Below, in pieces: positions 1 through 64,000 of a stretch of 64,000 nucleotides of DNA (its first letter is position 1; each line of letters opens with the position of its first letter). The position numbers were made by a program, and so were the translations under genes. Source of the DNA: Candidatus Bathyarchaeota archaeon (GTDB lineage: Archaea > Thermoproteota > Bathyarchaeia > TCS64). The notes beneath the pieces are model-generated. The model worked only from the letters and a program-made list of their open reading frames with translations. It did no database searches and was not told the origin of the DNA. The DNA is taken from assembly GCA_016783455.1 (NCBI GenBank), contig JADHWN010000007.1, positions 10,710 through 74,709 of the forward strand, in the 5' to 3' direction.

Positions 1-440
1 TGGCGCTGGGGATCTCGGCGGGGATAGGCGCGGCCATCGGCGAGGTCACCACATACCTCCTGGGCTGGGGGGTCGCCGAGTCCATGAGGGACCAGGAGGG
101 GGAGGACAACCGCCTCGCCAGATGGATCAGGCAGTACGGCCTCTGGGCGGTGCTCCTCGTCGCCATAACTCCCCTCCCGGACACCCCCATCATCCTCCTG
201 GCGGGCTCCAACAAACTCCCCTTCGTGAAGCTCTTCATAGTCGAATGTATCGGCAAGACGACCCTCTACACCATCGGCGCCGTCGTCGGGGGCATAGTAT
301 TCATGGGCCTCACCGGGGCGGTGGGGGGATGGATGGCCTCACTGCTAATGGTCGTGGGCTCCCTGGCCTTCTGCGTCCTCGTCACCTGGAAGAGGAGCAG
401 GGACGTCCTCTTCGGCTGGTTCGAGCGCCTCTTCAGCTAG
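1..440 (+). CDS. DedA/VTT-type (YqaA-like) integral membrane protein, 5' end outside window
   Basis: Frame of track ORF 84..440 stays open back to nt 3 (ALGISAGIGAAIGEVTTYLLGW...). Hydrophobic helices and an 'ITPLPDTPIILLAGS' VTT-like segment. Confidence 0.6.
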   Translation, partial: ALGISAGIGAAIGEVTTYLLGWGVAESMRDQEGEDNRLARWIRQYGLWAVLLVAITPLPDTPIILLAGSNKLPFVKLFIVECIGKTTLYTIGAVVGGIVFMGLTGAVGGWMASLLMVVGSLAFCVLVTWKRSRDVLFGWFERLFS

Positions 441-2149
441 CCTCTCAGCCTCAGGAGCTCGTCCGCTGACATTGTGTTCGCCACGTCCCCCGCCTCCAGC
501 CAGCCCCGCCGTGCAACCGAGACCCCCAGCGCGATGAAGTCCAGGTGGCCCGGGGCGTGGGCGTCGGTCCCGATGGAGACCTTCACCCCCTGCTCCATTG
601 CGGCCCTGGAGTTGACGTCGTCCAGATCCAGGCGGTCCGGGAAGGCGTTTATCTCCATCATCACCCCCTGGGAGGCCGCCGCCTCGAAGACCTCCTCGGT
701 GTTTACCGCGTAGGGCATACGCCTCTGGATGAGCCTCCCCGTCAGGTGGCCTATCGTTGACACGTACTCGTTGTGGATGGCGGAGACGATCCTCTCCGTC
801 ATCTCCCCCTCGGTAGCCCTGAAGCCTGAGTGTACGCTCGCCACGACCCAATCCAGGTCCCGGAGCACAGAATCGGGGAGATCCAGGCTTCCGTCGGCCT
901 TTATATCGCACTCCACGCCCCTCAGGACCCTGAAACCCTCCGTGGACTCGTTAATTGCGTCGATCTCCGAGATCTGCGCCCTCAGACGCCCTTCGTCCAA
1001 GCCGTTGGCGATCCCCAGGGACTTTGTGTGGTCGCAGACGGTGATGTACTCCAGCCCCATTCCACGGGCTCTAGCGGCCATCTCCTCGACGGTGGCGTTC
1101 CCGTCGCTCCACTTCGTGTGGAGGTGGAGGTCGCCCCTTACGTCGCCCAGCTCCACGAGGGACGGCAGGCTCGCCCCCATGGCAGCCTCGATCTCCCCCC
1201 TGTTCTCCCTCAGCTCCGGGGGCATCAAGTCCATACCCAGGACCCGGTAGATCCCCTCCTCGTCCTCCCCGGCGACACGTCTATCCGTGTCCCTCTCGTA
1301 GAGGCCGTACTCGTTGAGCTTGTACCCGGCCTTGACGGCGATGGTCCTCAGCTTCACGTTGTGCTCCTTGGAGCCCGTGAAATACTGGAGGGCAGCGCCG
1401 TAGTCCCCCGGCTCCATCACCCTGATGTCCACCTGGAGGTTCCTCTCCAGAACCACCGTGCTCTTCGTCGACCCCTGGGCGAGCACCCTGATGACCGGGG
1501 GCATGGAGACGAAGCGCTCCACCACCTCCTCGGGCTCATTCGATGCCACCAGGACGTCGAGGTCGCCGACGGTCTCCTTCCTACGCCGTGCTGAGCCCGC
1601 GAACTCGATCTTGAGGACCGCCGGGGACTCTGACATGTAGGCCTTGATCTCGTCCATGACTGGGAGGACGGCGCCCAGGAGGAAGCGCCCCTGCATCATC
1701 CTGTGCTCCTCGATGCTCTTCTGGAGGTTCTCCTCGGTCTTGGGGCCGAAGCCCTTCAACCCCCTTATCCTCTGCCCCTTGATGGCCTCCTCCAGGTCGT
1801 CTATCGAGGTTATCCCCAGCTCCCTGTTGAGGGTCATCGCCCTCTTGGGGCCGACGCCCTCAAGCGCCATGAGCTCGCGCACCCCCTGGGGCAGTGACTC
1901 CCGCAGCTCCTCGAGGACGACGCTGGTCCCCGACTCCAGGACCTCCACGATGATCGCGGCTATGCTCTTCCCGACGCCGGGGATCTCCTCAAGCTCACCC
2001 CTCCCGTGGACGTTCCTGACGTCGTCTGTGAGGGCTGTGATCCTCTGGGCGGCCATGTTGAACGCGCGGCTGCGGAATCTGTCCTCCTTGATGGTGAGTA
2101 TCTCCCCTATCTCGTAGAGGACCTCTGCGACCCTGGCGTTGGCGCTCAT
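437..2149 (-). CDS. polX: Family X DNA polymerase with C-terminal PHP domain
   Basis: 570 aa. Repeated HhH motifs (GVGKSIA, GVGPKRA, GFGPKTE), a 'GDLDVLV' nucleotidyltransferase motif and a '[11 protein letters not shown]' PHP motif. Confidence 0.9.
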
Positions 2150-2224
2150 CTCCCTCAGATTGGGATACGCTCCGCTAAAATTAAGCTTGGGATGGATGGA
2201 GGGGGCTCACGGAGAAGGTGTCAT

Positions 2225-2247
2225 AAAAAAGTCGGAATAACTCCGAC
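2225..2247 (-). terminator. Hairpin plus T6 downstream of small ORF 2253..2507
   Basis: Minus strand reads GTCGGAgttatTCCGAC followed by TTTTTT. Confidence 0.45.
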
Positions 2248-2252
2248 CTGGT

Positions 2253-2507
2253 TCAATCCGCCTCGACGGGCACCATAGGCTCTATGTCCAGAAGCTCCCT
2301 AGTGCTGAGGTCGTCCCTCAGCCCCATTCTCTCATCGGCTGGGCCGAACATGCACCTCTTGTCATCCTCGACCTTGTTGCAGTAGGCCACTGCTCCCTCC
2401 GGCAAGGGCACGAAGTTAAAGTCCGGGCAGTCTACGCAGACGCTTGGTATGTACCAGTCCTGTGAATGTATGAACAAGGGCTTCCTGAGCGGTTCCTCCA
2501 TCATCAA
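2253..2507 (-). CDS. Small Cys-containing hypothetical protein
   Basis: 84-aa ORF with host-like codon bias and a terminator-like hairpin downstream. No family recognised. Confidence 0.4.
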   Translation of the reverse strand: MMMEEPLRKPLFIHSQDWYIPSVCVDCPDFNFVPLPEGAVAYCNKVEDDKRCMFGPADERMGLRDDLSTRELLDIEPMVPVEAD

Positions 2508-2650
2508 CCATCCCCCAAAAACGTCAGATTATATCCTTTTTCTTTACCCTTAATAATTGGGTTATGGAGGCCTGTGAAGGAATAAGCCACTGAAACAGAG
2601 CTATCTCTGCTAGATATCTATTTTTAATCCATCTTTTCGGGCCATGCGCC

Positions 2651-2675
2651 CCGGAAAAGCCTCGAAAAACGAGGC
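2651..2675 (-). terminator. Hairpin plus T-run downstream of the EamA gene
   Basis: Minus strand reads GCCTCGtttttCGAGGC followed by TTTTCC, 4 nt after the stop codon. Confidence 0.45.
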
Positions 2676-2679
2676 TATC

Positions 2680-3561
2680 CTATGTCGAGGGAGTGTTCCT
2701 CATGCATATGTAAATACCCACGAGGGTGACCGTCCCCCCTATCAGCGTGAGGCTCGACGGGGCCTCGTTAAGGAAAACGTAAGCGAGGATGGTGGCCCCC
2801 ACCGGCTCCCCTAGGAGGCTGATGGAGACGAGGGATGCCTCCAGGTACCTGAGGGTCCAGTTGTAGACTGTGTGGCCGAAGATCATGGGGACGACGGCTA
2901 TGGCCAGGAAGAGGGCGTACTCCCTCATGGGGAAGGGTCCCATGGGGGTTCCTGAGACGAGTCCACCGACAATCAGCGCAACCGCCGAGACGGCGTACAC
3001 CGGAGTCACGTACGTGACTAGGTCCAGCCTCTGCCTCAGCCTGCGGCCCGCGAGGATGTAGAGCCCCAGCATGATGGCCCCAACGATGGCGAGGAGGTCG
3101 CCGTAGAGGCTTGCCTGCCCGGTCCCCGCGTCCCCGTAGGCTATCAGCGCGGCCCCCGCGAAGGCGACAGCTATGCCCGCCAGGGTTCCCCTGTTGATCC
3201 TCTCCCCGAGGAAGAAGTGGGAGACGGCTGCCACGAAGATGGGGTCGATGTGGACGAAGATTACCGAGCTTGCGACCGAGGTGAGGCCAAGGCTCGTTAT
3301 CCAGGATGCGAAGTGGAGGGCTAGGACGACCCCCACGCCTGCGAGCGTTGCCAGCTCCCCCTGGTTCAGTTTGCGCAGCTTGGCGATCCCCCCTGTCCAC
3401 ACGAAGTACGGGAGGAGGATGAGGGTCGAGAAGGTGAGGCGGTAGGCTGCGATGGCGAGGGGCCCCGAGTTGCTCATCCGGATCAGGACCGAGGCCGTGG
3501 AGACGGCTACGATGCTGACGGCGAGTGCGAGCCTCGGCGGGAAACTGGGCCTCTCGCTCAT
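2680..3561 (-). CDS. EamA/DMT-family transporter
   Basis: 293 aa, about 10 hydrophobic helices, two-EamA-repeat architecture. Confidence 0.8.
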   Translation of the reverse strand: MSERPSFPPRLALAVSIVAVSTASVLIRMSNSGPLAIAAYRLTFSTLILLPYFVWTGGIAKLRKLNQGELATLAGVGVVLALHFASWITSLGLTSVASSVIFVHIDPIFVAAVSHFFLGERINRGTLAGIAVAFAGAALIAYGDAGTGQASLYGDLLAIVGAIMLGLYILAGRRLRQRLDLVTYVTPVYAVSAVALIVGGLVSGTPMGPFPMREYALFLAIAVVPMIFGHTVYNWTLRYLEASLVSISLLGEPVGATILAYVFLNEAPSSLTLIGGTVTLVGIYICMRNTPST

Positions 3562-3659
3562 CGGAATCAGGATTGATTTGGGGTGGAAGTATAAAACTTG
3601 GGCCTCCCGCCAGGGAAAACGATAAACAGTCCGTTAGGTCCATTCATCCCTGAGCCGAT

Positions 3660-4016
3660 ATGACGATATACGAGGTTGAGACCTGGAAGGTAAAGCCCGG
3701 CAAGGAGAAGGTCCACGAGGAGGCCCTGAGGAACTGGCTCAAGTGGGTCAGCGAGCACAGGGAGCTCTTCCCGGAGTGGAAGAGCCTCAGGTACATGGTG
3801 AAGTACATCGCGGGGGAGGAGACGGAGCGCCACATGATGCTCTGGGAGTACGACAGCCTAGCTGCCTTCGAGGAGTACAAGGCGAGGAGGAAGGACTACA
3901 CGGGGGCCTACGCGGAGTACAAGAAGGTGGACCCCTACTACATGGACGTCTTCGAGCACACCACCATGAACGTGGAGGTCTGGAAGCCCCTGGACCTGGA
4001 GTTCTGGATAGAGTAG
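3660..4016 (+). CDS. Hypothetical protein (possibly a dimeric alpha/beta-barrel, NIPSNAP/ABM-like)
   Basis: 118-aa ORF with good codon bias. Family assignment is only by general resemblance. Confidence 0.45.
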   Translation: MTIYEVETWKVKPGKEKVHEEALRNWLKWVSEHRELFPEWKSLRYMVKYIAGEETERHMMLWEYDSLAAFEEYKARRKDYTGAYAEYKKVDPYYMDVFEHTTMNVEVWKPLDLEFWIE

Positions 4017-4082
4017 CCCTCCCTCCCTTTAGGCTGCTAAAGTCTCCTTATATCATGAATGGAGTGAGAAAAAGGACCGAAT

Positions 4083-5750
4083 TTACTCCTCGGACCTGAG
4101 TGCCTTGAAGATGTAGTTGATGTCCATCTCCAGAGCCGCCACGGGCATCTCCAACTCCCATCCGACGAGGACCTCGGGTCTGACCTCTCCTACCCAGCAC
4201 ATAGGCACTCCCTCATGCATTGCCGTGAACCGCCTCCCCTCTATGAAGCAGTCCCAGCCCCCCTCATTGATCTCCGCCGATATGTCGAGGTTATCAAGCA
4301 CGGCGTTGAGGACCGCCTTGGTCTCCGAGAAGTTGGCCTTCGCGTGGCACAATACGACCGCGAGGCGCCTTGAGGCCCTCGCCCCTGTCTCCGTCTCGGG
4401 GTCCAGTAGTATGACGTCGTTTATCTCGTAGAGGTTCTGGGGGTGAGGATGGTGCTTGTTGTTGGTGAGCACCTCAATGAGGCTTGGGATGAGACGGTTC
4501 CTCAGGGAGTCGTAGGCATCCATCTTGGGGTTCGACGTCTCCGCTATGGGCTCCTCGGGGATGCACATCCGGGTGAAGAGCTTCTCCCTGTTGGACATCA
4601 TGAACGTCAGGACCTCCTGGAGGCCGAAGCCCACCATGAAGTTCCTTAATCCCCTGCTGAAGACCTCCAGGGGGTCCTCCCCCGCCTGTGAGGCGATGTC
4701 AGGTATCACCGGGACGACGTTGTCGTACCCGTAGGCGATGGCGACGTCCTCGACGAGGTCCATGGGGTGCATCACGTCGGTCCGGTAGCGTGGGACATTG
4801 ACCTTGAGCGTGTCACCCGCGACCGCTCCGTGGCCCATCATCTCCAGGTACTTGGCTGACTCCTCGGGCGACAGGTCAATGCCCAGGGTCCTGATAACGT
4901 ACTCGTTCTCCACTGTCATCTCCCGGGGCTCCAGGTACGGGGTCACGATGGGCTCTCCATCATGGTACTCGTTCCTGACTGAGTAGATCTCGGCGCCCCT
5001 GTCGGCGAAGGTCGTTGTGATGATGTTGAGGGTCTCCGTGATGGCCTTCAAGTCGGTCCCCGTGATGTCGATGAATATGTCCGTGGTAGCCTCGTCGATG
5101 CGGGTGTACTCGCCGTTGATTATGGGGGGCATGCTGAGGACCATCCCCTTCGCGTCGACGATCATGGGGTACTCCTCGAAGCCCTCGACGGTCCAGGCGT
5201 ACTCCCTGCCCGTGTGCATCTCGGTGAGTATCTGGGTGAGGTCCTTCTCGAAGCGCTCCCCCAGGGGCCTGAACTTGAACTCCGGGGGCTTGGTCGTGTA
5301 CGTTATGGGGAACTCGATGGGCTCCAGGTTGTGGAGGCCGATGGCGACCTTCCGGCGCCTCCTGCCGTGGGTGACGTGGAGCTTTTCCTGCATCTGGATG
5401 ATGCTCCTGATCAGGGCGTCGTCGAAGTCGATATTCTTCACAATAGCCGTGACGAAGTAGGGTCGAACCTTCTCGACCTTCTTGTCGATGATGGCGGTCA
5501 CCCCTGACTCCTTGACGTCGTAATACCTGAATCCTGTCCTGTGTCCCATGAACGAGTCGTATGCTCTGGCGAGGCCTTCTATTGAGAGCATGTCTGGGCG
5601 GTTGGGGAATATCTGCAGCTGGAGGCTGTCTTCCGTGTTTCCCTCCCACTCTATTCCGAGCATGGGCATCCTGTCGCTTAGCTCCTCTATCGTTGCGTCT
5701 CTGCCCAGGAGCTTCCTCAAGTCCTCGATGTTTACCTCAATGACTGGCAT
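4083..5750 (-). CDS. pheT: Phenylalanine--tRNA ligase beta subunit (archaeal type)
   Basis: 555 aa; N-terminus 'MPVIEVNIEDLRKLLG', B3/4 and B5 regions; directly downstream of pheS. Confidence 0.93.
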   Translation of the reverse strand: MPVIEVNIEDLRKLLGRDATIEELSDRMPMLGIEWEGNTEDSLQLQIFPNRPDMLSIEGLARAYDSFMGHRTGFRYYDVKESGVTAIIDKKVEKVRPYFVTAIVKNIDFDDALIRSIIQMQEKLHVTHGRRRRKVAIGLHNLEPIEFPITYTTKPPEFKFRPLGERFEKDLTQILTEMHTGREYAWTVEGFEEYPMIVDAKGMVLSMPPIINGEYTRIDEATTDIFIDITGTDLKAITETLNIITTTFADRGAEIYSVRNEYHDGEPIVTPYLEPREMTVENEYVIRTLGIDLSPEESAKYLEMMGHGAVAGDTLKVNVPRYRTDVMHPMDLVEDVAIAYGYDNVVPVIPDIASQAGEDPLEVFSRGLRNFMVGFGLQEVLTFMMSNREKLFTRMCIPEEPIAETSNPKMDAYDSLRNRLIPSLIEVLTNNKHHPHPQNLYEINDVILLDPETETGARASRRLAVVLCHAKANFSETKAVLNAVLDNLDISAEINEGGWDCFIEGRRFTAMHEGVPMCWVGEVRPEVLVGWELEMPVAALEMDINYIFKALRSEE

Positions 5751-5756
5751 CGTTCA

Positions 5757-7271
5757 TCACTCCATCCAGAGCTTGGCCTTCCTTAGCAGGCCGAGGTCGT
5801 TTCCGTAGAGCTCCCCTATGCGCTCGATCCTGTAGCTCTCCATCACTAGCCGTTCGAAGCCGGGGCCCCATGCTAGGACTGGGACATCCTTCCCCAGGAG
5901 GGGCTTGACGACCTCGGGGCGGAACATTCCTGCTCCGAAGAGCTCCATCCACGCCCCTCTGCTCTCGATCCAGACCTCCGCCTCCATGCTCATCTCGGTG
6001 TAGGGGAAATAGGCTGGGCGGAACCTGAACCTCTTGATGCCGAGGCCCTCCAGGTAGGCCTTGAGGTATCCCTGCATGTTGGTGAATGTGACCCCCTCGC
6101 CGACGACGATGCCATCCGTCTGGTAGAACTCGGCTAGGTGGTTCCAGTCGATGGTCTCGTTCCTGAAGACCCTGCCGACGCTGAAGAACTTGGCGGGGAG
6201 GTCGTCCTCGGTGAGCTTGGCGATGGCGTTCACGGAGAGGCTTGTCGTGTGGGTCCTGAGGCAGTTCCTGGCGGCCATCGCCGGATCCCACTTGTACTGC
6301 CATCCGGTGGATCCGGTGGTCCAGCCGTTCTCGTGGGTCTCCTTCACCCTCTGGACCATCTCAGGGTCGGGGAGGTGGCCGCTCTCCGGGGTCTTCAGGT
6401 AGAAGGTGTCCGCTAGGTCCCTGGCTGGGTGGTCCTGGGGCTGGAAGAGGGCGTCGAAGTTCCAGAAGTTGAGCTCCAGGTACTCCCCGGTCATCTCCTT
6501 GAAGCCTAGCTCCACCCAGAAGCGGCGGATGTAGTCAATGACCTGGCTGACGAAGTGGCGCTTCCCGGGTCTAGTACTCGGAACTGAAAGAGTTACATCG
6601 TATCTTTGGAACACCGATCCTTTCCAACTTTCATTCTTAAGGATTTCTGGAGTAAGCTGTGTTATGATCTTAGAATGATCGACATTTTGTAAATATCGCA
6701 ACACAGAATGTCCGAAATTCGTTAGCATTGCTTGATTCTCGTAATAATTATTTTCTTCAATTAAGTTTCTAGATTTAAGAAAAATCAGATCATTATTTTT
6801 AATGATGTCTCTTGGAACTTCTGCATAGTTATTTTCAATTATAATCGATCTGTATTCATCAAAATAATTTATATTTTTTGAGGCATTTATTCCCTTATTA
6901 TTTATTAATATCTTATCATTCCTAATGGTTGCCCATTTATTTTTCATAATCCAAGAGATGGCTATATTAAAATTACGATATGTATTTTTCAATATACCTA
7001 CATTATTTTGATTATTTTCTATTATGTACTTTATTAAATTTATTTCAGGGAAGCCGTTTTGTAGATAGTCTATCCCTTCTTCTGTTAGCTTAATTTTTTC
7101 ATTGATTAATTGTGTTAATTTTATTACGCCTTTTGCTTCTGCCCACAAGCATGCTTTTTCTACTACATCCTTTTTAAGTTCTAATAGTTGACTAAGTTCA
7201 GTAGTTGTTGCAGGTTTATCTACCAATGATTCAACAACTAACCTTTCATAATAATGTAAACTAGCAGCCAT
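5757..7271 (-). CDS. pheS: Phenylalanine--tRNA ligase alpha subunit; the 5' third has very low G+C
   Basis: Class II core motifs (FQPQDHPARD, GRVFRNE, GAGMFRPEV). ATG at 7271 (MAASLHYYE); the track ORF starts at a TTG at 7286. Confidence 0.9.
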   Translation of the reverse strand: MAASLHYYERLVVESLVDKPATTTELSQLLELKKDVVEKACLWAEAKGVIKLTQLINEKIKLTEEGIDYLQNGFPEINLIKYIIENNQNNVGILKNTYRNFNIAISWIMKNKWATIRNDKILINNKGINASKNINYFDEYRSIIIENNYAEVPRDIIKNNDLIFLKSRNLIEENNYYENQAMLTNFGHSVLRYLQNVDHSKIITQLTPEILKNESWKGSVFQRYDVTLSVPSTRPGKRHFVSQVIDYIRRFWVELGFKEMTGEYLELNFWNFDALFQPQDHPARDLADTFYLKTPESGHLPDPEMVQRVKETHENGWTTGSTGWQYKWDPAMAARNCLRTHTTSLSVNAIAKLTEDDLPAKFFSVGRVFRNETIDWNHLAEFYQTDGIVVGEGVTFTNMQGYLKAYLEGLGIKRFRFRPAYFPYTEMSMEAEVWIESRGAWMELFGAGMFRPEVVKPLLGKDVPVLAWGPGFERLVMESYRIERIGELYGNDLGLLRKAKLWME

Positions 7272-7295
7272 TCTTTCAGGGAGCAAACCCTCACC

Positions 7296-7356
7296 AACCT
7301 ACCAATACAGGCTTGTGGCTCGTCTTAAAAATCATACTGGATGAATTTGGCGGGCC
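7296..7356. repeat. Direct repeat copy R1 (61 nt), contains the pheS promoter-like region
   Basis: 50 of 61 positions identical to 8334..8394 by hand alignment. Confidence 0.75.
7324..7332 (-). promoter_or_regulatory. TATA-like box (ATTTTTAAG) upstream of pheS
   Basis: About 53 nt upstream of the ATG at 7271. A GGTGAG Shine-Dalgarno-like element lies between them. Confidence 0.4.
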
Positions 7357-7365
7357 AAGGGCTCA

Positions 7366-7373
7366 CGCGCGCG
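7366..7373. repeat. (CG)4 tract
   Basis: CGCGCGCG in an AT-rich spacer, abutting the hairpin 7374..7403. Confidence 0.9.
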
Positions 7374-7403
7374 ATGGGAAGTAATTATTCCATAACTTCC
7401 CAT
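7374..7403 (-). terminator. Perfect 9-bp stem hairpin downstream of the aldolase gene
   Basis: ATGGGAAGT (7374-7382) pairs with ACTTCCCAT (7395-7403), 12-nt loop, 7 nt after the stop at 7410. Confidence 0.5.
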
Positions 7404-7409
7404 TTGGTC

Positions 7410-8087
7410 TTATCTTTTAATCGTCGCTAGACCGTTATTAATACCAGCGGTAGCCCATCTATTCCATGGCAGGGTAAAGAACTTAAATCCCCTCTCGACG
7501 AAGCCACTAGGGTCTTGACCTCCAGGGATGAAATACATTCCAGGGATAACTCCGGCATTATTGCAGGCGTCTACTATCTTATCCAGTGTTTCTTGATACT
7601 TGGGGTTATGATAATCCAACGTGATATCCAACGCGATTGAAAGGTCTGAAGGACCTACTAGGAGAACGTCAACCCCAGGAACTGAAAGGATCTCATCAAG
7701 ATTACTCAACGCCTTCATCGTTTCCACCATGGGAATAATCAGTAACTCCTCATTGACCGCAGACATCTGTTCACGGAAGTTCTCAAATTCTCCCCACTCA
7801 CCTCTCGGCCCAGCAGCGCTCCTGATCCCATCAGGCGGATATTTGCAGCAACGGACCATGTGAGAAGCTTCCTCTTTCGAGTTGACCATGGGCACTATAA
7901 TACCCCTGGCGCCGATATCGAGTGCGTAGCAGATTTGATCTTGGTCGTTCGCCCCTACTCGAACGATGGGGCTAGCTCTTTTCCCTTTCATGGCTCGGAT
8001 CTGATGCTGCAACTCCTTGATCCCCACAGGCGAGTGCTGAGTATCAAAGAGAATAAAATCAAATCCTGCATCAGCTAAAAACTCCAC
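7410..8087 (-). CDS. HpcH/HpaI-family 2-keto-3-deoxy-acid aldolase; 5' end apparently disrupted
   Basis: 'FLADAGFDFILFDTQHSP', 'IVRV', 'GIIVPMV' and 'ETMKAL' match the family. The frame stays open to 8156 with family-like residues (KKAGKTAIGTTASIKSP) but no start codon. The ATG at 8158-8160 is in another frame. Confidence 0.75.
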   Translation of the reverse strand: MEFLADAGFDFILFDTQHSPVGIKELQHQIRAMKGKRASPIVRVGANDQDQICYALDIGARGIIVPMVNSKEEASHMVRCCKYPPDGIRSAAGPRGEWGEFENFREQMSAVNEELLIIPMVETMKALSNLDEILSVPGVDVLLVGPSDLSIALDITLDYHNPKYQETLDKIVDACNNAGVIPGMYFIPGGQDPSGFVERGFKFFTLPWNRWATAGINNGLATIKR

Positions 8088-8290
8088 AGGGCTTTTTATA
8101 GAAGCAGTCGTTCCAATGGCGGTTTTACCCGCTTTTTTACATATCCTTAACGATGTTCATATTCAATAAACCTCAAAAGATTAGTTATCTTTCAATGTTT
8201 ATTACAGTTTGTCTTGCACACTATTTTCTCTTGAGGATAAAATCTTTGATTTTGTTTTTAAGTAAAGTTTTCTTGTTGAAATATTCGATT

Positions 8291-8298
8291 GCGCGCGC
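8291..8298. repeat. (GC)4 tract
   Basis: GCGCGCGC in the AT-rich spacer upstream of the aldolase gene. Confidence 0.9.
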
Positions 8299-8333
8299 TG
8301 TACTACAAGTAATAATTCTTGGTGGTTACAGCG

Positions 8334-8394
8334 AACCTACCATTAGAGGCAAGTGGCTCATCTTAAAAATAATACCGGATGAACATGTCGAGCC
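8334..8394. repeat. Direct repeat copy R2 (61 nt)
   Basis: Matches 7296..7356, including the CTTAAAAAT and GGATGAA blocks. Confidence 0.75.
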
Positions 8395-8427
8395 TGTATA
8401 TGGGGAGTAAAAAGAGGTTAGAGGTGT

Positions 8428-8817
8428 CTACTCCTTTACCCTGGGCTCCGAGACTATCTGGATGGTGTTGCCCTCTGAGTCTTTGATGTAGAAGTAGGTG
8501 ACTATCCCCGGGAGGTCAGTGTACTCCGTGGTCTCCACCCCCTTCCCCTCCAGGTAGGCCTTGGTCCCCTCGATGTCGTCCACCTCCATCATCATTCTCC
8601 CGAACTCAGGAGAGTGTTCCCCCTCACCGAGGTTGAGTCCGAGCCTGGGGGCTCCCCCGGGGAGCTGCATCTCGCACCAGCCCACCTCCGGGGGAGGTGC
8701 GAAGACCACGTCTAGGTTGAGTACGTCGGAGTAGAACCTCTTGGCCCGCTCCATGTCCTTGACGTTGATCTGGAAGTACATCGTGCTGACCTTCATCGGG
8801 TGTTCGCTCTTTGGCAT
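8428..8817 (-). CDS. Glyoxalase/VOC-family protein
   Basis: 'MYFQINVKDMERAKRFYSDVLNL' VOC N-terminus. Start is uncertain (8817 or 8796; the track ORF runs to 8874). Confidence 0.75.
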   Translation of the reverse strand: MPKSEHPMKVSTMYFQINVKDMERAKRFYSDVLNLDVVFAPPPEVGWCEMQLPGGAPRLGLNLGEGEHSPEFGRMMMEVDDIEGTKAYLEGKGVETTEYTDLPGIVTYFYIKDSEGNTIQIVSEPRVKE

Positions 8818-8916
8818 GGTTAACAAAGAAATTCGGAGGCTACAAAAGGGTTTTGACGGTTGATGAGTCCGCATATTGTTATATCCATTCAGCAGCTAGT
8901 ACGATGAGGTATCAAC

Positions 8917-9267
8917 ATGAAGATCGTGAAGCGTGAGGACGCCCCGACGCTGGAGACCGTGAAGGGGAGGAAGGGGGAGATCCTGATGGCCGGGGAGAAG
9001 TGCATGATGATGATCAACACCATCGAGCCCGGTGTGCCCACACCCCCCCACAGCCACCCCCACGAGCAGATCGGCTTCCTCATCGAGGGCAAGGGGATAC
9101 TCTACATCGACGGCGAGACCAGGGAGATGGAGGCCCAGGCATCGTTCTTGGTGCCAGGGGGCGCGGCCCACAATTTCGACGCCACCGGGGACAAGCCCGC
9201 CGTACTCATCGAGGCCTTCGCTCCCCCCAGGGAAGACTACCTGGAGCGGGTCAAGAGCGAGGGCTAG
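8917..9267 (+). CDS. Cupin-domain protein
   Basis: 116 aa, 'PPHSHPHEQIGFLIEG' cupin motif 1 and 'GAAHNF' motif 2. Confidence 0.8.
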   Translation: MKIVKREDAPTLETVKGRKGEILMAGEKCMMMINTIEPGVPTPPHSHPHEQIGFLIEGKGILYIDGETREMEAQASFLVPGGAAHNFDATGDKPAVLIEAFAPPREDYLERVKSEG

Positions 9268-9302
9268 CGTCCCAGGGAACGCTTAGATCCCCCTTTCTCT
9301 GA

Positions 9303-10673
9303 TCAGAAGTAGTCGGTCATCTTCCTCTGCTGGAGTGTGTGCCTGAGGAGGTAACCCGCCTGCAGCCACTGCTCCAGGGGGATGCTTAGCCTGCCCATCA
9401 CCCTCTCCAGGGCCTCCCCCAAAGTGTCGTAGGCCAGGGGCGGCTGGCGCATCGCGTTCCTCACGTTCTCCCGGACCTGCCAGACCCCAACCGGCAGTAT
9501 ATAGTCGGGGTAGGCCTCCCTGAGGATGAAGACCTTGGCCTGGCGCCGGACCTTGGTGAGGTGCTCCAGGACGGCGAGCCTACCCGCGTAGTAGCAGCCC
9601 CCCATGGAGGCGTACTTGCTCCGGCTGTTGTAGCCCTCCCAGTCGGTGACTATGGAGACATGAGTCTCAGAGGGGTTCCACAGGGTGCGGGGGTACCACG
9701 CCTCGTAGGCCTCGTAGCACCAGGCGTCGGGGACGAGGAGGACCTCGAACCTGTTCCCTAAGTAGTCCGACTCGTAGACCTCGTAGTGGTTGACGAGGGG
9801 GTAGTCCTTGGTCCTGTTGGCGAGGACCTTGGAGACGATGTCGTCCACAGCCGTGATGCTCCACCGGGTGGGCACCAGCCTCCTATTCCTCTCGACGCCG
9901 AAGCTCCCCATGCTGAAGGCCTTCTGGATCTGGGTCACCGGGACCCCCTCCTCGTGGAGGCTGATGGTCGCGGGGGCGGCCTTGAGGTCGGTGTCGTAGT
10001 GGGCCTTCTCCATGTCCCTGTTCCACCTGATGTAGCCGATCTCGATCTTGTCCAGGGGGGCGTTGGGCCCTATCGGCTGGACATCGGCGTCCACCCTGAA
10101 GCTCCTCCGGGGGGGCTTGTGGAGCTTCATCTCGGTCTCCACGTAGTGCTCAGCCAGGGCGAGCTCCCTGGTCCGGTCGAGGACGCGCCCCGCCCTCTCC
10201 GGCTTATGGACGTTCACCCTGTACATGCCCCTGACGAGCTGGGCCCTGTAATCGATGATCTCGTCTATGGACCTCCCTAGCCACTGCTCGGGTGAGTCGA
10301 GGATTGACGTGTCGCCGTAGTAATTAGGGGCCAGGGGGCCGATGTTGACGTAGGGATAGCCGAATCGCCCCACGAAGACGCTGGGGGGCGAGGATCCGTC
10401 GACGGTGAGGCCCTTGATGCTCCTCCAGATCTTGTAGTGGGAGCTCGCGCGGGCGATGACGGGGCAGCTGGTCTTCCCGCAGAGCATCTTGGAGCCCTTG
10501 CAGATGGCGCAGAGGGAGCCGCTGGGAGCCTGCATCCTGAGGTAGTCCGATGTGAAGTCCAGATTTGCACCCATGTTGGGGTCCGTGGACGTCAGGTCGC
10601 GGATCCAGAGGTTACTGGCCTTGACCCGTTTGGCTATCCTCTTTGGCAACTTCGGTATCAGGTTCCCCTGCAC
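9303..10673 (-). CDS. nre: Archaeal Nre-family protein (DUF650/DUF651, putative DNA repair)
   Basis: 456 aa, N-terminal Cys cluster (CAICKGSKMLCGKTSCP) and conserved 'PTRWSITAVDD'. GTG start. Confidence 0.7.
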   Translation of the reverse strand: MQGNLIPKLPKRIAKRVKASNLWIRDLTSTDPNMGANLDFTSDYLRMQAPSGSLCAICKGSKMLCGKTSCPVIARASSHYKIWRSIKGLTVDGSSPPSVFVGRFGYPYVNIGPLAPNYYGDTSILDSPEQWLGRSIDEIIDYRAQLVRGMYRVNVHKPERAGRVLDRTRELALAEHYVETEMKLHKPPRRSFRVDADVQPIGPNAPLDKIEIGYIRWNRDMEKAHYDTDLKAAPATISLHEEGVPVTQIQKAFSMGSFGVERNRRLVPTRWSITAVDDIVSKVLANRTKDYPLVNHYEVYESDYLGNRFEVLLVPDAWCYEAYEAWYPRTLWNPSETHVSIVTDWEGYNSRSKYASMGGCYYAGRLAVLEHLTKVRRQAKVFILREAYPDYILPVGVWQVRENVRNAMRQPPLAYDTLGEALERVMGRLSIPLEQWLQAGYLLRHTLQQRKMTDYF

Positions 10674-10784
10674 TTGTTATATAGCTTAAGGTGGTGATGA
10701 TAGGAGAGAGGTCGGTGAAATTACCCTACCTGGAGGACGCGTGAACTGGGCGACAGCATAGTCAACGGCTGGTCCGACCTCCTC

Positions 10785-11429
10785 ATGAGGCTTCCCCCCC
10801 TCATCCTAGGCCTCTTCCTGTTCTCCGTGGGAGTCGTCATGAGCCTCTACTCCAACCTCGGCATGAGCCCCTGGGGCGTCTTCCAGGTAGGCCTCGCCGA
10901 GATACTGCCTCTCACCCTCGGACAGGTCTCACAGGTCGTCGGCCTCGCCGTCCTGGTGCTCGGCTGGGCCCTCGGGTTCCCACCGGGCCTCGGCACCGTC
11001 GCCAACGTGTACCTGGTAGGACTGTTCATCGACCTCGTGATGGTCTGGAACCTCCTACCACAACCGGTTGGGCTAGTCCCCCAGATGGCGATGCTCATCC
11101 TCGGCATCGTGGTGATAGGAGTCGCCTCCCTCCTCTACCTTAAGGTCCAGCTCGGGGCGGGACCCAGGGACGGCCTCATGGTAGGCCTGGTCACCAAACT
11201 AGACAGGCCAGTCTCCCAGGTCCGGATGGCCATCGAGGTCACAGTGCTGGTGATGGGCTTCTTCCTCGGTGGACCGGTGGGCATAGGGACCATCCTGAAC
11301 GCCCTCCTCACTGGGCCTGTGGTGCAACTGTCCTTCAAGCTGGGGGGGTTCAACCCGAAATCGGAGCAGGTTGACCTGTACAGGCTGGCGAGGCTTCTGT
11401 CAGGTAGGTCCAAGGGGCTCGAAAAATAA
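10785..11429 (+). CDS. YczE-like membrane protein
   Basis: 'NLGMSPWGVFQVGL' and 'GAGPRDGLMVGL' match remembered B. subtilis YczE motifs. Confidence 0.75.
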   Translation: MRLPPLILGLFLFSVGVVMSLYSNLGMSPWGVFQVGLAEILPLTLGQVSQVVGLAVLVLGWALGFPPGLGTVANVYLVGLFIDLVMVWNLLPQPVGLVPQMAMLILGIVVIGVASLLYLKVQLGAGPRDGLMVGLVTKLDRPVSQVRMAIEVTVLVMGFFLGGPVGIGTILNALLTGPVVQLSFKLGGFNPKSEQVDLYRLARLLSGRSKGLEK

Positions 11430-11437
11430 GAAAAAAA

Positions 11438-12634
11438 TTAGAGGATGGTCATGGACTCGAGGTCCCTGGGATAGTAGGTTATCAGCTCGTAGCCGTCCTC
11501 GGTTATCACCGCAGTGTCGGAGTGCCTGAACCCGGCGTAGCCGAGCTCGTAGATCCCCGGCTCGATGCTCACAACCATCCCGACCTCCAGGACCTCGGGG
11601 TTGCCCATGTCAAGGAAGGGCGGCTCGTGACCCTGCAGCCCGATGCCGTGGCCCGTGTGGTGCTTCATCAGGGACCCGTACCCCGCGTCAATGAAGACCT
11701 TCCGGGAAGCATTGTCGACATCCGCACAGGTGTTCCCGGGCTTCAAGGCCTCGATGGAGGCGGCCTGGGCATCCACCATCACGTCGAACATCTTCGCCTG
11801 CTTCGCCGTGGGCTCCCCCACGATCATGGTCCTCTCCAGCTCGCTCCCGTAGCCCCCGACGTCTGCCCCGGCCCCTGTGACGAGGACGTCCCCGTCCTTG
11901 ATGGCCCTGTCGATGCTGACGCAGTGGGGCATCGCCGACTTCCAGCCGACCTGGCCCCTGAAGCCCGCCGAGCAGGCCCTGCTCCCCTTGGTGGGCGCGT
12001 ATTCGGGGCCCAGGGTCTTCTTCATGATCCCCGTGGCCTCGGCGCTGGCCATCAACGCGACCTCGGCGTCCCAGAGCCCCGGAGCCGTGTACTCCTGGAG
12101 GAACATGTGGGCTAGGTTGCCCCACTTCCCGCTCTCCCTGATGAGGGCGATCTCCTCCTCTGTCTTCTTGAGCCTCACGTCCCAGAAGTACCTCCCCAGC
12201 TTCTCGAAGGATGCGTCCGGCATCTTCTCGCTCAGCGGCGGCCCATCGTAGCCCATGGCCCCGGTTGCCCCGGCGGGGTTGTCGGCCACTATCTTCGCCT
12301 TCCCGTAGCCCATCTCCGTGAGCCACTTGGCGAAGAGGTCGATGGGGTGGGTCTCCCCAGGGTAGTCCAGGTACGTGTAGACGTCCTTGATGAGGGGTGT
12401 CTGGTGCTTCAGGTGGTCTCCCTCGAGGAGGGGTCCGACGAAGGCCATCTCCCCCTCGGCGGGCACCACGAGGGCGGCGGGGCGCTCCGTGGTCATGTGG
12501 TAGAAGTGGCTGAGGTAGAAGATGTTGACCCCGCTCGTGACGAGCATGGCGTCGTATCCCTTCTCCCCCATGAACGACTTGGCGTGCTCCAGCCTCCTCC
12601 CGTACTCCTTCCAGCTGATCCTAAGCTTAGGCAT
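11438..12634 (-). CDS. M24-family Xaa-Pro peptidase/creatinase-like
   Basis: 398 aa, 'HHTGHGIGLQGHEPP', 'SIEPGIY', creatinase-like N-domain. Confidence 0.85.
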   Translation of the reverse strand: MPKLRISWKEYGRRLEHAKSFMGEKGYDAMLVTSGVNIFYLSHFYHMTTERPAALVVPAEGEMAFVGPLLEGDHLKHQTPLIKDVYTYLDYPGETHPIDLFAKWLTEMGYGKAKIVADNPAGATGAMGYDGPPLSEKMPDASFEKLGRYFWDVRLKKTEEEIALIRESGKWGNLAHMFLQEYTAPGLWDAEVALMASAEATGIMKKTLGPEYAPTKGSRACSAGFRGQVGWKSAMPHCVSIDRAIKDGDVLVTGAGADVGGYGSELERTMIVGEPTAKQAKMFDVMVDAQAASIEALKPGNTCADVDNASRKVFIDAGYGSLMKHHTGHGIGLQGHEPPFLDMGNPEVLEVGMVVSIEPGIYELGYAGFRHSDTAVITEDGYELITYYPRDLESMTIL

Positions 12635-12705
12635 GATAATCCGCTCATCTCAGATTCAGCCTATGAACATTAAAGCACTATCGACCCCGCACAACCATTT
12701 TATAG

Positions 12706-12978
12706 ATGCCCGAAAAACGATTAGACAATTCCAATTGGAGGGCCTGGATGCAGCTCTGGGAGTGGATTTTAGTCTTCATCCTCATAGGCCCCCTGATCCT
12801 CACGACCATCGTGCTCGGCCTCAGCCTCGCAGGTGTGGGCCTTAAGGACCTGACCCGCTACTTGGACCGGCTGCGGGCCGAGGAGGGGCCCGCCCTCCCA
12901 GAGGACACCATCCCCGATGTCGATATCGACAGGTACATTGAAGAGCTGAAGAAGCAGAAGGATCAGGATGAAGGCTAA
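12706..12978 (+). CDS. Small membrane protein, hypothetical
   Basis: 90 aa, one long hydrophobic helix then an acidic/basic tail. Confidence 0.35.
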   Translation: MPEKRLDNSNWRAWMQLWEWILVFILIGPLILTTIVLGLSLAGVGLKDLTRYLDRLRAEEGPALPEDTIPDVDIDRYIEELKKQKDQDEG

Positions 12979-13838
12979 TCCTCGCCGTAGATGAGCTTCA
13001 TCTCGTCGAGGGAGAGCTTCTCACCTGCCTCCAGCTTGCGCTTCGCCTCAGCCAGGAGCTCTTCCCTCATCGCCCTGAGGCCCTGGTCCCTCCTGGCGCT
13101 GAGCCTCTGGCCCACCACCTGGAGCTTCTTCCTCAGCTTCCGGACCTCGGGTAGGACCACGTCTATCTCAGCGTTGACCTTCCTGCTCTCCTCGAGGCGC
13201 TCCACGAACCTGGCATGGAACTCATCGGCGCGGCCACCCTCCTCGTCGACCTTCCTGTACAGCGCGAGCATCCTCTCGTGGTGGCCCTGGCTCACATCGC
13301 GGATCGCCTGTATCTCATCCCTCTCCTTGCGGATCCCTAGTCCGATGGCCCGGGAGCCCGCTAGTGAGTCTAGCCTGACATCCTCCTGGGCCTCAAGCCT
13401 CTTGTGCTCCTCCAGGAGGGTCCTGAGGCTGCTGGCCCGCTCCATTAGCTCCTCCTCCTTGTCCCTGATCTCCATGGTGGGCGTCGTCGCCATCTCCCAC
13501 TCGACCTGCTGCAGGTCCTGCTCCACCCTCCACCGCGGGGGGAGCCCGGATCGCCTCTCCTCCCGCCTCCCGTCGAGCTGGTTGAGCTCCCCCCTCTTGT
13601 CGTCCAGCTTCTCCCTCAGCCCGTCTATCCTGGCCTTGATCTCGGCAACCTTCTGGTTGAGCTCGTCCCTCAGGCCTCTCTCCGAGGTGGCCTGCTCCCG
13701 GAGCGACCTGACCTCCTCGTTGAGAGCATCGCGCTGGCCCTTGAACTTGTCCGCCTGCTCCCGTAGGCTGTCCCTCTTCCTGAAGAGCCCGTCCAGTGTC
13801 CTCTCGAGCTCTGCGAGCCTCTCGTCGTCAGCTGACAT
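12975..13838 (-). CDS. Archaeal coiled-coil protein (COG1340-like)
   Basis: Heptad-rich E/R/L/K sequence. ATG at 13838 (MSADDERLAELE) is preferred over the track start at 13925. Confidence 0.55.
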   Translation of the reverse strand: MSADDERLAELERTLDGLFRKRDSLREQADKFKGQRDALNEEVRSLREQATSERGLRDELNQKVAEIKARIDGLREKLDDKRGELNQLDGRREERRSGLPPRWRVEQDLQQVEWEMATTPTMEIRDKEEELMERASSLRTLLEEHKRLEAQEDVRLDSLAGSRAIGLGIRKERDEIQAIRDVSQGHHERMLALYRKVDEEGGRADEFHARFVERLEESRKVNAEIDVVLPEVRKLRKKLQVVGQRLSARRDQGLRAMREELLAEAKRKLEAGEKLSLDEMKLIYGED

Positions 13839-14163
13839 ACTGGTCTTCCTCCCCGTGGAGCTTCCTTCTTCTCGCCTCATGCAGATTGGGCTCTTCATTA
13901 AAAACTTGGCGGATGATTGGACCACATCTCCATCGTCTAATCAAGTGAGATGTGGCGCTCGATGATTCTAAAAAGTTGGCCTCAGATTAACTCTGATCGG
14001 TCATTGATCACCCTAATGCCTTCACATCATTGGCCACACTGGGATTCTCATGCGACGATATATGGGTTCCCTTGAACTCCTGTATGCGGATGAAGCGTAC
14101 AACCTCGTGCAGCACGGTTAGCAACAGATAATTAGTGTACCCCACTACTCTTCTCCGGCTAAA

Positions 14164-15177
14164 ATGAGGGATCTGGAGGAGAGGGGGCTCATCGTCCTCG
14201 GAGTCCACTTCACCCTCCACCTCATCCCGGTCATGGTCGTCGTCTGGGTCCTAGGATCCCAGAGCCTCAATCTGCTATACGTACTGGGCTACGGGGCATT
14301 GGCCACGCTCATTATCATACTCGCGGAATGGCTTCTGGGGCCTTCCCTGATATCCTCGATGGCTGATCCCCGGTGGGTCGCTGAGGGGGAGGACCCCATC
14401 ATCTGGGCCCTCGTGGAGGGGGAGGCCCGGAAGCTGGATATGAGGGTCCCCCGGGTCGGCGTCATCGACAACATGGCCCCAAACGCACTGGTGTACTCGT
14501 CGCTGACAGGTCGGCCTGTGCTCCTCTTCACGAGGGGTCTCCTCGTAGAGCTGACTCACAGCGAGGTCAGATGCGTGGCGGTCCACCTTATGTGCCGCTC
14601 CGGGGGCTGGGTCCCCTCGGTCCTGACCACTGTGTCGGGGTTCCTGACGGTCTTCAACCTGATGTCCAGGGGATACTTTCAGCGCAGGGCCAAGGGGCAG
14701 TCCCCGGGCCTTCTCAACGTGATGCTAGCCGGGTGGGGGCACCTGTTCATGAACTTGGCGTATCCCGTCATAGCACCTCTGTCGAGGCAGCTGACAGTCC
14801 AGGGGGACGAAGCCGCTCTGGCTCAGACCGGGGATCCCTCCAGCTACCTGAGGGCGCTTATGAAGGTCTCGGCGGGGCTGGCCTCCCGGGAGCTGGACCT
14901 AGTCCAGGTGTTCCTGGGGGGACACTCGTTCCAGGACCCCACCGTCGCGAACGCGGATACGTCAGCGGTGAGGAACGTTGCTGGCATGTACGGGATCAAC
15001 CTGGATATTCTCCTGGGATACAAGTTCCCCGCCGATCAGGGTAACCAGTCGCTTCTGCCCAGCCTTTTCAAGAGGCTGTCGTTGCAGCCCGAGCTGTCCG
15101 AGAGGTTCAGGAGTGTGGTTGAGACGGGGAAGAGTGTTCAGACTCCCATCAAGGTGGGTCTGGCCTGGATAGAGTAG
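14164..15177 (+). CDS. M48/HtpX-like membrane protein with degenerate zinc motif
   Basis: HtpX-like topology and 'GLLVELTHSEVRCVAVHLMCR', where HEXXH would be expected. Confidence 0.5.
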   Translation: MRDLEERGLIVLGVHFTLHLIPVMVVVWVLGSQSLNLLYVLGYGALATLIIILAEWLLGPSLISSMADPRWVAEGEDPIIWALVEGEARKLDMRVPRVGVIDNMAPNALVYSSLTGRPVLLFTRGLLVELTHSEVRCVAVHLMCRSGGWVPSVLTTVSGFLTVFNLMSRGYFQRRAKGQSPGLLNVMLAGWGHLFMNLAYPVIAPLSRQLTVQGDEAALAQTGDPSSYLRALMKVSAGLASRELDLVQVFLGGHSFQDPTVANADTSAVRNVAGMYGINLDILLGYKFPADQGNQSLLPSLFKRLSLQPELSERFRSVVETGKSVQTPIKVGLAWIE

Positions 15178-15181
15178 GGCC

Positions 15182-15784
15182 TCACTCGATGCTCAGCTTC
15201 TTGCCCTTGCCCTTGGACTGACGCTTGGTCAGCGTCGTCTCCAGGACGCCGTTGGAGAAGGTGGACCTCGCCGACGATTCGTCCACTTCCACGGGGAGGT
15301 CGAGCTCCTTGAGGTACCTCCTCTCAGGGGTGTCGACGCTTATGGTGAGTGTGCCCTCGGCGAGGAAGAGGCTGATGTCCTCCTTGTCCACGCCGGGGAG
15401 CTCCGCCAGCACCTTGATCTCCCCCTCCTCCTCGATGACGTCGACGAGGGGCTCCCTCTGGTCACGTAGATTAAGGGGCTGCCCCTCCGTCCCCGCACCA
15501 GGCTTTATGTTGCCGAACTCCCGTATCACGGGCTTGCCGTCTGGGCCGATCTTCATGGAGTAGCCGTAGACGAAGGGGCCATACTCCCTACTGACGGAGC
15601 CGTCGGGGAGGCGTCGAACCCGGACCATGTCCCGGGGCATTGTGTTCTCCATCTCCTTGAAGGACTTGGCCATCTCCTTCTCCATCTCCTCGATCATCTT
15701 GTCGAGCTCCGGGAAGAAGAATCCTTTCCGCTCCTTGAATCTCTTGAACCAATCATCACCGAAAGATGACATACCTAATACCAA
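15182..15784 (-). CDS. Small heat-shock protein (Hsp20/alpha-crystallin family)
   Basis: 'VLAELPGVDKEDISLFLAEGTLTISV...GVLETTL' ACD motifs. Confidence 0.8.
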   Translation of the reverse strand: MVLGMSSFGDDWFKRFKERKGFFFPELDKMIEEMEKEMAKSFKEMENTMPRDMVRVRRLPDGSVSREYGPFVYGYSMKIGPDGKPVIREFGNIKPGAGTEGQPLNLRDQREPLVDVIEEEGEIKVLAELPGVDKEDISLFLAEGTLTISVDTPERRYLKELDLPVEVDESSARSTFSNGVLETTLTKRQSKGKGKKLSIE

Positions 15785-15861
15785 GAGAACGATCTGAAAC
15801 GTGTTTCTTAAAGGTTAGCCAGGGAGCGAACGCCTTATCTCAATCCGTTCGTGATCGGATC

Positions 15862-17031
15862 GTGGTCAATTTGGAGACTATCCTGGTCGCCTACAACGAG
15901 ATAGCCCTCAAGAGCCCGAGCGTGAGGAGGCGGCTGGAGAGGCACCTGATGAGCAACATCCTCCACATCCTGAGGAGGAAGGGCTTCGACGACGCGAATG
16001 CCACCCGGGGCTTCGGCAGGATCTACATCGAGGGAGCCCCCCTTGATTCAGCTTCCACGGTGGCCAACGTCTTCGGCGTCGCCTCATCGATGCCTGCCCT
16101 GAAGACCACGACCGACTACGACTCTGTGGAACGCCTCACGGTCGAGGTCGCAAATCAACGCATCCAGGAAGGGCAGTCCTTCGCTGTGAGGCCGAGGGTG
16201 GTAGGAGATCACCCCTTCTCCAGCCAGGACCTGGCGGTGAAGCTTGGGTCCGCCGTCCTCGAACCCAACTCCGCCAGGGGGGTCCACGTAAACCTCTCCG
16301 AGCCCGACGTCACCCTCTACGTCGAGGTGCGGGACATGGGCGCCTACGTCTACACGCGGATAATCAAGGGGGTCGGGGGGCTCCCCTACGGCTCCCAGGG
16401 CCGTCTCGTCTCCCTCTTCAGCGGGGGGATCGACAGCCCCGCGGCGGCCTGGATGATGATGAAGAGGGGGGCGGAGGTCCTCCCCCTGTTCATGGATCAG
16501 AGGCCTCACGTCGGTGAGAGCTACGTGGAGCGGGTTAAGGACGCCCTTAGGGGTCTCTCGGACTACATCCCGACCGATGAGCTGGTCCTCTACGTCGCCC
16601 CCATCGGGGACCTGATGGGCAGGATATCGGAGTCCCCTAACCCGAAGCTCAGGTGCGTGCTCTGCAAGCGCTCCATGTACCGCATCGCCGCGGCCTTCGC
16701 CGAGGAGCAGAACGCGAAGGGCATCGTGACGGGTGAGAGCCTAGGGCAGGTCGCCTCCCAGACACTGGACAATCTCTACGTGCTCGACGAGGCAGTCAGC
16801 ATCCCCGTGCTGCGGCCGACGATCGGCTTTGACAAGCTGGAGATCGAGGGAATCGCGAAGAAGATAGGGACCTATGGCATCTCAGCTGTGTCTGTCGACG
16901 GCTGCACCGTGGTCCCGAGCAAGCCCTCCACGAGGTCCAGGTTGGAGGAGGTCCGCAAGCTTGAGGAGGAGCTGGGGCTGCTCGACCTATGCAGCGAGGC
17001 GAGCCAGAGCATAACTAAAGTTCCCGTCTAG
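15862..17031 (+). CDS. thiI: tRNA 4-thiouridine synthase ThiI (THUMP plus PP-loop)
   Basis: 'SGGIDSPAAAWMMMKRG' PP-loop. The track start at 15766 overlaps the hsp20 start, so GTG 15862 or TTG 15871 is more plausible. Confidence 0.8.
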   Translation: MVNLETILVAYNEIALKSPSVRRRLERHLMSNILHILRRKGFDDANATRGFGRIYIEGAPLDSASTVANVFGVASSMPALKTTTDYDSVERLTVEVANQRIQEGQSFAVRPRVVGDHPFSSQDLAVKLGSAVLEPNSARGVHVNLSEPDVTLYVEVRDMGAYVYTRIIKGVGGLPYGSQGRLVSLFSGGIDSPAAAWMMMKRGAEVLPLFMDQRPHVGESYVERVKDALRGLSDYIPTDELVLYVAPIGDLMGRISESPNPKLRCVLCKRSMYRIAAAFAEEQNAKGIVTGESLGQVASQTLDNLYVLDEAVSIPVLRPTIGFDKLEIEGIAKKIGTYGISAVSVDGCTVVPSKPSTRSRLEEVRKLEEELGLLDLCSEASQSITKVPV

Positions 17032-17100
17032 TACACTTCTCTCACTGGTTAGGGAAACGTGAAATAGGCGTGAGCCCTACGATATCCAACTGGTGTCATT

Positions 17101-17364
17101 ATGGCTAAACTACCCAGGAACGCCCTGGAGGGGAGCGTCGACCTCGACTTCGAGGAGACCGAGGAGCACTGGAACACCTACACCCTCAGCGACGGGACCA
17201 CAATCAAGGTGAAGCTGGTCCTGAGGGGGGTGAAGCGCCTCAAGAGGTACGAGCCCGACGGGAACCCCATCTACGTAATAAACTCGATAAACGTCGTCAG
17301 GTCCATCAATGTCCCCCCTGAGCTCAAGGCTAAACCGAAAGCGTCCGAGATGGCCCCCGTCTAG
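17101..17364 (+). CDS. Hypothetical protein
   Basis: 87-aa ORF with host-like codon usage. No family recognised. Confidence 0.4.
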   Translation: MAKLPRNALEGSVDLDFEETEEHWNTYTLSDGTTIKVKLVLRGVKRLKRYEPDGNPIYVINSINVVRSINVPPELKAKPKASEMAPV

Positions 17365-17381
17365 ACCCCGAGGCCCGAGCC

Positions 17382-17795
17382 TTGAAGCTTGACCTCATCT
17401 ACCACACCCCCGACGTGGAGACCCTCATCGCCACCGCGATGCTGACCACTACCAGTGGTGCCAAGCCCTCTACGCTCTACAACCGCCTGAAGGAGAAGGA
17501 GAAGCGTGTTGCGGATGTCGTGGGCAGGCTTGAGGCCCAGCACGGGAGCACCCTGGAGCATAACAGGCTGGTCTGGCTTCTGGAGGCCGTGGAAGGCGAG
17601 GTCCTAGACTTTGCGCTTCGGTCGAGGTTCTTAACGATAACTAAACTCGGTGACGACCGCTGGCTGCTCAGCGCAAACCTGAGGACCGTTGTTGAGCTAG
17701 CTGCAGAGGACGATCCCTTCGCAAAGTCGCTGGCGGCTTCGATCCAAGAGGTAGCCCCCAATCTCAGCGTAAGCCCGTCGAGGAGTGGGGCATGA
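17382..17795 (+). CDS. Degenerate ThyX-like protein lacking the RHRxxS signature
   Basis: 'HGSTLEHNRLVWLLE' resembles the ThyX N-terminal half, and 'RSRFLTI' replaces RHR..S..S.RY. The stop overlaps the thyX ATG (ATGA). Confidence 0.45.
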   Translation: MKLDLIYHTPDVETLIATAMLTTTSGAKPSTLYNRLKEKEKRVADVVGRLEAQHGSTLEHNRLVWLLEAVEGEVLDFALRSRFLTITKLGDDRWLLSANLRTVVELAAEDDPFAKSLAASIQEVAPNLSVSPSRSGA

Positions 17796-18412
17796 AAGCG
17801 GAGCTGCTGAGCTTCACGCCCCTCAAGGAGGTGAAGGCGGTCATCCATGAAGACCTTCCCGAGACGGAGCTGCTCCCACACCTTACCTACGTCTACGCCA
17901 TCGAGGGCATCAGCAGGGCCTGCAGCCACCAGCTCGTGAGGCACAGGACCGCCTCCTACTCCCAGCAGAGCCAACGCTACATCCCCGTAAGGAGGCTGCG
18001 GGAGAGGGTAGTGGTCCCCCCCAGCGTCTCGGAGAAGGCCCTGGACGGGTACCTATCACTCATCGAGGGCGCCAGCGACGCCTACGAGGGGCTCGTTGAC
18101 AGGGGCGTCCCCCGGGAGGACGCCCGCTTCGTCCTGCCTAACGCCACCGAGACGAGCCTCCTCTTCACAATCGACGGCCGATCCCTCATCCACTTCTTCG
18201 GCATAAGATGCTGCAACAGGGCCCAGTGGGAGATAAGGGCGCTAGCGGACAGGATGCTTGCCGAGGTCCGCAGGGAGGAGCCCGCGCTGTACAGCCGTGC
18301 CGGTCCATCCTGCTACCAGCTTGGGTACTGTCCAGAGGGGCGCTTCACATGCGGCAAGATGGACGAGGTAGTCGAAAGATACGGCAACCTAATTCAGGAT
18401 ATAGTGGAATAG
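17792..18412 (+). CDS. thyX: FAD-dependent thymidylate synthase
   Basis: 'QLVRHRTASYSQQSQRY' ThyX signature. Confidence 0.85.
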   Translation: MKAELLSFTPLKEVKAVIHEDLPETELLPHLTYVYAIEGISRACSHQLVRHRTASYSQQSQRYIPVRRLRERVVVPPSVSEKALDGYLSLIEGASDAYEGLVDRGVPREDARFVLPNATETSLLFTIDGRSLIHFFGIRCCNRAQWEIRALADRMLAEVRREEPALYSRAGPSCYQLGYCPEGRFTCGKMDEVVERYGNLIQDIVE

Positions 18413-18574
18413 TGGGTTCATGGCTCTCTTGAGGACCCTTCTGGGCTTCGCTCCCGTGTGCTCACCCTTCTCGACGACGGGTGTGCCGTTGATGATGACG
18501 TACTTGATGCACAGCCATCTAACGAGGCGGGAAACCCCTTTTATCGCCCCTCCCCCTATTTTCCTGTGGTTTCC

Positions 18575-19231
18575 ATGAGAAGATTGCTAGCTGTGGTCTC
18601 ACATCCCGACGACGAGACCTTCGGATGCGGTGGAGCCCTGGCCCTCAACGCGAAGCAGGGGGGCTTGAGCCGGGTCCTCTGCCTGACAAGCGACCCGCCG
18701 GAGCGGGGTGACGAGCTCAGGGCAGCGTGCAAGGCCCTGAGGATCGGTAAACCCGTGATCATGGGCCTTGAGAAGATCTCAGCTGATGACGCCGTCATCA
18801 GGCGGGTCTCAGACCACATCGCCTCGTTCAGGCCCGACGTCGTGATAACACACCTCCCTACCGACTATCACAGGGACCACCGGGCGACCTACGAGGTCGT
18901 GAAGGAGGCGGTGGAGTGGGCAGCCCACACGACCGCGTACGAGGAGCCCTGGCTCGTCGGTAGGCTGCTGCTCATGGAGGTGAACACCCTGATCTCAAGC
19001 CCCCACGTCCTACTGGACATCTCAGACGTCTGGGCTCTCAAGGAGGCGGCTCTCGAGAGCCACCCCACGCAGCTTGCCAAGTTCAAGGACGGCTACTATC
19101 AGAGGTTCACCAAGGCGAAGGCTGAGCTAAGGGGCGTGCAGGGCGGATGCAGCTACGCGGAGGCCTTCATCGAGGAACCACTCCAGAGGAACGGGCCCTT
19201 CTACGAGACGAAGGCGTCCAAGTCCCTGTAG
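18575..19231 (+). CDS. bshB: PIG-L/LmbE-family N-acetylglucosaminyl deacetylase (BshB-like)
   Basis: 'AVVSHPDDETFGCGG' and 'DYHRDHR' motifs. ATG at 18575 is preferred over the track start at 18458. Confidence 0.7.
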   Translation: MRRLLAVVSHPDDETFGCGGALALNAKQGGLSRVLCLTSDPPERGDELRAACKALRIGKPVIMGLEKISADDAVIRRVSDHIASFRPDVVITHLPTDYHRDHRATYEVVKEAVEWAAHTTAYEEPWLVGRLLLMEVNTLISSPHVLLDISDVWALKEAALESHPTQLAKFKDGYYQRFTKAKAELRGVQGGCSYAEAFIEEPLQRNGPFYETKASKSL

Positions 19232-19295
19232 CAATTTCCCCGTCATGGAAAACGTTTAAAGCGACCCTAAGGGCTGGATTCTAAGGTTGTACTCT

Positions 19296-20240
19296 ATGAA
19301 TCTCTACGGCCTCAAGGTAATCGACTTCCACTCCCACTTCCCCCGCCAGAGAACCGGGAGGAGCGCCAGCTGGAGGGCGCGCATGGTGGAGCGGTACGGG
19401 GAGCGGAGGACGGACATCATCCTGGAGAACTCCCGCCGGTACAGGGACGATTGGAGGAAGATGTGGGCCTTCGACGAGTACGAGACCGACGTCCACACAG
19501 ACGAGGAGCAGGCCGAACGATGGGTCGCGGACATGGACGCCAAGGGCCTCTCCAGGGTCAACTTCGTGATGGGAGGCGGAAACGACAACCTCTCGAAGAT
19601 CGTGTCCTGGTACCCGGACCGCTTCACGGGCTTCGCCCACCACAGCGTCTGGGACGAGGACGCAGCGGAGGAGCTCGAGAGGGCGGTGAATGAGCTGGGC
19701 CTCAAGGGCTTCAAGATGATCGCGTCCAGCCAGCAGAGGCCCATCGACGACAAGGCCGCCTACCCGGTCTGGGAGATGGCCGAGAACCTTGAGGTGCCCG
19801 TGCTCATCCACTTCGGCGTCCTCGGGGGCGGCGGCGGTCCCGCGTACGACCTCAGGAACATGAACCCATTGACGCTGTGGAAGGTCTGCAGCGACTTCCC
19901 CACCCTCAACTTCGTCATCCCCCACTTCGGCGCCTGCTACTGGAGGGAGCTCCTCCAGCTCTGCTGGCAGTGCCCCAGCGTCCACGTCGACACATCGGGC
20001 TCCAACCAGTGGATGAGGTGGATGCCCTACGAGCTCACCATGAAGGACCTATTCAGGAAGTCCATGGAGACCATAGGCGCCGAGAGGCTCATCTTCGCAA
20101 CCGACTCCAGCTGGTTCCCCCGGGGGTTCAGCGTCGAGTACCTCAGGGAGCAGCTCAGGGTCTGTTACGACATGGGCCTCGACGAAGAGAGCATTGGGAA
20201 GATCTTCTACGACAACGCCGCTAGGCTGCTGAAGCTCTAG
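19296..20240 (+). CDS. Amidohydrolase-2 (ACMSD-like) family metal hydrolase
   Basis: 'VIDFHSHF' N-terminal metal motif, 'IHFG', 'FATDSSWFP'. Confidence 0.7.
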   Translation: MNLYGLKVIDFHSHFPRQRTGRSASWRARMVERYGERRTDIILENSRRYRDDWRKMWAFDEYETDVHTDEEQAERWVADMDAKGLSRVNFVMGGGNDNLSKIVSWYPDRFTGFAHHSVWDEDAAEELERAVNELGLKGFKMIASSQQRPIDDKAAYPVWEMAENLEVPVLIHFGVLGGGGGPAYDLRNMNPLTLWKVCSDFPTLNFVIPHFGACYWRELLQLCWQCPSVHVDTSGSNQWMRWMPYELTMKDLFRKSMETIGAERLIFATDSSWFPRGFSVEYLREQLRVCYDMGLDEESIGKIFYDNAARLLKL

Positions 20241-20301
20241 ACCCTTCACAAGGGTTTTTATCCCCCTCTAAAAAGAATAAGCCAGTCATACTGCTCATAT
20301 T

Positions 20302-22059
20302 GTGGTCGACATGGCTCAGGAAGACGTTCTACGACCCGCCCACGAGCTCTACACAAGCCACGTGGAGAAAGGTGCCCGAGGTGGTCTTGCAGAGGAGCTG
20401 TGGGGGCGTATCCCCACCACCATGGGGGAGGCGTACGGCCTCCTCAAGGGGGTAAAGGCGGGGTACGGTGAGGCCTCCGACTCCCTCGAGGAGCTGAAGG
20501 GGGCGATGAAGTCCAACCTTCGCAGATTAGGGATCCTGACCTCGTCTGTCTCCGAGAACATCGACCGCCTCGAAAACGGGGTCGTGGAGACGGGGCAGCA
20601 GCCTAACGCCATCGGAGGCCCGAGCCTAGTCCTGAACAAGATAGCTTACGCCAAGAGCCTGAGCGGCATGGGGGAGGAGGGCTATGTGCCCCTGTTCTAC
20701 ATGGCTGACTATGACGGTGTCCAGCCTGAGCTCACCAACACCCGTGTGCCCAGCCCCTCCTCGCGAGGCGTCCTCATCAGCTACCCCACGTCCCCCGAGC
20801 AGGAGGGGGTGCCCATCCACGAGATACCCAACCCATCTGAGGCCTGGTTGAATCAGACACTGGATAAGCTTACGAGCAACTACCGGGGTCTCCTCAATGG
20901 CGCTGACAGCCGGCTGAGGGAGCGGGCCCTGATGAACCTCGACCACGCGATAACGGTTCTGAAGAGCGCCTTCCACTCCACGGAGAACGTCTCAGACTGG
21001 TCTACAAAGGTGATAGGCTCCATCGTCAACCTTGAGGCCGACCTGGGAGTCCCGATCCTCAGCCACTCCATGCCGGGGACGCGCCACATCTTCCAGCAGG
21101 GATACGAGGTTCTTCTCACCGATTCGAATCGTGAAACGTTCATCGAGGTCTCTAACCGGGCGGCTGAGAAGGTGGAGGCGTCGGGTCATAGACCCGGGAT
21201 CGGCCTCAGGGACCCGGACTACGTCCCGTTCTTCTACGAGTGCCAGACGCCCGGATGCCAGAGGCGCCGGGTGGAGCTAGGCTACCGCCGCGACACGGGC
21301 TCTACCACGGCCAGCGTTGGGGGCAAGTGCCCAAAGTGCGGCGCAGTCTACGAGTTCTCGTTCAACGCGAGCACCCCCGACCTGTCCGACATCGTAGGAA
21401 GTATCTCCCCGAGGGTCGACTCCCGCCAGATAATCATGGACTCCGTCCTCCCGATACTGGCCCACGTCGGGGGACCCGGGGAGACGAACTACTACTCTGA
21501 GGTGATCCCGGCTGCCAAGGCCGTCGGCCTCCCCTTTCCGGTCTTCCTCCGGTACACACGCCTCTTCTACAACACACCGTGGAACGAGGGGTACGCCAAG
21601 GAACTGAAGTGGCTAGGATATCGCAGCCTGGCGGATGAGAGGCTGTTCAGCGCTCTCAGCGGCTGGGTGCAGGCTCGGAACCAGGGTGATACGGAGGGGT
21701 TGAAGAAGGCCCATGTGGCGATCAGGTCCTGCGTTGAGTCGACGGACCGGGAGCTCAGGGAGATACTGGAAGGCCTGAACGCGGAGATCGAGGGGATAAA
21801 GCGTAAGCTAAGCTCCTCGGAGGATAGGGGGGCCCTCATCGCGGAGATGAGAGGGAAGCAGGCGATGGTCCAGAAAGTCGAGGTCTACCTCTCCTCGGCC
21901 CTGGGGCGGTTCAGTCCGGAGAGGTTCGGTCAGGAGGTGAGCTGGGCATGGTTGGATGTCGCGGTGGTCTCGGGGATGGGGGACCTAATGGGGGTCTTCA
22001 TGCGCCAGTACAGCGAGAACACTCCCAACTCGTCGATGTTCTACGCGAACCTAGGCTGA
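20302..22059 (+). CDS. bshC: BshC-like putative cysteine ligase with an inserted CxxC...CxxC zinc ribbon
   Basis: 'ETGQQPNAIGGPSLVLNKI' and 'HVGGPGETNYYSE' match remembered BshC motifs. Cys pairs at aa 314/319 and 343/346. Confidence 0.65.
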   Translation: MVDMAQEDVLRPAHELYTSHVEKGARGGLAEELWGRIPTTMGEAYGLLKGVKAGYGEASDSLEELKGAMKSNLRRLGILTSSVSENIDRLENGVVETGQQPNAIGGPSLVLNKIAYAKSLSGMGEEGYVPLFYMADYDGVQPELTNTRVPSPSSRGVLISYPTSPEQEGVPIHEIPNPSEAWLNQTLDKLTSNYRGLLNGADSRLRERALMNLDHAITVLKSAFHSTENVSDWSTKVIGSIVNLEADLGVPILSHSMPGTRHIFQQGYEVLLTDSNRETFIEVSNRAAEKVEASGHRPGIGLRDPDYVPFFYECQTPGCQRRRVELGYRRDTGSTTASVGGKCPKCGAVYEFSFNASTPDLSDIVGSISPRVDSRQIIMDSVLPILAHVGGPGETNYYSEVIPAAKAVGLPFPVFLRYTRLFYNTPWNEGYAKELKWLGYRSLADERLFSALSGWVQARNQGDTEGLKKAHVAIRSCVESTDRELREILEGLNAEIEGIKRKLSSSEDRGALIAEMRGKQAMVQKVEVYLSSALGRFSPERFGQEVSWAWLDVAVVSGMGDLMGVFMRQYSENTPNSSMFYANLG

Positions 22060-23199
22060 CGTGATCTCCTCGTAGACCTCGATATACTGGCCCACGATCT
22101 TGTCGATGGTGTACCTCTCCATGACCGTCTCCCGGGCCGCGTCTCCCAGTCTCTTCCTTAGCCCCGGGTCGGCGTTGAGCTCCAGGATCCTCTCGGCAAT
22201 TGCCTCCGGGTGCTTCAGGGGGACGAGGAAGCCGTTGACGCCGTCGTCGACTATCTCGGGGATCCCCCCGACCTCCGTGGCGACGACGGGTAGTCCGCAG
22301 CTCATGCCCTCCAGGAGGGTGAGGGGGGTGCTCTCCGTTTCCGAGCAGAGGACGACGATATCGGCGCATCCCAGAAGATGGGGGACGTCGCTCCTGTATC
22401 CCGTGAAGAGGACGTGCCTGTTGAGGTCCAACTGGTCCACGAGCTTCTCGATCTTGTGCCTTTCGGGGCCGTCACCAACGAGGACGAGGCGTGCCTCCGG
22501 GGCCTTCTTGGTGACGATGCTCATTGCGTAGACGAGGTCCCCTATCCTCTTCACCGGCCTGAAGTTGGAGATGTGGGTGACCACGACGTCCCTGCCCTTA
22601 ATGACCTCGGGGTCCTCGCATGGGGCGGGGAAGAACCTATCGGAGTCCACGAAGTTGGATATTACCTTGATCTCCCGTGAGATCCCCAGGCTCTCATGGG
22701 CCTCCTTAGCGATGAAGTTTGAGACAGCTGTGACCGCGTCGGCCCTCTCCAGGGAGAGGGTGTTGACGGGCATGTAGGAGGCGTCGCTCCCCAGGATGGT
22801 GACGTCGGAGCCGTGGAGCGTTGCGACGTAGGGCTTCCCCGTGAGCTCCCGGGCGAGGAATGCGGCCGTCGAGTGGGGGAGGGCGTAGTGGACGTGGAGG
22901 AGGTCCAGGTCCTGCTGCTCGGTGATCCTGAACATCTCGGAGCCGAGGGCGACGGTGTAGGGCGGGTACTTGAACAGGGGGTACTCGACGACGGAGACGA
23001 GGTGGACATACACGTTCTCGTAGTCCTGATCCTGGATAGCGACCGGGCGCTCGTAGGTGATGAAGTGTGTCTCGTGCCCCCTCTTCGCCAGCTCCACACC
23101 GAGGCGGGTGGCTAATATGCCGCTTCCTCCCACGGTAGGGTAGCAGGTTATCCCTATCTTCATACTGTGTCCTCTCTCCCGTTCTAAGATGTGTTTCAT
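22051..23199 (-). CDS. bshA: GT4 glycosyltransferase, BshA-like (N-acetylglucosaminyl-malate synthase)
   Basis: 'MKIGITCYPTVGGSGILATRLGVELAKRGHETHFIT' closely parallels the Bacillus BshA N-terminus. Confidence 0.8.
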   Translation of the reverse strand: MKHILERERGHSMKIGITCYPTVGGSGILATRLGVELAKRGHETHFITYERPVAIQDQDYENVYVHLVSVVEYPLFKYPPYTVALGSEMFRITEQQDLDLLHVHYALPHSTAAFLARELTGKPYVATLHGSDVTILGSDASYMPVNTLSLERADAVTAVSNFIAKEAHESLGISREIKVISNFVDSDRFFPAPCEDPEVIKGRDVVVTHISNFRPVKRIGDLVYAMSIVTKKAPEARLVLVGDGPERHKIEKLVDQLDLNRHVLFTGYRSDVPHLLGCADIVVLCSETESTPLTLLEGMSCGLPVVATEVGGIPEIVDDGVNGFLVPLKHPEAIAERILELNADPGLRKRLGDAARETVMERYTIDKIVGQYIEVYEEITSA

Positions 23200-23237
23200 G
23201 AGAGAACGGCTAAATAAAAACGGTGAGTATAGATGTG

Positions 23238-23711
23238 CTATGTGCCCTTCATCCGTTTCTCGACGCCGAGGATGGCTGCGATCTGCCCTTCGTGGTGGAT
23301 GATCTCCGAGATCATGCCCATGAGGGCTGCCTCGCGCTTCCTCTTGCCCCTGAAGTACTCGATCTCCTCTTCGAGTTTACTGTCGTCGAGTTTGTCGAGG
23401 CCTTTCAGGAGCTTCTCCTGGCCAGACTTTACGTCCCCCATGATCTTCTCCAGCGTGTAGCTCGTGTTGCCGGAGTAGTCGTCCGGCCAGCCCTCGGGCT
23501 TGTAGCTCCAGTCGCCCTTGATGATCCGAGGGAGGTAGATGTGCATCTCCTGTGAGACGTGGGTCAGGATATTTCTGATGGTGTTGGCCTCGGAGCATGA
23601 CTTCCAGTCGAGCTGCTCCGGGGTGAGGTCCTTGGTGGCCCTCTCCAGACGGCTCAGCCCTACCTGTGTGAACGCTTTAATGGTCTCTACTTTTTCGGAC
23701 ATGTTTTTCAC
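23238..23711 (-). CDS. DinB/YfiT-like superfamily protein (candidate thiol S-transferase)
   Basis: 157 aa, four-helix DinB pattern with His residues (ILTHV...IIHHEGQI). Confidence 0.7.
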   Translation of the reverse strand: MKNMSEKVETIKAFTQVGLSRLERATKDLTPEQLDWKSCSEANTIRNILTHVSQEMHIYLPRIIKGDWSYKPEGWPDDYSGNTSYTLEKIMGDVKSGQEKLLKGLDKLDDSKLEEEIEYFRGKRKREAALMGMISEIIHHEGQIAAILGVEKRMKGT

Positions 23712-23796
23712 CTTAGAACTGTGTGTTGGGATGAGGTCTGATTGCTTTTATGTCTAGCGGTGGGTTAGCTGGTAATATATAAAAAAGGGGGGAGGT

Positions 23797-24261
23797 TTAC
23801 TCCTTCTCCTTGAGGCGCTTCATGGTACCCTTGAGGTAGGCGATCTGGCCCCTGTGGTGGACGAGCTCCCCGAGGTACGCGAAGATCCCAGTTTTCCTCT
23901 TCTCGGTCCCCCTCCAGAGGGGTATCTCCTCCTCCAGCTGCTCCGACGTGAGGTTGCCGATGCCCTTCAGGACGACCTCCTTCGAGGCGTCGATGTCCTT
24001 GAGCATCTTCTCTACTGTGTAGTCCTTGTTCCTGTAGTCGTCGGGCCAGTCCGCGGGCGTGTACTCCTGGTTTCCCTTGATGATGCGTGGGATGCTGACG
24101 TTGGCGATCCTTGACATGTGGTTGAGGGTCCACGCGACGCTGTTGGATTCCTCCGTGGGCTTCCACTTGGCGTCCTCCTCGGTGATGCCTTCAACTGTGC
24201 GGCTTATCGATCCGAAGATGTACTCTGCCTGGTCCTTCAGGATTGAACCTTTCTCCGACAT
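23797..24261 (-). CDS. DinB/YfiT-like superfamily protein, paralog of 23238..23711
   Basis: 154 aa; shares 'PRIIKG..W..P.GWPDDY' and 'HH.GQIA' with its neighbour. Confidence 0.7.
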   Translation of the reverse strand: MSEKGSILKDQAEYIFGSISRTVEGITEEDAKWKPTEESNSVAWTLNHMSRIANVSIPRIIKGNQEYTPADWPDDYRNKDYTVEKMLKDIDASKEVVLKGIGNLTSEQLEEEIPLWRGTEKRKTGIFAYLGELVHHRGQIAYLKGTMKRLKEKE

Positions 24262-24432
24262 TCTTTCACCGATAACTGAACCGCAGCGGGAGTTATTATA
24301 TTATTCACTATGGGAGCCCTCCCCCCTCTCGCTGGGCATCCACCCGTTTTTCCAAATCCCCAACTCTCATCGCCCATCGTAAAACCCTTATTCCCCCCGC
24401 TCGTGTATCTTCAGTAATATCTTGGTGATTCT

Positions 24433-25626
24433 ATGGGGGACACATCTGATCCATACGAGAAATTCGGTTTGAGGCGTGTCATCAACGCCTCGACAAGCAT
24501 GACCCGCCTGGGGGGCTCCATGCCCAAGCCGGAGGTGTTCAGGGCGATGGAGGAGGCGTCGAGGGCGTTCATCAGGATACCTGAGCTCCAGGTCTGGGCC
24601 GGGAGGAGGATAGCCGAGGCCTTCGGCGTGGAGGCCGGACTTCCCACGGCCGGGGGGTCCAATGGTATCACGCTGGCGGCAGCGGCGTGCATCATGAGGG
24701 GTACCGAGCTTGAGGGCTACGATCCCCTGGAGCCCCAGACGTGGATTCCAGTCGCGCAGAGGCTCCCTATGCACACGGAGGGGCTCAAGACGGAGTTCGT
24801 CATCCAGCGGAGCACCCGGAGCGAATACGACCACGCCATCGAGTGCGCAGGGGGGACCCTCGTCGAGGTGGGCTCGGAGAAGGGGGCGACGCCAGAGGAG
24901 CTGAGAGAGGCCTTCAACCCCGAGAGGACCGCCGCCTACCACTACACCGTCACTGCCTCAAAGAACAGGCTTCCCGTGGAGGACGTGGCCCGTATAGCCC
25001 ACGAGAGGGGCGTCCCCGTCACCGTCGACGCCGCACCCCACCTCACCCACAGGGGAGTTCCAAAAGCTCTCCTTGAGATGGGTGCCGATCTAGTCTCCTT
25101 CAGCGGTGGGAAGCACCTCGGTGGGCTCAACAACACGGGCATCCTCGTGGGCAGGAAGGACCTTGTGAAGCTCGCGCACCTCCAGTCCTACCCCTTCGAC
25201 GGCGTCGGCAGGGGGGCCAAGATGAGCAGGGAGGTGATCGTGGGGCTGATAAAGGCCGTCGAGCTGTTCGTGGGGAGGGATGACGGGGCGTTCTACGGAG
25301 CCCTGGAGAAGGTGTCGTTCGAGCTCTCAAGGAGGCTGGGTGAGATTCAGGGCGTAAGCTCCGGAGTCGTCTACGAGCCTGCTGCGATTGAGGGTGTCCT
25401 GGGTCCGTCCTACGCTTACATTACTTTGGATGAGGGAGCCAGCATCTCCCTCAGGGAGCTCCACAGGAAGCTTCGGGAGGGGGAGCCCGCCATAGAGGCG
25501 CTCTATGAGCCCTTCTTCATAACCCCGGAAGCGGCTGGGAAGATCACCATCAAGGCCGAGTATCTCCTTGAGGGGGACGACGAGATAATCCTCGATCGTG
25601 TGGCACAAATTGTCGGAGAAAAATAG
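24433..25626 (+). CDS. SelA-like PLP-dependent enzyme (MJ0158/DgaE-like)
   Basis: 'FSGGKHLGG' PLP-lysine context and 'RVINASTSMTRLGGS' N-terminus. Confidence 0.65.
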   Translation: MGDTSDPYEKFGLRRVINASTSMTRLGGSMPKPEVFRAMEEASRAFIRIPELQVWAGRRIAEAFGVEAGLPTAGGSNGITLAAAACIMRGTELEGYDPLEPQTWIPVAQRLPMHTEGLKTEFVIQRSTRSEYDHAIECAGGTLVEVGSEKGATPEELREAFNPERTAAYHYTVTASKNRLPVEDVARIAHERGVPVTVDAAPHLTHRGVPKALLEMGADLVSFSGGKHLGGLNNTGILVGRKDLVKLAHLQSYPFDGVGRGAKMSREVIVGLIKAVELFVGRDDGAFYGALEKVSFELSRRLGEIQGVSSGVVYEPAAIEGVLGPSYAYITLDEGASISLRELHRKLREGEPAIEALYEPFFITPEAAGKITIKAEYLLEGDDEIILDRVAQIVGEK

Positions 25627-25798
25627 TGTCAGTTTGTAGTATCATTTTAATCTTCGTCCGCTGACCTGGTTGAAGATCTTGATCAGGTTCCCGCTTTTCA
25701 ACAGTTAAGGGAAGAGATCCTCGCCCTGCGTGCGCACTCAGAAGAGGGGGGAGCCGTCGGAAAGAGATAAAATACACTCCATGAATTTTCTATAGGAA

Positions 25799-26089
25799 GT
25801 GTCACTTGAAAAAATACACCTCGAAATATTACAGTTGTTAATTGATAACATACCCAAAGATTTCTCCGACGCGGGTGACATCTCACGCAAGATTCTGTTC
25901 AAATCTGTGAATTACAAGCCAAAGCAGATCGAGAAGGCATGCGAAGAACTCGAATCCAGAGGATTCGTACAATTTCATGCTGGATTCTTCAAGAAAGACT
26001 GGTCATCCATCTCGATCACTGACGAGGGAATAGACATCATGGAACCAGAGAATGACTGGGACCAGGACCCAGAATCCAGCCCGGAATAA
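25799..26089 (+). CDS. Small winged-helix-like protein in a low-GC islet
   Basis: 96 aa, 'LEILQLLIDN...ESRGFVQF' wHTH-like pattern, GTG start, AT-rich codons. Confidence 0.35.
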   Translation: MSLEKIHLEILQLLIDNIPKDFSDAGDISRKILFKSVNYKPKQIEKACEELESRGFVQFHAGFFKKDWSSISITDEGIDIMEPENDWDQDPESSPE

Positions 26090-26107
26090 GTGGCCAAGTA
26101 GTCTCAA

Positions 26108-26183
26108 TTTAGCGGGTTTGTGACGCTATGCTGTGCGTGTATAGTAGGGGGTGTGCTGGCTCGGGGTGCATCTGGGTGGGTTC
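26108..26183 (-). repeat. C/A-rich element copy S3 (inverted; G/T-rich on the plus strand)
   Basis: The reverse complement shares the GAACCC.CC, CACACCCCCT and CACAAACCCGCTAAA blocks with S1 and S2. Confidence 0.5.
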
Positions 26184-26210
26184 AAGAAAAAGATGGAAGG
26201 TTCTCTGGCA

Positions 26211-26500
26211 TTATTTCTTTGTTTCCATGTACTGTTTCTCGAACGTCCTAGCGTCTAACAGAGGTATTACCTCGTACCTTGCCTCTGGCAACATGAACGT
26301 AATCTTGTTTGCATTTTCTCTTGATCGTCTGTTTCCCAGATCGCCATGTACTTGTCCTTATCCAACATGAAATGGGTGGGAAATATGGTGTCAGGGTATC
26401 TTTCAGGATGCTTCGCCTTATCTTCGAGGTATGCTTTTCCCTTCTTGAAGATCGCATCCATGTTATCTGGATTGTATTCACCTACAACTAGATACTTCAT
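26211..26500 (-). pseudogene. DUF3303-like small protein with a frameshift at an A4 run
   Basis: MKYLVVGEYNP...WETDDQEK continues in another frame as NANKITFMLPEARYEVIPLLDARTFEKQYMETKK*. One extra A near 26312-26316 would fuse the two. A GAGGTGAGAGG SD-like sequence precedes the ATG. Confidence 0.5.
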
Positions 26501-26664
26501 CCTCTCACCTCAGGAACTAAGCTTCCACAAGACAGAACCTTGAATTTCACTGGAACCCATGAATCTATAACGTTTGAGATTACTCTTTTTCCTCTACTTT
26601 TGACCTGACTTCTTGACTCCCCACCTTTGGAGTTATTAAAATTCCTTAGCATTTTTTTAACCGC

Positions 26665-26778
26665 GAAACCCCCGCCCTTCAATGGAAAACAGAAACAACC
26701 ACGACCACAACACACCCCCTTCACACGGAGAACACAAACACCTGAAACCCTTATCACCAGCTACCGACGCGCAAAAAA
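26665..26778 (+). repeat. C/A-rich element copy S1
   Basis: 26718..26778 aligns by eye at about 80% with 58001..58072, ending in the shared 12-mer ACGCGCAAAAAA. Confidence 0.6.
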
Positions 26779-26807
26779 CCCCTATCCCCGGCCACCACTT
26801 GATGGCC

Positions 26808-26826
26808 AAAAAACCGCTATAAGCGG
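26808..26826 (-). terminator. Hairpin plus T6 just 3' of tRNA-Leu
   Basis: Minus strand reads CCGCTtatAGCGG followed by TTTTTT. Confidence 0.5.
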
Positions 26827-26839
26827 CAACAATTATAAC

Positions 26840-26927
26840 TGGTGCGGAGAGTGGGATTCGAACCCACGAACTCCTAAGAGATAGGAACCTCAATCCTACG
26901 CCTTTGACCTAGCTTGGCGACCTCCGC
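26840..26927 (-). tRNA. tRNA-Leu (anticodon GAG), long variable arm, CCA encoded
   Basis: GCGGAGG...TAGGA-TTGAGGT-TCCTA...GTGGGTTCGAATCCCAC-TCTCCGC-A-CCA folds as a class II cloverleaf. Confidence 0.9.
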
Positions 26928-27050
26928 CCAGAAACCATACACCCCCACACCGTTTTTAAGTTTGCCTCTAAGCCTCGACAGCAGTGACCACGGGAGAACT
27001 TTTAACGAGCGAGGACGACAGGAGAAACATCGAATTGAGCCGGTGATGAC

Positions 27051-28436
27051 ATGGGCGCCCAAGGAGCCGATGACAGCGCAGTCCCCCCTGCACGGTCCGA
27101 TGAGACGAGGCGCCCCACCGGCATGAGGGGCTTCACCATCGTCTGGGCGGGCCAGCTCGTCTCCCTCCTGGGCACAGGCATGACCCAGTTCGCCATCACC
27201 ATCTGGGCCTGGCAGACCACCGGCATCGCAACCACCCTCGCCCTCATAGGCTTCTTCACAGCCGTCCCCCAGATCCTGACGAGCCCCCTGGCCGGGGCCA
27301 TAGTGGACAGGTACGACAGGAAGCACGTCATGATCCTGAGCGACCTGGCCGCCGGCCTCGCCACAGCCGCCCTCCTCGTGCTCTACTGGGGCGGCCACCT
27401 CCAGATCTGGCACCTCTACGTAATCAGCGCGTTCTCCGGCGCCTTCGGGGCGTTCCAGTTCCCAGCCTACTCGGCCACCGTCTCCACGATGCTCCCCAAG
27501 GAGCAGTACGGGAGGGCCAGCGGCATGATCGCCCTGGCGGAGGCGGCATCCGGGATCGTCGCCCCCATCTCCGCCGGTATCCTCCTCAGCGTCATGGGGA
27601 TCGGGGGCATCATGGTAATCGACATCCTCACCTTCATCGTGGCCATCGGGGCACTCCTCGTGACATACATCCCCCAGCCCCACCTGGAGGAGACGGCTAA
27701 GGCCGAGAGGGGGAGCATCTGGGAGGACTCGGTCTTCGGGTTCAAGTACATATTCAAGAGGCCGGGGCTCTTGGGCCTCCTCACCGTCTTCCTCCTCATG
27801 AACTTCATCCTGAGCTTCAGCTTCACCCTCTTCGCCCCCATGATCCTGGCGAGGACGGGGGACGACACCTTCATCCTGGGGGCAGTCCAGTCGGCCTTCG
27901 GGGTAGGCGGGATAGTGGGAGGAATCCTAATGAGCGCCTGGGGGGGTCCAAAGAAGAAGATCAACGGAGTCATCTTTGGCATGGCGATCGTCAGCATAAT
28001 CACCAGCTTCTTCGGGATCGGTAGGAACATGACCCTGTGGGCCCCGACGGCCTTCCTGGTCATGGCCTTCCTCCCCATCCTCAACGGCTCTAGCCAGGCC
28101 ATCTGGCAGTCCAAAGTGCCCCCGGAGATGCAGGGCCGGGTATTCGCGACGAGGTCCCTTATCGCCAGGGTGGCCTCCCCCCTCTCCATGGCCATAACAG
28201 GCCCCCTCGCAGACTGGATCTTCGAGCCGGCCATGATGTCGGGGGGGAGCCTTGTCCCCGTCTTCGGGTGGCTAGTGGGAACGGGCCCGGGAGCCGGTAT
28301 AGCGGTCCTCTTCGTGGTGATGGGGGTCTTCGGGTCCATCACGAGCCTGGCGGGGTACTCCTTAAGGTCGATCCGAGATCTCGAGACCCTAATACCCGAC
28401 CACGATGCCACGTCAGGACATGTGGAACCCTCGTAG
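27051..28436 (+). CDS. MFS transporter
   Basis: About 12 TM helices with an 'AGAIVDRYDRK' loop 2-3 motif. The true start may be the ATG at 27123 (MRGFTIVWAGQ). Confidence 0.85.
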   Translation: MGAQGADDSAVPPARSDETRRPTGMRGFTIVWAGQLVSLLGTGMTQFAITIWAWQTTGIATTLALIGFFTAVPQILTSPLAGAIVDRYDRKHVMILSDLAAGLATAALLVLYWGGHLQIWHLYVISAFSGAFGAFQFPAYSATVSTMLPKEQYGRASGMIALAEAASGIVAPISAGILLSVMGIGGIMVIDILTFIVAIGALLVTYIPQPHLEETAKAERGSIWEDSVFGFKYIFKRPGLLGLLTVFLLMNFILSFSFTLFAPMILARTGDDTFILGAVQSAFGVGGIVGGILMSAWGGPKKKINGVIFGMAIVSIITSFFGIGRNMTLWAPTAFLVMAFLPILNGSSQAIWQSKVPPEMQGRVFATRSLIARVASPLSMAITGPLADWIFEPAMMSGGSLVPVFGWLVGTGPGAGIAVLFVVMGVFGSITSLAGYSLRSIRDLETLIPDHDATSGHVEPS

Positions 28437-28640
28437 GATGGGCGGGTCCTCTCTCCAAGGCATAACATCCTGGTGAGGGAGCCTCAAGGGATACGGGCAG
28501 TCTCCGATTTCAATAGGTACGCCATCCACGATGGCCCAGAGATATGCACGACCGTACTCCTGAAAGGATGCCCCCTGGACCGCTCCCGATGCCACGACCC
28601 CGAGGGGAGAAGGTGCAAACCCGAGCATATGTGGTGGGAG

Positions 28641-28712
28641 GGCCGCTGCGGGGAATCGAACCCCGTCCAAGGGATCCACAGTCCCGTATGCTGCCACTAC
28701 ACCACAGCGGCC
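28641..28712 (-). tRNA. tRNA-His (anticodon GUG) with G-1
   Basis: G-GCCGCTG...CTGTGGA loop...CGGGGTTCGATTCCCCG-CAGCGGC-C. No encoded CCA. Confidence 0.85.
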
Positions 28713-28856
28713 ACGCGAAGAATCTATGGAAGGTCGACCATTAAAAAGGGTTGCTGGCTCCCTAAGTCCTGAAGGAAAAGGGGGTTCAGGCCGCACTGTC
28801 GGTAGTTCAATTCTACACACGTCCCCTTTTGTATCGTTGGGACGCACGGAAGATAC

Positions 28857-29081
28857 GTGAGCCACAAAAGCCAGAGAGGGGTCCAGGACAGCTACTCGCC
28901 CGATATACCAGCTTGGGCGAGGGACAACCTCGTTCTCAAGCTCCTTGATGACCAGGGCCTCGGCCTGGAGGTCGTCTACGACCGGAAGTTCCTGAACGGC
29001 CTGAACAGTAAGCCCCTGATCGTTATCAAGGCGAAGCGGAGAGAGCCGAGGTACTGGAAGCAGCGCACCCTACGGTTCTGA
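28857..29081 (+). CDS. Hypothetical small protein (weak call)
   Basis: 74-aa ORF, GTG start, host-like codon bias. No family recognised. Confidence 0.25.
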   Translation: MSHKSQRGVQDSYSPDIPAWARDNLVLKLLDDQGLGLEVVYDRKFLNGLNSKPLIVIKAKRREPRYWKQRTLRF

Positions 29082-29144
29082 ACTCACCTTCTTCCTCCCT
29101 GCTCAAACCTTAAATTTTGTACACCCCTAGAGTTGGGTGATTCC

Positions 29145-29759
29145 ATGATCAAGAGCGAGATAGTCTACTTCGAGGAGGGTGGGGCCGAGCACACGGACTT
29201 GACCCTCGACCTCTCCCTCAAGGCCGCGAAGGAGCTGGGCATAGGTAAGATCGTCGTCGCCAGCAACACCGGTGAGACAGGGGTCAAAGCTGCCGAGAAG
29301 TTCCATGCCTCGGGTGTGAAACTCATCGTCGTGGGCCACCAGACAGGGTTCCCGGTCCCCGGGAAGAACCAGTTCCTCCCTGAGAACAAGGAGGCGATAG
29401 AGGAGCTCAGGGGCGTCGTCTGCCTCGGCTCGGATGTCCTCACCAACTCCATCAGGATGCGCCAGAGCCTCGGTCACTCGCACCTCAGCTACATCACGTC
29501 GACCCTCATCTCGATGAAGGTGAAGGTCAACGTGGAGATAGTGGCCAAGGCCACCGACGCGGGTCTCCTGGAGCCAGGTGAGAGGGTCATCTCCGTCGCG
29601 GGCTCCCACAAGGGCGCCGACACGGCTGTGGTCTTCACCGCCGACGAGACGTCCAACGTCCTCGCCATCAGGCCGCTGCAGTACATCGCGATGCCCCTGT
29701 CGAGGAAGAAGGCCGACGAGGAGTATATGGCGAAGAGAAGGGCTGCCCAGAGCAGCTGA
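29145..29759 (+). CDS. Pyruvate-kinase C-terminal (alpha/beta) domain-like protein
   Basis: 'GIGKIVVASNTGETGVKAAE' and 'VAGSHKGADTAVV' resemble stand-alone PK_C-like proteins. ATG at 29145 is preceded by GGTGA. Confidence 0.55.
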   Translation: MIKSEIVYFEEGGAEHTDLTLDLSLKAAKELGIGKIVVASNTGETGVKAAEKFHASGVKLIVVGHQTGFPVPGKNQFLPENKEAIEELRGVVCLGSDVLTNSIRMRQSLGHSHLSYITSTLISMKVKVNVEIVAKATDAGLLEPGERVISVAGSHKGADTAVVFTADETSNVLAIRPLQYIAMPLSRKKADEEYMAKRRAAQSS

Positions 29760-29998
29760 GAGCGCCTACCCTAAATTTCTATAATTTTTTCCCTAAATAA
29801 TTCTCATCATAAATATGGAATTAATTGTAGCCTATTTTTTGCAGATTTTCTCGCTCGCGAGTCTTGTGAGATCCCAAGATTCCCCTACGAATAGGACCTC
29901 ACCGGATTGACGTTAGGAATTCTCCTGCTCTACCTGGCGAACAGCAACCGGCGTGGCTAGAGTTTTAGCCTAATACCCTCCCCTATACCGCGAGGGTT

Positions 29999-30883
29999 AT
30001 GATTAACACAAACAAGGACCGCTTGATCACCCTCGCCGTGCAGGGCGAGATCGTGCCAGCCCAGATAGAGCGCCAGTACCAGGCCACCTGGGATGGGAGG
30101 GCGAAGCTCTGCATCGGCGTCGGGGGCATCAACTATAACCTGAAGATCGGCTCCAAGGTCTTCGGCTGGGTCAACGGGGACAGGGCTGAGCCCGGGGTCT
30201 GCACGGACAACACGGGGAGCGCTTCCCAGAAGAACGGCTACAGGACCAAGGCCTCCCTTGGGAACGAGGTGAAGCTCCTCAGCGGTGAGGCCAAGGGCGA
30301 GAGGGGGGTCGTCGTCGGGAAGCACGGCTACAGGCTCCCCGGGGACGCTCATCACGTCCTCCTCCACTTCGGGGACGAGACCGTGGAGAAGTTGACTATC
30401 GGGGACAAGGTTCTCGTCAAGGCCTGCGGCATCGGCCTGGAGATCGAGGGGTACGAGGACGTCCTCGTGAGGAGTCTGGGGCCGGGCCTGCTGGAGTCCA
30501 TGGGCGTCGAGGAGGGGGGAGGGATGCTCCACGTCCCGGCGGTCAAGGAGATCCCTCACACGCTGATGGGGGAGGGCTGGGGAACGGGTGCGCATAGCAG
30601 TCACATCGGCATCCAGACCTGCTACGAGCCAGATATAGCGGCCCACGGCCTCGATGAGCTCCGCTTCGGGGATGTGGTCTTCCTCAGGGACGTCCTGAGC
30701 GACTGGGGGAGGCACTACTACCGCGGTGGGTCATCCATTGGGGTGGTCGTCAGTGGGCCCAGCGACGTCTCTGGGAGGGGGATAGGTGTCTGCACGATCC
30801 TTTCCTCCAAGGACGGGAAGCTTGAGCCAAGCATCGACTCTGAGGCCAACATAGGCAACTACCTGGGACTAATCGGGGGCTGA
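29999..30883 (+). CDS. DUF4438-like protein, paralog A
   Basis: 294 aa; 'MINTNKDRLITLAVQG' N-terminus. Collinear similarity to the next ORF. Confidence 0.55.
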   Translation: MINTNKDRLITLAVQGEIVPAQIERQYQATWDGRAKLCIGVGGINYNLKIGSKVFGWVNGDRAEPGVCTDNTGSASQKNGYRTKASLGNEVKLLSGEAKGERGVVVGKHGYRLPGDAHHVLLHFGDETVEKLTIGDKVLVKACGIGLEIEGYEDVLVRSLGPGLLESMGVEEGGGMLHVPAVKEIPHTLMGEGWGTGAHSSHIGIQTCYEPDIAAHGLDELRFGDVVFLRDVLSDWGRHYYRGGSSIGVVVSGPSDVSGRGIGVCTILSSKDGKLEPSIDSEANIGNYLGLIGG

Positions 30884-30886
30884 ACT

Positions 30887-31768
30887 ATGCTCAAGACGAA
30901 CAAGGACCGGCTCATCGTCACCGCCGTCCAGGCCGTGGTCCAGCCCTCCGGGGGCAGGGGCTACGGGAGCACCTGGGAGGGCAAGTCCAAGATGACCCTG
31001 GGCACAGCCTCCATCAACTACACCGTTTCCATAGGCGACCCCGTGTGGGGCTATGCTTCCGCCGACCACGTCGAGCCCGACGTCACCGTCCAGGGGCGGG
31101 ATAAGCCCGGCGCCAGCGACTGCGCCATCGCCATCCTGGGCTGTATCGGCAACGAGGCGAGGGTCGTCTCCGGCGATGCCAAGGGCGCGTCTGGTTACTA
31201 CATCGGGCGCCACGCGGGGGCCGACGACCTGGTCTGGTTCCCCAAGGAGGTGCTGGAGGACTTGGCGTTGGACGACAAGATACAGGTGAAGGCGAGGGGC
31301 TGCGGATTGCAGATCGAGGGCTTCGAGGACGTGAAGCTGAACAAGATGTCTCCCGAGTTGCTGGAGGCCATGGGCGTCACCGTGGAGGACGGGGAGCTCG
31401 TCGTCTCGGTTGTGGCGGAGATACCGGGGTGGATCCTGGGGGCTGGCGTCGGCTGGGACGCCTCGGTCGAAGTTGTTGACTACGACATTCAGACCACCTG
31501 CCCGGAGGTCGTGGAGGAGCTAAACCTGAAGAGCCTACGCCTCGGCGACGTCATCGCCATCCCGGACCACTACGACGCCTGGGGGCGAGGGCGCTACGAG
31601 GGAGCCATGACCATCGGGGTAATCGTGCACGGGTTCAGCAGCTCCGGGGGCCACGGACCGGGGGTGAACCCCATAATGGCGGCCCTACCCGGGAAGATAA
31701 AGACGAAGATAGATCCCCATGCCAACATCGCCTACTACCTTGGCATCAGGGATAAGCCGAAGAAATAA
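30887..31768 (+). CDS. DUF4438-like protein, paralog B
   Basis: 293 aa; 'MLKTNKDRLIVTAVQA' N-terminus. Separated from paralog A by 3 nt. Confidence 0.55.
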   Translation: MLKTNKDRLIVTAVQAVVQPSGGRGYGSTWEGKSKMTLGTASINYTVSIGDPVWGYASADHVEPDVTVQGRDKPGASDCAIAILGCIGNEARVVSGDAKGASGYYIGRHAGADDLVWFPKEVLEDLALDDKIQVKARGCGLQIEGFEDVKLNKMSPELLEAMGVTVEDGELVVSVVAEIPGWILGAGVGWDASVEVVDYDIQTTCPEVVEELNLKSLRLGDVIAIPDHYDAWGRGRYEGAMTIGVIVHGFSSSGGHGPGVNPIMAALPGKIKTKIDPHANIAYYLGIRDKPKK

Positions 31769-31769
31769 C

Positions 31770-31789
31770 CCTTTTTTCTTTATTTCTGT
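31770..31789 (+). terminator. Oligo-T terminator
   Basis: CCTTTTTTCTTTATTTCT immediately after the stop at 31768. Confidence 0.55.
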
Positions 31790-32032
31790 CCTATAGCCAC
31801 TCCGAGGGAGCCGTCTCCTCGTCGGTCCCGAACCTCCACCCCAAGAGGACCAGGAAGGCCGTGTAACCTATGGACATGGCCCACTTTACGAGCTCCCACT
31901 GCCAGGGTTCCAAATATATCGGGGATCAAATGGGTGCTCATCGATGAAAAGGATATCGGGAACCGAGCCAACAGTCCACCGATTTGTTCCTTCCTACACA
32001 CACCATCATTTTTACACTACGTTAACAGATAA

Positions 32033-32983
32033 TTGGATGAGGTAGACATCCCCATGGACATCGTCATTGAGACAGCCCGCAGGATAAGGGCGCTAGAGAT
32101 CCAGGGCGCCACCAACGTCGCCATCGCCGCGGTGAACGCCCTGTCCGAGCAGATACAGCTCTCCGAGGAGGTGGACCGGGGCTCCATACTCTCCCAGATA
32201 GATGAGGCCAAGGAGATCCTATTCGCCTCCAGGGAGACCGAGCCCTTCATGAGGAACGCCATAAGGTACGTCGAGTGGAGGCTCAGGACCGGGGAGTGGC
32301 GGGACAAGGAGGAGCTCAGGGGGCTGGTTCACGGCGTCTCGGAGGGCTTCCTGGAGGACTTCAGGGCCGCCACGGACGCCCTGGTCAAGGTGGGGATGAG
32401 GAGGATAAACTCGGACACCGTCGTGCTCACCCACTGCCACTCGTCCGCAGTCTCCAAGGTCTTCGTGGAGGCGAAGCGGAAGGGCGTGGACTTCAGGGCC
32501 ATCTGCACAGAGACCCGCCCCAAGTACCAGGGGAGGATCACAGCCGGGGAGCTGCTGGAGGCCGGCATCGACACGACGATGATAGTCGACTCCGCAATGA
32601 GGAACTTCCTGAAGGAGGCCGACCTCGTCCTGGTCGGGGCAGATGCCATCACCTCCGAGGGGAACGTCATCAACAAGATCGGCACCAGCCAGCTCGCTCT
32701 CGCAGCCGACGAGGCACGGGTGCCCCTCTACGTCGTCTCGACCCTCCTCAAGTTCGATCCCCAGACCATCCACGGGGAGTATGAGGTCATCGAGGAGAGG
32801 AGCCCCGACGAGATATGGCCCGACGCCCCGGATGGCCTGAAGATCAGGAACCCCGCCTTCGACGTGACCCGCCGGGAGTACATCCACGGCATCGTCTGCG
32901 AGGAGGGGGTCATCTCACCCCACTCGATCCTCGAGGCCGTGAGAAGAAGGTACCCCTGGATTATTGAGAGTATAGAGACCTAG
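32033..32983 (+). CDS. Ribose-1,5-bisphosphate isomerase (eIF-2B alpha/beta/delta-like, e2b2 family)
   Basis: 'ALEIQGATNVAIAA', 'VLTHCHS', 'VGADAITSEGNVINKIGT'. Start is TTG 32033 or ATG 32054. Confidence 0.85.
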   Translation: MDEVDIPMDIVIETARRIRALEIQGATNVAIAAVNALSEQIQLSEEVDRGSILSQIDEAKEILFASRETEPFMRNAIRYVEWRLRTGEWRDKEELRGLVHGVSEGFLEDFRAATDALVKVGMRRINSDTVVLTHCHSSAVSKVFVEAKRKGVDFRAICTETRPKYQGRITAGELLEAGIDTTMIVDSAMRNFLKEADLVLVGADAITSEGNVINKIGTSQLALAADEARVPLYVVSTLLKFDPQTIHGEYEVIEERSPDEIWPDAPDGLKIRNPAFDVTRREYIHGIVCEEGVISPHSILEAVRRRYPWIIESIET

Positions 32984-34200
32984 GACCAGGTCTCCAGGGC
33001 TCTTGCCAGTTCTTTATGATCTTGGGCGTATTCCTTGAGGGAATGGCCTCCGAGCCTCGCGTCCACGGCCTGCCTCAAGGCCATGGCGCCCGCCACAGAT
33101 CCGTCCGGGTGACCGTGGATGCCACCTCCCGCCTGGATGACGAAGTCCGTGCCGAATATCTCGATGAGATCCGGGACGTGGCCCGGGTGGAGGCCTCCCG
33201 ACGCGACGGGGAGGACCTTCTTCAGGCCGTGCATGGGTTCCTTCAGGGCCTTGATGTTCTCGTGGACCTCGTCCCTGGTCTCCGCCATCTTCCCCACCGC
33301 CGTCCCCACGTGGAGCTGGTCCACGCCGAGGATACGGGCCACCTTTGCTATCACCCTCATGTTGATGCCGTGGACAGCTGAGCGGGTGAAGGCGGCGTGG
33401 CCCGCCCTGTGGGCGTGGATGACCAACTCGAGCCCCCTGTCCCTGAGGGTCTGGAGGGCCGACCAGCCGACTGTGAGGATGTCCACCATCATGTAGCGGC
33501 CGTCCTGGTCCTGGACCATCTCAGCCCGCCTGAGCATCTCCTCGGTCTCCGCAGTGACGTTCACCATGTAGACCTTCCTCTCCCCAGTCTCCTCCTCGGC
33601 CCGGTCCCTCATCTCCAGGGTGCTGACCAGCCTATCCTCGAAGGGGTTGAACGCCTGGCTGCTCAGGTTCTCGTCGTCCTTGATGATGTCGCAGCCTCCG
33701 GACCAGGCGTCGTAGGCCACCTTGGCGTGGTCCTCGGTCCTCAGCCCCAGCTTTGGCTTGATGATAGTGCCCACCAGGGGCCTCCCCTTCAGCCTTAGGA
33801 GCTTCCTGATCCCATCGATCCCGTATCGGGGCCCCTCGAAGCTCCGCACGAGCTCCTCAGGAAACTCCATGTCGTTGAGCCTCAGGTTCCCCAAAGCCTC
33901 GAGGCCGAAGACGTTCCCGGCCACGCTGCTCAGGATGTTGGCCATGTTCCCCGGCTCGAACAGCTCGATGGGATACGCTATCCTGCAGTCGTTCCCTACG
34001 ATATCGTAGACCGTGGCGTGAAGCCTTTCGAGGTAGGGCTTGACAGTGGTTAGCTCCGTCCAGGTGCCGATTGAGCTCTCTGCGGCGACGCCCCCCATGG
34101 CCTCATCCATGGAGATCCCCTTAGGTTCCACGTGGAAGCCGCAGACGAGGTCAGAGGCCTTGGGCCGGTAGTCCAGGTCGATGAAATCGACATATCTCAT
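32980..34200 (-). CDS. rbcL: Type III ribulose-1,5-bisphosphate carboxylase/oxygenase large subunit
   Basis: 406 aa; 'GTIIKPKLGL', 'GGCDIIKDDENL', 'HAHRAGHAAF', 'QAGGGIHGHP'. Confidence 0.93.
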   Translation of the reverse strand: MRYVDFIDLDYRPKASDLVCGFHVEPKGISMDEAMGGVAAESSIGTWTELTTVKPYLERLHATVYDIVGNDCRIAYPIELFEPGNMANILSSVAGNVFGLEALGNLRLNDMEFPEELVRSFEGPRYGIDGIRKLLRLKGRPLVGTIIKPKLGLRTEDHAKVAYDAWSGGCDIIKDDENLSSQAFNPFEDRLVSTLEMRDRAEEETGERKVYMVNVTAETEEMLRRAEMVQDQDGRYMMVDILTVGWSALQTLRDRGLELVIHAHRAGHAAFTRSAVHGINMRVIAKVARILGVDQLHVGTAVGKMAETRDEVHENIKALKEPMHGLKKVLPVASGGLHPGHVPDLIEIFGTDFVIQAGGGIHGHPDGSVAGAMALRQAVDARLGGHSLKEYAQDHKELARALETWS

Positions 34201-34290
34201 ACATGAAACCCCTTTATGATAGATTCCGGATCCGTTAGTAATTTAATTTTCCGTGTATATTCCAGTATTGGCGTAGTGTGGGGTATCGAT

Positions 34291-35838
34291 ATGCAGTACA
34301 GTGTCAGGCTCCTCGACCTGGAGGCCGGTGGGAAGTACATCGTCGTGATGTGCGTAGACGACGCTAGGACCCTGGGGGTCATCTCCAACGACAGGCTGAT
34401 GCTGAACTCCAACGGGACAGCAGTCGTCGCCATCCTCAACACCTCCGAGGTGTTCCCACGGGGAGTGCTCGGGATGTACAAGGAGATCGGCGAGTACCTG
34501 GACGTTGAGGAGGGCGACCCCATCGACGTGGAGCCCGCCGAGAGGCCCGAGTCCCTCCTTCACATCAGGTCGAAGATAATGGGGGAGAAGCTGATGCCCA
34601 AGCATATCGATGCCATTGTTGAGGACGTCGTCCAGAGGCACCTGAGCAGCATAGAGCTCTCGTCCTTCGTCACGGCACTCCAGATCCACGGCACCAATAT
34701 GGAGGAGATCGAGGCCCTCTCGAGGTCCATGATAAAATGGGGGAAGACCATCGACTTCGGCAGGACCCCCATCTGCGACAAGCACAGCATAGGAGGCGTG
34801 CCCGGCGACAAGACCACAATGATCGTGGTCCCAATAATCGCTGCCGCCGGATACACGATCCCCAAGAGCTCCTCTAGGGCCATCACCTCCCCGGCGGGCA
34901 CCGCCGATAGGATGGAGGCCATCTGCCCCGTGAACCTGAGGCTGGATGAGATCATCGAGGTCGTCAACGACATCGGCGCCTGCATCGTCTGGGGCGGGGC
35001 CCTGGACCTGGCGCCAGCCGACGACCTCTTCATCCAGGTGGAGTACCCCCTCTCCATCGACCCCCTCCTCCTCCCCTCCATAATGAGCAAGAAGAAGGCC
35101 ATGGGCTCCACCCACGTCGTCGTGGACATCCCCACGGGGCGGGAGGCCAAGATTAAGACCATGGAGGAGGCCCAGCAGCTGGCCATCAACTTCATCGAGC
35201 TCGGGAACCGCCTAGAGATGAAGATACGGTGCGCCGTCACCGAGGGGGAGCAGCCCATAGGCTACTGCATAGGCCCCAGCCTAGAGGCGAGAGAGGCCCT
35301 CAAGACCCTGGCGGGCTCAGGGCCGCCGGACGTCGTGGACAAGGCCACCAGCATAGCCGGAATACTCCTGGAGATGGTGGGAGAGGAGAACGGCCAGGCT
35401 AGGGCCATGGAGATGCTTACCTCCGGCAAGGCGGAGGCGAAGATGAGGGAGATAATAGGAGCCCAGGGCGGAGACCCGGATGTCAAGCCTGAGGACCTCG
35501 CCGTAGGCGATGAGAGGCTCGACGTGCGGGCGGTGAGAGACGGGCGGGTCCTGTGGCTCAAGAACCGGTCAATAGCCCAGATAGCTAGGGCCGTGGGTAC
35601 CCCCAACACCAAATGCGCGGGTATAGAGCTGGGTGTGAAGCTGGGGGACGAGGTGAAGGAGGGAGACATCCTCTTCAGCGTCTACACCGACAGCCTGCGC
35701 AAGCTGGGCCAGGCTGAAGAGCTGTTGGAGAACATGGAGCCCATAATCGTCGGGAACCGTATAGGCGAGAAGATGATCATGATGAAGATCTCCGAGTCGA
35801 CGACCCCGGGGTCCGAGAGGTACATAATCGACAGGTGA
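34291..35838 (+). CDS. deoA: AMP phosphorylase (thymidine-phosphorylase family, DeoA-like)
   Basis: 'DKHSIGGVPGDKTT', 'SSRAITSPAGTAD', N-terminal archaeal extension. ATG at 34291 is preferred over the track start at 34216. Confidence 0.88.
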   Translation: MQYSVRLLDLEAGGKYIVVMCVDDARTLGVISNDRLMLNSNGTAVVAILNTSEVFPRGVLGMYKEIGEYLDVEEGDPIDVEPAERPESLLHIRSKIMGEKLMPKHIDAIVEDVVQRHLSSIELSSFVTALQIHGTNMEEIEALSRSMIKWGKTIDFGRTPICDKHSIGGVPGDKTTMIVVPIIAAAGYTIPKSSSRAITSPAGTADRMEAICPVNLRLDEIIEVVNDIGACIVWGGALDLAPADDLFIQVEYPLSIDPLLLPSIMSKKKAMGSTHVVVDIPTGREAKIKTMEEAQQLAINFIELGNRLEMKIRCAVTEGEQPIGYCIGPSLEAREALKTLAGSGPPDVVDKATSIAGILLEMVGEENGQARAMEMLTSGKAEAKMREIIGAQGGDPDVKPEDLAVGDERLDVRAVRDGRVLWLKNRSIAQIARAVGTPNTKCAGIELGVKLGDEVKEGDILFSVYTDSLRKLGQAEELLENMEPIIVGNRIGEKMIMMKISESTTPGSERYIIDR

Positions 35839-35891
35839 CTCTGCCCATCGCAAGTTTCATATCGTGATCAGGCCGTTCCTCGGTTATTCAG

Positions 35892-36992
35892 GTGGCGCCC
35901 TTGCTGACGATATGGCAGATTGTGGTGATAAACTTCGCCATCTTCTTCGGCCACTACGTCATAGTCGCCACGACCCTCAACTTCCAGTACGGGAACGCCG
36001 GCATCCCCAACATGAGCAACAACCTCTCGGTGGCCTGCGGGGCCTATGTCATCACCTCCATTGTTACCAGGATCTGCATGTGGCTCCTGGGGATGGCGGG
36101 GGTGGCTTTCAGGCTCAGCTGGGTCTACGATAACCCCTATAATGTCTCTTTGATCTCTGCCTTCCTGAATGATCGCCCCTTGCTAGGATTCTCCCTCTTC
36201 ATGCTCTCCCTGGCCCTAGCACTGGTCTTCGGCAACCTCCTGGGCTGGGTCCTCGCCTCGATAAGCGGGAAGATGAGGGCCTCCACGCTCATGGTCCTCC
36301 TCTACGTCGTGGCCCAAGCCGGGGACGTCATAGTGGCCAACGAGAGCTGGATAGCAGGGGGCTCACAAGGGGCCTTCATCCCCAACTTTCTCTCCTGGTA
36401 CCCAGGGGAGGACTTCCTCATCGTCGCCGTCACGACAATGCTCGTGGGGCTGCTCTGCTACTTCGTGGTGAGGGCCATACAGAACTCCCCCTTCGGAAGG
36501 CTGGCCAGGGCTGTCAGGGAGAACGAGTGGACGGTGATGAGCATGGGGAAGGACGTGGGGAGGATCAGGAGGGGGGTCATGGCGTTCAGCTCGGGGATGA
36601 TGGCTGTCACAGGGGTCCTCCTCGCCCTTTACTACCGGTTCGTGGAGTACGGGATGTTCGACCAGGTCTCGTACACAATATGGCCTTGGCTCATGATAAC
36701 TATAGGGGGCATCGGGAACAACGCCGGTTCCCTGGTCGGCGTGATAGTGTGCGTGGGCATTCTGAAGACCATCTCGACGTTCAACCTGTTCTTTGGAGGT
36801 GTAATCGCGTCTTCCGGGAAGGCCGGGCTCTTCATCACCTTCGAGGAGATGGCGCTCTCGGTGATACTCCTAGCGTTCCTGATCTACAAGCCCAACGGCC
36901 TCTTACCTGAGAAGCGTCTCCACATCCCAGGCATCGACTATAGGAGATACCTGATGGAGAATCCTTCACCCGGTGATGAACAGTCGAAGTGA
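35892..36992 (+). CDS. Branched-chain amino-acid ABC transporter permease-like (LivM-like), orphan
   Basis: Multi-TM protein with a 'RAVRENEWTVMSMGKDVGRIR' LivM-like loop. No ATPase or binding protein is adjacent. Confidence 0.65.
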   Translation: MAPLLTIWQIVVINFAIFFGHYVIVATTLNFQYGNAGIPNMSNNLSVACGAYVITSIVTRICMWLLGMAGVAFRLSWVYDNPYNVSLISAFLNDRPLLGFSLFMLSLALALVFGNLLGWVLASISGKMRASTLMVLLYVVAQAGDVIVANESWIAGGSQGAFIPNFLSWYPGEDFLIVAVTTMLVGLLCYFVVRAIQNSPFGRLARAVRENEWTVMSMGKDVGRIRRGVMAFSSGMMAVTGVLLALYYRFVEYGMFDQVSYTIWPWLMITIGGIGNNAGSLVGVIVCVGILKTISTFNLFFGGVIASSGKAGLFITFEEMALSVILLAFLIYKPNGLLPEKRLHIPGIDYRRYLMENPSPGDEQSK

Positions 36993-37040
36993 GTCACGTG
37001 GACCTCAGGAAAGTATAGAGGACCGTGGAGCACGCCTTCA

Positions 37041-38051
37041 TCATGACTGCACGACTATCGTAGCATCCGAGACCGCGTCCTGAGCCTCTCGCTTCAGCAG
37101 GTCCTTTGCCCGTCTTTCCTCCTTGATGCTGTCCTGAAGAGCCTTGAGGCCCTCCCAATGGCCATCCGCAGCCATTCTCGCCTGCTCGTGCCAGGTCGAT
37201 GGATCGGTTAAACGCGTTAGGCTGGGCTTCTCGGCCACTAGTATGTCATGTATCTCTTTGGGCTCCTTCTCGGTTAACTTCGAGAATGAGGTGATGCCCG
37301 CTGTTCTAAGCACAGAGGAGACCTTGGGGCCGATGCCGTCGATTACCGTGAGATCGTCCTGCATGCTGCGGATCTTTAATTTCTGAGAGGCCGCCTCCTG
37401 AGCGCTCTCCTCCAACTCCTTCTCAAGCTTGGCTATACCTGCCTCAGCGGCCTCCGCTCGGGTAAGGGTGTCTTGATTCTTCTTCTCGAGAGCCGCCAAG
37501 TCCTCTCTTATGAGCTCGATGGAGCTATTCCTCTCCTCAATCTCCTTCTCACGTTCCAGGATCCCTGCCTCTGCCATCTCCGCCCGAGCGTTTAATGCCT
37601 GTTTCTCCTCCTTGAGGGTGTTCAGGCCCTCCTCCAACTGCTTGAGGGAGTCATCCTTCTCCTTGATCTGTTCCCTCAGGAGGCTGATTGTCTCCTCTCG
37701 TTTGTCCAGTTGAACGTTAAGGCTGTCTCTCGTGGCACGTAGGTCCGATAGATCATGGTTGAGGCCGCTCACCGAGTCGTCTCTCTCCTTGACCTGGGCG
37801 GAGATCTGGCGGATGTTCTTATCCTTCTTGGCGACCGTCTTCTGGAGGCCCTCTATGTTGGACTCGTGTCCCAGCACCTCCTCCTTCAGGTCCTTGAGTG
37901 TCGCGTCCTTGTTCTTGAGGGAGGTCCTCAGCTTCTCGATCTTCTTCTCCCCCTCGCTCATGGTGACGCGGTAGACGAACCACATGATGAGCATCCCTAT
38001 GAACAGGTTGCTTACTAGCAGGATCAGGATCGGGGTGATGCTCATCAACAT
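37041..38051 (-). CDS. Membrane-anchored coiled-coil protein with a C-terminal helix-hairpin-helix domain
   Basis: N-terminal TM helix, long E/K/L coiled coil, 'DDLTVIDGIGPKVSSVLRTAGITSF'. Confidence 0.55.
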   Translation of the reverse strand: MLMSITPILILLVSNLFIGMLIMWFVYRVTMSEGEKKIEKLRTSLKNKDATLKDLKEEVLGHESNIEGLQKTVAKKDKNIRQISAQVKERDDSVSGLNHDLSDLRATRDSLNVQLDKREETISLLREQIKEKDDSLKQLEEGLNTLKEEKQALNARAEMAEAGILEREKEIEERNSSIELIREDLAALEKKNQDTLTRAEAAEAGIAKLEKELEESAQEAASQKLKIRSMQDDLTVIDGIGPKVSSVLRTAGITSFSKLTEKEPKEIHDILVAEKPSLTRLTDPSTWHEQARMAADGHWEGLKALQDSIKEERRAKDLLKREAQDAVSDATIVVQS

Positions 38052-38181
38052 CTCGGATTAACGCATTTGGGACGTAATTGTCATATAAGTTGTTATGAAT
38101 CGCTGAAACTTCACTGGGAAACCTACCTATACTCTTGACCGGTTGTAAGTTTCCATGAGGCGAATACGTGACATGAGAAGA

Positions 38182-38202
38182 CGTGGCGGGTCCGGAGGGA
38201 TT
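38182..38202. repeat. att-like copy of the tRNA-Lys 3' end (21 nt)
   Basis: CGTGGCGGGTCCGGAGGGATT is identical to 40369..40389. Confidence 0.85.
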
Positions 38203-38247
38203 TACGTAAAAGATTAGGCTAGATGGATTCGTAATAAACGTGTTTTT

Positions 38248-38259
38248 TCGCGCGCGCGA
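38248..38259. repeat. 12-bp palindrome TCGCGCGCGCGA
   Basis: Lies 10 nt downstream of the amidohydrolase stop. The 13-mer TCGCGCGCGCGAG recurs at 53344. Confidence 0.9.
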
Positions 38260-38269
38260 GAACTGCTGA

Positions 38270-39256
38270 TCATATGCTCATCATCTGGGCTGGGTTCTTG
38301 GATAAAATAGCCTCTTTTTCATTCTCTGTTAGGCCCTCCAAGCCGTTTATCCAGTTCACAGCATCTACTATCTCCATCGGGCAAGGGTAATCGGTCCCGA
38401 ACACAACCCTGTCTATCCCAACGGTGTCTATCAGGAAACGCAGGGTCTGTTCGCTGAAGGTGGCGCAATCATAGTAAAATTTGCCCAAGTAGCTGCTAGG
38501 AGGTTTGGATATCTTCTGATCGGCGTCCTCACCAGCAGAGTACTCAGCCATATAATTCAGCCTCGCCGCTTCCCATCCCTTATCCATCCGAGCTACCCCG
38601 AATGCCACATAGCCACCTCCGTGTAGCAGGCAGATCTTCAGCTTAGGGAAGCGATCTAGGATTCCACCCTGCACTAAGGCACCATATGTGAGGGTACGCT
38701 CTACAAGATTCCCTACAGTGTTCTCTAGGAAGTAACCCGTGATACGATGAGCTACAACTGTGTCGCCCTGATGGATCTCGACGACAGCGCCTAACCTTTC
38801 AACTGCTTCCCAAAAGGGGTAGAACATAGGCTCATCCAATGTATGACCGTTGATATGGTCCTTGATGGTAACTCCTCTTAGCCCTAAGTCGTTTACTGCC
38901 CGCTCTAGCTCCTCTATAGATGCCGTGGCATCCTGCATTGGGATGATTCCCAAGCCTATGAATCGGTCTGGGTAGTCATCAACCATAGACGCTATCTCGT
39001 CATTACATTGCCTGGCAACATTCTTTGAGTGTTCAAGGTCCCGGTTGTATTGGTTAAAGTCACCATAAACTGTTAGTAGCTGCATGTCCACCCCGAGGCG
39101 ATCCATGTCTGCGATTCGCTTTTTAAGGGTCCAACTGTTGCGGGGGTTCTCAAGCTCCCCATTATCGGATGCGAATCCAAGCCAATCTCTATTGTCTCGT
39201 ATCGCCTGCAGGAATGGGCGCGGGTTCACGTGGTTATGGACATCAATGACCTTCAT
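38270..39256 (-). CDS. Amidohydrolase-2 (ACMSD-like) family hydrolase, lower-GC islet cargo
   Basis: 'MKVIDVHNHV', 'HGGG', 'VVFGTDYP' metal-site motifs. Confidence 0.8.
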   Translation of the reverse strand: MKVIDVHNHVNPRPFLQAIRDNRDWLGFASDNGELENPRNSWTLKKRIADMDRLGVDMQLLTVYGDFNQYNRDLEHSKNVARQCNDEIASMVDDYPDRFIGLGIIPMQDATASIEELERAVNDLGLRGVTIKDHINGHTLDEPMFYPFWEAVERLGAVVEIHQGDTVVAHRITGYFLENTVGNLVERTLTYGALVQGGILDRFPKLKICLLHGGGYVAFGVARMDKGWEAARLNYMAEYSAGEDADQKISKPPSSYLGKFYYDCATFSEQTLRFLIDTVGIDRVVFGTDYPCPMEIVDAVNWINGLEGLTENEKEAILSKNPAQMMSI

Positions 39257-39354
39257 TCAATCATCCTGAGCCTTCTCTGGCTCATATTCACAGAGCCACG
39301 TGTGTATTAAATAGTAACGCGCACTTGCATAGCTTTTTCTTAACGCAAAAAAAC

Positions 39355-39364
39355 GTGCTAGCAC
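39355..39364. promoter_or_regulatory. Perfect 10-bp palindrome GTGCTAGCAC in a divergent promoter spacer
   Basis: Located between the starts at 39256 (-) and 39419 (+). Confidence 0.3.
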
Positions 39365-39418
39365 AGTTTTTGTGGCAAAAATATTTTAGTCGAGTGCAGA
39401 ATTAGACAACGACATAAT

Positions 39419-40321
39419 ATGGGTGAAAAAAGAGTGGGCGAAGACTCTGGGTACATATTCGCAGGCCCTACTGTGGAGAGGAAGAGGAAGGTTGTGAAGC
39501 CGGGTGTAATACTCATCGACAACCATAAACAGGGAGTCATCGTAACCGAAAATTCAGACAGCCCCTGGCACAAGGCAACATACTACGCGCATGGAAGCAT
39601 CCTGAGTGATGCCGAAGGCAAGTTCATCCGACAGGTGGCGTTCTGCGAGACGATAGATCCAGATGGCGACGTGACCTGGAGCATTCTATGGGAGCCAAGT
39701 GAGGGGAAAGCCAGCTATCACTTCATAGTTGGCACGGGGAAGTGGAAGGGAATCGCCGGTGAGGCGACCATCACAGGTGTGACGAGTCGCGCTGATGACC
39801 ACACGACGCCAAGCTACAAGATGAGCTGGGAGATCGATGAGAAGAATGATGAAACCATCCCGCCATTCTCACCAAAGGGCCCATACACCAACCACGCAAC
39901 AAGTCTGAGCTTCCATGGACCCCACGTTACCGAGAACATTAAGGAACTAGCCAACGGATTGAAGCTTATAATCAACACACAATTAGGTGTGCTAGTAGGA
40001 GAAGACTCCACAGTCTCAAATGTCTTAAATCCACGTGGTTACGCGGCCAGCTACGACAAGGGAGTGACCGTGTGGAGCGGTGACAAGAGGCTCGCCGATG
40101 TAATGCTGCTCGAGGATACGGACCCGGACGGCGATATGGCTTGGCTCGTCCATGTATGGTGGTACGCGAGGGGCCGTGGATTATACAAGTTCGTTGGAGG
40201 CACTGGTAAGTGGGAGGGCATCAGAGGCGAAGGAACTACCCTCGGTCAGCTTATGAAGCGAACCGATGACTATCATCTCCTCAGGTCAGAGATACACTGG
40301 AGGATAGACGACATCAGCTGA
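39419..40321 (+). CDS. Two-repeat protein of unknown function (AOC/dirigent-barrel-like 'GTGKW.GI.GE' motif twice)
   Basis: Internal duplication: 'DPDGDVTW...VGTGKWKGIAGEAT' and 'DPDGDMAW...GGTGKWEGIRGEGT'. Confidence 0.5.
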   Translation: MGEKRVGEDSGYIFAGPTVERKRKVVKPGVILIDNHKQGVIVTENSDSPWHKATYYAHGSILSDAEGKFIRQVAFCETIDPDGDVTWSILWEPSEGKASYHFIVGTGKWKGIAGEATITGVTSRADDHTTPSYKMSWEIDEKNDETIPPFSPKGPYTNHATSLSFHGPHVTENIKELANGLKLIINTQLGVLVGEDSTVSNVLNPRGYAASYDKGVTVWSGDKRLADVMLLEDTDPDGDMAWLVHVWWYARGRGLYKFVGGTGKWEGIRGEGTTLGQLMKRTDDYHLLRSEIHWRIDDIS

Positions 40322-40368
40322 GAATGGGGATCGTTTAATGTACGAACTCGGTTCTCATATTGCACGTG

Positions 40369-40389
40369 CGTGGCGGGTCCGGAGGGATT
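40369..40389. repeat. att-like 21-mer overlapping the 3' end of tRNA-Lys
   Basis: Identical to 38182..38202. Covers 2 nt of trailer, the CCA, the discriminator, the acceptor 3' strand and part of the T arm. Confidence 0.85.
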
Positions 40390-40447
40390 CGAACCCTCGG
40401 CCAATGGCTTAAGAGGCCACCGCTCTAACCTTGCTGAGCTACGGACC
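40371..40447 (-). tRNA. tRNA-Lys (anticodon CUU), CCA encoded
   Basis: GGGTCCG-TA-GCTC...CTCTTAA loop...GAGGGTTCGAATCCCTC-CGGACCC-G-CCA. Confidence 0.9.
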
Positions 40448-40553
40448 CACTCGAAACACCCATATTGCGAGACCAGATTTAAATCTTTCAGCCCTCCCGC
40501 TCCCAGGGGCTTAACCAATAAATACCTCCGACAAGATAGAAGGACGAACGAGA

Positions 40554-41294
40554 ATGGCTTTGAACGGAGCCCTTTCAGCATTATACTCATTCTTCGTCAC
40601 CAAGCTGCCTTACATCACCATCGCCGTGTTCCTCCTCGGCGTCACATACAGGCTCCAGAGGTGGCTCTCGGCCCCCAAGGGCCCCGAAGGCCCGCCCCTC
40701 CACTGGCCCTCAGCACTAAAGTACGTCGTCCTCGACGTCGTCCTCTTCAGGAAGACCTACAAGACTGACAAGCTCATGTGGCTCGTCCTCGTCCTCTTCC
40801 ACATCGGAACCGGGGGCATCCTCTTCGGCCACATGAGGGGGTTCCACCTCTGGTCGGCCTCCATGTTCGAGGTCCTCGGCCACGGCTTCGCGGAGTTCAT
40901 GGTTCACACCCTCCCCCTATACATGGGATGGATGTTCCTAGCGACCCAGATCTACCTACTCTACAGGAGGACCCGCCTTGAGGGGAAGCAGCTGCAGTCC
41001 CTGGCAAACGACTACGGGGCCCTGGTCATCCTGCTCATCACCAGCATACTGGGACAGGGGATGAGGATCTTCCCTCCAGAGGCGATCCCCACGGAGACCT
41101 ACAGCGTCGTCTTCATACCCAACCTCATAGTCCTACACCTGGAGAAGGTGCCCAGCCACCACTGGTTCTTCTGGCACGTCCTCTTCACACAGCTCCTGGT
41201 GATGTACCTCCCCTGGAGCAAGCTTGTCCACGTCGTCAGCGGCGTGGCCACCTCGGCCCTCTACGGCTCAAGGAGGAGAAAATATGACCTCTAG
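40554..41294 (+). CDS. NarI/DsrM/HdrE-like membrane cytochrome b subunit
   Basis: 246 aa, 5-6 TM helices with conserved His (FHIGTGG, HHWFFWH). Overlaps the next gene by 11 nt. Confidence 0.7.
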   Translation: MALNGALSALYSFFVTKLPYITIAVFLLGVTYRLQRWLSAPKGPEGPPLHWPSALKYVVLDVVLFRKTYKTDKLMWLVLVLFHIGTGGILFGHMRGFHLWSASMFEVLGHGFAEFMVHTLPLYMGWMFLATQIYLLYRRTRLEGKQLQSLANDYGALVILLITSILGQGMRIFPPEAIPTETYSVVFIPNLIVLHLEKVPSHHWFFWHVLFTQLLVMYLPWSKLVHVVSGVATSALYGSRRRKYDL

Positions 41295-42504
41295 GGACGC
41301 CAAGGAGGCCCTGGGCAAGTTCACCAGGCGCCAGCTCATGGAGCTGGACACATGCGCCCACTGCGCCCTCTGCACGGAGTACTGCCCCGTCTACATGGAA
41401 ACCGAGGAGCCCGGCCACGCCCCGGGAGTGAGGTCCTCCAAGGCCGTGAAGCTCTACGACAAGCAACACGGGCTGAGGGCGCGCATCCTTGGCCCCAGAC
41501 CCGTAACAGACGAGGAGGTCGAGGAGCTCTCCGACAGCGCGTTCAACTGCACCTTCTGCGGACGCTGCATGGAGGTCTGCCCCTTCGGCATCCAGACCCA
41601 CGAACTCTGGAGCAAGGTCAGGGAGGTCGTACACGACCTCGAGGGGACCCCCCGCAACGTCGGGATGCTAGAGGAGATGCTCGACGAGAGCCAGAACCCC
41701 TACGGCCTCGACCCCGACTCACGCCTCGACTGGGCGGACTTCACCGACCTCGAGGAGATACCCGAGAAGGACAAAGCCGAGGTAGCCTACTTCGTCGGGT
41801 GCACCACCGCCTTCAAGGGTGCCAACCACGAGGTGGCATTCGCCACGGCCTCCATACTCAACATGCTCGGCGAGGACTGGACCCTCCTGGGGGAGGACGA
41901 GTGGTGCTGCGGGAGCCCCCTGCTCCTCGCCGGGGACGAGCACAGCGCCAAGGAGTACGCCAAGCACAACGTCGAGGTCCTCGAGTCCAGGGGCGTCAAG
42001 AGGCTGATCACAGGCTGCTCAGGGTGCTACAGGGTGTTCAAGTGGGAGTACCCCAAGCTCCTCGGAGGCGACCTCAAGTTCGAGGTCCTCCACACCCTGG
42101 AGTACCTCCTCGAGAAGCTGGAGTCCGGAGAGCTGAAGCCCGAGAAGACCGACGAGAGGGTCATCTACCACGACCCTTGCGAGCTCTCCCGCCTTGGCGG
42201 GCTCATAGATGAGCCCAGGAAGGTCCTGGCATACCTAGCCAACGACTGGGTGGAGTTCGCCGAGCACGGAATCGACGTCAGGTGCTGCGGAGGAGGCGGT
42301 CTCCTCCAAGCCTCGAACAACGAAGCACGGCTGGCCATTGCCAAGAAGCGGCTCGACGAGGCCAAGTCCCTGGGAGCAGAGATAATCACCTCCGCCTGCC
42401 CCTCCTGCAAGCTTACCTTCGTGGACAGCGCGAGGGAACACGAGGTGGACATAGAGGTCCTGGACCTCGTCGAGCTAGTGGCGAAGCAACTGGGCATTCT
42501 ATGA
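41284..42504 (+). CDS. HdrD/DsrK-like Fe-S oxidoreductase with two CCG domains
   Basis: 'CAHCALCTEYCP', 'CTFCGRCMEVCP', 'CCGSPL', 'YHDPCEL', 'RCCGGGG', 'CPSC'. ATG at 41284. Confidence 0.85.
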   Translation: MTSRDAKEALGKFTRRQLMELDTCAHCALCTEYCPVYMETEEPGHAPGVRSSKAVKLYDKQHGLRARILGPRPVTDEEVEELSDSAFNCTFCGRCMEVCPFGIQTHELWSKVREVVHDLEGTPRNVGMLEEMLDESQNPYGLDPDSRLDWADFTDLEEIPEKDKAEVAYFVGCTTAFKGANHEVAFATASILNMLGEDWTLLGEDEWCCGSPLLLAGDEHSAKEYAKHNVEVLESRGVKRLITGCSGCYRVFKWEYPKLLGGDLKFEVLHTLEYLLEKLESGELKPEKTDERVIYHDPCELSRLGGLIDEPRKVLAYLANDWVEFAEHGIDVRCCGGGGLLQASNNEARLAIAKKRLDEAKSLGAEIITSACPSCKLTFVDSAREHEVDIEVLDLVELVAKQLGIL

Positions 42505-42508
42505 GTGT

Positions 42509-43381
42509 GTGATGATGGGAAGCGTGTATGACTACGGGGTCCTCGCGAAGCCGAAGGTTCTCCTCGCGATGCTCCTCCTCTACGCCTCCTCCTACTTCGC
42601 ATCGGTGGCATACTCAGGCGTCAACTGGGGCGTGAACACCTTCCTGGTGGGGCTGACGGCGGTGGCGATGGCCGTCAGCGGTGCCAACGCCCTCAACTGC
42701 TACCTCGACAGGGACATCGACGCCCTCATGACGAGGACACTCGGGCGCCCCCTCATCACAGGGACCATCGGACCATCTGGGGCTCTTACGTTCAGCGGCA
42801 TCCTGCTCATTGCCTCGTCAATATTAGCCCTCTCACTCGGAACCGTACCCTTCCTCCTCTTCCTGGAGGGTGCTGGGACATACCTCCTCCTGTACACGGT
42901 GCTTCTGAAGAGGAGGACGAGCCTCAACGTCCTCGCGACCGCCCCGAGCGTCGCAGCCCCCGCCTGGTTCGGTTGGTACCTGGGAGGGGCCCAGCTCTAC
43001 CCCGTCGGGCTGCTGATGGGAGTCCTGGTGGCGATCTGGGGGCCCATCCACCTCTGGAGCCTCGTTTATGCCTACTCGAAGGACTACTCCAGGGCGGGGG
43101 TGCCCATGTTCCCCTCAGTTGCCTCTAACGAGAACGCCGTGAGGGGCATCATCGCCGCCCTTGCCGTGCTGATCGCCTCCTCCTACACCTTGGTCCCGTG
43201 GACGAGGACCCTCTTCTACCCCCTTGTCGTCACCCTCATCAACGCCCCCCTGGCGGTAGCGGGCTACAGGTTCTACAGATCGAGGACCAACAAGGCTGGA
43301 TGGTGGATCTTCAAGCTCACGGCCCCCCAGATAGTCGTCGTCCTCCTCGCCTTCATGGCGGAGAGGCTGCTCTTCGCCTAG
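42509..43381 (+). CDS. ctaB: UbiA-family prenyltransferase, heme O synthase-like
   Basis: The 'NCYLDRDIDALMTRTLGRPL' motif is typical of CyoE/CtaB. Confidence 0.7.
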   Translation: MMMGSVYDYGVLAKPKVLLAMLLLYASSYFASVAYSGVNWGVNTFLVGLTAVAMAVSGANALNCYLDRDIDALMTRTLGRPLITGTIGPSGALTFSGILLIASSILALSLGTVPFLLFLEGAGTYLLLYTVLLKRRTSLNVLATAPSVAAPAWFGWYLGGAQLYPVGLLMGVLVAIWGPIHLWSLVYAYSKDYSRAGVPMFPSVASNENAVRGIIAALAVLIASSYTLVPWTRTLFYPLVVTLINAPLAVAGYRFYRSRTNKAGWWIFKLTAPQIVVVLLAFMAERLLFA

Positions 43382-43442
43382 GCGTCAGGGTAATAGTCTT
43401 TTATTTCCCGATACTTGTTAAGATAATACTGGATGGATTAGC

Positions 43443-43871
43443 ATGGTTAGAATCGAGGGAAACGACTTCCCTGAGGACCTGTACTACCACAGGGATCACA
43501 TGTGGGTGAAGGTGGAGGGGGACAAGGTCCGGGTCGGTTACAACGACTGGGCACAGGAGGCGGCGGGGAAGCTCCTGAACCTTAATACCAAGAAGGCGGG
43601 GAGGTCCGTAAAGTCGGGGAAGACCTTGGGCACAGTGGAGAGCGGCAAGTGGGTCGGCCCCCTAAAGTCTCCTGTCTCAGGGGAGATCGTTGAGGTCAAC
43701 GAGGAGGCCCGTAAGGAGCCCTCAATCATCAACGACGACCCCTACGGGAACGGCTGGGTCGCGGTCATCACCCCGTCCGACCTCGACGCCGAGCTAGGGG
43801 GGCTAATCAAGGGTTCCGATGGCGCTGAGATAGAGTCCTGGCTGGCCTCGGAGAAAGCCAAACACACATAA
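43443..43871 (+). CDS. GcvH-like lipoyl-carrier protein with a non-canonical lipoyl-Lys context
   Basis: 'HMWVKVEG', 'TVESGKWVGPLKSPVSGEIVEVNE', 'DPYGNGWVAVI'. Confidence 0.8.
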   Translation: MVRIEGNDFPEDLYYHRDHMWVKVEGDKVRVGYNDWAQEAAGKLLNLNTKKAGRSVKSGKTLGTVESGKWVGPLKSPVSGEIVEVNEEARKEPSIINDDPYGNGWVAVITPSDLDAELGGLIKGSDGAEIESWLASEKAKHT

Positions 43872-43900
43872 ACACCCATCCTCTTTTTAGCAGAACAACC

Positions 43901-44992
43901 ATGGAACGCTGGAGGCTTCTCAACCTAGGATACTCCGAGCCCCTGGTGGCCCAAACATTCTACGAGACCGTGGCGGAGGCCGTCCACAGGGGGATCTCAC
44001 CTAACACCCTCATCCTCCTGCAGCCTGACAGCCCGTACGCCTGCCTCGGCTACCACCAGGACCTGGAGAAGGAGCTGGACCTGAGGTTCTGCGAGGGGGC
44101 GGGCCTGCCCATCATAAGGAGGAGCCAGGGGGGAGGCGCGACGTATCTGGACCGGGGCCAGGTCTTCTACCAGATCGTCTCCAAGGGGAGCGAGATCGTC
44201 CCCAGGAATATCGATGCGATGTTCGAGAGGTTACTCTCGGTGACCGTTGAGACCTACAGGAGACTCGGCGTGCCCGCGGAGTTTAAGCCCCTCAACGACG
44301 TCGTGGTGGAGGGAAGGAAGATCTCCGGGAACGGGGCGGGGATGCACGAGTCAGCATCCATCCTCGTAGGGAACGTGATCCTGGACCTCAACTACGACCT
44401 CATGGCCCGGGTGCTCAGGGTCCCCGACGAGAAGTTCAGGGACAAGATGGCCAGCAGCATGAGGGAGTGGGTGTCCACATTGAAGCGGGAGCTGGGCGAG
44501 GCGCCCCCCGTCGAGAAGGTCCACTACACCTACGCCGCTGCCTTCGAGGAGCTCCTCGGCGTCGAGCTCCACAGGGAGGAGCCCTCCGAGGAGGAGTGGA
44601 GGATCTTCGAGGAGGAAACCAAGCCACGACACACCTCCCGGGAGTGGCTCTACATGGAGGCGCCCCCGTCCCAGCTCAGGGAGGGGAGGGGCGTGAAGAT
44701 CGCCCACGACGTGAAGGTCGTCGAGGCCGACCACAAGGCAGCCAAGCTCATCCGGATAAGGGCCGAGGTGAAGGGGGACGAGATCCTCAGCGCCCAGGTG
44801 AGAGGGGACTTCTTCGCCCTGCCCAAGGAGGCCGTCTTCAGGCTCGAGGAGGCTCTCACGGGCGTGAACCTTGACGAGTCAGCCATCTCCGATGTCGTCA
44901 ACAGGTTCTACGACGAGACGGATGTCCAGATACCCGGAATCAGCCCGGGGGACTTCACGACTGCCATAATGAAGGTCAAGGACCTACTGTAG
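43901..44992 (+). CDS. lplA: Lipoate--protein ligase A
   Basis: 'RRSQGGGATYLD', 'GRKISGNGA' (lipoyl-AMP lysine region), plus a C-terminal accessory domain. Confidence 0.8.
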   Translation: MERWRLLNLGYSEPLVAQTFYETVAEAVHRGISPNTLILLQPDSPYACLGYHQDLEKELDLRFCEGAGLPIIRRSQGGGATYLDRGQVFYQIVSKGSEIVPRNIDAMFERLLSVTVETYRRLGVPAEFKPLNDVVVEGRKISGNGAGMHESASILVGNVILDLNYDLMARVLRVPDEKFRDKMASSMREWVSTLKRELGEAPPVEKVHYTYAAAFEELLGVELHREEPSEEEWRIFEEETKPRHTSREWLYMEAPPSQLREGRGVKIAHDVKVVEADHKAAKLIRIRAEVKGDEILSAQVRGDFFALPKEAVFRLEEALTGVNLDESAISDVVNRFYDETDVQIPGISPGDFTTAIMKVKDLL

Positions 44993-45102
44993 ACCCGCGA
45001 CCTTCCCCTTATTTTTCATTGACCATGCCTGTTTTCAATGGGTAACAAGTCTTGCTCAAAATGGTTAAAAAGAACTGGTGTCTCTGACTGGTTACAATCC
45101 AG

Positions 45103-46653
45103 GTGTCCAATTTGAGTGAAAACCAGTTCTACCTCAGCCAGTACAAACCCGGGGGGGAGAGGTTCCTCCCCGAGAAGGTCTGGATATTCGACACGACCCT
45201 CCGTGACGGCGAGCAGATGCCCGGCGTCACCTACACGATAGACGAGAAGGTCCTCATCGCCCAGCAGCTCGACGAGCTACGTGTCCCCAGGATCGAGGCG
45301 GGGTTCCCCATAACCTCGCCTGGGGAGACCGAGGCGGTGAAGAGGATCGCGGCTCTGGGCCTCGATGCCCAGGTGGTCGCCCTCTCCAGGCCCCTCAAGG
45401 AGGACGTCGACAGGGCCCTAGAGTGCGACGTGCCCTACATCCACATATTCATCTCCACGAGCGACCTCCACATCGAGACCATGATGAAGACCACCCGGGA
45501 GGACGTCCTCAGGTCCGCGGTCGAGGGGATAGAGTACGCTAAGGAGCACGGGGTCTTCGTCGAGTTCAGCCCCCAGGACGCAACCCGCACGGACATGGGC
45601 TACCTCGTCGAGATCTGCAAGGCCGCCGAGGACGCCGGGGCCGAGATGCTCAACATCCCGGACACCGTCGGGGTCATGACCCCTCGGATGACCTTCGACT
45701 TCTTCAAGGAGCTGAAGGCCCAGACCAGGGTCCCCCTGAGCGCCCACGCCCACAACGACCTGGGCCAGGCCACGGCCAACACCCTCGCCTCCATCGAGGC
45801 GGGAGCCGAGCAGGCCCACGTCTGCATCAACGGCCTGGGCGAGCGGGCAGGGAACACGTCCCTGGAGGAGGTGGTGGTCTGCCTGGCGGCCCAGTACGAG
45901 GTCGAGACGGGCATCAACACCAAGAAGATAGCTGAGACCAGCTCACTGGTGGAGAGGCTCAGCGGGGTCTACATGCCCCCGAGCACTCCAATAATTGGGG
46001 ACAACGCCTTTGCCCACGAGGCCGGCATCCATGTCCACGGGCTCCTCAGCCACTCTGGGAACTACGAGATACTCCGCCCCGAGTTCGTGGGGAAGAGGAG
46101 CCGGATAGTCGCGGGGAAGCACGCCGGCAGGCACGGTATCTCCAGCATGCTGGATGACCTGGGTCTGGAGCCCACCCGGGAGCAGTTGAAGGCGGTAGCC
46201 GCAGAGGTGAAGAAGCTCGGCGACACCGGGAAGGTGGTCTCCGACTCTGATCTGTACGCCATCGCCAAGAACGTCATGGACATAACCGCCGACGACAGGG
46301 TGAAGCTTAAGCAGCTTCTGGTGGTCACCGGGAACACCATCACGCCCACCGCCTCGGCGACCCTCCTGGTCGACGGTGTCGAGTACAAGGGCTCTGGGGT
46401 GGGGAACGGACCCATCGACTCGGCCATCAACGCCATCAGGAACGTCGTCAACGGCTTCGCCAACATAACCTTAGAGAAGTTCTCGATGAAGGCCATCACG
46501 GGAGGTACCGACGCCGTCGCCGACGTCACCGTCGCCGTCCGGAGGGGCGAGAAGATGGTGACGGCCAACAGCGTCAACGGCGACACGGTTATGGCGAGCG
46601 TCGAGGCCATCCTGAAGGGCATGAACAGGCTCCTCGTGGAAAGCAACAAGTAG
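45103..46653 (+). CDS. LeuA/CimA-family synthase 1 (2-isopropylmalate or citramalate synthase)
   Basis: 'FDTTLRDGEQMPGV', 'HAHNDLGQATANTL', C-terminal LeuA-dimer regulatory domain. GTG start. Confidence 0.88.
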   Translation: MSNLSENQFYLSQYKPGGERFLPEKVWIFDTTLRDGEQMPGVTYTIDEKVLIAQQLDELRVPRIEAGFPITSPGETEAVKRIAALGLDAQVVALSRPLKEDVDRALECDVPYIHIFISTSDLHIETMMKTTREDVLRSAVEGIEYAKEHGVFVEFSPQDATRTDMGYLVEICKAAEDAGAEMLNIPDTVGVMTPRMTFDFFKELKAQTRVPLSAHAHNDLGQATANTLASIEAGAEQAHVCINGLGERAGNTSLEEVVVCLAAQYEVETGINTKKIAETSSLVERLSGVYMPPSTPIIGDNAFAHEAGIHVHGLLSHSGNYEILRPEFVGKRSRIVAGKHAGRHGISSMLDDLGLEPTREQLKAVAAEVKKLGDTGKVVSDSDLYAIAKNVMDITADDRVKLKQLLVVTGNTITPTASATLLVDGVEYKGSGVGNGPIDSAINAIRNVVNGFANITLEKFSMKAITGGTDAVADVTVAVRRGEKMVTANSVNGDTVMASVEAILKGMNRLLVESNK

Positions 46654-46778
46654 GCCAAGGAAAGAAGCCTATTTTTCCCTCTTTTCATCAAACGATTTGT
46701 ATTCATGTATAGCTGGAGGCTACGGCGATATCCTTATATGACGAGTTTTCTAGCCTATATTCTACCAATCGAAGGAAT

Positions 46779-48326
46779 GTGAAATGGGGTATCGCTTTAT
46801 TAGGTGACTTCAAGGAACACGTAAGATTTTTAGATACTACTCTCCGTGACGGAGAGCAGACACCCGGCGTCTCCCTGACCCCCGAGAAAAAGCTTGAGAT
46901 AGCCAGGCAGCTGGACAAGCTCGGGGTTGAGGTGATCGAGGCTGGCTTCGCCGTGGTCTCCGAGGGGGAGTCCAAGGGAGTGAAGCTTATCGCCTCGGAG
47001 GGGCTGGACGCCGAGATATGCTCCGCGACGAGGGGCGTGATCAGGGACATCGATATCGCCATCGCATGCGGTGTCGACAGCGTCAACATCATCGTTCCAG
47101 TCTCTGACCTCCACATCGAGCAGAAGCTTGGGAAGACCCGTGAGGAGGTCATCGGCATGATGGAGAAGGCCGTGATCCACGCAAAGGACCACGGCATCAT
47201 CACGGAGCTCTCCACCGAGGACGGCTCCAGGACCGACATGGACTACCTGAAGACGGTCATCCGGCACGCCTTGGACGTGGGATGCGACAGAATCGCCCCA
47301 TGCGACACCGTGGGCATACTGACTCCTGAGAAGTCCTACGGCTGGTTCGCGGATCTCAGGAAGGAGTTCCCGGACGCGTTCTTCAGCGTCCATTGCCACG
47401 ACGACTTCGGCCTCGCCGTCGCCAACTCCATCTCGGCCCTCATGGCCGGGGCGGACCAGGTCCACGGGACCATCAACGGCATCGGCGAGAGGGCTGGGAA
47501 CGCCTCCCTCGAGGAGATCGCCGTCACACTCAGGGTGCTCTACAACGTTAAGCACAGCGTCAAGACGGAGTTCCTCTACGAGACGTCGCAGCTGGTCTCC
47601 CGCCTCACCCACATGCACGTGCAGCCCAACAAGGCCATAGTGGGTAAGAACGCCTTCGCCCACGAGTCGGGGATCCACACACACGCCATCTTGAGGAACC
47701 CCCTGACCTACGAGGCTATCGACCCGGAGCTGGTGGGGGCTGTGAGGCACATCGTCTCTGGGAAGCACGCTGGCTCGGCGGGGCTGAACAGCAGCCTGGA
47801 GGACATGGGCCTGGCTCCCTCGGAGGAGGAGTTCAGCGAGATCCTCAGGGTGGTGAAGGCGAGGGGCGATGACGGGGAGAGGGTGACCGACGCCGACCTC
47901 CTGGACATCGCGAGGGACGTGATGTCCCTGGAGATGGTGAACCCCCTGAACCTGGAGGAGTTCATCGTCACCACGGGGAACAAGATCACCCCCACGTCGT
48001 CCGTGAAGCTGAGGCTCAACGGCGACTCGTTCATCGAGGCGGCCACGGGGAACGGCCCGGTGGATGCCACACTCAACGCCGTGAACAAGGCCATCAGCCC
48101 CAGTGCTCGCGCGATCCTGGACACCTACAGCGTCGAGGCCATCACCGGTGGCACAGACGCAATGGTGAACGTCGAGGTGAGGCTGAGGCGGGGCGACCGG
48201 CTGGTGACCGCGAAGGGGGTCAACGAGGACATAGTGATGGCGAGCATAGAGGCTTACCTCAACGGGATGAACGTTCTCCTGCTGCAGGAGGAGCACCCCG
48301 AGAAGAGATGGACAGTCAAAAAGTAG
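46779..48326 (+). CDS. LeuA/CimA-family synthase 2
   Basis: 'LDTTLRDGEQTPGV', 'HCHDDFGLAVANSI'. Paralog of the previous gene. Confidence 0.88.
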   Translation: MKWGIALLGDFKEHVRFLDTTLRDGEQTPGVSLTPEKKLEIARQLDKLGVEVIEAGFAVVSEGESKGVKLIASEGLDAEICSATRGVIRDIDIAIACGVDSVNIIVPVSDLHIEQKLGKTREEVIGMMEKAVIHAKDHGIITELSTEDGSRTDMDYLKTVIRHALDVGCDRIAPCDTVGILTPEKSYGWFADLRKEFPDAFFSVHCHDDFGLAVANSISALMAGADQVHGTINGIGERAGNASLEEIAVTLRVLYNVKHSVKTEFLYETSQLVSRLTHMHVQPNKAIVGKNAFAHESGIHTHAILRNPLTYEAIDPELVGAVRHIVSGKHAGSAGLNSSLEDMGLAPSEEEFSEILRVVKARGDDGERVTDADLLDIARDVMSLEMVNPLNLEEFIVTTGNKITPTSSVKLRLNGDSFIEAATGNGPVDATLNAVNKAISPSARAILDTYSVEAITGGTDAMVNVEVRLRRGDRLVTAKGVNEDIVMASIEAYLNGMNVLLLQEEHPEKRWTVKK

Positions 48327-48341
48327 GAGAAATGTACAGAC

Positions 48342-49598
48342 ATGGGTTACACAGTATCAGAGAAGATCCTAGCCAGGGCATCGGGTAAGGAAGAGGCCAG
48401 GGCTGGGGAGATAGTCAAGGCCAGCGTGGACGTGGCGATGATGCCGGACCTGACCACGATCCTGGCCGTCAACGCGATGAAGGCTATGGGCGTCGAGAAG
48501 ATCTGGGACACGGACAAGGTCGTCATAATACTGGACCACGTCGCGCCCGCGTCGACGCTCCTGGCCGCGGAGATCCACAGGGACATCCGGAAGTTCGCGA
48601 AGGAGCAGGAGCTGAAGCACCTCTACGACGTGAACTCGGGGGTCTGCCACCAGGTCCTCCCGGAGAAGGGGCACGTGAAGCCCGGGAGGCTGGTGATTGG
48701 GGCCGACTCCCACACCTGCACCCACGGGGCCTTCGGGGCCTTCGCGACCGGCGTTGGCTCAACGGACATGGGCGCCATCCTGGCGACGGGGAAGACCTGG
48801 CTCAGGGTCCCCGAGACCATCAAGGTCAAGGTGGACGGGAGGCTGCCCGACTGGGTGGCCCCCAAGGACGTCATCCTCCACACTGCTGGCCAGATCGGGG
48901 CCGACGGGGCCACGTATGATGCGTTGGAGTTCGCCGGGGAGACTATCAAGGACATGAGTGTCTCCGGAAGGATGACCCTCTGCAATATGGCGATAGAGAT
49001 GGGGGGCAAGGCGGGCATCGTGGAGCCCGACGACAAGACCTTCGACTTCCTCAACGAGAGGACGGACGGCGTCTACGATCCTGTCCACGCTGACGATAAC
49101 GCAGTCTACAAGAGCACGCTCAACGTGGACGCCGAGTCGCTGGAGCCCCAGATAGCGTGCCCCCACAAGGTGGACAACGTGAAGCCTATCAGCGAGGTCG
49201 CCGGTCTCAAGATCAACCAGGCCTTCGTGGGCTCGTGCACCAACGGGCGCCTCGAGGACTTGGAGGTAGCGGCTTCCATACTGCAGGGCAGGAGCGTGCA
49301 CGAGGATGTCAGGCTCCTAGTCGTGCCAGCGTCTGCGGAGGTCTATCTCCAGGCCTTGGATTCCGGTGTGATCCAGGATCTGGTCGAGGCGGGGGCGATG
49401 TTCAGCAACCCGAGCTGCGGGGCCTGCTTCGGGGGCCACATCGGCCTCCTGGCTCCTGGTGAGGTGGGCCTTACCTCTTCCAACAGGAACTTCAGGGGGA
49501 GGCAGGGCAGCCCAGAGGCGTGGGTCTATCTGGCCTCTCCAGCTGTGACCGCGGCGTCGGCCGTGGCTGGCGAGATAACCCATCCGAGGGACCTATGA
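48342..49598 (+). CDS. leuC: 3-isopropylmalate/(homo)aconitate dehydratase large subunit
   Basis: 'GADSHTCTHGAFGAFA', 'GSCTNGR', 'CGAC' aconitase motifs. Confidence 0.9.
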   Translation: MGYTVSEKILARASGKEEARAGEIVKASVDVAMMPDLTTILAVNAMKAMGVEKIWDTDKVVIILDHVAPASTLLAAEIHRDIRKFAKEQELKHLYDVNSGVCHQVLPEKGHVKPGRLVIGADSHTCTHGAFGAFATGVGSTDMGAILATGKTWLRVPETIKVKVDGRLPDWVAPKDVILHTAGQIGADGATYDALEFAGETIKDMSVSGRMTLCNMAIEMGGKAGIVEPDDKTFDFLNERTDGVYDPVHADDNAVYKSTLNVDAESLEPQIACPHKVDNVKPISEVAGLKINQAFVGSCTNGRLEDLEVAASILQGRSVHEDVRLLVVPASAEVYLQALDSGVIQDLVEAGAMFSNPSCGACFGGHIGLLAPGEVGLTSSNRNFRGRQGSPEAWVYLASPAVTAASAVAGEITHPRDL

Positions 49599-50104
49599 TG
49601 GCAGGGATGAAGGTGAGCGGGAAGGCGTGGAAGTTCGGTGACGACGTGAACACTGACCTCATCGTCCCCGGCAAGTACTTGGAGCTCGTGGACCCCCACG
49701 AGATGGCCAAGCACGCCATGGAGGGCGTCGATCCCGACTTCCCGGGCAAGGTGAGCGAGGGTGACGTTGTGGTCGGAGGGAGCAACTTCGGATGCGGCTC
49801 CAGCAGGGAGCACGCCGCCATTGCCCTCAAGTACGTGGGCGTGGGCGCCGTGGTCGCCGAGTCCTTCGCCCGGATCTTCTACAGGAACGCGATCAACCTC
49901 GGCCTCCCGGCGCTGGAGTGCCCGGGGATAAGCGAGGCCGTCAGCGAGGGAGACTCCCTGGAGATCGACCTCACGGGGGGCAAGGTGGTGAACGCGACGA
50001 CAGGGAAGGAGCTGGACTTCGTCCCCCTACCCGGGTTCATGGTCGAGGTCCTCGGAGAGGGAGGGCTCGTAACGTATATCAGGAATCACCTGGATGAGTG
50101 GTAG
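49595..50104 (+). CDS. leuD: 3-isopropylmalate dehydratase small subunit
   Basis: 'KFGDDVNTDLIVPGKY', 'GSNFGCGSSREHA'. ATGA overlap with leuC. Confidence 0.9.
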   Translation: MMAGMKVSGKAWKFGDDVNTDLIVPGKYLELVDPHEMAKHAMEGVDPDFPGKVSEGDVVVGGSNFGCGSSREHAAIALKYVGVGAVVAESFARIFYRNAINLGLPALECPGISEAVSEGDSLEIDLTGGKVVNATTGKELDFVPLPGFMVEVLGEGGLVTYIRNHLDEW

Positions 50105-50106
50105 AT

Positions 50107-51105
50107 ATGGCGAAGTACAAGATAGCTGAGATACCCGGCGACGGGATAGGGCCGGACGTGATGGCTGCGGCCGTCAAGGTCCTGGAGACGCTTGAGGAGA
50201 CACGGGACCTGAGCTTCGAGTTCAACAGGCTCGTGGTCGGCGATGAGCTCAAGGAGAGGACGGGTGTGGCCCTACCTCCTGGGACGATCGACGAGATCAG
50301 GAAGTCCGACGTGGCGCTCTTCGCCGCCGTCGGAGACACGGCGAGGGAGGTCCTCTTGCCCATCAGGCAGCAGCTGGACCTCTACGTGAACCTGAGGCCG
50401 GCGAAGGTCTATCCCAACGTCCCCCACCTCAAGGAGGACGTGGACATCGTCATGGTGCGGGAGAACACCGAGGGCATCTACAAGATGATCGGCGACAGGG
50501 GCGACGGTTGGGGGATCAACGTCAGGGTGATCACCGCGAAGGCCTCGGAGAGGATAGCGAGGTACGCCTTCGAGTACGCCGTAAAGTACGACCGGAAGCT
50601 CGTCACCAGCGTCCACAAATCCAATGTCCTCAACTACAGCTGCGGTGTCTTCCAGGAGGCCTGCCAGCGGGTCGCCGAGGAGTATCCGGGCGTCGAGTTC
50701 AACGAGGTCCTCGTCGACGCGTGCGCCATGAGGCTGATTCTGAGGCCGGAGGCGTTCGACGTCATCGTCACCACCAACCTGTTCGGGGACATCCTCTCCG
50801 ACGAGGCCGCTGGGCTGGTCGGCGGATTGGGGATGACGCCGTCAGGGAACATCGGGGACGACCACGCCATGTTCGAGCCCATCCACGGCACCGCGCCGCG
50901 GCTGGCCGGTACGGGCAGGGCGAACCCCATGGCCACGATTTTGTCGGCGGGGATGATGCTTGACTGGCTGGGCGAGAAGGACTCAGCCGCGGTTGTCGAG
51001 AAGGCGGTGATCGACGTCCTCAAGGAGGCGAAGACGCTGACGCCCGACCTGGGTGGCAGCGCCAAGACGATGGACGTAGCCTCGGCCGTCTGCGAGAAGC
51101 TCTAG
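50107..51105 (+). CDS. leuB: 3-isopropylmalate dehydrogenase
   Basis: 'IPGDGIGPDV', 'VRENTEG', 'NLFGDILSDEAAGLVGGLGM'. Confidence 0.9.
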   Translation: MAKYKIAEIPGDGIGPDVMAAAVKVLETLEETRDLSFEFNRLVVGDELKERTGVALPPGTIDEIRKSDVALFAAVGDTAREVLLPIRQQLDLYVNLRPAKVYPNVPHLKEDVDIVMVRENTEGIYKMIGDRGDGWGINVRVITAKASERIARYAFEYAVKYDRKLVTSVHKSNVLNYSCGVFQEACQRVAEEYPGVEFNEVLVDACAMRLILRPEAFDVIVTTNLFGDILSDEAAGLVGGLGMTPSGNIGDDHAMFEPIHGTAPRLAGTGRANPMATILSAGMMLDWLGEKDSAAVVEKAVIDVLKEAKTLTPDLGGSAKTMDVASAVCEKL

Positions 51106-51248
51106 GGCCCCAATATCCCCTCTTTTCATGGGATAGTCCCCTTTCTTCTTTCTATTGGGTTAACCCTGAGTGATTCTTTGGTATTCCAGAAAAGTTTTAA
51201 GCAGGAACCCCCCATGAGATGGATGCTTGGAGTGAATTGGCATGACAG

Positions 51249-51731
51249 GTGAATATTTCCTCCATCGATAAGACAGAATTCTACCCGACCCCAGAGTTTA
51301 AGAACGTTCTCGCCGCAGCGGAGAGTCTGAAGGCAGAGTATTCTATGCACTGGGCCGGGCAGCTGGATGAGAAGACCCACGGGAGGTTCATGGAGGGGCT
51401 TGAGCTCCTCCGGGAGTCCCTTACAGTACACTACAAGGAGCTCTACGCCAGGGAGCAGGCCCTCGCGGCGGCGGCCTCCGACAGCTACACCGGGAAACAG
51501 AAGACCCTCCTGGTCTGGCTGGCGGGGAACTACGACGGGAGGACCGTCTACACCGCCCTCATAGAGCGCCTCTCGGGGGATCTGGGGATCCCGAAGTCCA
51601 CTGTGAGGTGGAACCTCCGGGGGCTCAGGGAGGCGGGGCTCATCAAGGCCGGGGACAGGGAGAACAAGGGGATCCCTGTAGTCCTCACCGAGATGGGGCA
51701 GCTGATGGCGGAATACATGGCGTCCGAGTGA
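51249..51731 (+). CDS. Winged-helix transcriptional regulator-like protein
   Basis: 'IPKSTVRWNLRGLREAGLI' recognition-helix-like segment. Start is uncertain (GTG). Confidence 0.45.
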   Translation: MNISSIDKTEFYPTPEFKNVLAAAESLKAEYSMHWAGQLDEKTHGRFMEGLELLRESLTVHYKELYAREQALAAAASDSYTGKQKTLLVWLAGNYDGRTVYTALIERLSGDLGIPKSTVRWNLRGLREAGLIKAGDRENKGIPVVLTEMGQLMAEYMASE

Positions 51732-51783
51732 GCTGACACGGAACACATTTAAAGACCGCTGTAATCGATTTGAACGAGGCATC

Positions 51784-52026
51784 ATGACGGTTAAAGCCTA
51801 CATAATGATGAACGCAAAGTCCGGAACCGAGGACGAGATCTGTAAGGAGCTCGCAGAGTACGAGGAGGTCGAGGGGGTGGCCACCATCTACGGCCAGTAC
51901 GACGTGATCATAAAGGTCGCGGCGGAGGACATGCCTGGCCTCGACGACTTCATACTCAACAAGCTGAGGGGAATACCGAACATCATCCTGACCGCGACGA
52001 TGATAATAAACAGGGAGTACCGCTGA
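51784..52026 (+). CDS. Stand-alone Lrp/AsnC ligand-binding (RAM) domain protein
   Basis: 80 aa, 'VKAYIMMNAKSG...VEGVATIYGQYDVIIKV'. Confidence 0.7.
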   Translation: MTVKAYIMMNAKSGTEDEICKELAEYEEVEGVATIYGQYDVIIKVAAEDMPGLDDFILNKLRGIPNIILTATMIINREYR

Positions 52027-52094
52027 GCCTCGTGACGTGTACATCTGGTCAGGCGTAAAGTTTATCTGCGCCTGAGCTTCATTTCCGTCATCCT

Positions 52095-52173
52095 GCCCTG
52101 GTAGTATAGTCAGGCCCAGTATGCTCGGCTGTCACCCGAGCGATCCCGGGTTCGAATCCCGGCCAGGGCGCCA
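52095..52173 (+). tRNA. tRNA-Asp (anticodon GUC), CCA encoded
   Basis: GCCCTGG...CTCGG-CTGTCAC-CCGAG...CCGGGTTCGAATCCCGG-CCAGGGC-G-CCA. Confidence 0.88.
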
Positions 52174-52236
52174 TTCTCTAAATCACGCGGTCGTCGTGTC
52201 ACCTTATAATGGCCTTCGTGGTAATCCTTTTTTGAT

Positions 52237-53295
52237 ATGACCCTTCTCCGTCACAGATTTGGTGGGACAACTTTCGCCAAGGTCGCTGACTCTGGGGATC
52301 TGAAGGAGGCTTTGGACGACCCCTGGATGGAGTCCGAGACCGTTATAGTCAAACCCAACTGGGTGGCTGTCGAGCCCGGGGGCTTCACAGACGGAGAGAT
52401 CATGAGGACGCTGTTCGAGGCGCTGGACTCCCGGATCGTGGTGACAGAGTCCCTGCACCTGGGGCGCGCCTTCAACCTCCTCCCGGACGGGATGGCGTTC
52501 ACAGTTGATGGGGAGAAGGTGAACTGGCGCTGGCTCCTCAAGGGCGACGGGTGGAAGTGGCTCTACGACGAGCCCGACTGGGGCTGGTTCAGGGAGGGGG
52601 GCCACTGGGAGCAGATCGTGAGGGAGGACGAGGCCTTCCTCGACGAGCAGGGGTTCACCGACCTCTTCGAGGAGTTCGGCGTGGAGTACGTCAACACAAC
52701 TGATGAGGTCTGGAGGGGCAGGCACGCGGACCCAGTGGAGGTTAAGGAGGCCGTGGAGTCCCGCTTCAGGCCAGTCCAGTTCGAGAGGCTTTACGGGATG
52801 ATCCCGCAGAGGCTCTACGACCTGCGGGGGTCGACGTTCATAAGCCTCGCACGGCTGAAGCAGTACGCCACGTTCACCCTGAAGAACATGTTCGGGCTGA
52901 TAGTGGACCCCATGAGGTCATGGTGGCACGGACCGGGAAACGACAGGATAGCCCCGAGCATCGTGGGCATCAACAAAGTCTACCACTCGCTCTTCAACGT
53001 CTACGGCGTGACGACCTCCCTCCACGGGACGGCCGTGCCCAACCCCGACGGGGAGCACCAGGGGGAGTACATGGGGAGATTCGACGTGGTCGAGGGCTTG
53101 GGCTTCGTGGCCTGCGGGAGGGACCTGGTGTCCATCGACTCCCTCCTCATGGGGCTTACGGAGGGCAGGATTGGGGTCGCTGAGAGGGTCAACCGTGAGC
53201 CCATCCGCCTTGCCGAGGAGGAGGGGCTTGGGGTCTCCGACGGTGGGGCCCTGGAGGAGGCGAGGGCGAAGGTCGGGGGCTGGTTCACCCCGTAA
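52237..53295 (+). CDS. DUF362-like protein
   Basis: 'VIVKPNWVAVEPGGFTDGEIMRTLFEAL' resembles the DUF362 N-terminal motif. Confidence 0.5.
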   Translation: MTLLRHRFGGTTFAKVADSGDLKEALDDPWMESETVIVKPNWVAVEPGGFTDGEIMRTLFEALDSRIVVTESLHLGRAFNLLPDGMAFTVDGEKVNWRWLLKGDGWKWLYDEPDWGWFREGGHWEQIVREDEAFLDEQGFTDLFEEFGVEYVNTTDEVWRGRHADPVEVKEAVESRFRPVQFERLYGMIPQRLYDLRGSTFISLARLKQYATFTLKNMFGLIVDPMRSWWHGPGNDRIAPSIVGINKVYHSLFNVYGVTTSLHGTAVPNPDGEHQGEYMGRFDVVEGLGFVACGRDLVSIDSLLMGLTEGRIGVAERVNREPIRLAEEEGLGVSDGGALEEARAKVGGWFTP

Positions 53296-53343
53296 TCTCA
53301 GCGTATCCTCAGAGGATTATGTTTAGGTCTCGAGTTCAGGGTG

Positions 53344-53355
53344 TCGCGCGCGCGA
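53344..53355. repeat. 12-bp palindrome TCGCGCGCGCGA in a convergent spacer
   Basis: Same 13-mer TCGCGCGCGCGAG as at 38248. Flanked by the 8-bp inverted repeat CAGCGTAT (53299-53306) / ATACGCTG (53384-53391). Confidence 0.9.
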
Positions 53356-53456
53356 GCCCCCTGCTACTGGCTGCGTCCTTGGAATACGCTGTAGACCCTA
53401 AAAATCTGAAAAAAAGAGGGTTGGAGAGATTCCTGAGTCTCCAGATTCTCAGCGGA

Positions 53457-55238
53457 TTAGAGGGTCTCCTCGAGCGTGTCGATGAACTCCTCGACCTGCT
53501 TCATGCCCTTCATCCAGAACTCCTCCGTCCTGATGTCGAACCCCAGCTCCTCGCCGAGTTGCCACGGCGACCTGCTGGAGCCCGCGGCCAGCAGGTTATT
53601 CATCTTGGGGGCGAACGCCTCGCCCTGCTCCTTGTAGAGGCGGTAGAGGGCGAAGACGAAGAGCTTGGCGAAGACGTATGGGTAGTTGTAGAAGCGACGG
53701 TTGGGCATGTAGTAGTGCACCTTCATGGTCCACTCCCACTTCATCACCTCCAGCCAGTCCACGGCGTCCCCGTAGATCTTGTCCCGGGCCGCGGTCCAGA
53801 GGTCTGCGACGGTCTCCCCGTCCAGGAATCTACCCTCTTCGATGGCGTCGTACATGCTCTGCTCGAAGAAGACCCTGGCCGAGACCTGAAAGGCGCTCAT
53901 GCCGAAGCTGTCCAGCACGGTGGCTAGGAAGGCCTGCTTCTCCTCCTTCGTGGTCGCTTTGGAGAGCAGCCTTTCGTTGAGGAGGAGCTCGCCGAAGTTG
54001 CTGCCGCACTCGGCTATGCAGCTCCCTATCTTGTAGTTGCTGGGCTTCTGGGCCCTGGAGCCTAGGTGGGCGTGGATGGCGTGACCCATCTCGTGGGCCT
54101 GGGTGCGGACGTTCCCCACGAAGCCGTTGAAGCTCTGCAGTATGTAGGCGGTCTTCCCCGCGAGCCAAGTGGAGCTGAACGCCCCCGATCTCTTCCCCTT
54201 CCTCACCTCCCCGTCTATGTGGCGCTTCTCGAACATCTCATCTGCCCAGCCCCCGAGCTGCCGGTCGAACTCGGTGTAGGCTGCGACAACCTCGTCCCTG
54301 GACTCCCTCCAGCTGTACTTCATCTCGGGGACCTGTGGCAAGGGAGCGACGATGTCGTAGTTGGCCAGCTTCTCCAGGCCCATCAGCCTGGCCTTCAGCC
54401 TAAGGTACCGCTGGTAGAGGCCCGTGCTCTTCAGGATGGTGCTCATCAGGCTGTCGATGGTCTCCTGGTCGACGTCGTTGGCGATGAGACTCTGGGTCAT
54501 CGGGGAGGGGTACCCCCTGAAGCCGCAGATCTGGAGATGGTCGGCGCAGACGGACCGGACGGCGCTGGCCCAGACTATCTCGTCTTTGCCCAGTTCCTCG
54601 TAGACGACCTGGTTCGCCCTCATCCGGAGGTCACGGTCGGGGCTCTGGTAGAGGCCGATTATCTCCCCATAGGGCATGGTCTTCTTCTCGCCTTCTACCT
54701 CGACCTCGAATGTTCGGGTGGAGAGCCAGTCGTTCTGGAGCTGCTGCCATGCGTAGACGCCGTTCTTGTCCTTGGCGAGTATCAGTCTCTCCTCTTCCTC
54801 CGAGAGCATGTGGGGCACCCGCCTCAGGATCCTCTCTAGGTAGTGCTCGTACTCCGCGAGGGCGGGGTCCTCGACGAGGGCTGGGTTGCCGGCCAGGAGC
54901 TTGCCCATCTCGATGTCGACGAATGCCAGGGTCTGGTCCCTCTTCATGATGGCGGTGCGGGAGGCGTCGTTGAGCTGCTTGGCGGTGTCGTCGAGGGCGT
55001 TGGCGGAATAGAGCAGCCTGCAGTATAGGGTCACGCCCCCGTACTTGAGGGTCATGGAGTCGTTCAGCTCCAAGAGCTCCAGGAGGCCCTTGGCGTCCAA
55101 GCTAACGATTTTGCCGTAATACTTCTCTCGGATCTTCTCGGCCTCAGCCACCATGGATTCCAGCGTCTGCCTTACAGACGCCGAGTCCGTGCTCTCGACC
55201 AGCTGAGATAGATCCCATCTCATCTCTTCTACACTCAT
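53457..55238 (-). CDS. pepF: Oligoendopeptidase F (M3B)
   Basis: 593 aa, 'HEMGHAIH' zinc motif, PepF-type N-terminal domain. Confidence 0.9.
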   Translation of the reverse strand: MSVEEMRWDLSQLVESTDSASVRQTLESMVAEAEKIREKYYGKIVSLDAKGLLELLELNDSMTLKYGGVTLYCRLLYSANALDDTAKQLNDASRTAIMKRDQTLAFVDIEMGKLLAGNPALVEDPALAEYEHYLERILRRVPHMLSEEEERLILAKDKNGVYAWQQLQNDWLSTRTFEVEVEGEKKTMPYGEIIGLYQSPDRDLRMRANQVVYEELGKDEIVWASAVRSVCADHLQICGFRGYPSPMTQSLIANDVDQETIDSLMSTILKSTGLYQRYLRLKARLMGLEKLANYDIVAPLPQVPEMKYSWRESRDEVVAAYTEFDRQLGGWADEMFEKRHIDGEVRKGKRSGAFSSTWLAGKTAYILQSFNGFVGNVRTQAHEMGHAIHAHLGSRAQKPSNYKIGSCIAECGSNFGELLLNERLLSKATTKEEKQAFLATVLDSFGMSAFQVSARVFFEQSMYDAIEEGRFLDGETVADLWTAARDKIYGDAVDWLEVMKWEWTMKVHYYMPNRRFYNYPYVFAKLFVFALYRLYKEQGEAFAPKMNNLLAAGSSRSPWQLGEELGFDIRTEEFWMKGMKQVEEFIDTLEETL

Positions 55239-55370
55239 GGTGATTAATCGATCTGTTATTGATTTATTATTACTTATGAGTTATACGGTTAGAGTAATCT
55301 GCCTCTTCTTCCCAGCCCTACGCAGGGATAGCGGAATGGAAGACATACAATGTCTGTTCTGAAGCATGAC

Positions 55371-55377
55371 AAAAAAA
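55371..55377 (-). terminator. T7 run downstream of the tautomerase-like remnant and asparaginase unit
   Basis: Minus strand reads TCCTTTTTTTGTC, followed by an AGACAT/ATGTCT hairpin. Confidence 0.4.
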
Positions 55378-55397
55378 GGAGATGATAGTTCTGCTTC

Positions 55398-55540
55398 CTA
55401 GCCGTAGGGTTTTCCGCCCCTGCCCCACTGGGTCTTGGGGACGTCCTCGATGATTACAGTGACGGCCTCCGTGGGGCATCCGCGCTCCTCGCAGATGGCT
55501 TTGCGCGCGCGGCCTTGTGGAAATCTTCGGAAATAGGCAC
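55398..55540 (-). pseudogene. 4-oxalocrotonate-tautomerase-like remnant, frame broken at a (GC)n tract
   Basis: The 3' frame reads KAICEERGCPTEAVTVIIEDVPKTQWGRGGKPYG*. The upstream frame reads (GTG)MPISEDFHKAARA. The two frames differ by 2 nt across GCGCGCGCG, and the beta-1 strand seems to be missing. Confidence 0.35.
55503..55511. repeat. (GC)4G tract at a composition junction
   Basis: GC-rich sequence lies to the left and AT-rich sequence to the right. The tract is inside the tautomerase-like remnant. Confidence 0.9.
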
Positions 55541-55556
55541 GAGTGTGTGTTCTTTA

Positions 55557-56501
55557 TTATTTTCTTACCCATGTGCCTTTTCTAGTCTCGACATCCACGC
55601 AATCAAGATCATAATAATAGTATGGAACTTCTCGGTGGGTTGCGGCTCCACCAGTATTTCCAAATGCGTCAATGGCTATTACGTTCATGCTCGGTGTTTC
55701 CAATATTTCATGTATCTCTTTCATTGACTCCTCGCATGCTCTAAGTGGACCCATCCCTGTCTTCATGTACGCTACCACCGCTCTCGCTGTGCCGTTTCTA
55801 ATGGCAAGCTCACCAGTTCCTGTACATGTTGCCGCACCATACCTGTTGTCACAATAGTTTCCTGCGCCGATAATCGGGCTATCGCCGACTCTCCCAGGTA
55901 GTTTCAGGTATGTGCCACTTGTGGTCACTCCCGATGCCATGTTTGATGAGGAGTCCAATGCAATGACGTTGACGGTGCCCCTCATGTGGTCTTTGAGTTT
56001 CTCATACCACGTCTCCATATCGTATTCCTGTTCGTCTTCTCTGAGGTATCCGATATCCACATCATATTCCGGTCCCAGCGTGTGGAGTCTCTTCTCCACA
56101 AATGCCCTGTAGAACTCTCGCGAGTAGTCTGTTGATAGCGTTGTCCTTTTGAACCCTTTCTGTGAGGCAAAGAGCTCCGCCCCTTCACCGACCAACATGA
56201 CATGGGGGCTCTCCTCCATGACCTTCCTCGCAATGGATATTACATGTAGATAGTTCTTGATGTCGGCTACAGCCCCTGCGTTCAGTGTTCTCCCATCCAT
56301 TATTGAGGCATCCAAGGTGACCTGCCCCGCGAGGTTTGGTATGCCACCGAGCCCCACGCCGTGGTCTTCAGGGTCTGCTTCAACTGCTCTACAGGTAACC
56401 TCAACAGCGTCCAGGGCTGTTCCCCTGTCTCCTAGGATCTCGAGGCCGATTTGGAGGTATTTCTGTGCGCTTTCCGAGCCTATTATGAAAGGTTTAACCA
56501 T
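55557..56501 (-). CDS. Ntn-hydrolase of the asparaginase_2 family (isoaspartyl peptidase/L-asparaginase-like)
   Basis: 'GTVNVIALD' nucleophile context, 'GRVGDSPIIGAG', 'TGTGE'. Confidence 0.8.
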   Translation of the reverse strand: MVKPFIIGSESAQKYLQIGLEILGDRGTALDAVEVTCRAVEADPEDHGVGLGGIPNLAGQVTLDASIMDGRTLNAGAVADIKNYLHVISIARKVMEESPHVMLVGEGAELFASQKGFKRTTLSTDYSREFYRAFVEKRLHTLGPEYDVDIGYLREDEQEYDMETWYEKLKDHMRGTVNVIALDSSSNMASGVTTSGTYLKLPGRVGDSPIIGAGNYCDNRYGAATCTGTGELAIRNGTARAVVAYMKTGMGPLRACEESMKEIHEILETPSMNVIAIDAFGNTGGAATHREVPYYYYDLDCVDVETRKGTWVRK

Positions 56502-56546
56502 ACATTTCTCACGCTTGGATGAAGTATAAATGATTCATCCATCACA

Positions 56547-56554
56547 GCGCGCGC
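56547..56554. repeat. (GC)4 tract
   Basis: GCGCGCGC lies 46 nt upstream of the asparaginase start. The adjacent GCGCGCGCTGT (minus strand) also occurs at 8291 (plus strand). Confidence 0.9.
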
Positions 56555-56662
56555 CCATTGTCTGAAGGGCGCTCAACACTATCTGGTCTGTGATCTCAAC
56601 CATCCTAGATCAGACACGCATGGTTTGGAAGCAAAGAAAAGAGTATGGGGGTGTACGTGTAT

Positions 56663-57088
56663 CTAGGTCAGGCCCCAGCTCTGGACCTTGATTGGAGTGA
56701 TCACTAGGATATACTTGCTCCAGCCATCTTCTCGAACTCCCCAATTCTCCTCATACCCTGGAAACTTCTCCTCGATGAGGTCTCGACCCTTTTCATGAAG
56801 CTTGCCACTCGATATCAGCTCCGCTTTACCGCTTATCAATACTCCATGAAGTCCCTGTGCTGTTCCATCCCATGGGGGAAAATCATCCACTAAAAAGGAA
56901 ACTCTCGGGTTACTCCTTATGTTTCTAGCTTTCTTTGACGTGTGTTTGATGTTAACATACACTCTGTCCTCATCTGCGCCAAACCCTACTGGGGTCACTT
57001 GAGGAATCTGCTTCCTTGAGACTGTGGCTAACCTGCCCACCAACTGTTCTCTGAGATACTCTAACTCTACCTGTGAAAATGCTCCCAT
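56663..57088 (-). CDS. Pyridoxamine 5'-phosphate oxidase-family (PPOX-class, possibly F420/FMN-dependent) protein
   Basis: 'LVGRLATVSRKQIPQVTPVGF' and 'NPRVSFLVDD' motifs. ATG at 57088 is preferred over the track start at 57139. Confidence 0.7.
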   Translation of the reverse strand: MGAFSQVELEYLREQLVGRLATVSRKQIPQVTPVGFGADEDRVYVNIKHTSKKARNIRSNPRVSFLVDDFPPWDGTAQGLHGVLISGKAELISSGKLHEKGRDLIEEKFPGYEENWGVREDGWSKYILVITPIKVQSWGLT

Positions 57089-57275
57089 CTTATCCCCAAA
57101 ATGATGTAGGATAAAGACAATAAAGATTTTTCTTTTCATGTATCTAACTAGTATGGCTCACGCTTATCCAGGTCAGATAGTCAAACATGAACTGAATATC
57201 AACCATTCAACTCACCGAGTGGAATTATGTCAAAATTTGAATAAGAACCTGATGATCAAAGGAAATGCGAGGGAC

Positions 57276-57717
57276 TCAGGTCTCGGAGATGTTGACCTTT
57301 ACGGGGATCCCCCTCCTGAGGCTCCTGACTATGCTGCACGCGTGGCCTTCATGCTCCTTCACCACCTCAGCGAACTCTGAGCGAAGCCCGTCGGGCACAT
57401 CCACCTTCACGTCGATCTCCATGGACACAACGACGGCCCGCCCGGACTCGTCCTTCCCCATCCTCCACCTCGCGGACGACTCCAGCTCACCGTAACGCGC
57501 ACCCGGCTCCAGCGCGTCCAGCTCGTACTCCATAGAGGAAGAGAAACAGATCAACGCGGCGGCCACCAGGAGCCGCGTGTTGCTGAAGCCTATCTTCCAC
57601 CAGTTCTCTACGGTGATGTCCTCCATCCCCGTAGTCAAAGAGGACCTCATACGTCCCCTCCCCCGTACGCCTCAACCTAACCTCGTTCGGCGACTTAATG
57701 ATCGTACATCCCCTCAA
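57276..57717 (-). pseudogene. OsmC/Ohr-like protein with an apparent 1-nt frameshift at a G4 run
   Basis: Frame X (TIIKSPNEVRLRRTGEGTYEVLFDYG) and frame Y (MEDITVENWWKIGFSNTRLLVAAALICF...HEGHACSIVRSL) join if one G at 57627-57630 is removed. Confidence 0.5.
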
Positions 57718-57721
57718 CCCA

Positions 57722-58135
57722 GAACCGGATAAGAGTTGGGGCTAAAACAGTTAAACACCCCCGCAAAGCCCCCCTCAGTGAAGAGCAGGATAAAATACAG
57801 AAAAATAGAAAAAAACACGAAAAAATAACCCGAATAAACGAAAACAGACCCCCTCCCACGAAAAGGAACCCGGAAACACCCCCAAGAAAGGGGGGGGCAC
57901 ACGCCTACACCCCCGAACCAAATACAGCGTAGAACAAAACACCCAACCCAAGAAAAAACCCCTCAACGAAGACGTGAACCCCCAACCCGGAAACCAACAG
58001 CCTTCACACAGAAAACACAACACACCAAACCCGCTAAACACTTATCCCTAGCCAGGCGCACGCGCAAAAAAATAAAATCGCTTATCATATGCTACCATTC
58101 ACACAGACGCACCCACCCGAAAACAGACAAACCCT
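57722..58135 (+). other. About 400-nt T-poor, C/A-rich strand-asymmetric tract upstream of psmA
   Basis: 6 T in 120 nt (57781-57900) by hand count. ACACCCCC recurs at 57755, 57876 and 57907. CCCCCaagaaaGGGGG hairpin near 57879-57894. Confidence 0.8.
57976..58072 (+). repeat. C/A-rich element copy S2
   Basis: Shares the blocks GAACCCCCAACCC, CCTTCACACAGAAAACACAA, AAACCCGCTAAA, TTATCCCTAGCC and ACGCGCAAAAAA with S1 and S3. Confidence 0.6.
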
Positions 58136-58218
58136 ATTAGCATCCTTTAAATAATATACATGAGGTAAACTCACGAAACCAACGTCTGAGAGGATAAAAG
58201 GAGGACTGGAATTTGTTT

Positions 58219-58917
58219 ATGCCCAGAGCTTACGACCGCGCCATAACAATATTTTCACCCGAAGGGCGCCTATACCAAGTTGAATACGCACTAGAGCTAG
58301 TGAAGAGAGGAGCCCCTATAGTAGGCGTGACATCACCAGAGGGAGTGGTCCTAGCAGCCAACGAGACCCCCCTAAACACGCTCGAAGACCCCAAGTACTT
58401 CGAGAAGATATTCCAACTCGACACCCACGTCGCAACCGCAATAGCCGGACTAAGCTCCGACGCACGGGTACTAATCAGCCAGTCCAGAGTCTTCTGCCAG
58501 AGCAACCGTCTCCTATACGACGAACCAGTCGACATAGAGATCCTCACAAGGAGGATGGGCGACCAAGCCCAAGTATACACCCAGCACGCCGGAGCCAGAC
58601 CCTTCGGGGTCAGCATGATCATAGCCGGCGTAGACGGAACCGGGAGCAGAGTGTTCACGGCTGACCCCAGCGGATCATACAGGGGATACAAAGCAACAGC
58701 CGTGGGAAGGAAGAGCGAAGAGGCAAACAAGCTCCTCGAGGAGAAGTTCAGGCCCGACCTAACGCTGGACGAGGCCATCTCCCTCGCCGTCGAGACAGTC
58801 AAACATGCATCGGAGGGCGAAATAACCTCCAAGAACTGCAAGGTCGCAGTGATACCCAAGGAGACGAGAGCCTTCAGAAGACTCGCAGAGGATGAGGTAC
58901 AGAAACACCTCAAGTAG
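58219..58917 (+). CDS. psmA: Proteasome subunit alpha
   Basis: 'YDRAITIFSPEGRLYQVEYA' signature. ATG at 58219. Confidence 0.95.
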   Translation: MPRAYDRAITIFSPEGRLYQVEYALELVKRGAPIVGVTSPEGVVLAANETPLNTLEDPKYFEKIFQLDTHVATAIAGLSSDARVLISQSRVFCQSNRLLYDEPVDIEILTRRMGDQAQVYTQHAGARPFGVSMIIAGVDGTGSRVFTADPSGSYRGYKATAVGRKSEEANKLLEEKFRPDLTLDEAISLAVETVKHASEGEITSKNCKVAVIPKETRAFRRLAEDEVQKHLK

Positions 58918-58929
58918 AAGGCTCCAAGA

Positions 58930-59619
58930 ATGAGTGACAGATACACACGGGTCAGGTACTCGCATTCAGGCGAGAGATTCGAAATTCTGGTAGACCCAGA
59001 CAAGGGACTCCTCTACAAGCGGGGAGATCTGACCGACATATCGAACGTCCTCATGGTAGACACGATATTCACAGACGCCAACAAAGGTGAGAAGGCCTCC
59101 GGCACCAAGCTCGAGGAGGCATTCGGAACAGCAGACCCCCTCGAGGTGGCCGAGATCATGTTCGAGAAGGGCACTCTCCAGCTCACCGCCCAGCAGAGGA
59201 AGGAGATGACCGAGCAGAAGCTGAAGCAGATAATCAGCATCATCTCCCGCACCTACGTGGATCCATCTACAAAACTACCCCATCCACCCCTGAGAATAGA
59301 GAACGCCATGACAGAGGCCAAGGTATCCATCGACGCATTCGTAGACGCCGAGGAGCAGCTCAAGGACATAGTCGACGCCCTCAGGCCCATACTGCCCATG
59401 AGGATGGAGACTATCGAGATCGCCGTCAAGATACCCGCCGAGTACTCATCCAAGTCATACGGCATAGCCAAGAACCTGGGAGACATCAAACGGGACGAGT
59501 GGGCCGTGGACGGCTCATGGATCGCCGTGATCTCCATCTCAGCGGCGATGCAGGGAGAGCTACTAGACCGCCTCGGGAAAGCCACCCAGGGCAACCTCCA
59601 GACGAAGATAATGAAGTGA
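58930..59619 (+). CDS. sdo1: SBDS-family ribosome maturation protein
   Basis: 229 aa; '[17 protein letters not shown]' FYSH domain. Conserved position after psmA. Confidence 0.9.
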
Positions 59620-59632
59620 AAGGAGAACAACA

Positions 59633-60325
59633 ATGTCAGCGAAATTTGAGAACAGGGACCTGGTGGTCCCGGGAGACGTCCTCTTCGAAGGAAGGATCAG
59701 GACGGGCGACAACACGTTCCGCAGCAATGGACATGTCAGCGCATCAAGAATAGGGCTGGTGAACTACAACCAAGGGATGGTGTCGGTCATCTCCCTCGAG
59801 GCTGGGTTCAATCCCCTCTCAGGGGACTTGGTCATCGGCGAAGTCATCGACATAGACCTCGGACGCTGGATCGTAGACATAGGGTCATCAGAGAACGCAT
59901 TTCTGAACGTCCAGGACGCAATAGACGCCCCCTTCAGGTCGGACATAGTCATGCCAGAGATACTCGACGTCGGTGAGACGATCATCGCCAAGATAGTCGA
60001 CTTGGACCGACGGAGGACACCCATACTCTCGATCCTAGGCCCGAGTCTGGGGAAGGTGAAAGAAGGATTTATCTTTCGCATAACCCCCTCGAAGATACCA
60101 AGGCTCATAGGAAAGAAGGGCTCGATGGTGAACATGATCCTGAAAGCGACAGGATGCAACGTGGTCATCGGGCAGAACGGATGGATCCTCATCCAAGGGA
60201 GGAACCGGGAGAACGAGATGATCGTCGTAAAGGTCATCGAGAAGATCGAGCGGGAAGCGCACATCTCGGGCCTCACCACACGGGTGCAGGAATACCTGAA
60301 AGAGTTAAAGGAGGAAATTAAATGA
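59633..60325 (+). CDS. rrp4: Exosome complex RNA-binding protein Rrp4 (S1 plus KH)
   Basis: 'VVPGD', S1 region, '[13 protein letters not shown]' KH motif. Confidence 0.9.
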
Positions 60326-61047
60326 GCAAGAAAAAAAGTAAGAAAACAACAAAGAGATTCGACGGGAGGAAACCAGACGAGCTCCGGCCACTCAAGATAG
60401 AGAGCGGAGTACTCCCCCACGCGGACGGGTCGGCCTACATAGAGATGGGACGGAACAAGATCCTAGTAGGCGTATTCGGACCCAGGGAAATGCACCCAAA
60501 GCGCTTCTCCAAGCCGAACATGGCCACCCTGAGATGCAGGTACCACATGGCCCCCTTCTCGGTGGACCCAAGACGGTCCCCCGCACCATCACGAAGAGAC
60601 AACGAGATAAGCATGGTCATGAGATACGCCCTGGAACCCGCCGTCTTCCTCGAGAGATATCCAAGATCCGTGATAGACGTATACGCGGAGATACTGGAGG
60701 CGGACGGGGGAACAAGGACGGCCTGCATCAACGCAGCCTCAGTCGCCCTAGTCGACGCAGGAATACCCGTACGAGACCTCGTGGCGTCGTGCGCCGCAGG
60801 GAAGATAGACGGCCAGCTGGTCCTGGACCTCGGAGACTACGAGGACAAGGAAGGCGACGCCGACGTACCACTAGCCTACATGCCAAAGACTGAGCATGTA
60901 ACCCTGCTCCAGATGGACGGCATCCTATCCCAGGATGACTTCAACGGCTGCATCGACATGGCTATAGAGGGCTGCAAGCAGATATACGAGGTCCAGCGCG
61001 AGGCACTGAAGAAGAAGTACGGCCTCGACGAAGGGGAGGCGAACTAG
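60322..61047 (+). CDS. rrp41: Exosome complex exonuclease Rrp41 (RNase PH-like)
   Basis: '[32 protein letters not shown]', 'DGGTRTA'. Confidence 0.92.
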
Positions 61048-61048
61048 G

Positions 61049-61843
61049 ATGTCTAGAAACGTCGGAATAGCCTCAAGGCTCAAGAGAAACAAGATCACCG
61101 AGGTCGTCGCATCAGGGAAGCGCATGGATGGACGAGACCTGCTGGACTATCGTGAGATCCAGATAAAGACAGGGGTCCTCGAGAAGGTCGAGGGATCTGC
61201 AGAAGCATACCTGGGAAAGACAAGGGTCCTGGTAGGAGTCAAATTCGGGAAAGGCTACCCATTCGATGACACTCCTGACAAGGGAGTGCTCATGACCAAC
61301 GCCGAGTTCACGCCCATCGCACATCCGACATTCGAGCCGGGCCCCCCAGACGAGAGGTCAATAGAGCTCGCAAGGGTGGTCGACAGGGGACTCAGGTCCG
61401 CTGAGATACTCGATATGAAGAAGCTGTGCCTAGTACCGGGAAAGTCAGTCTACATGGTTCACGTGGACATCTACGTGCTCAGCTACGACGGAAACCTCAT
61501 AGACTGCTCAGCATTGGCCGCGATCGCCGCACTGAAGACAGCAAAGATGCCTGTCTACACAGTCAAGGACGAAAACGTCAAACTCACAAAGAAGACGAAG
61601 GCCGTCAAGATCCTGAGGGAGCCCCTCGCCGTCTCGATAGTGAAGATCGGCGACAGCCTGTTGGTCGACCCATCCGCGGACGAGGAGGAAGTCATGGACG
61701 CCAGGATAACCATAACCCTAGACGAGAAGGGTAACGTGTGCACGATACAGAAAGTAGGCTCAGTAGGCTTCACCAGGGACGAGCTCAAGACAGCCGTACA
61801 GATCGCAGCTGAAAAAGTCGAAGAACTGAGAAAGAACGTCTAG
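61049..61843 (+). CDS. rrp42: Exosome complex component Rrp42
   Basis: 'GKRMDGRDLLDYREIQIKTGVL' RNase PH-like inactive subunit. Confidence 0.9.
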   Translation: MSRNVGIASRLKRNKITEVVASGKRMDGRDLLDYREIQIKTGVLEKVEGSAEAYLGKTRVLVGVKFGKGYPFDDTPDKGVLMTNAEFTPIAHPTFEPGPPDERSIELARVVDRGLRSAEILDMKKLCLVPGKSVYMVHVDIYVLSYDGNLIDCSALAAIAALKTAKMPVYTVKDENVKLTKKTKAVKILREPLAVSIVKIGDSLLVDPSADEEEVMDARITITLDEKGNVCTIQKVGSVGFTRDELKTAVQIAAEKVEELRKNV

Positions 61844-61854
61844 GAGAATGACTG

Positions 61855-62097
61855 ATGCCCAAGAAGAAGACTTTCGGCCTCCGGCTCAGAACCCGGGGTG
61901 GCACGTCCGTCCGCAAGAACTGGACAAGGCTCACCTTGGGCATGAGGGCCAAACACAGATGCCCCAGATGCTCAAGCAGGAAAGTTAAACGGGAGAGCGT
62001 AGGGATCTGGGGATGCAATAAATGCGGATACAGATTCGCCGGGGGAGCCTACATCCCCTCAACGAAGACAGGGCAAGCCTCGACTCGTATACGTTAA
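61855..62097 (+). CDS. rpl37ae: Ribosomal protein L37Ae (eL43)
   Basis: 'CPRCSSRKVKRESVGIWGCNKCGYRFAGGAY' zinc ribbon. Confidence 0.92.
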   Translation: MPKKKTFGLRLRTRGGTSVRKNWTRLTLGMRAKHRCPRCSSRKVKRESVGIWGCNKCGYRFAGGAYIPSTKTGQASTRIR

Positions 62098-62135
62098 TAT
62101 ACTCCACCATTTTTTCATATTTATCGTGAGACACA

Positions 62136-62399
62136 GTGGAGCGTAGGAGCCTTTCAAGGATGATATACGCTGAGGTCTCAATCCAGTTATCATTCGAGGT
62201 AGCTGCCATAGTCGAAGAATCCCTAAATCCAGAGGCTGAACACCCCATATCACAGCGTTCTAATGTCGAAGTCGAAGCAAAGGAAGGGAAGCTCGTCATC
62301 TCGATGGAGGCCTCGGATGTCACAGCCATGCGGGCTGCTTTCAACAGCTATATCCGCTGGGTCGGGGCAATCATGAACGTAGTTGATTCGGTTAGTTAA
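62136..62399 (+). CDS. pcc1: KEOPS subunit Pcc1-like protein
   Basis: 'DVTAMRAAFNSYIRWVGAIMNVV' resembles the Pcc1/CTAG C-terminal helix. Start is GTG 62136 or ATG 62160. Confidence 0.5.
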   Translation: MERRSLSRMIYAEVSIQLSFEVAAIVEESLNPEAEHPISQRSNVEVEAKEGKLVISMEASDVTAMRAAFNSYIRWVGAIMNVVDSVS

Positions 62400-62492
62400 G
62401 AGATCCCCCGCATACACTTGAGCCCCGTTCCTAGAGCATATATCCCATCAATAACTATAAACCTAGGCTCGTATTGTTAAAAGGAGAATGAT

Positions 62493-62861
62493 ATGTCAAA
62501 TCTGAGTCAGCTTCCACCGGACATCCAGGAGAAGCTTAGCCGGATGCAGCAGCTTCAGAACATGCTACAGCAGCTAGTTGCCCAGAAGCAGCGACTCGAG
62601 CTAGAGCTCACAGAATCCGACCGAGCACTGAAAACGCTGGAGGACACGCCTTCTGACGCCAAGGTCTACAAGTCAGCTGGTGCGGTCCTAGTTGAGAAAG
62701 ATAAAGACATCGTCGTGAAGGAGCTCACGGAGAGGAAGGAGTTCCTCGACATGAGGTCCAAGGTGCTGGTGAAACAGGAGACCAACACAAGGGAGAGGCT
62801 GACGCAGCTCCAAGAGAACCTCCAGAAGGACATAAACCAGCAGATGGGCTCGAGCCCCTAG
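62493..62861 (+). CDS. pfdB: Prefoldin beta subunit
   Basis: 122 aa, two coiled coils flanking 'VYKSAGAVLVEKDKD' beta hairpins. Confidence 0.85.
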   Translation: MSNLSQLPPDIQEKLSRMQQLQNMLQQLVAQKQRLELELTESDRALKTLEDTPSDAKVYKSAGAVLVEKDKDIVVKELTERKEFLDMRSKVLVKQETNTRERLTQLQENLQKDINQQMGSSP

Positions 62862-62870
62862 GTTTACTTT

Positions 62871-63596
62871 CTAGCCCCTTCTCCTGAGTGAGCTCAGTAG
62901 ACCACGCTTCTCCTCTACGCCAGCTTTCTGTGATATCTCCTCTCTCATCTCAATGCTTCTCTTAAGTGGCGTGATGTCCACGCCGAGTTTGTACATCTTG
63001 TTTAGGACGCTGATCACTGATGTGGCCCCTGCGTAGTCTATGGATGAGATGTAGGATGTCGGTATCAGGAGAGTAGTCCAAGGTAGATCATGTTTCAAGG
63101 CCTCCTCCATGAGGACCGCGTTGAGACCTGAGACCCCTCCTTCAGTCAAGGGTCTTACGCCGAACTTTATCAGCTCCCTATCAGGTATGCTGAAGCCAAA
63201 GACAGGGTTCTCCTTCAACTGCTGCGGCATAGGCATCGCCTCGATGCAGACGAAATCTTTGGCACCATTCTCCAGCAACCATTCCATGAGCTTGGCGCCG
63301 ATATCCCAAGAGCTCTCGGGGGAGACCAGGGACTCGCTGACGACCACTAGCAGCTCGTCCTTGCTGTCACCATATATCCTGAATGGATGAATGGGTTTCC
63401 CTTCCATGAGTAGTATAGTCGGAGGAAGTAGCTTTGATCTTACCTCAGCCTTTAACTCGAAATTCTTGTTGCGCGTAATGTACATGAGAGCCGTATTGCC
63501 TATGAAGCCAGGACCAGAAAAAGCGAATATGACCGAAGGCCGTGTCTTCTTCAGAGGATTGACCTCATTGATCAATATTTTCTCCGACATTTTCAA
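62871..63596 (-). CDS. PAC2-family (proteasome assembly chaperone-like) protein
   Basis: 'SVIFAFSGPGFIGNTA' and 'HPFRIY' resemble archaeal PAC2/PbaB-type proteins. Confidence 0.65.
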   Translation of the reverse strand: MKMSEKILINEVNPLKKTRPSVIFAFSGPGFIGNTALMYITRNKNFELKAEVRSKLLPPTILLMEGKPIHPFRIYGDSKDELLVVVSESLVSPESSWDIGAKLMEWLLENGAKDFVCIEAMPMPQQLKENPVFGFSIPDRELIKFGVRPLTEGGVSGLNAVLMEEALKHDLPWTTLLIPTSYISSIDYAGATSVISVLNKMYKLGVDITPLKRSIEMREEISQKAGVEEKRGLLSSLRRRG

Positions 63597-63688
63597 ATCC
63601 AGTTTAAGGGGCGCATTCTGATTTAAAAGGTAGCCCCTCGGCTGTGCCCCCTATCTTTATCCCTAGACTGTACTAATTCATATCCAGG

Positions 63689-64000
63689 TTGGTCATCACA
63701 GACTCCCAATATGAGACATTAAAGAGGTTAATCTCTGGTCGTACCCTCATTCTTTGTCATCACAATGCTGATCCCGACGCGATTGGATCAGCATTCGCTC
63801 TTCAACAGTTAGTCTACTCTCTGAAGCCGCCCGCTTCAGCTGACATCTACCTACCGGGGGGAGCCACTCTCCTCTCGAAAAAGATAATGGATGAATTGGG
63901 CATCGCGGTCCTCGATGATGCCTCTATTGATGACTATGAACTCCTACTTGTTTGTGACACTGCGACACTGAGGCAGCTTGAGGCTTGGGGAGACATGGTG
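63689..64000 (+). CDS. DHH-family phosphoesterase, 3' end outside window
   Basis: Open frame from GTG 63689 to the window edge. 'LILCHHNADPDAIGSAFAL' DHH motifs I-II and 'LLLVCDTA' motif. Confidence 0.65.
   Translation, partial: MVITDSQYETLKRLISGRTLILCHHNADPDAIGSAFALQQLVYSLKPPASADIYLPGGATLLSKKIMDELGIAVLDDASIDDYELLLVCDTATLRQLEAWGDMV

What the first reader, a model, noticed from the sequence alone, without database searches (positions are those of the whole stretch)
6571..7286. pheS is an in-frame compositional chimera: a very low-GC N-terminal extension fused to a host-like catalytic core
The 509-aa PheS ORF is uninterrupted, yet G+C drops abruptly near nt 6570. Hand counts give 34/60 G+C at 6481-6540 and 15/60 at 6781-6840. 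The switch lies just upstream of the class II core (PGKRHFVSQVIDYIRRFWVELGF). That is the boundary between the archaeal N-terminal extension (N/I/K-rich: IIENNQNNVGILKNTYRNFNIAISW) and the catalytic domain. The low-GC stretch continues through the spacer and the next gene to about 8427. A domain-level replacement in an essential aminoacyl-tRNA synthetase by DNA from a low-GC donor would be unusual. The trivial alternative is an assembly chimera that happens to stay in frame.
Basis: partly seen in the sequence, partly recalled or inferred. Interest (0 to 1): 0.6.

Follow-up and report, generated by a model that had tools for sequence, protein, structure and literature searches.

The report
AT-rich swapped front domain in pheS
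The only phenylalanyl-tRNA synthetase alpha gene found in this uncultured archaeon is a genuine natural patchwork: exactly the 720 bases that encode its tRNA-holding front domain were replaced by a very AT-rich, highly diverged version, while its closest relatives keep the normal one and the donor remains unknown.

Summary
pheS (5757-7286, minus strand) switches from GC 0.62 / GC3 0.89 in the catalytic core to GC 0.29 / GC3 0.24 in codons 1-237. It is the only real intragenic switch in this MAG, and the only outlier among 57 pheS genes of the order.

It is not a misassembly. One independently built 2.6-kb contig crosses both GC borders with no mismatch, at the depth of the flanks. A run from another study holds exact pieces of the AT-rich block.

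Two close relatives (G004, L024) share the flanks at 93-100% nucleotide identity but carry a normal high-GC N-terminus. The swapped block is therefore exactly 6570-7289, from just behind the ribosome-binding site to codon 237.

The aldolase gene and spacers upstream are not part of the swap. They are native to the genus and form a different compositional class.

The AT-rich domain is intact, conserved at key positions and folds like the PheRS alpha N-terminal extension. In trees it sits inside the same archaeal order on a very long branch, and no public sequence is more than 40% identical. It is therefore a domain-sized allele replacement from an unsampled AT-rich source, not from a distant phylum.

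Earlier notes of this scan, not checked here, report similar AT-rich cassettes in bacterial synthetase genes.

The parts
5757..7286 (-). pheS, alpha subunit of archaeal-type phenylalanyl-tRNA synthetase, 509 aa, TTG start at 7286-7284
   Evidence: ORF. Pfam tRNA-synt_2d, E 4.4e-76, residues 229-503. Collinear with 11 relatives.
6570..7289 (-). Swapped AT-rich block: 3 nt of leader plus codons 1-237, encoding the three winged-helix N-terminal domains. GC 0.29, GC3 0.24.
   Evidence: Nucleotide identity to G004 falls from 0.88-0.98 to 0.24-0.66 exactly between GGTGAG| and |CCCGGGAA, then returns to 0.94-1.0. The same is seen against L024. Codon usage correlates at r=0.82 with the MAG's AT-rich island genes and at r=-0.55 with the core.
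5757..6569 (-). Native catalytic core of pheS, GC 0.62, GC3 0.89
   Evidence: 90% aa identity to same-genus G002. 94-100% nt identity to G004 and 97-100% to L024. Sister to G002 in the core tree, 99% support.
7290..7356 (-). Native pheS promoter and leader, repeat copy B: TATA-like TTTTTAAGA, then GGTAGGTTGGTGAG
   Evidence: 94.6% identical over 56 nt to the promoter of L024. The same motif lies upstream of pheS in family relatives. About 88% identical to G004.
8334..8394 (-). Second copy of the pheS promoter (repeat copy A), not followed by pheS codons
   Evidence: Direct repeat D1, 82% over 61 nt. 88% identical to the L024 promoter.
7410..8087 (-). HpcH/HpaI-family aldolase gene between the two promoter copies. 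Native to the genus and not part of the swap.
   Evidence: Pfam HpcH_HpaI, E 2.1e-35. 96% aa identity in G004, where it also lies directly upstream of pheS. It forms a compositional class of its own.
4083..5750 (-). pheT, beta subunit, immediately downstream of pheS
   Evidence: Pfam B1, B3_4, B5 and tRNA_synthFbeta.
6046..6063 (-). One copy of an exact 18-nt repeat (encodes KAYLEG) inside the pheS core
   Evidence: Repeat D8, 100% identity. It is the crossover point of the pheS/glyoxalase mosaic on contig C58.
8546..8563 (-). Second copy of the 18-nt repeat, inside the glyoxalase-family gene (8428-8874)

Best explanation
This is a real, working mosaic pheS. In the recent ancestry of this strain, recombination replaced exactly the part of the gene that encodes the N-terminal tRNA-binding extension (window 6570-7289; three winged-helix domains, codons 1-237). 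The incoming version is a very diverged, AT-rich allele of the same domain. The two crossover points lie in the only well conserved sequences on either side: the ribosome-binding leader, and the first block of the class II core.

The native promoter, the catalytic core and pheT were kept. The enzyme therefore still assembles and charges tRNA-Phe, but with a foreign tRNA-holding module written in rare codons.

The incoming allele descends from a PheS of the same archaeal order. It must have spent a long time in an AT-rich replicon. The most likely source is the AT-rich mobile gene pool that also supplied the roughly 20 low-GC islands of this genome.

Shown: the mosaic structure, its borders, the polymorphism among close relatives, the intact frame and the conserved fold. 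Inferred: the recombination mechanism, the mobile-DNA source and retained activity.
For: 1. Borders. G004 (same genus) and L024 (NCBI MAG contig) match the window at 88-100% nucleotide identity up to GGTGAG (7290) and from CCCGGGAA (6569) onward. Between these points identity is only 24-66%. Both relatives encode a high-GC N-terminus that is about 39% identical in protein.

2. Not an assembly artefact. Run X1 gives a Logan contig of 2637 nt that covers 6439-9075 with 0 differences, at depth 31 against 36-38 in the flanks. Run X2 gives contigs covering 6541-7395 and 7366-9075. Run X6, from another study, gives 0-difference pieces at 6902-7064 and 8280-8612. Contigs of co-occurring relatives leave the window at 6566/6569 and read on as the native type (..VTLPVPSLHP..DVSLPVPGVR).

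3. Uniqueness. The GC3 difference is 0.65, against 0.22 or less in 56 other species of the order. It is the top intragenic switch in the MAG.

4. Ancestry. In the core tree the gene is sister to G002 (99% support, branch 0.04). In the N-terminus tree it lies inside the order clade (100% support against AT-rich outgroups), next to G015/P0008, on a branch of 1.33-1.36 against 0.2-0.6 for relatives.

5. Function kept. There are 0 in-frame stops (P about 2e-10). 28 of 34 columns invariant in the order are retained, and 54 of 78 columns that are at least 80% conserved. The AlphaFold2 model has pLDDT 89 with three helix-helix-helix-hairpin units. The only significant PDB match is human PheRS alpha, 3L4G_C, E 4.7e-7.

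6. Source pool. Codon usage correlates at r=0.82 and tetranucleotide usage at r=0.90 with ORFs of the MAG's other AT-rich islands.

7. pheS 5' DNA does move in this lineage. Contig C58 carries a native-type pheS promoter with codons 1-46 and 43-57, a core fragment and a glyoxalase tail. They form a circularly permuted 2.46-kb insert next to head-tail virus genes.
Against: No donor was found. Nothing is more than 40% identical in any of these: 1.84 billion cluster representatives; 5.8 billion 90% clusters (word-limited search); JGI metagenomes; GTDB genomes; IMG/VR; plasmids; phages.

A donor that is AT-rich throughout would share little sequence with the recipient at the crossover points. Collinear, in-frame joins at both ends therefore need either microhomology plus selection, or a donor that already carried host-like flanks.

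Placement of the N-terminus within family f1 is weakly supported (69-85%). An unfinished site-heterogeneous run placed it at the base of the order.

Only contigs were laid on the window, not raw reads. X1 and X2 may be the source samples. X6 does not bridge 6570.

The MAG is 75% complete, so a second pheS copy cannot be excluded. Activity of the enzyme is untested.
Confidence: 0.72

Rival explanations
1. Runaway divergence in place. A local mutational process biased from G:C to A:T, or relaxed selection, rewrote the N-terminal domain within this lineage without any transfer.
For: The N-terminus groups with its own order and family, not with a foreign group. At positions conserved in relatives, A and T are kept at 84-85%. 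G and C are kept at only 46-49% and mostly change to A or T, with about twice as many transitions as transversions. No donor exists in any database searched.
Against: Flanks differ from G004 and L024 by 0-7% while the block differs by 35-75%, and both borders are sharp to within a base or two. A mutational process would have to stop exactly at the leader and at codon 237, because synonymous sites of the core (GC3 0.89) are untouched right up to the border. Many changes are transversions, and some run from A/T to G/C. No reverse transcriptase for a diversity-generating retroelement was found in the MAG, which is 75% complete. None of 56 other species shows even a partial version.
Confidence: 0.1
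2. Transfer from a phylogenetically distant low-GC organism (another class or phylum) by illegitimate recombination.
For: GC of 0.29 lies below any pheS seen in the order; the lowest are G016 and G068 at 0.34-0.38. Identity to all order members is uniformly low at 31-40%. The unfinished C20 tree placed it at the base of the order.
Against: Identity to class-level and more distant AT-rich PheS proteins is lower still, at 19-24%. The LG+F+G4 tree keeps it inside the order with 100% support, although shared composition should pull it toward the AT-rich outgroups. It is collinear with family members, with a single one-residue indel in the 12-sequence alignment.
Confidence: 0.1
3. Footprint of a site-specific integrative element that targets pheS and carries its own copy of the 5' part of the gene. 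The rest of the element was later deleted.
For: Two promoter copies lie 1038 nt apart, and copy A is followed abruptly by AT-rich DNA. pheS 5' fragments lie beside provirus genes on C58.
Against: No integrase, and no att-like repeat at 6570, lies between pheT and the Nre gene. The promoter next to the AT-rich block is the native one (94.6% to L024). G004 has the same aldolase-promoter arrangement with a native N-terminus, so the promoter duplication predates the swap and is separate from it. The C58 insert joins at microhomologies, not at recombinase sites.
Confidence: 0.05
4. Assembly chimera that happens to stay in frame.
For: The genome is an 83-contig MAG with 4.9% estimated contamination. 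Related strains co-occur in the same samples, and the pheS core is fragmented in the assembly graphs.
Against: A single unitig-based contig from an independent assembler crosses both GC borders with 0 mismatches, at the depth of the flanks. A run from a different study holds exact pieces of the block. A chimera would need two joins, both in frame and collinear, at positions where a 29%-GC and a 62%-GC sequence share 31-mers.
Confidence: 0.03

Closest known systems
Aminoacyl-tRNA synthetase homeoalleles (TyrRS, ThrRS, SerRS, LeuRS; Andam, Gogarten and co-workers; PMC3191353, PMC3436685)
   Same: Two very divergent forms of the same synthetase function are exchanged within a group of related organisms. 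The replacement can occur by homologous recombination in conserved flanks, so that synteny is kept.
   Different: There, whole genes are exchanged, the crossovers lie in neighbouring genes, and both forms are widespread. Here only one domain (720 nt) is exchanged, with crossovers inside the gene and its leader. The second form is known from a single population, and its GC differs from the rest of the gene by about 33 points.
Mosaic core genes made by recombination with distant relatives: 'novel allelic replacement' detected as dS outliers in marine bacteria (PMC9426536); penA/pbp-type mosaics (from general knowledge)
   Same: A sharply bounded block of foreign ancestry sits inside an otherwise native chromosomal gene. 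Synonymous divergence is extreme in the block only.
   Different: In those cases donors are usually identifiable sister species with similar composition. Here the donor is unsampled, the block is compositionally alien, and its borders coincide with a domain boundary in an essential archaeal synthetase.
N-terminal extension of archaeal/eukaryotic PheRS alpha: three DNA-binding-fold domains (human cytosolic PheRS, PDB 3L4G; review PMC3275996)
   Same: The swapped block encodes this module. The model shows three winged-helix-like units, and the best PDB match is 3L4G chain C.
   Different: Only 17% sequence identity to the human protein. The relative arrangement of the domains is not well superposed (TM 0.40). 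The role in tRNA-Phe binding is taken from the literature and not tested here.
AT-rich in-frame cassettes in bacterial synthetase genes noted earlier in this scan (alaS, hisS and several aaRS of a candidate phylum; ids e1-5269852, e1-3302627, e1-3871844, e1-4449985)
   Same: Sharply bounded, in-frame, AT-rich and unusually divergent segments in essential synthetase genes of GC-rich uncultured organisms. They often cover the tRNA-recognition part (AI notes, not checked here).
   Different: Those are bacterial, and several show many alternative cassettes among relatives. This one is archaeal, is a whole N-terminal module that includes the start codon, and occurs in 1 of 57 sampled species of its order.

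Membership tests
Archaeal/eukaryotic-type PheRS alpha subunit (PheS) | Class II catalytic core of the PheRS alpha type | tested here: met
   Pfam PF01409, E 4.4e-76, well above the cut-off. 77-90% identity to relatives.
Archaeal/eukaryotic-type PheRS alpha subunit (PheS) | N-terminal extension of three DNA-binding-fold domains | tested here: met
   Collinear alignment with relatives. AlphaFold2 pLDDT 89 with three wHTH-like units. Best PDB match 3L4G_C. The model leans on the relatives' alignment.
Archaeal/eukaryotic-type PheRS alpha subunit (PheS) | Paired with a beta subunit gene (pheT) | tested here: met
   pheT lies at 4083-5750, 6 nt downstream, with the B1, B3_4, B5 and CLM domains.
Archaeal/eukaryotic-type PheRS alpha subunit (PheS) | Charges tRNA-Phe | not testable with these tools
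   Inferred only, from the intact frame and the conserved residues.
Mosaic gene / sub-genic homeoallele made by recombination | Flanks near-identical to close relatives while the block is highly divergent, with sharp breakpoints | tested here: met
   G004: 0.88-0.98, then 0.24-0.66, then 0.94-1.0. L024: promoter 94.6%, core 97-100%.
Mosaic gene / sub-genic homeoallele made by recombination | Different phylogenetic placement of block and flanks | tested here: inconclusive
   The core is sister to G002 (99%). The N-terminus is not with its genus, but lies on a very long branch with weak placement inside the order.
Mosaic gene / sub-genic homeoallele made by recombination | An identifiable donor lineage, or a second carrier of the allele | tested here: not met
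   Nothing above 40% identity in any collection searched.
Integrative element that rebuilds the end of its target gene | Integrase and flanking att repeats next to the rebuilt gene end | tested here: not met
   No integrase among the ORFs at 3660-10673. The only flanking repeat is the promoter duplication, which G004 shares at least in part together with a native N-terminus.
Diversity-generating retroelement target | Reverse transcriptase and template repeat; adenine-specific changes | tested here: not met
   No PF00078 match in the MAG (75% complete). No template repeat of the block within 5700-9000. Changes affect all four bases.

The most novel reading that the evidence does not exclude
The tRNA-binding modules appended to essential synthetases may form a hidden class of exchangeable cassettes. 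AT-rich copies would be kept and moved by viruses or other mobile DNA, and swapped into host genes at domain borders. The drive could be conflict with virus- or toxin-encoded factors that target the synthetase-tRNA interface. On this reading, the Bathyarchaeia pheS is the first archaeal case. The provirus-adjacent pheS fragments on C58 would show the shuttle step: a circle excised at the 18-nt repeat and re-inserted by microhomology.
Probability: 0.15. Interest if true: 0.75.

Novelty: new variant of a known kind. Interest (0 to 1): 0.55.

Why it matters
Synthetases are textbook cases of whole-gene transfer, but replacement of a single domain within a species is rarely documented, and I know of no archaeal example. 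Here the event is caught cleanly. The flanks are 93-100% identical to relatives that keep the old domain. The borders are resolved to the base. The GC contrast is 33 points, and the enzyme has to work with a foreign tRNA-holding module in rare codons.

The case gives a natural experiment on how modular the PheRS alpha extension is. It also shows that an AT-rich gene pool invisible to current databases can reach the core translation genes of Bathyarchaeia. Together with the similar bacterial cases noted earlier in this scan, it suggests a general and testable pattern. For MAG users it is a reminder that a sharp intragenic GC break need not be a misassembly.

Tried and rejected
Donor searches with residues 1-235 all failed to find anything closer than 38-40% identity. 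These were: the word-indexed 5.8-billion-protein search (only the window's own protein and P0004 at 38%); the exhaustive 1.84-billion representative search (best 39%); JGI metagenome contigs, GTDB genome contigs and IMG/VR (no confirmed relative); plasmids and phages by tblastn (no match); and all 79 genomes of the order (40% or less).

P0004's contig could not be fetched because the sample file was too large.

Rfam on 5000-10000 gave no match, and no tRNA lies near the locus. The 61-nt repeat is therefore not a tRNA-derived att site.

Pure deaminase-type hypermutation was considered. It was rejected because transversions make up about a third of the G/C-to-A/T changes.

A diversity-generating retroelement was considered. 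No reverse transcriptase was found.

The other high-scoring 'intragenic GC3 switches' that I translated were stop-to-stop ORFs running out of frame through GC-rich DNA.

Contig breaks inside pheS occur in 7 of about 27 relatives' MAGs. They looked like a hint of a population-level hotspot, but the rate fits the mean contig length and the break points are scattered.

The low-GC family members G016 and G068 were tested as donors. Their N-termini are no closer, at 34-36%.

Run X15 (another study) showed no cover over 6708-7259 at 90% likeness or more, while covering the flanks and the aldolase. This is recorded here only, because missing contig cover is not evidence.

Its unfinished topology (N-terminus at the base of the order) is quoted only as a caveat.

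The ScaI and SmaI sites at the 3' border, and GCGCGCG upstream of the promoter, were noted and judged coincidental. G004 has the same CCCGGG and GCGCGCG.
Full report
THE OBSERVATION

pheS is the 509-codon ORF at 5757-7286 on the minus strand, followed 6 nt downstream by pheT at 4083-5750.

GC is 0.619 in the core (5757-6570) and 0.295 in 6571-7286. GC3 is 0.89 against 0.17-0.26.

The switch is not a chance fluctuation.
- In the whole 2.19-Mb, 83-contig MAG (GC 0.575), pheS has the largest two-segment GC3 difference of any ORF of 250 aa or more.
- Seven of the larger lower-ranked candidates, when translated, were out-of-frame stop-to-stop artefacts.
- Among 57 pheS genes of the same order, the GC3 difference is 0.65 here and 0.00-0.22 in the others.

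IS IT AN ASSEMBLY ERROR?

Contigs built independently (Logan) from public runs were laid on 4500-10000.
- Run X1 gives one 2637-nt contig covering 6439-9075 with no difference. It crosses both the 6570 border and the return to high GC near 8427. Its depth is 31.4, against 35.7 and 37.7 for the flanking contigs.
- Run X2 gives contigs covering 6541-7395 and 7366-9075.
- Run X6, an estuary metagenome from another study, holds 0-difference pieces inside the AT-rich block (6902-7064) and across 8427 (8280-8612), at low depth.
- Contigs of co-occurring relatives follow the core up to 6566/6569 and then read on with sequence that translates to the normal N-terminus.

A chimera would need two in-frame, collinear joins between a 29%-GC and a 62%-GC sequence. 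I rate this at about 3%.

Caveats: only contigs, not raw reads, could be laid. X1 and X2 may be the source samples.

WHAT EXACTLY WAS REPLACED?

Two close relatives fix the borders.

G004 is a same-genus species representative. Its contig L016 carries the same aldolase (96% aa identity), the same hairpin and GCGCGCG, the same promoter, and then pheS. Nucleotide identity to the window is 0.88-0.98 over 8220-7321. It is 0.24-0.66 over 7270-6571, and 0.94-1.0 from 6570 to 6121.

L024 is a contig of NCBI MAG GCA_013202225.1. Its promoter is 94.6% identical and its core start 97-100% identical, again with a high-GC N-terminus (P0008) that is 38.6% identical in protein.

Identity ends right after the GGTGAG of the leader (7290) and resumes at CCCGGGAA (6569). 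The swapped block is therefore 6570-7289: 720 nt comprising three leader bases, the TTG start and codons 1-237.

WHAT IS NOT PART OF THE SWAP

That does not hold.
- The aldolase-promoter-pheS arrangement is shared with G004, which has a native N-terminus.
- The aldolase has a codon usage of its own (r about 0.2 with both the host genes and the AT-rich block).
- The 61-nt direct repeat (7296-7356 and 8334-8394) is the conserved pheS promoter and leader. The same TTTTTAAGA ... GGTAGGTTGGTGAG motif precedes pheS in family relatives. Copy B, next to pheS, is the native one. Copy A is an older duplicate that is no longer followed by pheS codons.
- In most relatives the gene upstream of pheS is the Nre homologue found here at 9303-10673. 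The cupin, glyoxalase and aldolase genes are therefore earlier insertions into a variable spot.

IS THE AT-RICH DOMAIN ALIVE?

- The frame is open: 0 stops against 11-36 in the other frames, with a chance expectation of about 2e-10.
- 28 of the 34 columns invariant across 18 order-level relatives are kept, as are 54 of the 78 columns that are at least 80% conserved.
- The domain aligns with relatives along its whole length, with a single one-residue indel.
- An AlphaFold2 model built with 25 relatives has mean pLDDT 89.4 and three winged-helix-like units. Its only significant PDB match is human cytosolic PheRS alpha, 3L4G chain C.
- The literature describes this extension as three DNA-binding-fold domains linked to the archaeal/eukaryotic mode of tRNA-Phe binding (PMC3275996).

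I infer a functional domain under purifying selection. Activity itself was not tested.

WHERE DID IT COME FROM?

No database holds a close relative. The best identity is 38-40%, and the best hits are ordinary PheS proteins of the same family.

Trees give a split picture.
- The core is sister to same-genus G002 (99% support, branch 0.04).
- The N-terminus sits inside the order clade, which is separated from AT-rich outgroups with 100% support. It lies next to G015/P0008 (69-85% support) on a branch of 1.33-1.36 substitutions per site. Relatives have 0.2-0.6.
- Shared AT-driven amino-acid bias should pull it toward the AT-rich outgroups. Its staying within the order therefore argues for an origin in this order.
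- An unfinished site-heterogeneous run placed it at the base of the order, so placement inside the family is not secure.

Low-GC family members exist (G016 and G068, GC 0.34-0.38), but they are no closer.

The block's codon usage (r=0.82) and tetranucleotide usage (r=0.90) match the ORFs of the MAG's other AT-rich islands. There are about 20 such islands, mostly carrying orphan genes.

MECHANISM

The flanks are near-identical to relatives, the borders are sharp, and synonymous sites of the core are untouched up to the border. These facts point to a recombination tract rather than a mutational process.

I tested the alternatives.
- At conserved positions, G and C mostly become A or T, with about 2:1 transitions to transversions. 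This does not fit a pure deaminase signature.
- No reverse transcriptase is present for a diversity-generating retroelement.
- No integrase or att repeat lies at the locus.

One difficulty remains. A donor that is AT-rich throughout would offer little homology at the crossover points. So either the donor already had host-like ends, meaning the allele has circulated within related populations, or the joins used microhomology in the two conserved motifs and selection kept the in-frame product.

A RELATED OBSERVATION ON CONTIG C58 OF THE SAME MAG

A small zinc-ribbon gene, intact as a 103-codon ORF in G066 (L084:979-1290), is split on C58 by a 2.46-kb insert (C58:40199-42655). Read along the minus strand, the insert holds:
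- native-type pheS codons 43-57 (93% identical to L024);
- pheS core codons of about 383-414 (91.6% identical to window 6140-6046);
- the glyoxalase C-terminus (89% identical to 8563-8428);
- 2 kb of AT-rich cargo;
- the native pheS promoter with codons 1-46 (92.9% identical to L024).

The pheS-to-glyoxalase join lies in the exact 18-nt repeat that also exists in the window (6046-6063 and 8546-8563). The outer joins share a TCGAGA microhomology.

This order is what one expects from a circle that looped out of a pheS locus between the 18-nt repeats and re-inserted by microhomology. The insert lies 2.2 kb from a large terminase gene. Portal, scaffold and tail-tube homologues follow further along the contig.

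The pieces differ by 7-11% from the C5 locus, so they came from a related lineage. This shows that the 5' region of pheS does travel in this group and that microhomology joins occur. It does not show that the AT-rich allele travelled the same way.

COMPARISON WITH WHAT IS KNOWN

The closest concept is the synthetase homeoallele: divergent forms of one synthetase exchanged within a group, sometimes by recombination in conserved flanks (PMC3191353). Also close are mosaic core genes arising from 'novel allelic replacement' (PMC9426536).

The differences here are several:
- the unit is a single domain;
- the crossovers lie inside the gene and its leader;
- the compositional contrast is extreme;
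- the organism is an archaeon;
- the second allele has no known relative.

Earlier notes of this scan report AT-rich in-frame cassettes in bacterial alaS, hisS and other synthetase genes (not checked by me). If these hold, this finding is the archaeal counterpart of a wider pattern.

The assignment of the genome to Bathyarchaeia comes from earlier scan notes and was not tested here.

VERDICT

The feature is real. The domain replacement holds. The single foreign block reaching 8427 does not, and a donor from a foreign lineage is not supported.

It is a new variant of a known kind. Interest is 0.55.

Noticed in passing
L033:6200-8903 (= G000 contig C58:40199-42902): A small zinc-ribbon gene, intact as 103 codons in G066 (L084:979-1290), is split by a 2.46-kb circularly permuted insert. 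The insert holds native-type pheS codons 43-57, a pheS core fragment, a glyoxalase C-terminus, 2 kb of AT-rich cargo (DUF6345 and an orphan ORF) and the pheS promoter with codons 1-46. The joins lie at a TCGAGA microhomology and at the 18-nt KAYLEG repeat. It looks like a circle excised from a relative's pheS locus and then re-inserted.
   Followed up: yes
L033:10904-12424 and L034:3561-11376 (C58:44903-61376): Head-tail virus genes at host-like GC: large terminase, portal, scaffold, a weak capsid hit, tail tube and a beta-helix protein. AT-rich islands flank them at C58:39.6-44.8 kb and 62.5-66 kb. Probably a provirus. A diverged second copy of the terminase region (about 80% nt identity) lies on contig C50.
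   Followed up: partly
window 8133-8138: The aldolase frame has no start codon upstream of the GTG at 8087. G004 and contigs of run X15 have one base fewer in the A-run at 8133-8138. G000 therefore carries a 1-nt difference near the 5' end of the gene (frameshift or shortened start). X1 and X2 agree with the window.
   Followed up: partly
window 6046-6063 and 8546-8563: An exact 18-nt direct repeat, 2500 nt apart, encodes KAYLEG in both the pheS core and the glyoxalase-family gene. It could loop out the whole 5' half of pheS together with its upstream region.
   Followed up: partly
window 7366-7400: A hairpin (GGAAGT ... ACTTCC) followed by GCGCGCG lies just downstream of the aldolase stop and is conserved in G004. 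It is probably the aldolase terminator. A similar GCGCGCGC lies at 8291-8298.
   Followed up: no
G000 contigs C63:7601-11500, C58:62501-65900, C16:14701-15700, C81:1201-2200, C50:4501-5600, C25:15301-16700: About 20 AT-rich islands (GC 0.22-0.35) hold orphan ORFs. These include a radical-SAM protein with a CxxxCxxC motif (C16:14753-15604) and an 856-aa orphan. By eye they look defence-like, but none was scanned against a family library. Several contigs begin in such islands, so the islands break the assembly.
   Followed up: no
L021 (G016:C100), L058 (G068:C81) versus L005 (G007) and L079 (G070): Within one genus (g4), pheS GC ranges from 0.34-0.38 to 0.63-0.67, uniformly along each gene. This is an unusually wide compositional spread for a single genus.
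   Followed up: no
window 9303-10673, and upstream of pheS in L005, L007, L009-L012: In most relatives the Nre-family gene lies directly upstream of pheS. In G000 three genes (cupin, glyoxalase, aldolase) sit between them, and in G002 the neighbourhood is different again. The spot upstream of pheS is therefore a variable insertion site.
   Followed up: partly

Follow-up and report, generated by a model that had tools for sequence, protein, structure and literature searches.

A Conserved Gene Cluster in One Family of Bathyarchaeia with a Probable Role in the Synthesis and Use of a Bacillithiol-Type Thiol

Bathyarchaeia are archaea that are widespread in sediments. The redox-buffer thiols of archaea are known for few groups (among them haloarchaea, with gamma-glutamylcysteine, and some thermophiles, with coenzyme A). 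Bacillithiol, which has a protective function, is established in bacteria only, its pathway being known for instance from Bacillus subtilis, B. anthracis, Staphylococcus aureus, Deinococcus and Chlorobaculum. The DNA analyzed here, a stretch of 64,000 nucleotides from a Candidatus Bathyarchaeota archaeon (hereafter the window), contains a compact group of genes related to those of this pathway, which raises the question of whether an archaeon makes and uses a thiol of this kind. Our reading is that the group is probably a biosynthesis-and-use locus for a bacillithiol-type low-molecular-weight thiol. The preliminary description of the locus considered that an archaeal pathway rests on homology alone, and this agrees with the literature: a 2020 review listed archaeal matches in InterPro, bacillithiol having never been detected in an archaeon (PMC7278568), and a 2025 BLAST survey of RefSeq encountered no archaeon with a complete bacillithiol pathway (PMC12719100).

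ORF and profile searches placed six genes in the region 18575-24261, organized in two convergent units (Table 1). The plus-strand unit consists of the LmbE, Amidohydro_2 and BshC-like genes, and the minus-strand unit of two DinB/MST-like genes and BshA, whose 3' end overlaps that of the BshC-like gene by 9 nt. All the LmbE, BshC-like, BshA and DinB genes named in the preliminary description, together with the embedded amidohydrolase, were recovered in their places. The ATG at 18575 is the likely start of the LmbE gene, since its orthologues align from residue ~38-41 of a longer GTG ORF, and a TATA-like sequence (TTTTAT) is located ~30 nt upstream of the gene.

Table 1. Features of the thiol-related cluster, with positions in the window.
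Feature	Position	Strand	Evidence
LmbE/PIG-L zinc deacetylase; candidate BshB-like GlcNAc-malate deacetylase or conjugate amidase	18575..19231	+	PF02585 71 bits (gathering 28.2)
Amidohydro_2 (PF04909) TIM-barrel metal enzyme, between LmbE and BshC-like genes	19296..20240	+	PF04909 142 bits
Archaeal-type BshC-like protein (putative cysteine-adding enzyme)	20311..22059	+	PF10079 55.6 bits (gathering 27)
Zinc-ribbon-like element Cys311/Cys316...Cys340-x2-Cys343 inside BshC-like protein, containing invariant Arg320	21241..21339	+	cysteine conservation
BshA (GT4 N-acetylhexosaminyl-malate synthase equivalogue)	22051..23163	-	TIGR03999 419 bits (cut-off 273.7)
EX7E donor-sugar motif of BshA	22309..22335	-	ESTPLTLLE; bacterial ESFGLVLLE
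DinB_2/MST-like protein 1 (putative thiol S-transferase), directly upstream of BshA	23238..23702	-	PF12867 40.2, PF05163 29, PF04978 28.7 bits
DinB_2/MST-like protein 2 (putative thiol S-transferase)	23797..24261	-	PF12867 45.6, PF04978 36.7 bits

BshA is the only protein of the cluster that exceeds its NCBI equivalog cut-off. The match covers positions 1-374 of the 375 of the profile, and BshA entries of the PDB match the window protein with E values between 1e-97 and 1e-81 (1e-97 to 1e-87 for 3mbo, 2jjm and 5d00), so that the closeness of this GT4 enzyme to BshA, anticipated from its N-terminus, is borne out over the full length. The LmbE and BshC-like proteins remained far below the equivalog cut-offs of BshB and BshC. 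The best hits did not correspond, in any case, to mycothiol or other subfamilies without BshC homology, as the Bsh models outscored the Msh ones and BshC homology was found.

The LmbE protein obtained 71.7 bits with TIGR04001 (BshB1; cut-off 182.5) and 68.5 bits with TIGR04000 (BshB2; cut-off 195.25), these being its top-scoring named models. It conserves the HPDD and HxDH zinc motifs, as seen in the alignment with BcZBP and TT1542, and its top PDB matches were TT1542, BcZBP (2ixd) and BshB1 (6p2t). The proposal of a BshB-like LmbE deacetylase therefore stands. There is also another LmbE gene in the genome, coupled with that of a GH4 glycosidase.

The BshC-like protein reached 61 bits with TIGR03998 (cut-off 265.8), an E value of only 0.006 in phmmer against B. 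subtilis BshC (4wbd), and ~15-19% identity to canonical BshC. Its AF2 model (pLDDT 95.5) presents a class-I aaRS-like Rossmann core plus a coiled coil, and its top Foldseek match was 4wbd over the full length (E 3e-20, TM 0.68/0.73). Profile alignment with hhalign against a canonical comparison set, in which 14 of 16 sequences match TIGR03998, gave a probability of 100% and an E value of 1.4e-45 over 497 columns. The protein contains the motifs GQQPNAIGGP and VGGPGE; Q97, D135, R320 and G388 are invariant in both the archaeal-type and the canonical subfamilies, and GQQ, D135, R320 and GGPGE-Y are invariant or nearly so over 34 archaeal-type and 11 canonical-length sequences. Judged by its profiles and its predicted model, it is a full-length, very divergent BshC homologue, that is, a true although distant member of the family, as had been suggested from its motifs. 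In addition, C311 and C340 of the zinc-ribbon-like element are invariant, and C343 nearly so, in the 34 archaeal-type sequences, and the element is missing from 8 of the 11 canonical-length representatives. The 34 zinc-ribbon representatives form a clade (SH-aLRT 99) whose named members all belong to Bathyarchaeia or Asgard archaea. Homologues of the protein already bear the name BshC at NCBI.

BshC was first identified through the genomic association of its gene with those of BshA and a BshB-type deacetylase. The same association with BshA or with a BshB-type deacetylase was observed for the archaeal-type gene in the window, in contigs L001 and L002, in the unrelated Asgard contigs L010, L021 and L022, and in the table of 61 genomes described below. 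The addition of cysteine to GlcN-malate by this protein is putative; it must be noted that the BshC reaction has never been reconstituted, the bacterial enzyme included (PMC5790435).

Both DinB_2/MST-like proteins exceed the gathering scores of PF12867 (24.8) and PF04978 (27), and they are mutually 39% identical. The top PDB matches of the second one were mycothiol S-transferases (8f5v and 8fx9, E 2e-8), and with NF047843, the equivalog model of mycothiol S-transferase Rv0443, the two proteins gave 45.5 and 20.5 bits, below the cut-off of 170. DinB genes occupy the same cluster position in L001 and L002. The two tandem DinB-fold proteins that had been recognized are therefore confirmed, with a mycothiol S-transferase as their closest solved relative.

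These data directly show which families the proteins belong to, their folds and conserved motifs, and the order and co-occurrence of the genes; from them we infer the chemistry of every step and what the product is. BshA would join an N-acetylhexosamine, from a UDP donor, to L-malate; the LmbE zinc deacetylase would then remove the acetyl group, and the amine thus released would receive a cysteine from the zinc-ribbon BshC-like enzyme. Electrophiles would be conjugated to the thiol by the two DinB-fold proteins, whose genes are co-transcribed with that of BshA. Malate can be supplied by a class I fumarate hydratase encoded in the genome. In this genome, which is 75% complete, searches for a GCS2-type glutamate-cysteine ligase and for EgtD gave no match, which counts in favor of the proposed thiol. 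With respect to the recycling of its disulfide, and against this reading, the same genome gave no matches to BrxA/B (PF06491) or BrxC/YtxJ (TIGR04019) and contained no YpdA/Bdr equivalogue, the best match to the YpdA model having 62 bits against a cut-off of 340 and a TrxR-like appearance. Since the LmbE and BshC-like proteins are below their cut-offs, the BshA motif is changed and these recycling proteins were not found, the label bacillithiol-type is justified and that of bacillithiol itself is not.

In this regard, the nature of the sugar deserves attention. [quoted passage not shown] The position of the bacterial ESFG, present in B. anthracis and B. subtilis BshA, is occupied by E-[SN]-[ATS]-P in all 17 Bathyarchaeia BshA sequences checked (ESTP in the window), and the UDP-GalNAc enzyme PglA has EGFP there. 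The E and F of ESFG contact GlcNAc, and Pro in place of Gly accompanies the use of UDP-Gal in the N. meningitidis W polymerase, in which the change of Pro to Gly switches the enzyme to UDP-Glc (PMC10361700). Because ES[A/T/S]P replaces the GlcNAc-contacting ESFG, the sugar of BshA may differ from GlcNAc. From this arises the alternative that the product is related but chemically different, either a GalN-based thiol, with a galacto-configured sugar, or a compound in which a different amino acid takes the place of cysteine, and perhaps no thiol; the strong divergence of the downstream enzymes and the pairing of the same type of BshC with a GT2 enzyme instead of BshA in contig L022 point in the same direction. 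We regard this alternative as possible though unlikely, given that BshA, matched along its entire length, surpasses its equivalog cut-off by 145 bits, that the Gly/Pro rule has just two precedents and the bacterial BshA sequences compared are from Bacillota, that the Heimdall-type BshA of contig L021 reads ESFN, and that the conserved BshC-family motifs and the DinB/MST neighbors argue for a thiol. With respect to origin, the window BshA is 43-46% identical to Asgard BshA and about equally close to that of Bacillus (E 1e-97); as the Asgard sequences are no closer to it than those of Bacillus, no donor can be named. A search of genome contigs with the window BshA returned only two close Bathyarchaeia loci, plus unrelated GT4 genes.

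Returning to the bacillithiol-type reading, its genes were found, within the class Bathyarchaeia, only in the family of the window. Among the 61 genomes of this family, the BshC-like gene was present in 50, BshA above the cut-off in 47, the Amidohydro_2 orthologue in 46 and LmbE, adjoining the cluster, in 44; the same 11 genomes are devoid of all four core genes. At least 14 related genomes, with BshC-like identities of 55-68%, show the same gene organization, and the clustering is therefore not due to chance. A closed relative (G123) counts against our reading, as it carries two BshA/BshC-like pairs without any PIG-L gene.

The amidohydrolase, pointed out beforehand as embedded in the cluster, proved to be a conserved part of it, most genomes having its gene placed between those of LmbE and BshC. 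No NCBIfam model matched the protein, a protein atlas gave only the family name, and homologue searches returned Bathyarchaeota orthologues only. An alignment of 17 sequences shows no variation in its HxH, His, His and Asp, positions which we take to be the usual metal and catalytic residues of PF04909. The nearest folds to its AF2 model (pLDDT 86) were LigW, gamma-resorcylate decarboxylase, LigJ, LigY and the uncharacterized 3nur and 3irs, at 17-21% identity. A functional link to the other three is probable, which would make the enzyme a fourth component; it could tailor or recycle the product or assist the cysteine-adding step. Two specific roles were discarded: that of malate supplier, given the fumarate hydratase of the genome, and that of a BshB replacement in the PIG-L-less G123, whose copy is N-terminally truncated and has lost the HxH strand.

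It could be argued that this gene is instead a passenger, encoding a sugar-acid lactonase or a decarboxylase active in carbohydrate metabolism, which is co-lost by single deletions and has no role in the thiol pathway. In its fold the enzyme comes closest to decarboxylases, a hydratase and lactonase-type members of PF04909 rather than to amidases, and a paralogue with 37% identity is located upstream of the gene for an FGGY sugar kinase. The orthologue is found in 46 of the 50 BshC-positive and none of the 11 BshC-negative genomes of the family; this must be read considering that a gene between two cluster genes is deleted with them automatically and that related genomes are non-independent samples. 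In genus g2 it is unlinked from the cluster and has varied neighbors, including DHDPS-family and PfkB genes; however, it is retained in most g2 genomes and in one of them stands beside a DinB/MST gene. Moreover, the BshC-like gene follows it directly in 14 genomes, the LmbE-Amidohydro_2-BshC order is kept in at least 14 in spite of the BshC divergence mentioned above, and no orthologue appeared in 123 genomes from 30 other families. A different PF04909 protein follows the BshC-like gene directly in Promethearchaeota contig L022 (no BLASTP match to that of the window; hhalign E 1e-6, C-terminal half only). In view of both sides, a passenger gene seems to us the less plausible option, one to be kept in mind with some doubt.

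Synthesis of a glycan or cell envelope, or aminosugar catabolism, would also bring together GT4 and PIG-L proteins, as in the GPI-anchor and chitobiose pathways, with an unrelated role for the BshC-like protein. Both families occur in many glycan pathways, the LmbE protein weakly matches the archaeal diacetylchitobiose deacetylase, and the second LmbE gene has its glycosidase partner. This explanation is very improbable in the face of a GT4 enzyme that is specifically a BshA equivalogue (419 bits against 173.5 for the next-best GT4 model), of the co-occurrence and co-localization of the three bsh-type families in two archaeal phyla, and of the DinB/MST-like genes that share the transcription unit of BshA.

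Finally, the mis-binning or mis-assembly of bacterial DNA into this MAG, conceivable for genes typical of bacteria in a genome with an estimated contamination of 4.9%, was ruled out with near certainty, as archaeal pheT (pheT_arch), archaeal pheS, type III RuBisCO and AMP phosphorylase share the contig, G+C is even across the cluster region, the BshC-like gene is common in the family, and in the closed relative genome CP070640.1 the cluster is flanked by archaeal ribosomal and RNA-polymerase genes. The genes flanking the cluster in the window are likewise archaeal, and near-identical loci exist in Bathyarchaeia MAGs, those with BshA 96 and 90% identical to that of the window being assigned to Candidatus Bathyarchaeia or Bathyarchaeota.

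Taken as a bacillithiol-type locus, this complete, conserved and lineage-restricted Bathyarchaeia cluster predicts a bacillithiol-like thiol, and the archaeal-type BshC subfamily links the family of the window to Asgard archaea. To our knowledge, the reaction of BshC is still unknown after 15 years, and the locus offers two new handles on it: a divergent zinc-ribbon form and a gene in tight linkage that may encode its partner. The altered motif of BshA constitutes in turn a simple and testable prediction about the sugar. A more speculative proposal, which we consider rather unlikely as a whole, is that this family, like several Asgard lineages, makes an undescribed relative of bacillithiol by means of four enzymes: a BshA with a re-shaped pocket (possibly for UDP-GalNAc) and a zinc-ribbon BshC that adds cysteine would act with an obligatory PF04909 enzyme, which may be the missing partner or tailoring function that has kept the BshC step from being reconstituted in bacteria.

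Comparison with known systems places the cluster as follows. The known PF04909 enzymes (LigW/gamma-resorcylate decarboxylases, LigJ hydratase, LigY and LigI-type lactonases) have the TIM barrel in common with that of the window (TM ~0.6), which differs from them in its identity of at most 21%, in a two-helix insertion after strand 1 and in the lack of aromatic-acid catabolic genes nearby. The mycothiol pathway of Actinomycetota (MshA-MshB-MshC-MshD, Mca and mycothiol S-transferase) follows the same logic of a GT4 enzyme, an LmbE protein, a class-I-aaRS-like cysteine ligase and a DinB-fold S-transferase, and MST Rv0443 (8fx9, 8f5v) is the closest solved relative of the window DinB. In contrast, the MshA, MshB and Mca models score 75, 36 and 28 bits, much below the Bsh models, MshC is just the 41st among the fold matches of the BshC-like protein, and no MshD-like step was seen in the cluster. 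The Asgard contig L022 (GT2, BshB-like, BshC-like, Amidohydro_2) also combines a zinc-ribbon BshC with a PIG-L deacetylase and a PF04909 gene beside the BshC-like one; the window has a genuine GT4 BshA instead of the GT2 enzyme, as well as attached DinB genes, and its amidohydrolase, not detectably orthologous to that of L022, precedes BshC. With respect to the bacillithiol pathway itself (BshA-BshB1/B2-BshC, with the BstA/YfiT DinB-fold S-transferases), the window differs in its archaeal host, in a BshC of a separate clade with a zinc ribbon, in an LmbE protein below the BshB cut-offs, in the ES[ATS]P of BshA instead of ESFG, in the additional conserved Amidohydro_2 gene and in the lack of detected Bdr/YpdA, BrxA/B or BrxC in its 75%-complete genome. 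It shares with that pathway the same three enzyme families, here within one locus, the fold and core motifs of BshC, and the DinB-fold transferase candidates, here adjacent. The cluster probably represents a variant of the known pathway in which the last enzyme is divergent, the sugar pocket of the first one is altered and a hydrolase-like gene is added.

The bacillithiol-type cluster is real, conserved and archaeal, and we infer its chemistry. It comprised six genes in two convergent units, with the BshC-like gene and the BshA gene overlapping by 9 nt at their 3' ends. The plus-strand intergenic gaps were 64 nt (LmbE/Amidohydro_2) and 70 nt (Amidohydro_2/BshC-like), a TATA-like TTTTAT lay ~30 nt ahead of the ATG of the LmbE gene, the first of that unit, and the two DinB_2/MST-like paralogues shared 39% identity. 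The gene coordinates of the preliminary description, and the motifs GQQP..GGP and VGGPGE read there in the BshC-like protein, were correct on re-reading. A gene for a SelA-like / DgaE-family PLP enzyme (TIGR01437, 159 bits, below the cut-off) was divergent from the DinB genes; since it does not adjoin the cluster in L001, a locus of the closed relative CP070640.1, or in the related Bathyarchaeota contig L002, it is probably unrelated. ThyX was found in two ORFs overlapping by 4 nt, the first matching the N-terminal part of Thy1 alone, weakly (E 6e-4), and the second strongly, over profile positions 53-190; the arrangement may reflect a split gene, a frameshift or two parts of a heteromer.

Features of the cluster region and of other loci, with occurrence in the 61 sampled genomes of the window's family (its own genome counted)
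Feature	Sequence	Position	Strand	Family genomes
Cluster, six genes	window	18575-24261		
LmbE/PIG-L deacetylase	window	18575-19231	+	44/61 (orthologue)
Amidohydro_2 enzyme	window	19296-20240	+	46/61 (orthologue)
BshC-like protein	window	20311-22059	+	50/61
Zinc-ribbon-like element in BshC-like protein	window	21241-21339		
BshA	window	23163-22051	-	47/61 (above cut-off)
DinB_2/MST-like paralogue	window	23702-23238	-	
DinB_2/MST-like paralogue	window	24261-23797	-	
SelA-like / DgaE-family PLP enzyme	window	24433-25626	+	
ThyX, two ORFs	window	17382-18412	+	
Amidohydrolase paralogue	L014 (G000:C66, window's genome)	6087-7004	-	
Second LmbE paralogue and adjoining GH4 gene	L044 (G000:C66, window's genome)	1072-3075 and 3135-3662	-	
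Thioredoxin_9-family gene	L002	11740-12333	-	
Cysteinyl-tRNA synthetase and BshC-like genes	L025 (metagenomic contig)	4302-7656	+	
Weak BshC-like match	G136:C31 (other Bathyarchaeia family)	101222-102271		

BshA scored 419 bits with TIGR03999 (cut-off 273.7) and matched the structures of B. anthracis and B. subtilis BshA, 6d9t and 6n1x at E 1e-97 to 1e-81. The last two are glycosyltransferase entries that do not bear the BshA name, and 6d9t has been identified as S. aureus BshA (PMC10361700). Judged from sequence, the assignment to the BshA family is unambiguous. The LmbE protein keeps the zinc-binding motifs, and its best named models were BshB1 (72 bits) and BshB2 (69 bits), far under their cut-offs. 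The BshC-like protein was barely detectable against B. subtilis BshC (4wbd) by single-sequence search (E 0.006) and reached 61 bits with TIGR03998 (cut-off 265.8). B. subtilis BshC was by far the best fold match of its AlphaFold model (pLDDT 95.5; E 3e-20, TM 0.68/0.73), followed by class I Lys-, Met- and Glu-tRNA synthetases, with MshC further down the list. In addition, a profile of 34 archaeal-type sequences aligned with the canonical BshC profile over 497 columns (E 1.4e-45; 14 of the 16 members of the canonical set match TIGR03998), and Q97, D135, R320, G388 and the GGPGE-Y segment were conserved in both groups. The fold match, the profile-profile alignment and the conserved residues show that it is a true full-length BshC homologue. 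The Bsh homology proposed in the preliminary description held for BshA, which exceeds its equivalog cut-off, and for BshC by fold and profile, whereas the LmbE and BshC-like proteins remained under the equivalog cut-offs.

A second LmbE paralogue in the window's genome adjoined a GH4 alpha-galactosidase-like gene, with a ResA/TlpA-like thioredoxin gene nearby. It scored 117 bits with BshB1, above the cluster copy and still below the cut-off (182.5). The pair could be for aminosugar catabolism, or the paralogue could supply a second BshB/Bca-like activity.

Searched exhaustively, 1.8 billion cluster representatives gave ~50 clusters at E < 1e-30 to the BshC-like protein; proteins of canonical BshC length ranked below a gap, with the match confined to motifs. 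Wherever a member of the close group was named, it came from Bathyarchaeia or from an Asgard lineage (Heimdall-, Hod-, Thor-, Prometh- and Ranarchaeia). A quick maximum-likelihood tree, with SH-aLRT as the sole support and most rows unnamed, was rooted on canonical BshC. In it the 34 archaeal-type sequences formed one clade (SH-aLRT 99), inside which those of Bathyarchaeia grouped together (SH-aLRT 100), alongside at least four clades with Asgard-named members. The zinc-ribbon-like element noted earlier in this protein was confirmed by cysteine conservation across the subfamily: Cys311 and Cys340 were invariant and Cys343 almost invariant, and most sequences had a second Cys on the upstream side. 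The element encloses the invariant Arg320 and was absent from 8 of 11 canonical-length representatives. Three unnamed metagenomic proteins of 534-570 residues (P0197, P0222 and P0249), which also bear a Cys-rich ribbon, formed their own clade (SH-aLRT 98) between the canonical and archaeal types. On the single contig L025, an archaeal-type BshC-like gene is immediately preceded by a co-oriented gene for cysteinyl-tRNA synthetase; this one case is suggestive with respect to the activated-cysteine donor.

With regard to the archaeal context, the same contig encodes archaeal-type PheT and PheS, type III RuBisCO and AMP phosphorylase, and G+C was even throughout the cluster region. Loci with 96%- and 90%-identical BshA are titled as Bathyarchaeia or Bathyarchaeota MAGs, and BshC-like homologues carry the NCBI name 'bacillithiol biosynthesis BshC [Candidatus Bathyarchaeota archaeon]'. 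In the closed 1.5 Mb genome CP070640.1 the cluster is flanked by genes for archaeal ribosomal proteins, Rpb4 and eIF-1A. This genome contains two BshA/BshC-like pairs and no PF02585 gene anywhere.

Across a 150-genome sample of the class, the BshC-like gene was confined to the window's family except for one weak match, and none besides this match was found in 300 genomes of the phylum (48 families). The match, a 581-aa open frame (26% identity, E 1e-11), may represent a different BshC-family lineage. Within the family, LmbE, Amidohydro_2, BshC-like and BshA genes were absent together from the same 11 genomes (genera g4, g8 and g81 and parts of g2 and g3), six of which are 86-96% complete, and contig ends coincided with most single-gene gaps in the others. 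As the genomes are related, these counts are given as a pattern, without a statistical test.

In 14 genomes where both were located, the Amidohydro_2 orthologue immediately preceded the BshC-like gene in the same orientation, and in one further genome it was 2 kb away. A search of 123 genomes from 30 other families (E <= 1e-40) turned up neither it nor its paralogue. The enzyme retains His, His, His and Asp at what we take to be the metal and catalytic positions of PF04909; the orthologue in CP070640.1 lacks the N-terminal HxH strand. The fold of the window's enzyme resembles non-oxidative decarboxylases, the hydratase LigJ and lactonase-type members (17-21% identity), with no amidase among them. 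In a rival reading it is a sugar-acid lactonase travelling with the cluster; this is supported by the paralogue (35-37% identical), whose gene precedes that of an FGGY sugar kinase, and by most of genus g2, where the orthologue is retained yet unlinked and its neighbours vary (Rieske and MFS; Fe-ADH; or DinB/MST with DHDPS-family and PfkB). In the class sample, the paralogue occurred only in genomes that also have the BshC-like gene. A functional link between the amidohydrolase and the cluster is reasonably likely, candidate steps being product tailoring, turnover of the thiol or of conjugates formed with it, and aid to cysteine addition, for which reviews suspect that a cofactor, substrate or protein is missing (PMC5790435). 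The Promethearchaeota contig L022 has the order GT2 - BshB1 equivalogue - BshC-like - Amidohydro_2; unlike in the window, a different PF04909 protein there follows the BshC-like gene, and its orthology to the window's amidohydrolase was undetectable.

In GT4 enzymes the first Glu of EX7E contacts the donor sugar (PMC8760489), and the ESFG segment of BshA, described as highly conserved, hydrogen-bonds GlcNAc (PMC10361700). ESFG is a defining feature of BshA, present in the B. anthracis and B. subtilis enzymes; the window protein reads ESTP at this place (EX7E motif ESTPLTLLE), so that its agreement with the family is incomplete. All 17 Bathyarchaeia BshA extracted have E-[SN]-[ATS]-P, the two Asgard proteins EGMP (L010) and ESFN (L021), and the UDP-GalNAc enzyme PglA has EGFP. 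In the N. meningitidis W polymerase, Pro replaces the motif Gly, and its change to Gly switches UDP-Gal to UDP-Glc (PMC10361700). By analogy, the window enzyme may use a galacto-configured HexNAc as its donor, a lead from two precedents rather than from a motif survey.

Malate can come from the class I fumarate hydratase that the genome encodes. No GCS2-type ligase or EgtD was found in it, so the search revealed no second dedicated thiol pathway. In this 75%-complete assembly (2.19 Mb), neither BrxA/B nor BrxC/YtxJ was found, nor a YpdA/Bdr equivalogue (best match 62 vs 340 bits, TrxR-like in look). Three Thioredoxin_9-type genes lie away from the cluster. In L002, a gene of this family separates the BshC-like gene from BshA, and its product is a candidate functional stand-in for bacilliredoxin. 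We regard it as quite likely that the cluster makes a Cys-hexosamine-malate-type thiol; that this product differs from bacillithiol is rather doubtful.

A 2020 review counted 39 archaeal InterPro matches to BshA and 39 to BshC, most of them from Asgard lineages, and described bacillithiol as undetected in archaea (PMC7278568). A 2025 BLAST survey of RefSeq reported no archaeon with the complete pathway (PMC12719100), which is understandable given the divergence of the LmbE and BshC types. Our literature search found no paper tying Bathyarchaeia to bacillithiol. To this we add the table of co-occurrence across the family, the confinement to a single family in the class sample and the absence from the phylum sample. 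We further add the proof by fold and profile that the protein belongs to the BshC family, its conserved zinc ribbon, the change in the EX7E motif of BshA and the recycling proteins not found. Compared with the bacterial route, the cluster is a variant of a known pathway.

Follow-up and report, generated by a model that had tools for sequence, protein, structure and literature searches.

In an uncultured archaeon of the Bathyarchaeia, a 2166-bp islet with two metabolic genes is inserted precisely at the 3' end of a tRNA-Lys(CUU) gene, between two copies of a 21-nt sequence that is derived from the end of this tRNA. The occupied site is found in the window (the whole 64-kb stretch of DNA which was analyzed). 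The corresponding empty site is found in L108, a related metagenomic contig with flanks that are 88-90% identical. Window positions 30047-38202 align with positions 2-8139 of L108, and positions 40369-47211 align with 8119-14959. The two alignments overlap by the exact 21-nt core. L108 thus lacks exactly the islet and one copy of the core, which establishes that the insertion was site-specific. The islet does not code for an integrase, while in related Bathyarchaeia a tyrosine recombinase of 460-500 aa is encoded next to the same att sequence. The precise empty site and these recombinase genes together support the original prediction, which had interpreted the two copies as attL and attR.

The repeat (CGTGGCGGGTCCGGAGGGATT) is identical at both borders (21 of 21 nt). 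As had been predicted, one copy consists of the final 19 nt of the tRNA gene, including the encoded CCA, and 2 nt of the trailer; the tRNA was called by ARAGORN and matches the Rfam tRNA family with 72.5 bits. Its 3' end was regenerated by the insertion, which left the tRNA gene intact. An identical tRNA adjoins the same NarI/HdrD/UbiA/GcvH genes in relatives. A 21-mer with many copies in the genome would have been an objection to this reading. When up to three mismatches are allowed, the window contains only the two copies (0.01 matches expected), and none of 100 shuffled sequences contained two or more. The coordinates of all features are listed in Table 1.

Table 1. Features of the islet, its borders and its chromosomal surroundings (window positions).
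Feature	Position	Strand	Evidence and remarks
Left flank: coiled-coil/DUF4332 membrane protein	37041..38051	-	Orthologs 81% identical in L001, 72% in L108
Original chromosomal spacer between coiled-coil gene and tRNA (former 3' trailer region of the tRNA)	38052..38181	.	Collinear with L108 up to the core, with L001 up to 38170
attL	38182..38202	-	Distal 21-nt copy of the tRNA-Lys 3' end (19 nt + 2 nt trailer), without tRNA body; left homology breakpoint versus L108
Inserted islet	38203..40368	.	2166 bp; foreign composition; absent from L108
Left-end spacer of islet	38203..38248	.	First ~17 nt weakly similar to the end nearest the integrase gene in relatives' elements with this att site
(CG)5 tract	38249..38258	.	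Left edge of the block homologous to cargo copies elsewhere
Cargo gene 1: ACMSD-family amidohydrolase/decarboxylase, 328 aa	38270..39256	-	PF04909, E = 4.1e-44; PDB 4igm (human ACMSD), E = 2.5e-48
Divergent intergenic region with two putative cargo promoters	39257..39418	.	Upstream region conserved in all homologs
Cargo gene 2: tandem double beta-barrel, dirigent/allene-oxide-cyclase/DUF3224-like, 300 aa	39419..40321	+	AlphaFold (pLDDT 92.3); Foldseek
Conserved 3' tail of cargo gene 2	40322..40368	+	Ends ...GGTTCTCATATTGCACGTG; recurrent homology breakpoint in other contexts; predicted hairpin weak and non-significant (z = -1.0)
attR core	40369..40389	-	T-loop-to-CCA end of the intact tRNA + 2 nt trailer; right homology breakpoint versus L108
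tRNA-Lys(CUU), integration target	40371..40448	-	Intact; ARAGORN, Rfam RF00005
Right flank: NarI/HdrE-like gene	40554..41294	+	Followed by HdrD-like, UbiA, GcvH and LplA genes; synteny with tRNA-Lys conserved

A search of relatives for the empty site had been suggested, and it was successful in L108. A first scan of metagenome contigs, which required an exact match to the window's own trailer (GAGAAGAC...), returned nothing. The empty site was found when the tRNA body was used as the pattern; the trailer of L108 differs by one base. Genome scans with an 18-mer also returned matches, but these were not accepted as att remnants of tRNA-Lys, as most of those in Bathyarchaeia are the 3' end of tRNA-Arg or of another, longer RNA gene which is not called by ARAGORN. 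A partial 47-nt copy of tRNA-Lys (L068/L088, CALIUM010000006.1) is inverted and lies at a distance of 75 kb from the tRNA; it was not used as an element boundary.

The islet and both of its junctions are 100% identical across several independent assemblies (ENA, Logan and NCBI), which were made with different assemblers. A misassembly at the borders, for which a check had been proposed, is thus excluded. In one sample, the contigs of the islet and its flanks have equal coverage (18.6/21.3/21.0x). One contig, L004 (JACNGA010000133.1), leaves the window sequence at position 40330 for GC-rich DNA and was treated as chimeric. Samples containing this strain showed neither polymorphism nor a difference in copy number, and neither the empty site nor a circular junction was seen in them; the islet appears to be fixed in the sampled population. 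The circular excision junction that the prediction had considered was searched for in the contig collections and, as an attP-type junction of the islet, in viral contigs; none was found.

The islet was acquired horizontally and is foreign in composition. Its G+C content is 0.50, compared to 0.60-0.61 in the flanks, so that both the lower G+C and the length given in the prediction are correct. GC3 is 0.56 for the amidohydrolase gene and 0.62 for the other cargo gene, compared to 0.76-0.89 in neighboring host genes. The closest copies of the cargo (91-92% nucleotide identity) are found in Bathyarchaeia contigs of ~50% G+C, and there the cargo block matches its surroundings in composition (in L113, 0.51 in the block and 0.50 in the rest).

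The two genes are divergently transcribed, and the functional assignments made from the bare sequence could be confirmed for both. The first product is ACMSD-like according to its matches to PF04909 and to human ACMSD. The second had been described as a two-repeat barrel-like protein. It has no match in Pfam, NCBIfam or PHROG, but in its AlphaFold model each half is matched by Foldseek, with a probability of 1.0, to dirigent, allene oxide cyclase, Diels-Alderase and DUF3224 barrels. This all-beta double barrel is not a hidden recombinase. The cargo, an ACMSD-type decarboxylase/hydrolase together with a dirigent-like double barrel, probably acts on aromatic acids. Elsewhere, the two genes recur as separate modules of ~1 kb in all relative orders and orientations, often bordered by (CG)n.

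The claim that neither an integrase nor a split-integrase fragment is present also held. A family HMM, built from 120 homologs, was used along with a PF00589-type query, and neither the islet nor any six-frame segment of at least 50 aa in the 64-kb window matched at E<=0.1. The best tblastn match in the window was at E>=2.5, and Pfam, PHROG and NCBIfam gave no integrase match in the islet or the window. As it encodes no recombinase, the islet is unable to move by itself.

In relatives, intact integrase genes are located 60-70 nt from the same core (L001, L132, L133, L088, L110 and L112). In L001, which has flanks that are 92% identical to the window, the integrase gene is 65 nt from the att copy, and L132 and L133 are arranged likewise. 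In L088, L110 and L112, the integrase gene adjoins the intact tRNA-Lys. The proteins share the motif R..K..YxxR..H..Y, match the PHROG_1 integrase (E between 1e-7 and 5e-9) and are annotated as "site-specific integrase" in the source records. A search of PDB sequences with the integrase profile was uninformative, and a fold search was used instead; the integrase model matches the folds of XerA, IntI, Cre and lambda Int with a probability of 1.0. Relatives of the family were not found in viral contigs. From this adjacency alone, the family is likely to include the integrase that acts on the core.

We propose the following scenario. The att site of incoming DNA would have recombined with the T-loop-to-CCA segment of tRNA-Lys(CUU), catalyzed by a tyrosine-recombinase integrase, which is probably a member of the 460-500 aa family from Bathyarchaeia. 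This would have duplicated the 21-bp core, leaving attR within the intact tRNA and attL as an orphan copy at a distance of 2.2 kb. The integration module would then have been lost, and the two-gene metabolic cargo would have become fixed in the species. The prediction had offered a decayed element and a cargo-only element moved in trans. We consider this the right pair of options and lean towards the former, so that the islet would be the fixed remnant of a larger, integrase-bearing element. We infer that the islet once had an integrase and lost it, and that an integrase of the family described above carried out the insertion. Integrase-less integrated elements of archaea have been attributed to integrase loss (PMC8371274), and the ~17 nt next to attL are similar to the end of the L001-type element at which its integrase is encoded. 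This similarity is weak (~11 of 17 nt beyond the core; by blastn, window positions 38162-38219 are 85% identical to L001 positions 2876-2819). Against decay, no integrase pseudogene or fragment is left, both att copies are perfect, and the right end of the islet does not resemble the right ends of the integrase-bearing elements. A larger element that combines these cargo genes with an integrase was not found. At least 15 other loci carry copies of the cargo, and no integrase of the family is encoded near them within the DNA examined (up to 8 kb on each side).

The same perfect att copies and the same lack of integrase remnants would be expected if the islet had never been autonomous. It might be a cargo-only, cis-mobilizable element with functional attL and attR, an archaeal counterpart of the bacterial CIMEs, for which an integrase is supplied in trans, e.g., by a tandem element at the same tRNA. 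We regard this as possible but clearly less probable than decay. As is characteristic of a CIME, the islet is flanked by an att core which integrase-bearing elements use in relatives, and it lacks genes for recombination or transfer. Insertions recur in the 3' flank of this tRNA-Lys, a hot spot at which some close relatives have integrase-bearing inserts and others integrase-less ones. The integrase-bearing elements of L001 and L133 use the same attL. In L010, from a strain that is 99.5% identical, another att copy and then unrelated DNA come after the islet, suggesting that the site is occupied in tandem. In L132, the core links the right end of one element to the left end and integrase of another, corresponding to an attP or a tandem junction. 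Both junctions, in L010 and in L132, could however result from chimeric joining at the shared core. L103 has an insert of 446 bp between two att copies at this tRNA-Lys site, with neither genes nor an integrase. Dehalococcoides ssrA islands that are devoid of an integration module have been read in a comparable way (PMC3146451). A mobilizable islet is disfavored by the uniformity of the samples with this strain (neither empty site nor circle nor copy-number difference), by the lack of an integrase in the 64 kb of this genome, and by the right end of the islet, which shares no sequence with the right ends of integrase-bearing elements.

The insert in L103, and possibly one in L125, could point to a systematic class of cargo-only inserts rather than to random decay; L125 may have a similar small insert at tRNA-Ser, which carries the same gene for the 300-aa protein. 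In a broader version of this idea, which we consider rather unlikely, the islet would belong to a class of att-bounded mini-elements of Bathyarchaeia that carry only cargo. Tyrosine integrases resident in the host would shuttle such mini-elements in trans from one tRNA hot spot to another (tRNA-Lys, possibly tRNA-Ser and tRNA-Met), and their content would be built from ~1-kb modules shuffled at alternating-CG junctions. This would be a tRNA-anchored, promoter-carrying cassette system which is distinct from integrons.

The modules themselves suggest another origin for the cargo. The interval between the att copies might be an older scaffold, into which the two genes came later as independent ~1-kb modules by way of short alternating-CG tracts, through a cassette exchange that is separate from the tRNA integrase. 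Several observations fit. The (CG)5 palindrome seen in the original reading is present, and homology to L119, L122 and L134 begins at position 38258. From L121 and L134, the module limits are 38258-39322 and 39355-40369, with a junction at ~39323-39354. Four arrangements of the same two modules are found, namely divergent, tandem (in either order) and convergent with swapped order, and in L134 the modules differ in their identity to the window (94% vs 87%). In at least four unrelated contexts, homology breaks off at the right end, ...CATATTGC(ACGYGC), and most module junctions carry alternating-CG tracts. Runs of (CG)>=4 are enriched ~10-fold in the window (6 vs 0.6 expected), five of the six being beside low-GC3 genes. 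However, (CG)n is a common intergenic feature of lower-G+C Bathyarchaeia, where all but 2 of ~50 runs counted are intergenic, so that the tracts may simply travel with foreign DNA. Conservation of promoters and terminators alone would give conserved stretches of ~60 nt upstream and ~45 nt downstream. There are neither attC-like R''/R' cores nor terminal inverted repeats, and no recombinase is linked to the tracts. We judge a later, modular arrival of the cargo to be improbable. A T-arm-like sequence beside the cargo block in L122 (GGGGTTCGAACCCCAC) was dismissed as an att remnant of tRNA-Leu, as it represents the wrong part of a tRNA for a distal att site and fits the generic T-arm consensus.

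That the repeat is a chance match, an assembly artefact or a target-site duplication made by a transposase/casposase-type enzyme is highly improbable: some contigs in other assemblies do end at or near the tRNA, but the number of matches expected by chance, the identical junctions obtained with different assemblers and the precise empty site speak against this, as do the absence of terminal inverted repeats, a transposase or Cas1 and the tyrosine recombinases that flank the same core in relatives. For lack of such repeats and genes, the islet was also not classified as a transposon or casposon. Between the islet ends, there is no inverted match of at least 8 nt, and hairpins at the ends are not significant (z-scores of +1.5 and -1.0).

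The islet has parallels in known systems. Archaeal elements with non-partitioned tyrosine integrases (PMC8371274, PMC6563490) also insert at tRNA 3' ends, regenerate the tRNA and leave a direct repeat of the tRNA end at the far border. They share the foreign composition and the tandem or successive re-use of the site, and some lack an integrase. The islet differs by its size (2.2 kb with two genes), its host from the Bathyarchaeia, the uncharacterized integrase family and the absence of any replication, regulatory or integrase remnant. The smallest cryptic element reported from Thaumarchaeota has 2.6 kb and still encodes its integrase (PMC6563490). Bacterial CIMEs and the ssrA islands of Dehalococcoides (PMC3146451, PMC5704250) have low-G+C cargo bounded by a ~20-bp direct repeat, which derives from the 3' end of the gene for a small RNA. 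They also have a hypervariable region downstream of the target, and some islands are without an integration module while neighbors or relatives have one. In contrast to Dehalococcoides, the host is an archaeon and the enzyme is a tyrosine recombinase rather than the serine recombinase DsiB. The statement that such elements are not well described in archaea is only half true: integrase-less archaeal elements have been noted (PMC8371274) and bacterial CIMEs and ssrA islands are well described (PMC3146451).

Elements with SSV-type (class I) integrases, for which gene capture has been reported (PMC7253208), likewise use archaeal tRNA targets and hold captured foreign genes between att repeats. They split their own int gene into int(N) and int(C) at the borders, whereas the borders of the islet are non-coding or cargo, without integrase fragments of at least 50 aa, and the integrases of relatives are full-length when integrated. 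Integron cassettes resemble the islet as small, often single-gene foreign modules in varied arrays and orders. The islet, however, has no IntI/attI and no attC, its modules bring promoters of their own and are found in either orientation, and it is bounded by tRNA-derived att repeats. A search of 38150-40450 for RYYYAAC...GTTRRRY pairs 45-150 nt apart, which was a pattern search and not a dedicated attC model, found none. With neither such a pair nor an integrase in the window, an integron array was rejected.

The islet is a clean but fairly ordinary case of gene pick-up, as integrase-less integrated elements have already been reported in archaea. The locus provides a nucleotide-precise pair of occupied and empty sites for the acquisition of metabolic genes, probably an aromatic-acid decarboxylase and its partner, in uncultured Bathyarchaeia. 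It also defines the 21-bp att core of tRNA-Lys(CUU), a family of integrases that may be cognate to it, and an insertion hot spot. If the islet can be mobilized in trans, the bacterial concept of CIMEs and accretion would extend to archaea. In that case, a genome-wide study of the (CG)n junctions and of how the two cargo genes behave as modules would be worthwhile.

The 21-nt repeat CGTGGCGGGTCCGGAGGGATT bounding the islet has two exact copies in the window and no further one there, even at up to three mismatches (chance expectation 0.01 matches). The ARAGORN and Rfam placement of tRNA-Lys(CUU) identifies the right-hand copy as the 3' end of this tRNA: it comprises the last 19 nt (end of the T-loop, T-stem, acceptor stem, discriminator and encoded CCA) plus 2 nt of the trailer. 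The islet has a G+C content of 0.50, compared to 0.60-0.61 in both flanks, and its two genes have GC3 values (G+C at third codon positions) of 0.56 and 0.62, compared to 0.76-0.89 in eleven neighbouring genes. Besides the tRNA, no Rfam family was detected. Thus far, recomputation reproduced every item of the original prediction (repeat, tRNA overlap, lower G+C, two genes and a (CG)5 run).

Coordinates of features in the window and in contigs of relatives
Feature	Location	Strand	Evidence or remark
Left att copy	38182-38202		
Islet	38203-40368		2166 bp
(CG)5 run	38249-38258		
Amidohydrolase module	38258-39322		about 1 kb
Gene 1, ACMSD-family amidohydrolase	38270-39256	minus	PF04909 E=4e-44; human ACMSD E=2.5e-48
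Barrel module	39355-40369		about 1 kb
Gene 2, tandem barrel	39419-40321	plus	no family match; predicted fold
Right att copy	40369-40389		
tRNA-Lys(CUU)	40371-40448	minus	ARAGORN; Rfam tRNA 72.5 bits
PheRS alpha-subunit-like gene	5757-7271	minus	PF01409 E=4e-76
61-nt direct repeat	7296-7356, 8334-8394		82% identical; 1038 nt apart
HpcH/HpaI aldolase-like fragment	7410-7991		193 aa; low GC3
tRNA-Leu(GAG)	26840-26927		
Asparaginase_2 gene	55557-56501		low GC3
PNPOx-like gene	56663-57139		low GC3
15-nt trailer repeat	L001 2868-2882, 4527-4541		
Second att copy and spacer	L103 111-594		
att junction	L132 1-180		
Second integrase	L132 3676-4806		PF00589-type
tRNA-Ser(CGA) repeat intervals	L125 4548-5882; L126 783-12860; L127 2354-6008		
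tRNA-Lys(CUU), CALIUM010000006.1	L088 3640-3716		intact
Partial copy, CALIUM010000006.1	L068 7247-7293		47 nt, inverted

The proposed insertion into a tRNA 3' end gained support from a precise empty site in L108 (Ga0209536_100002994, 27 kb), which was retrieved by scanning metagenome contigs with the tRNA body. As in the window, genes for RuBisCO, AMP phosphorylase, a permease and a coiled-coil protein lie to one side of the tRNA, and NarI-like, HdrD-like, UbiA, GcvH and LplA genes to the other. The identity to L108 is 88% for window 30047-38202 (aligned to L108 2-8139) and 90% for window 40369-47211 (L108 8119-14959). In L108, the two alignments overlap by exactly the 21-nt core, and thus this relative lacks precisely the islet and one core copy. 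These alignments show the pattern that conservative site-specific recombination leaves at a tRNA 3' end, and the islet is genuinely inserted DNA. Several independently assembled sequences (two long ENA contigs, 84 and 100 kb in length, Logan contigs of several runs and one NCBI MAG contig) reproduce the islet with its two junctions at 100% identity, and a JGI contig does so at 99.5%. One sample has the region in three contigs with equal coverage (18.6x, 21.3x and 21.0x), so that there is no sign of an islet-free sub-population in that sample.

The ACMSD-like assignment of gene 1 is borne out by its database matches, and the two-repeat architecture proposed for gene 2 by a model (pLDDT 92) with two eight-stranded barrels, each predicted to resemble dirigent proteins, allene oxide cyclase, DUF3224 and barrel Diels-Alderases. 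The absence of an integrase holds for the islet and for the whole window: when all 612 six-frame segments of at least 50 aa were searched with an HMM from 120 family integrases and a PF00589-type query, the best E-value was 0.15. Neither terminal inverted repeats nor attC-like sites were found at the islet.

Relatives carry an integrase at the same att site. In L001 (Ca. Bathyarchaeota MAG CSMAG_1250), the closest relative in genome collections (flanks 92% identical), an att copy with one mismatch is at the same place. An intact 503-aa ORF begins 65 nt after it, and the contig stops 2.8 kb into that element. Homologs (45-53% identity) adjoin an intact tRNA-Lys(CUU) in L088, L110 and L112 and are transcribed away from it; closer homologs (72-84%) adjoin att copies in L132 and L133. 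At least 405 relatives of the family are in databases, and several of these bear the label "site-specific integrase [Candidatus Bathyarchaeota]". It matches PHROG_1 "integrase" (E 1e-7 to 5e-9) and, weakly, PF00589, and has invariant R168, K213, Y299-x-x-R302, H329 and Y337. The top 37 PDB matches of an AlphaFold model (pLDDT 78) are all tyrosine recombinases (including archaeal XerA, IntI, Brujita Int, Tn1549 Int, Cre and lambda Int; nearly all with probability 0.8-1.0). Together, the database labels, profile matches, conserved residues and predicted fold identify these proteins as tyrosine recombinases. An SSV-type system, in which the int gene is partitioned, is ruled out because the related integrase genes are whole in the integrated state. 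The family is uncharacterised but recognisable and, as judged from its adjacency to the att core, serves this site. On CALIUM010000006.1, where an integrase adjoins the intact tRNA-Lys(CUU), a partial inverted tRNA copy about 75 kb away could reflect integrase-mediated inversion or a contig problem.

By comparison of related contigs, the 3' side of tRNA-Lys is an insertion hot spot. Contigs encoding a NarI-like protein 94-97% identical to that of the window differ in the DNA 3' of the tRNA: L104 and L106 have unrelated small ORFs, L111 has an end similar to the integrase-bearing L110 element (no integrase was found within the 950 nt available), and the L108 site is empty. L103 (Ga0209991_10031146) has a second att copy, TGGCGGGTCCGGAGGTATT, with one mismatch, 465 nt from tRNA-Lys and separated from it by 446 bp of gene-less DNA. 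The chromosomal sequence to the left is identical in L133, in which this att copy leads into an integrase-bearing element. In L010, a 99.5% identical strain, the right end of the islet leads into a 20-nt att copy and non-tRNA DNA, as would result from insertion of a further element between islet and tRNA; possibly, this junction is instead a chimeric join across the shared core. L132 (SDBT01033134.1) combines an L106-type right end, a core with two mismatches, and an L001-type left end with integrase, a candidate for either the attP of a circular form or a tandem junction. This 7.9-kb contig also codes for a second integrase. L001 has a separate 1.65-kb nitroreductase and methyltransferase insert 11 nt outside its att copy, with 15 nt of the tRNA-Lys trailer region, GAAGTGAATGCGTGC, as a direct repeat at its ends; the insert is devoid of a recombinase, and (CG)n runs are on both sides of the methyltransferase gene. 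L004 1-418 (GCA_014384355.1, JACNGA010000133.1), identical to the window up to 40330 and then continuing into unrelated GC-rich coding DNA rather than the tRNA, is probably a chimeric contig.

Other RNA genes were also noted. In L125, L126 and L127, 12-13-nt repeats of the tRNA-Ser(CGA) 3' end occur 1.2, 12 and 3.6 kb downstream of the tRNA, respectively; the barrel gene is the sole gene of the L125 interval, where TTTTGCGCGCGCAAAA lies 29 nt after the tRNA. A longer conserved RNA gene, missed by ARAGORN and probably with a long arm or intron, has the 18-mer TGGCGGGTCCGGAGGGAT as its 3' end in L019, L023-L027, L036, L044, L047, L049, L055-L057, L067, L072, L079, L080, L084 and L094. In L047, an integrase homolog (36% identity) adjoins it; orphan 18-mer copies followed by T-arm-like hairpins occur in L020, L028, L069, L071 and L077. 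In the window, a low-G+C patch (0.46-0.47; 25500-27000) adjoins tRNA-Leu(GAG), and part of it (25757-26123) is common to L001 (87%); a repeat of this tRNA's 3' end was not found with the probe used.

The cargo points to a donor among lower-G+C Bathyarchaeia, since its closest copies (L113/L114 and L119; 91-92% nucleotide identity) are in contigs of roughly 50% G+C and the L113/L114 block does not stand out from the adjoining DNA in composition (the L119 contig is too short for this comparison). The 300-aa barrel protein has 193 database relatives, whose identities grade without a gap from 95% to about 45%, the latter in bacteria. None of about 20 retrieved cargo loci is at tRNA-Lys, and no family integrase was found near them in the DNA fetched (up to 8 kb per side). 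The two genes act as separate modules: divergent as in the window (L113, L119, L122 and L135), in tandem (L121; with the reverse order in L120, immediately after tRNA-Met), convergent with swapped order (L134), or barrel module alone (L115-118 and L123-127). The L134 modules differ in their identity to the window (94% and 87%) and thus have different histories. In at least four unrelated contexts, homology breaks off at the right end of the barrel module, ...GGTTCTCATATTGC.

Most of the module junctions have alternating-CG tracts. The window has (CG)>=4 runs at six loci (0.6 expected), five of them beside low-GC3 genes. In lower-G+C Bathyarchaeia contigs, runs of this type occur frequently and hardly ever outside intergenic regions, and the high-G+C relative L108 has none, so that they may just be a donor-lineage intergenic motif travelling with foreign DNA. 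No structure, attC-like site or enzyme tying them to recombination was found. (CG)4 runs at 7366 and 8291 adjoin the respective copies of the 61-nt repeat, which enclose the aldolase-like fragment; region 7296-8394 may be another small inserted unit. The PheRS-like gene has a GC3 of 0.59 (0.8-0.9 in genes genome-wide) and is within a 35-48% G+C patch (6000-9000), and thus this core translation gene looks horizontally replaced. The asparaginase_2 gene is flanked by (CG)4 runs at 55503 and 56547; region 55503-57139, with this gene and the PNPOx-like gene, opens a long lower-G+C stretch (55000-64000).

For the origin of the islet, we lean slightly towards a decayed remnant of an integrase-bearing element. 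All clearly related left ends (L001, L132 and L133) continue into an integrase, the window has about 17 nt in common with them, and the islet looks fixed in the population. Integrated archaeal elements without integrase are generally explained by integrase loss (PMC8371274). The similarity at the left end is weak, and there is none at the right end. A cargo-only element mobilised in trans is rather unlikely, even though the two att copies match perfectly, no remains of an integrase are left, there are signs of tandem occupation, and L103 has another small integrase-less att-bounded insert. There is bacterial precedent: cis-mobilisable elements (CIMEs), and Dehalococcoides ssrA islands, some of which, like the islet, have no integration module (PMC3146451).

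The data support the original prediction: at a recombination hot spot of a Bathyarchaeia genome, an islet without integrase is inserted with nucleotide precision at tRNA-Lys. Its kind is already known, and it adds a further example; interest in it would grow if a trans-mobilisation or cassette-shuffling mechanism were demonstrated.
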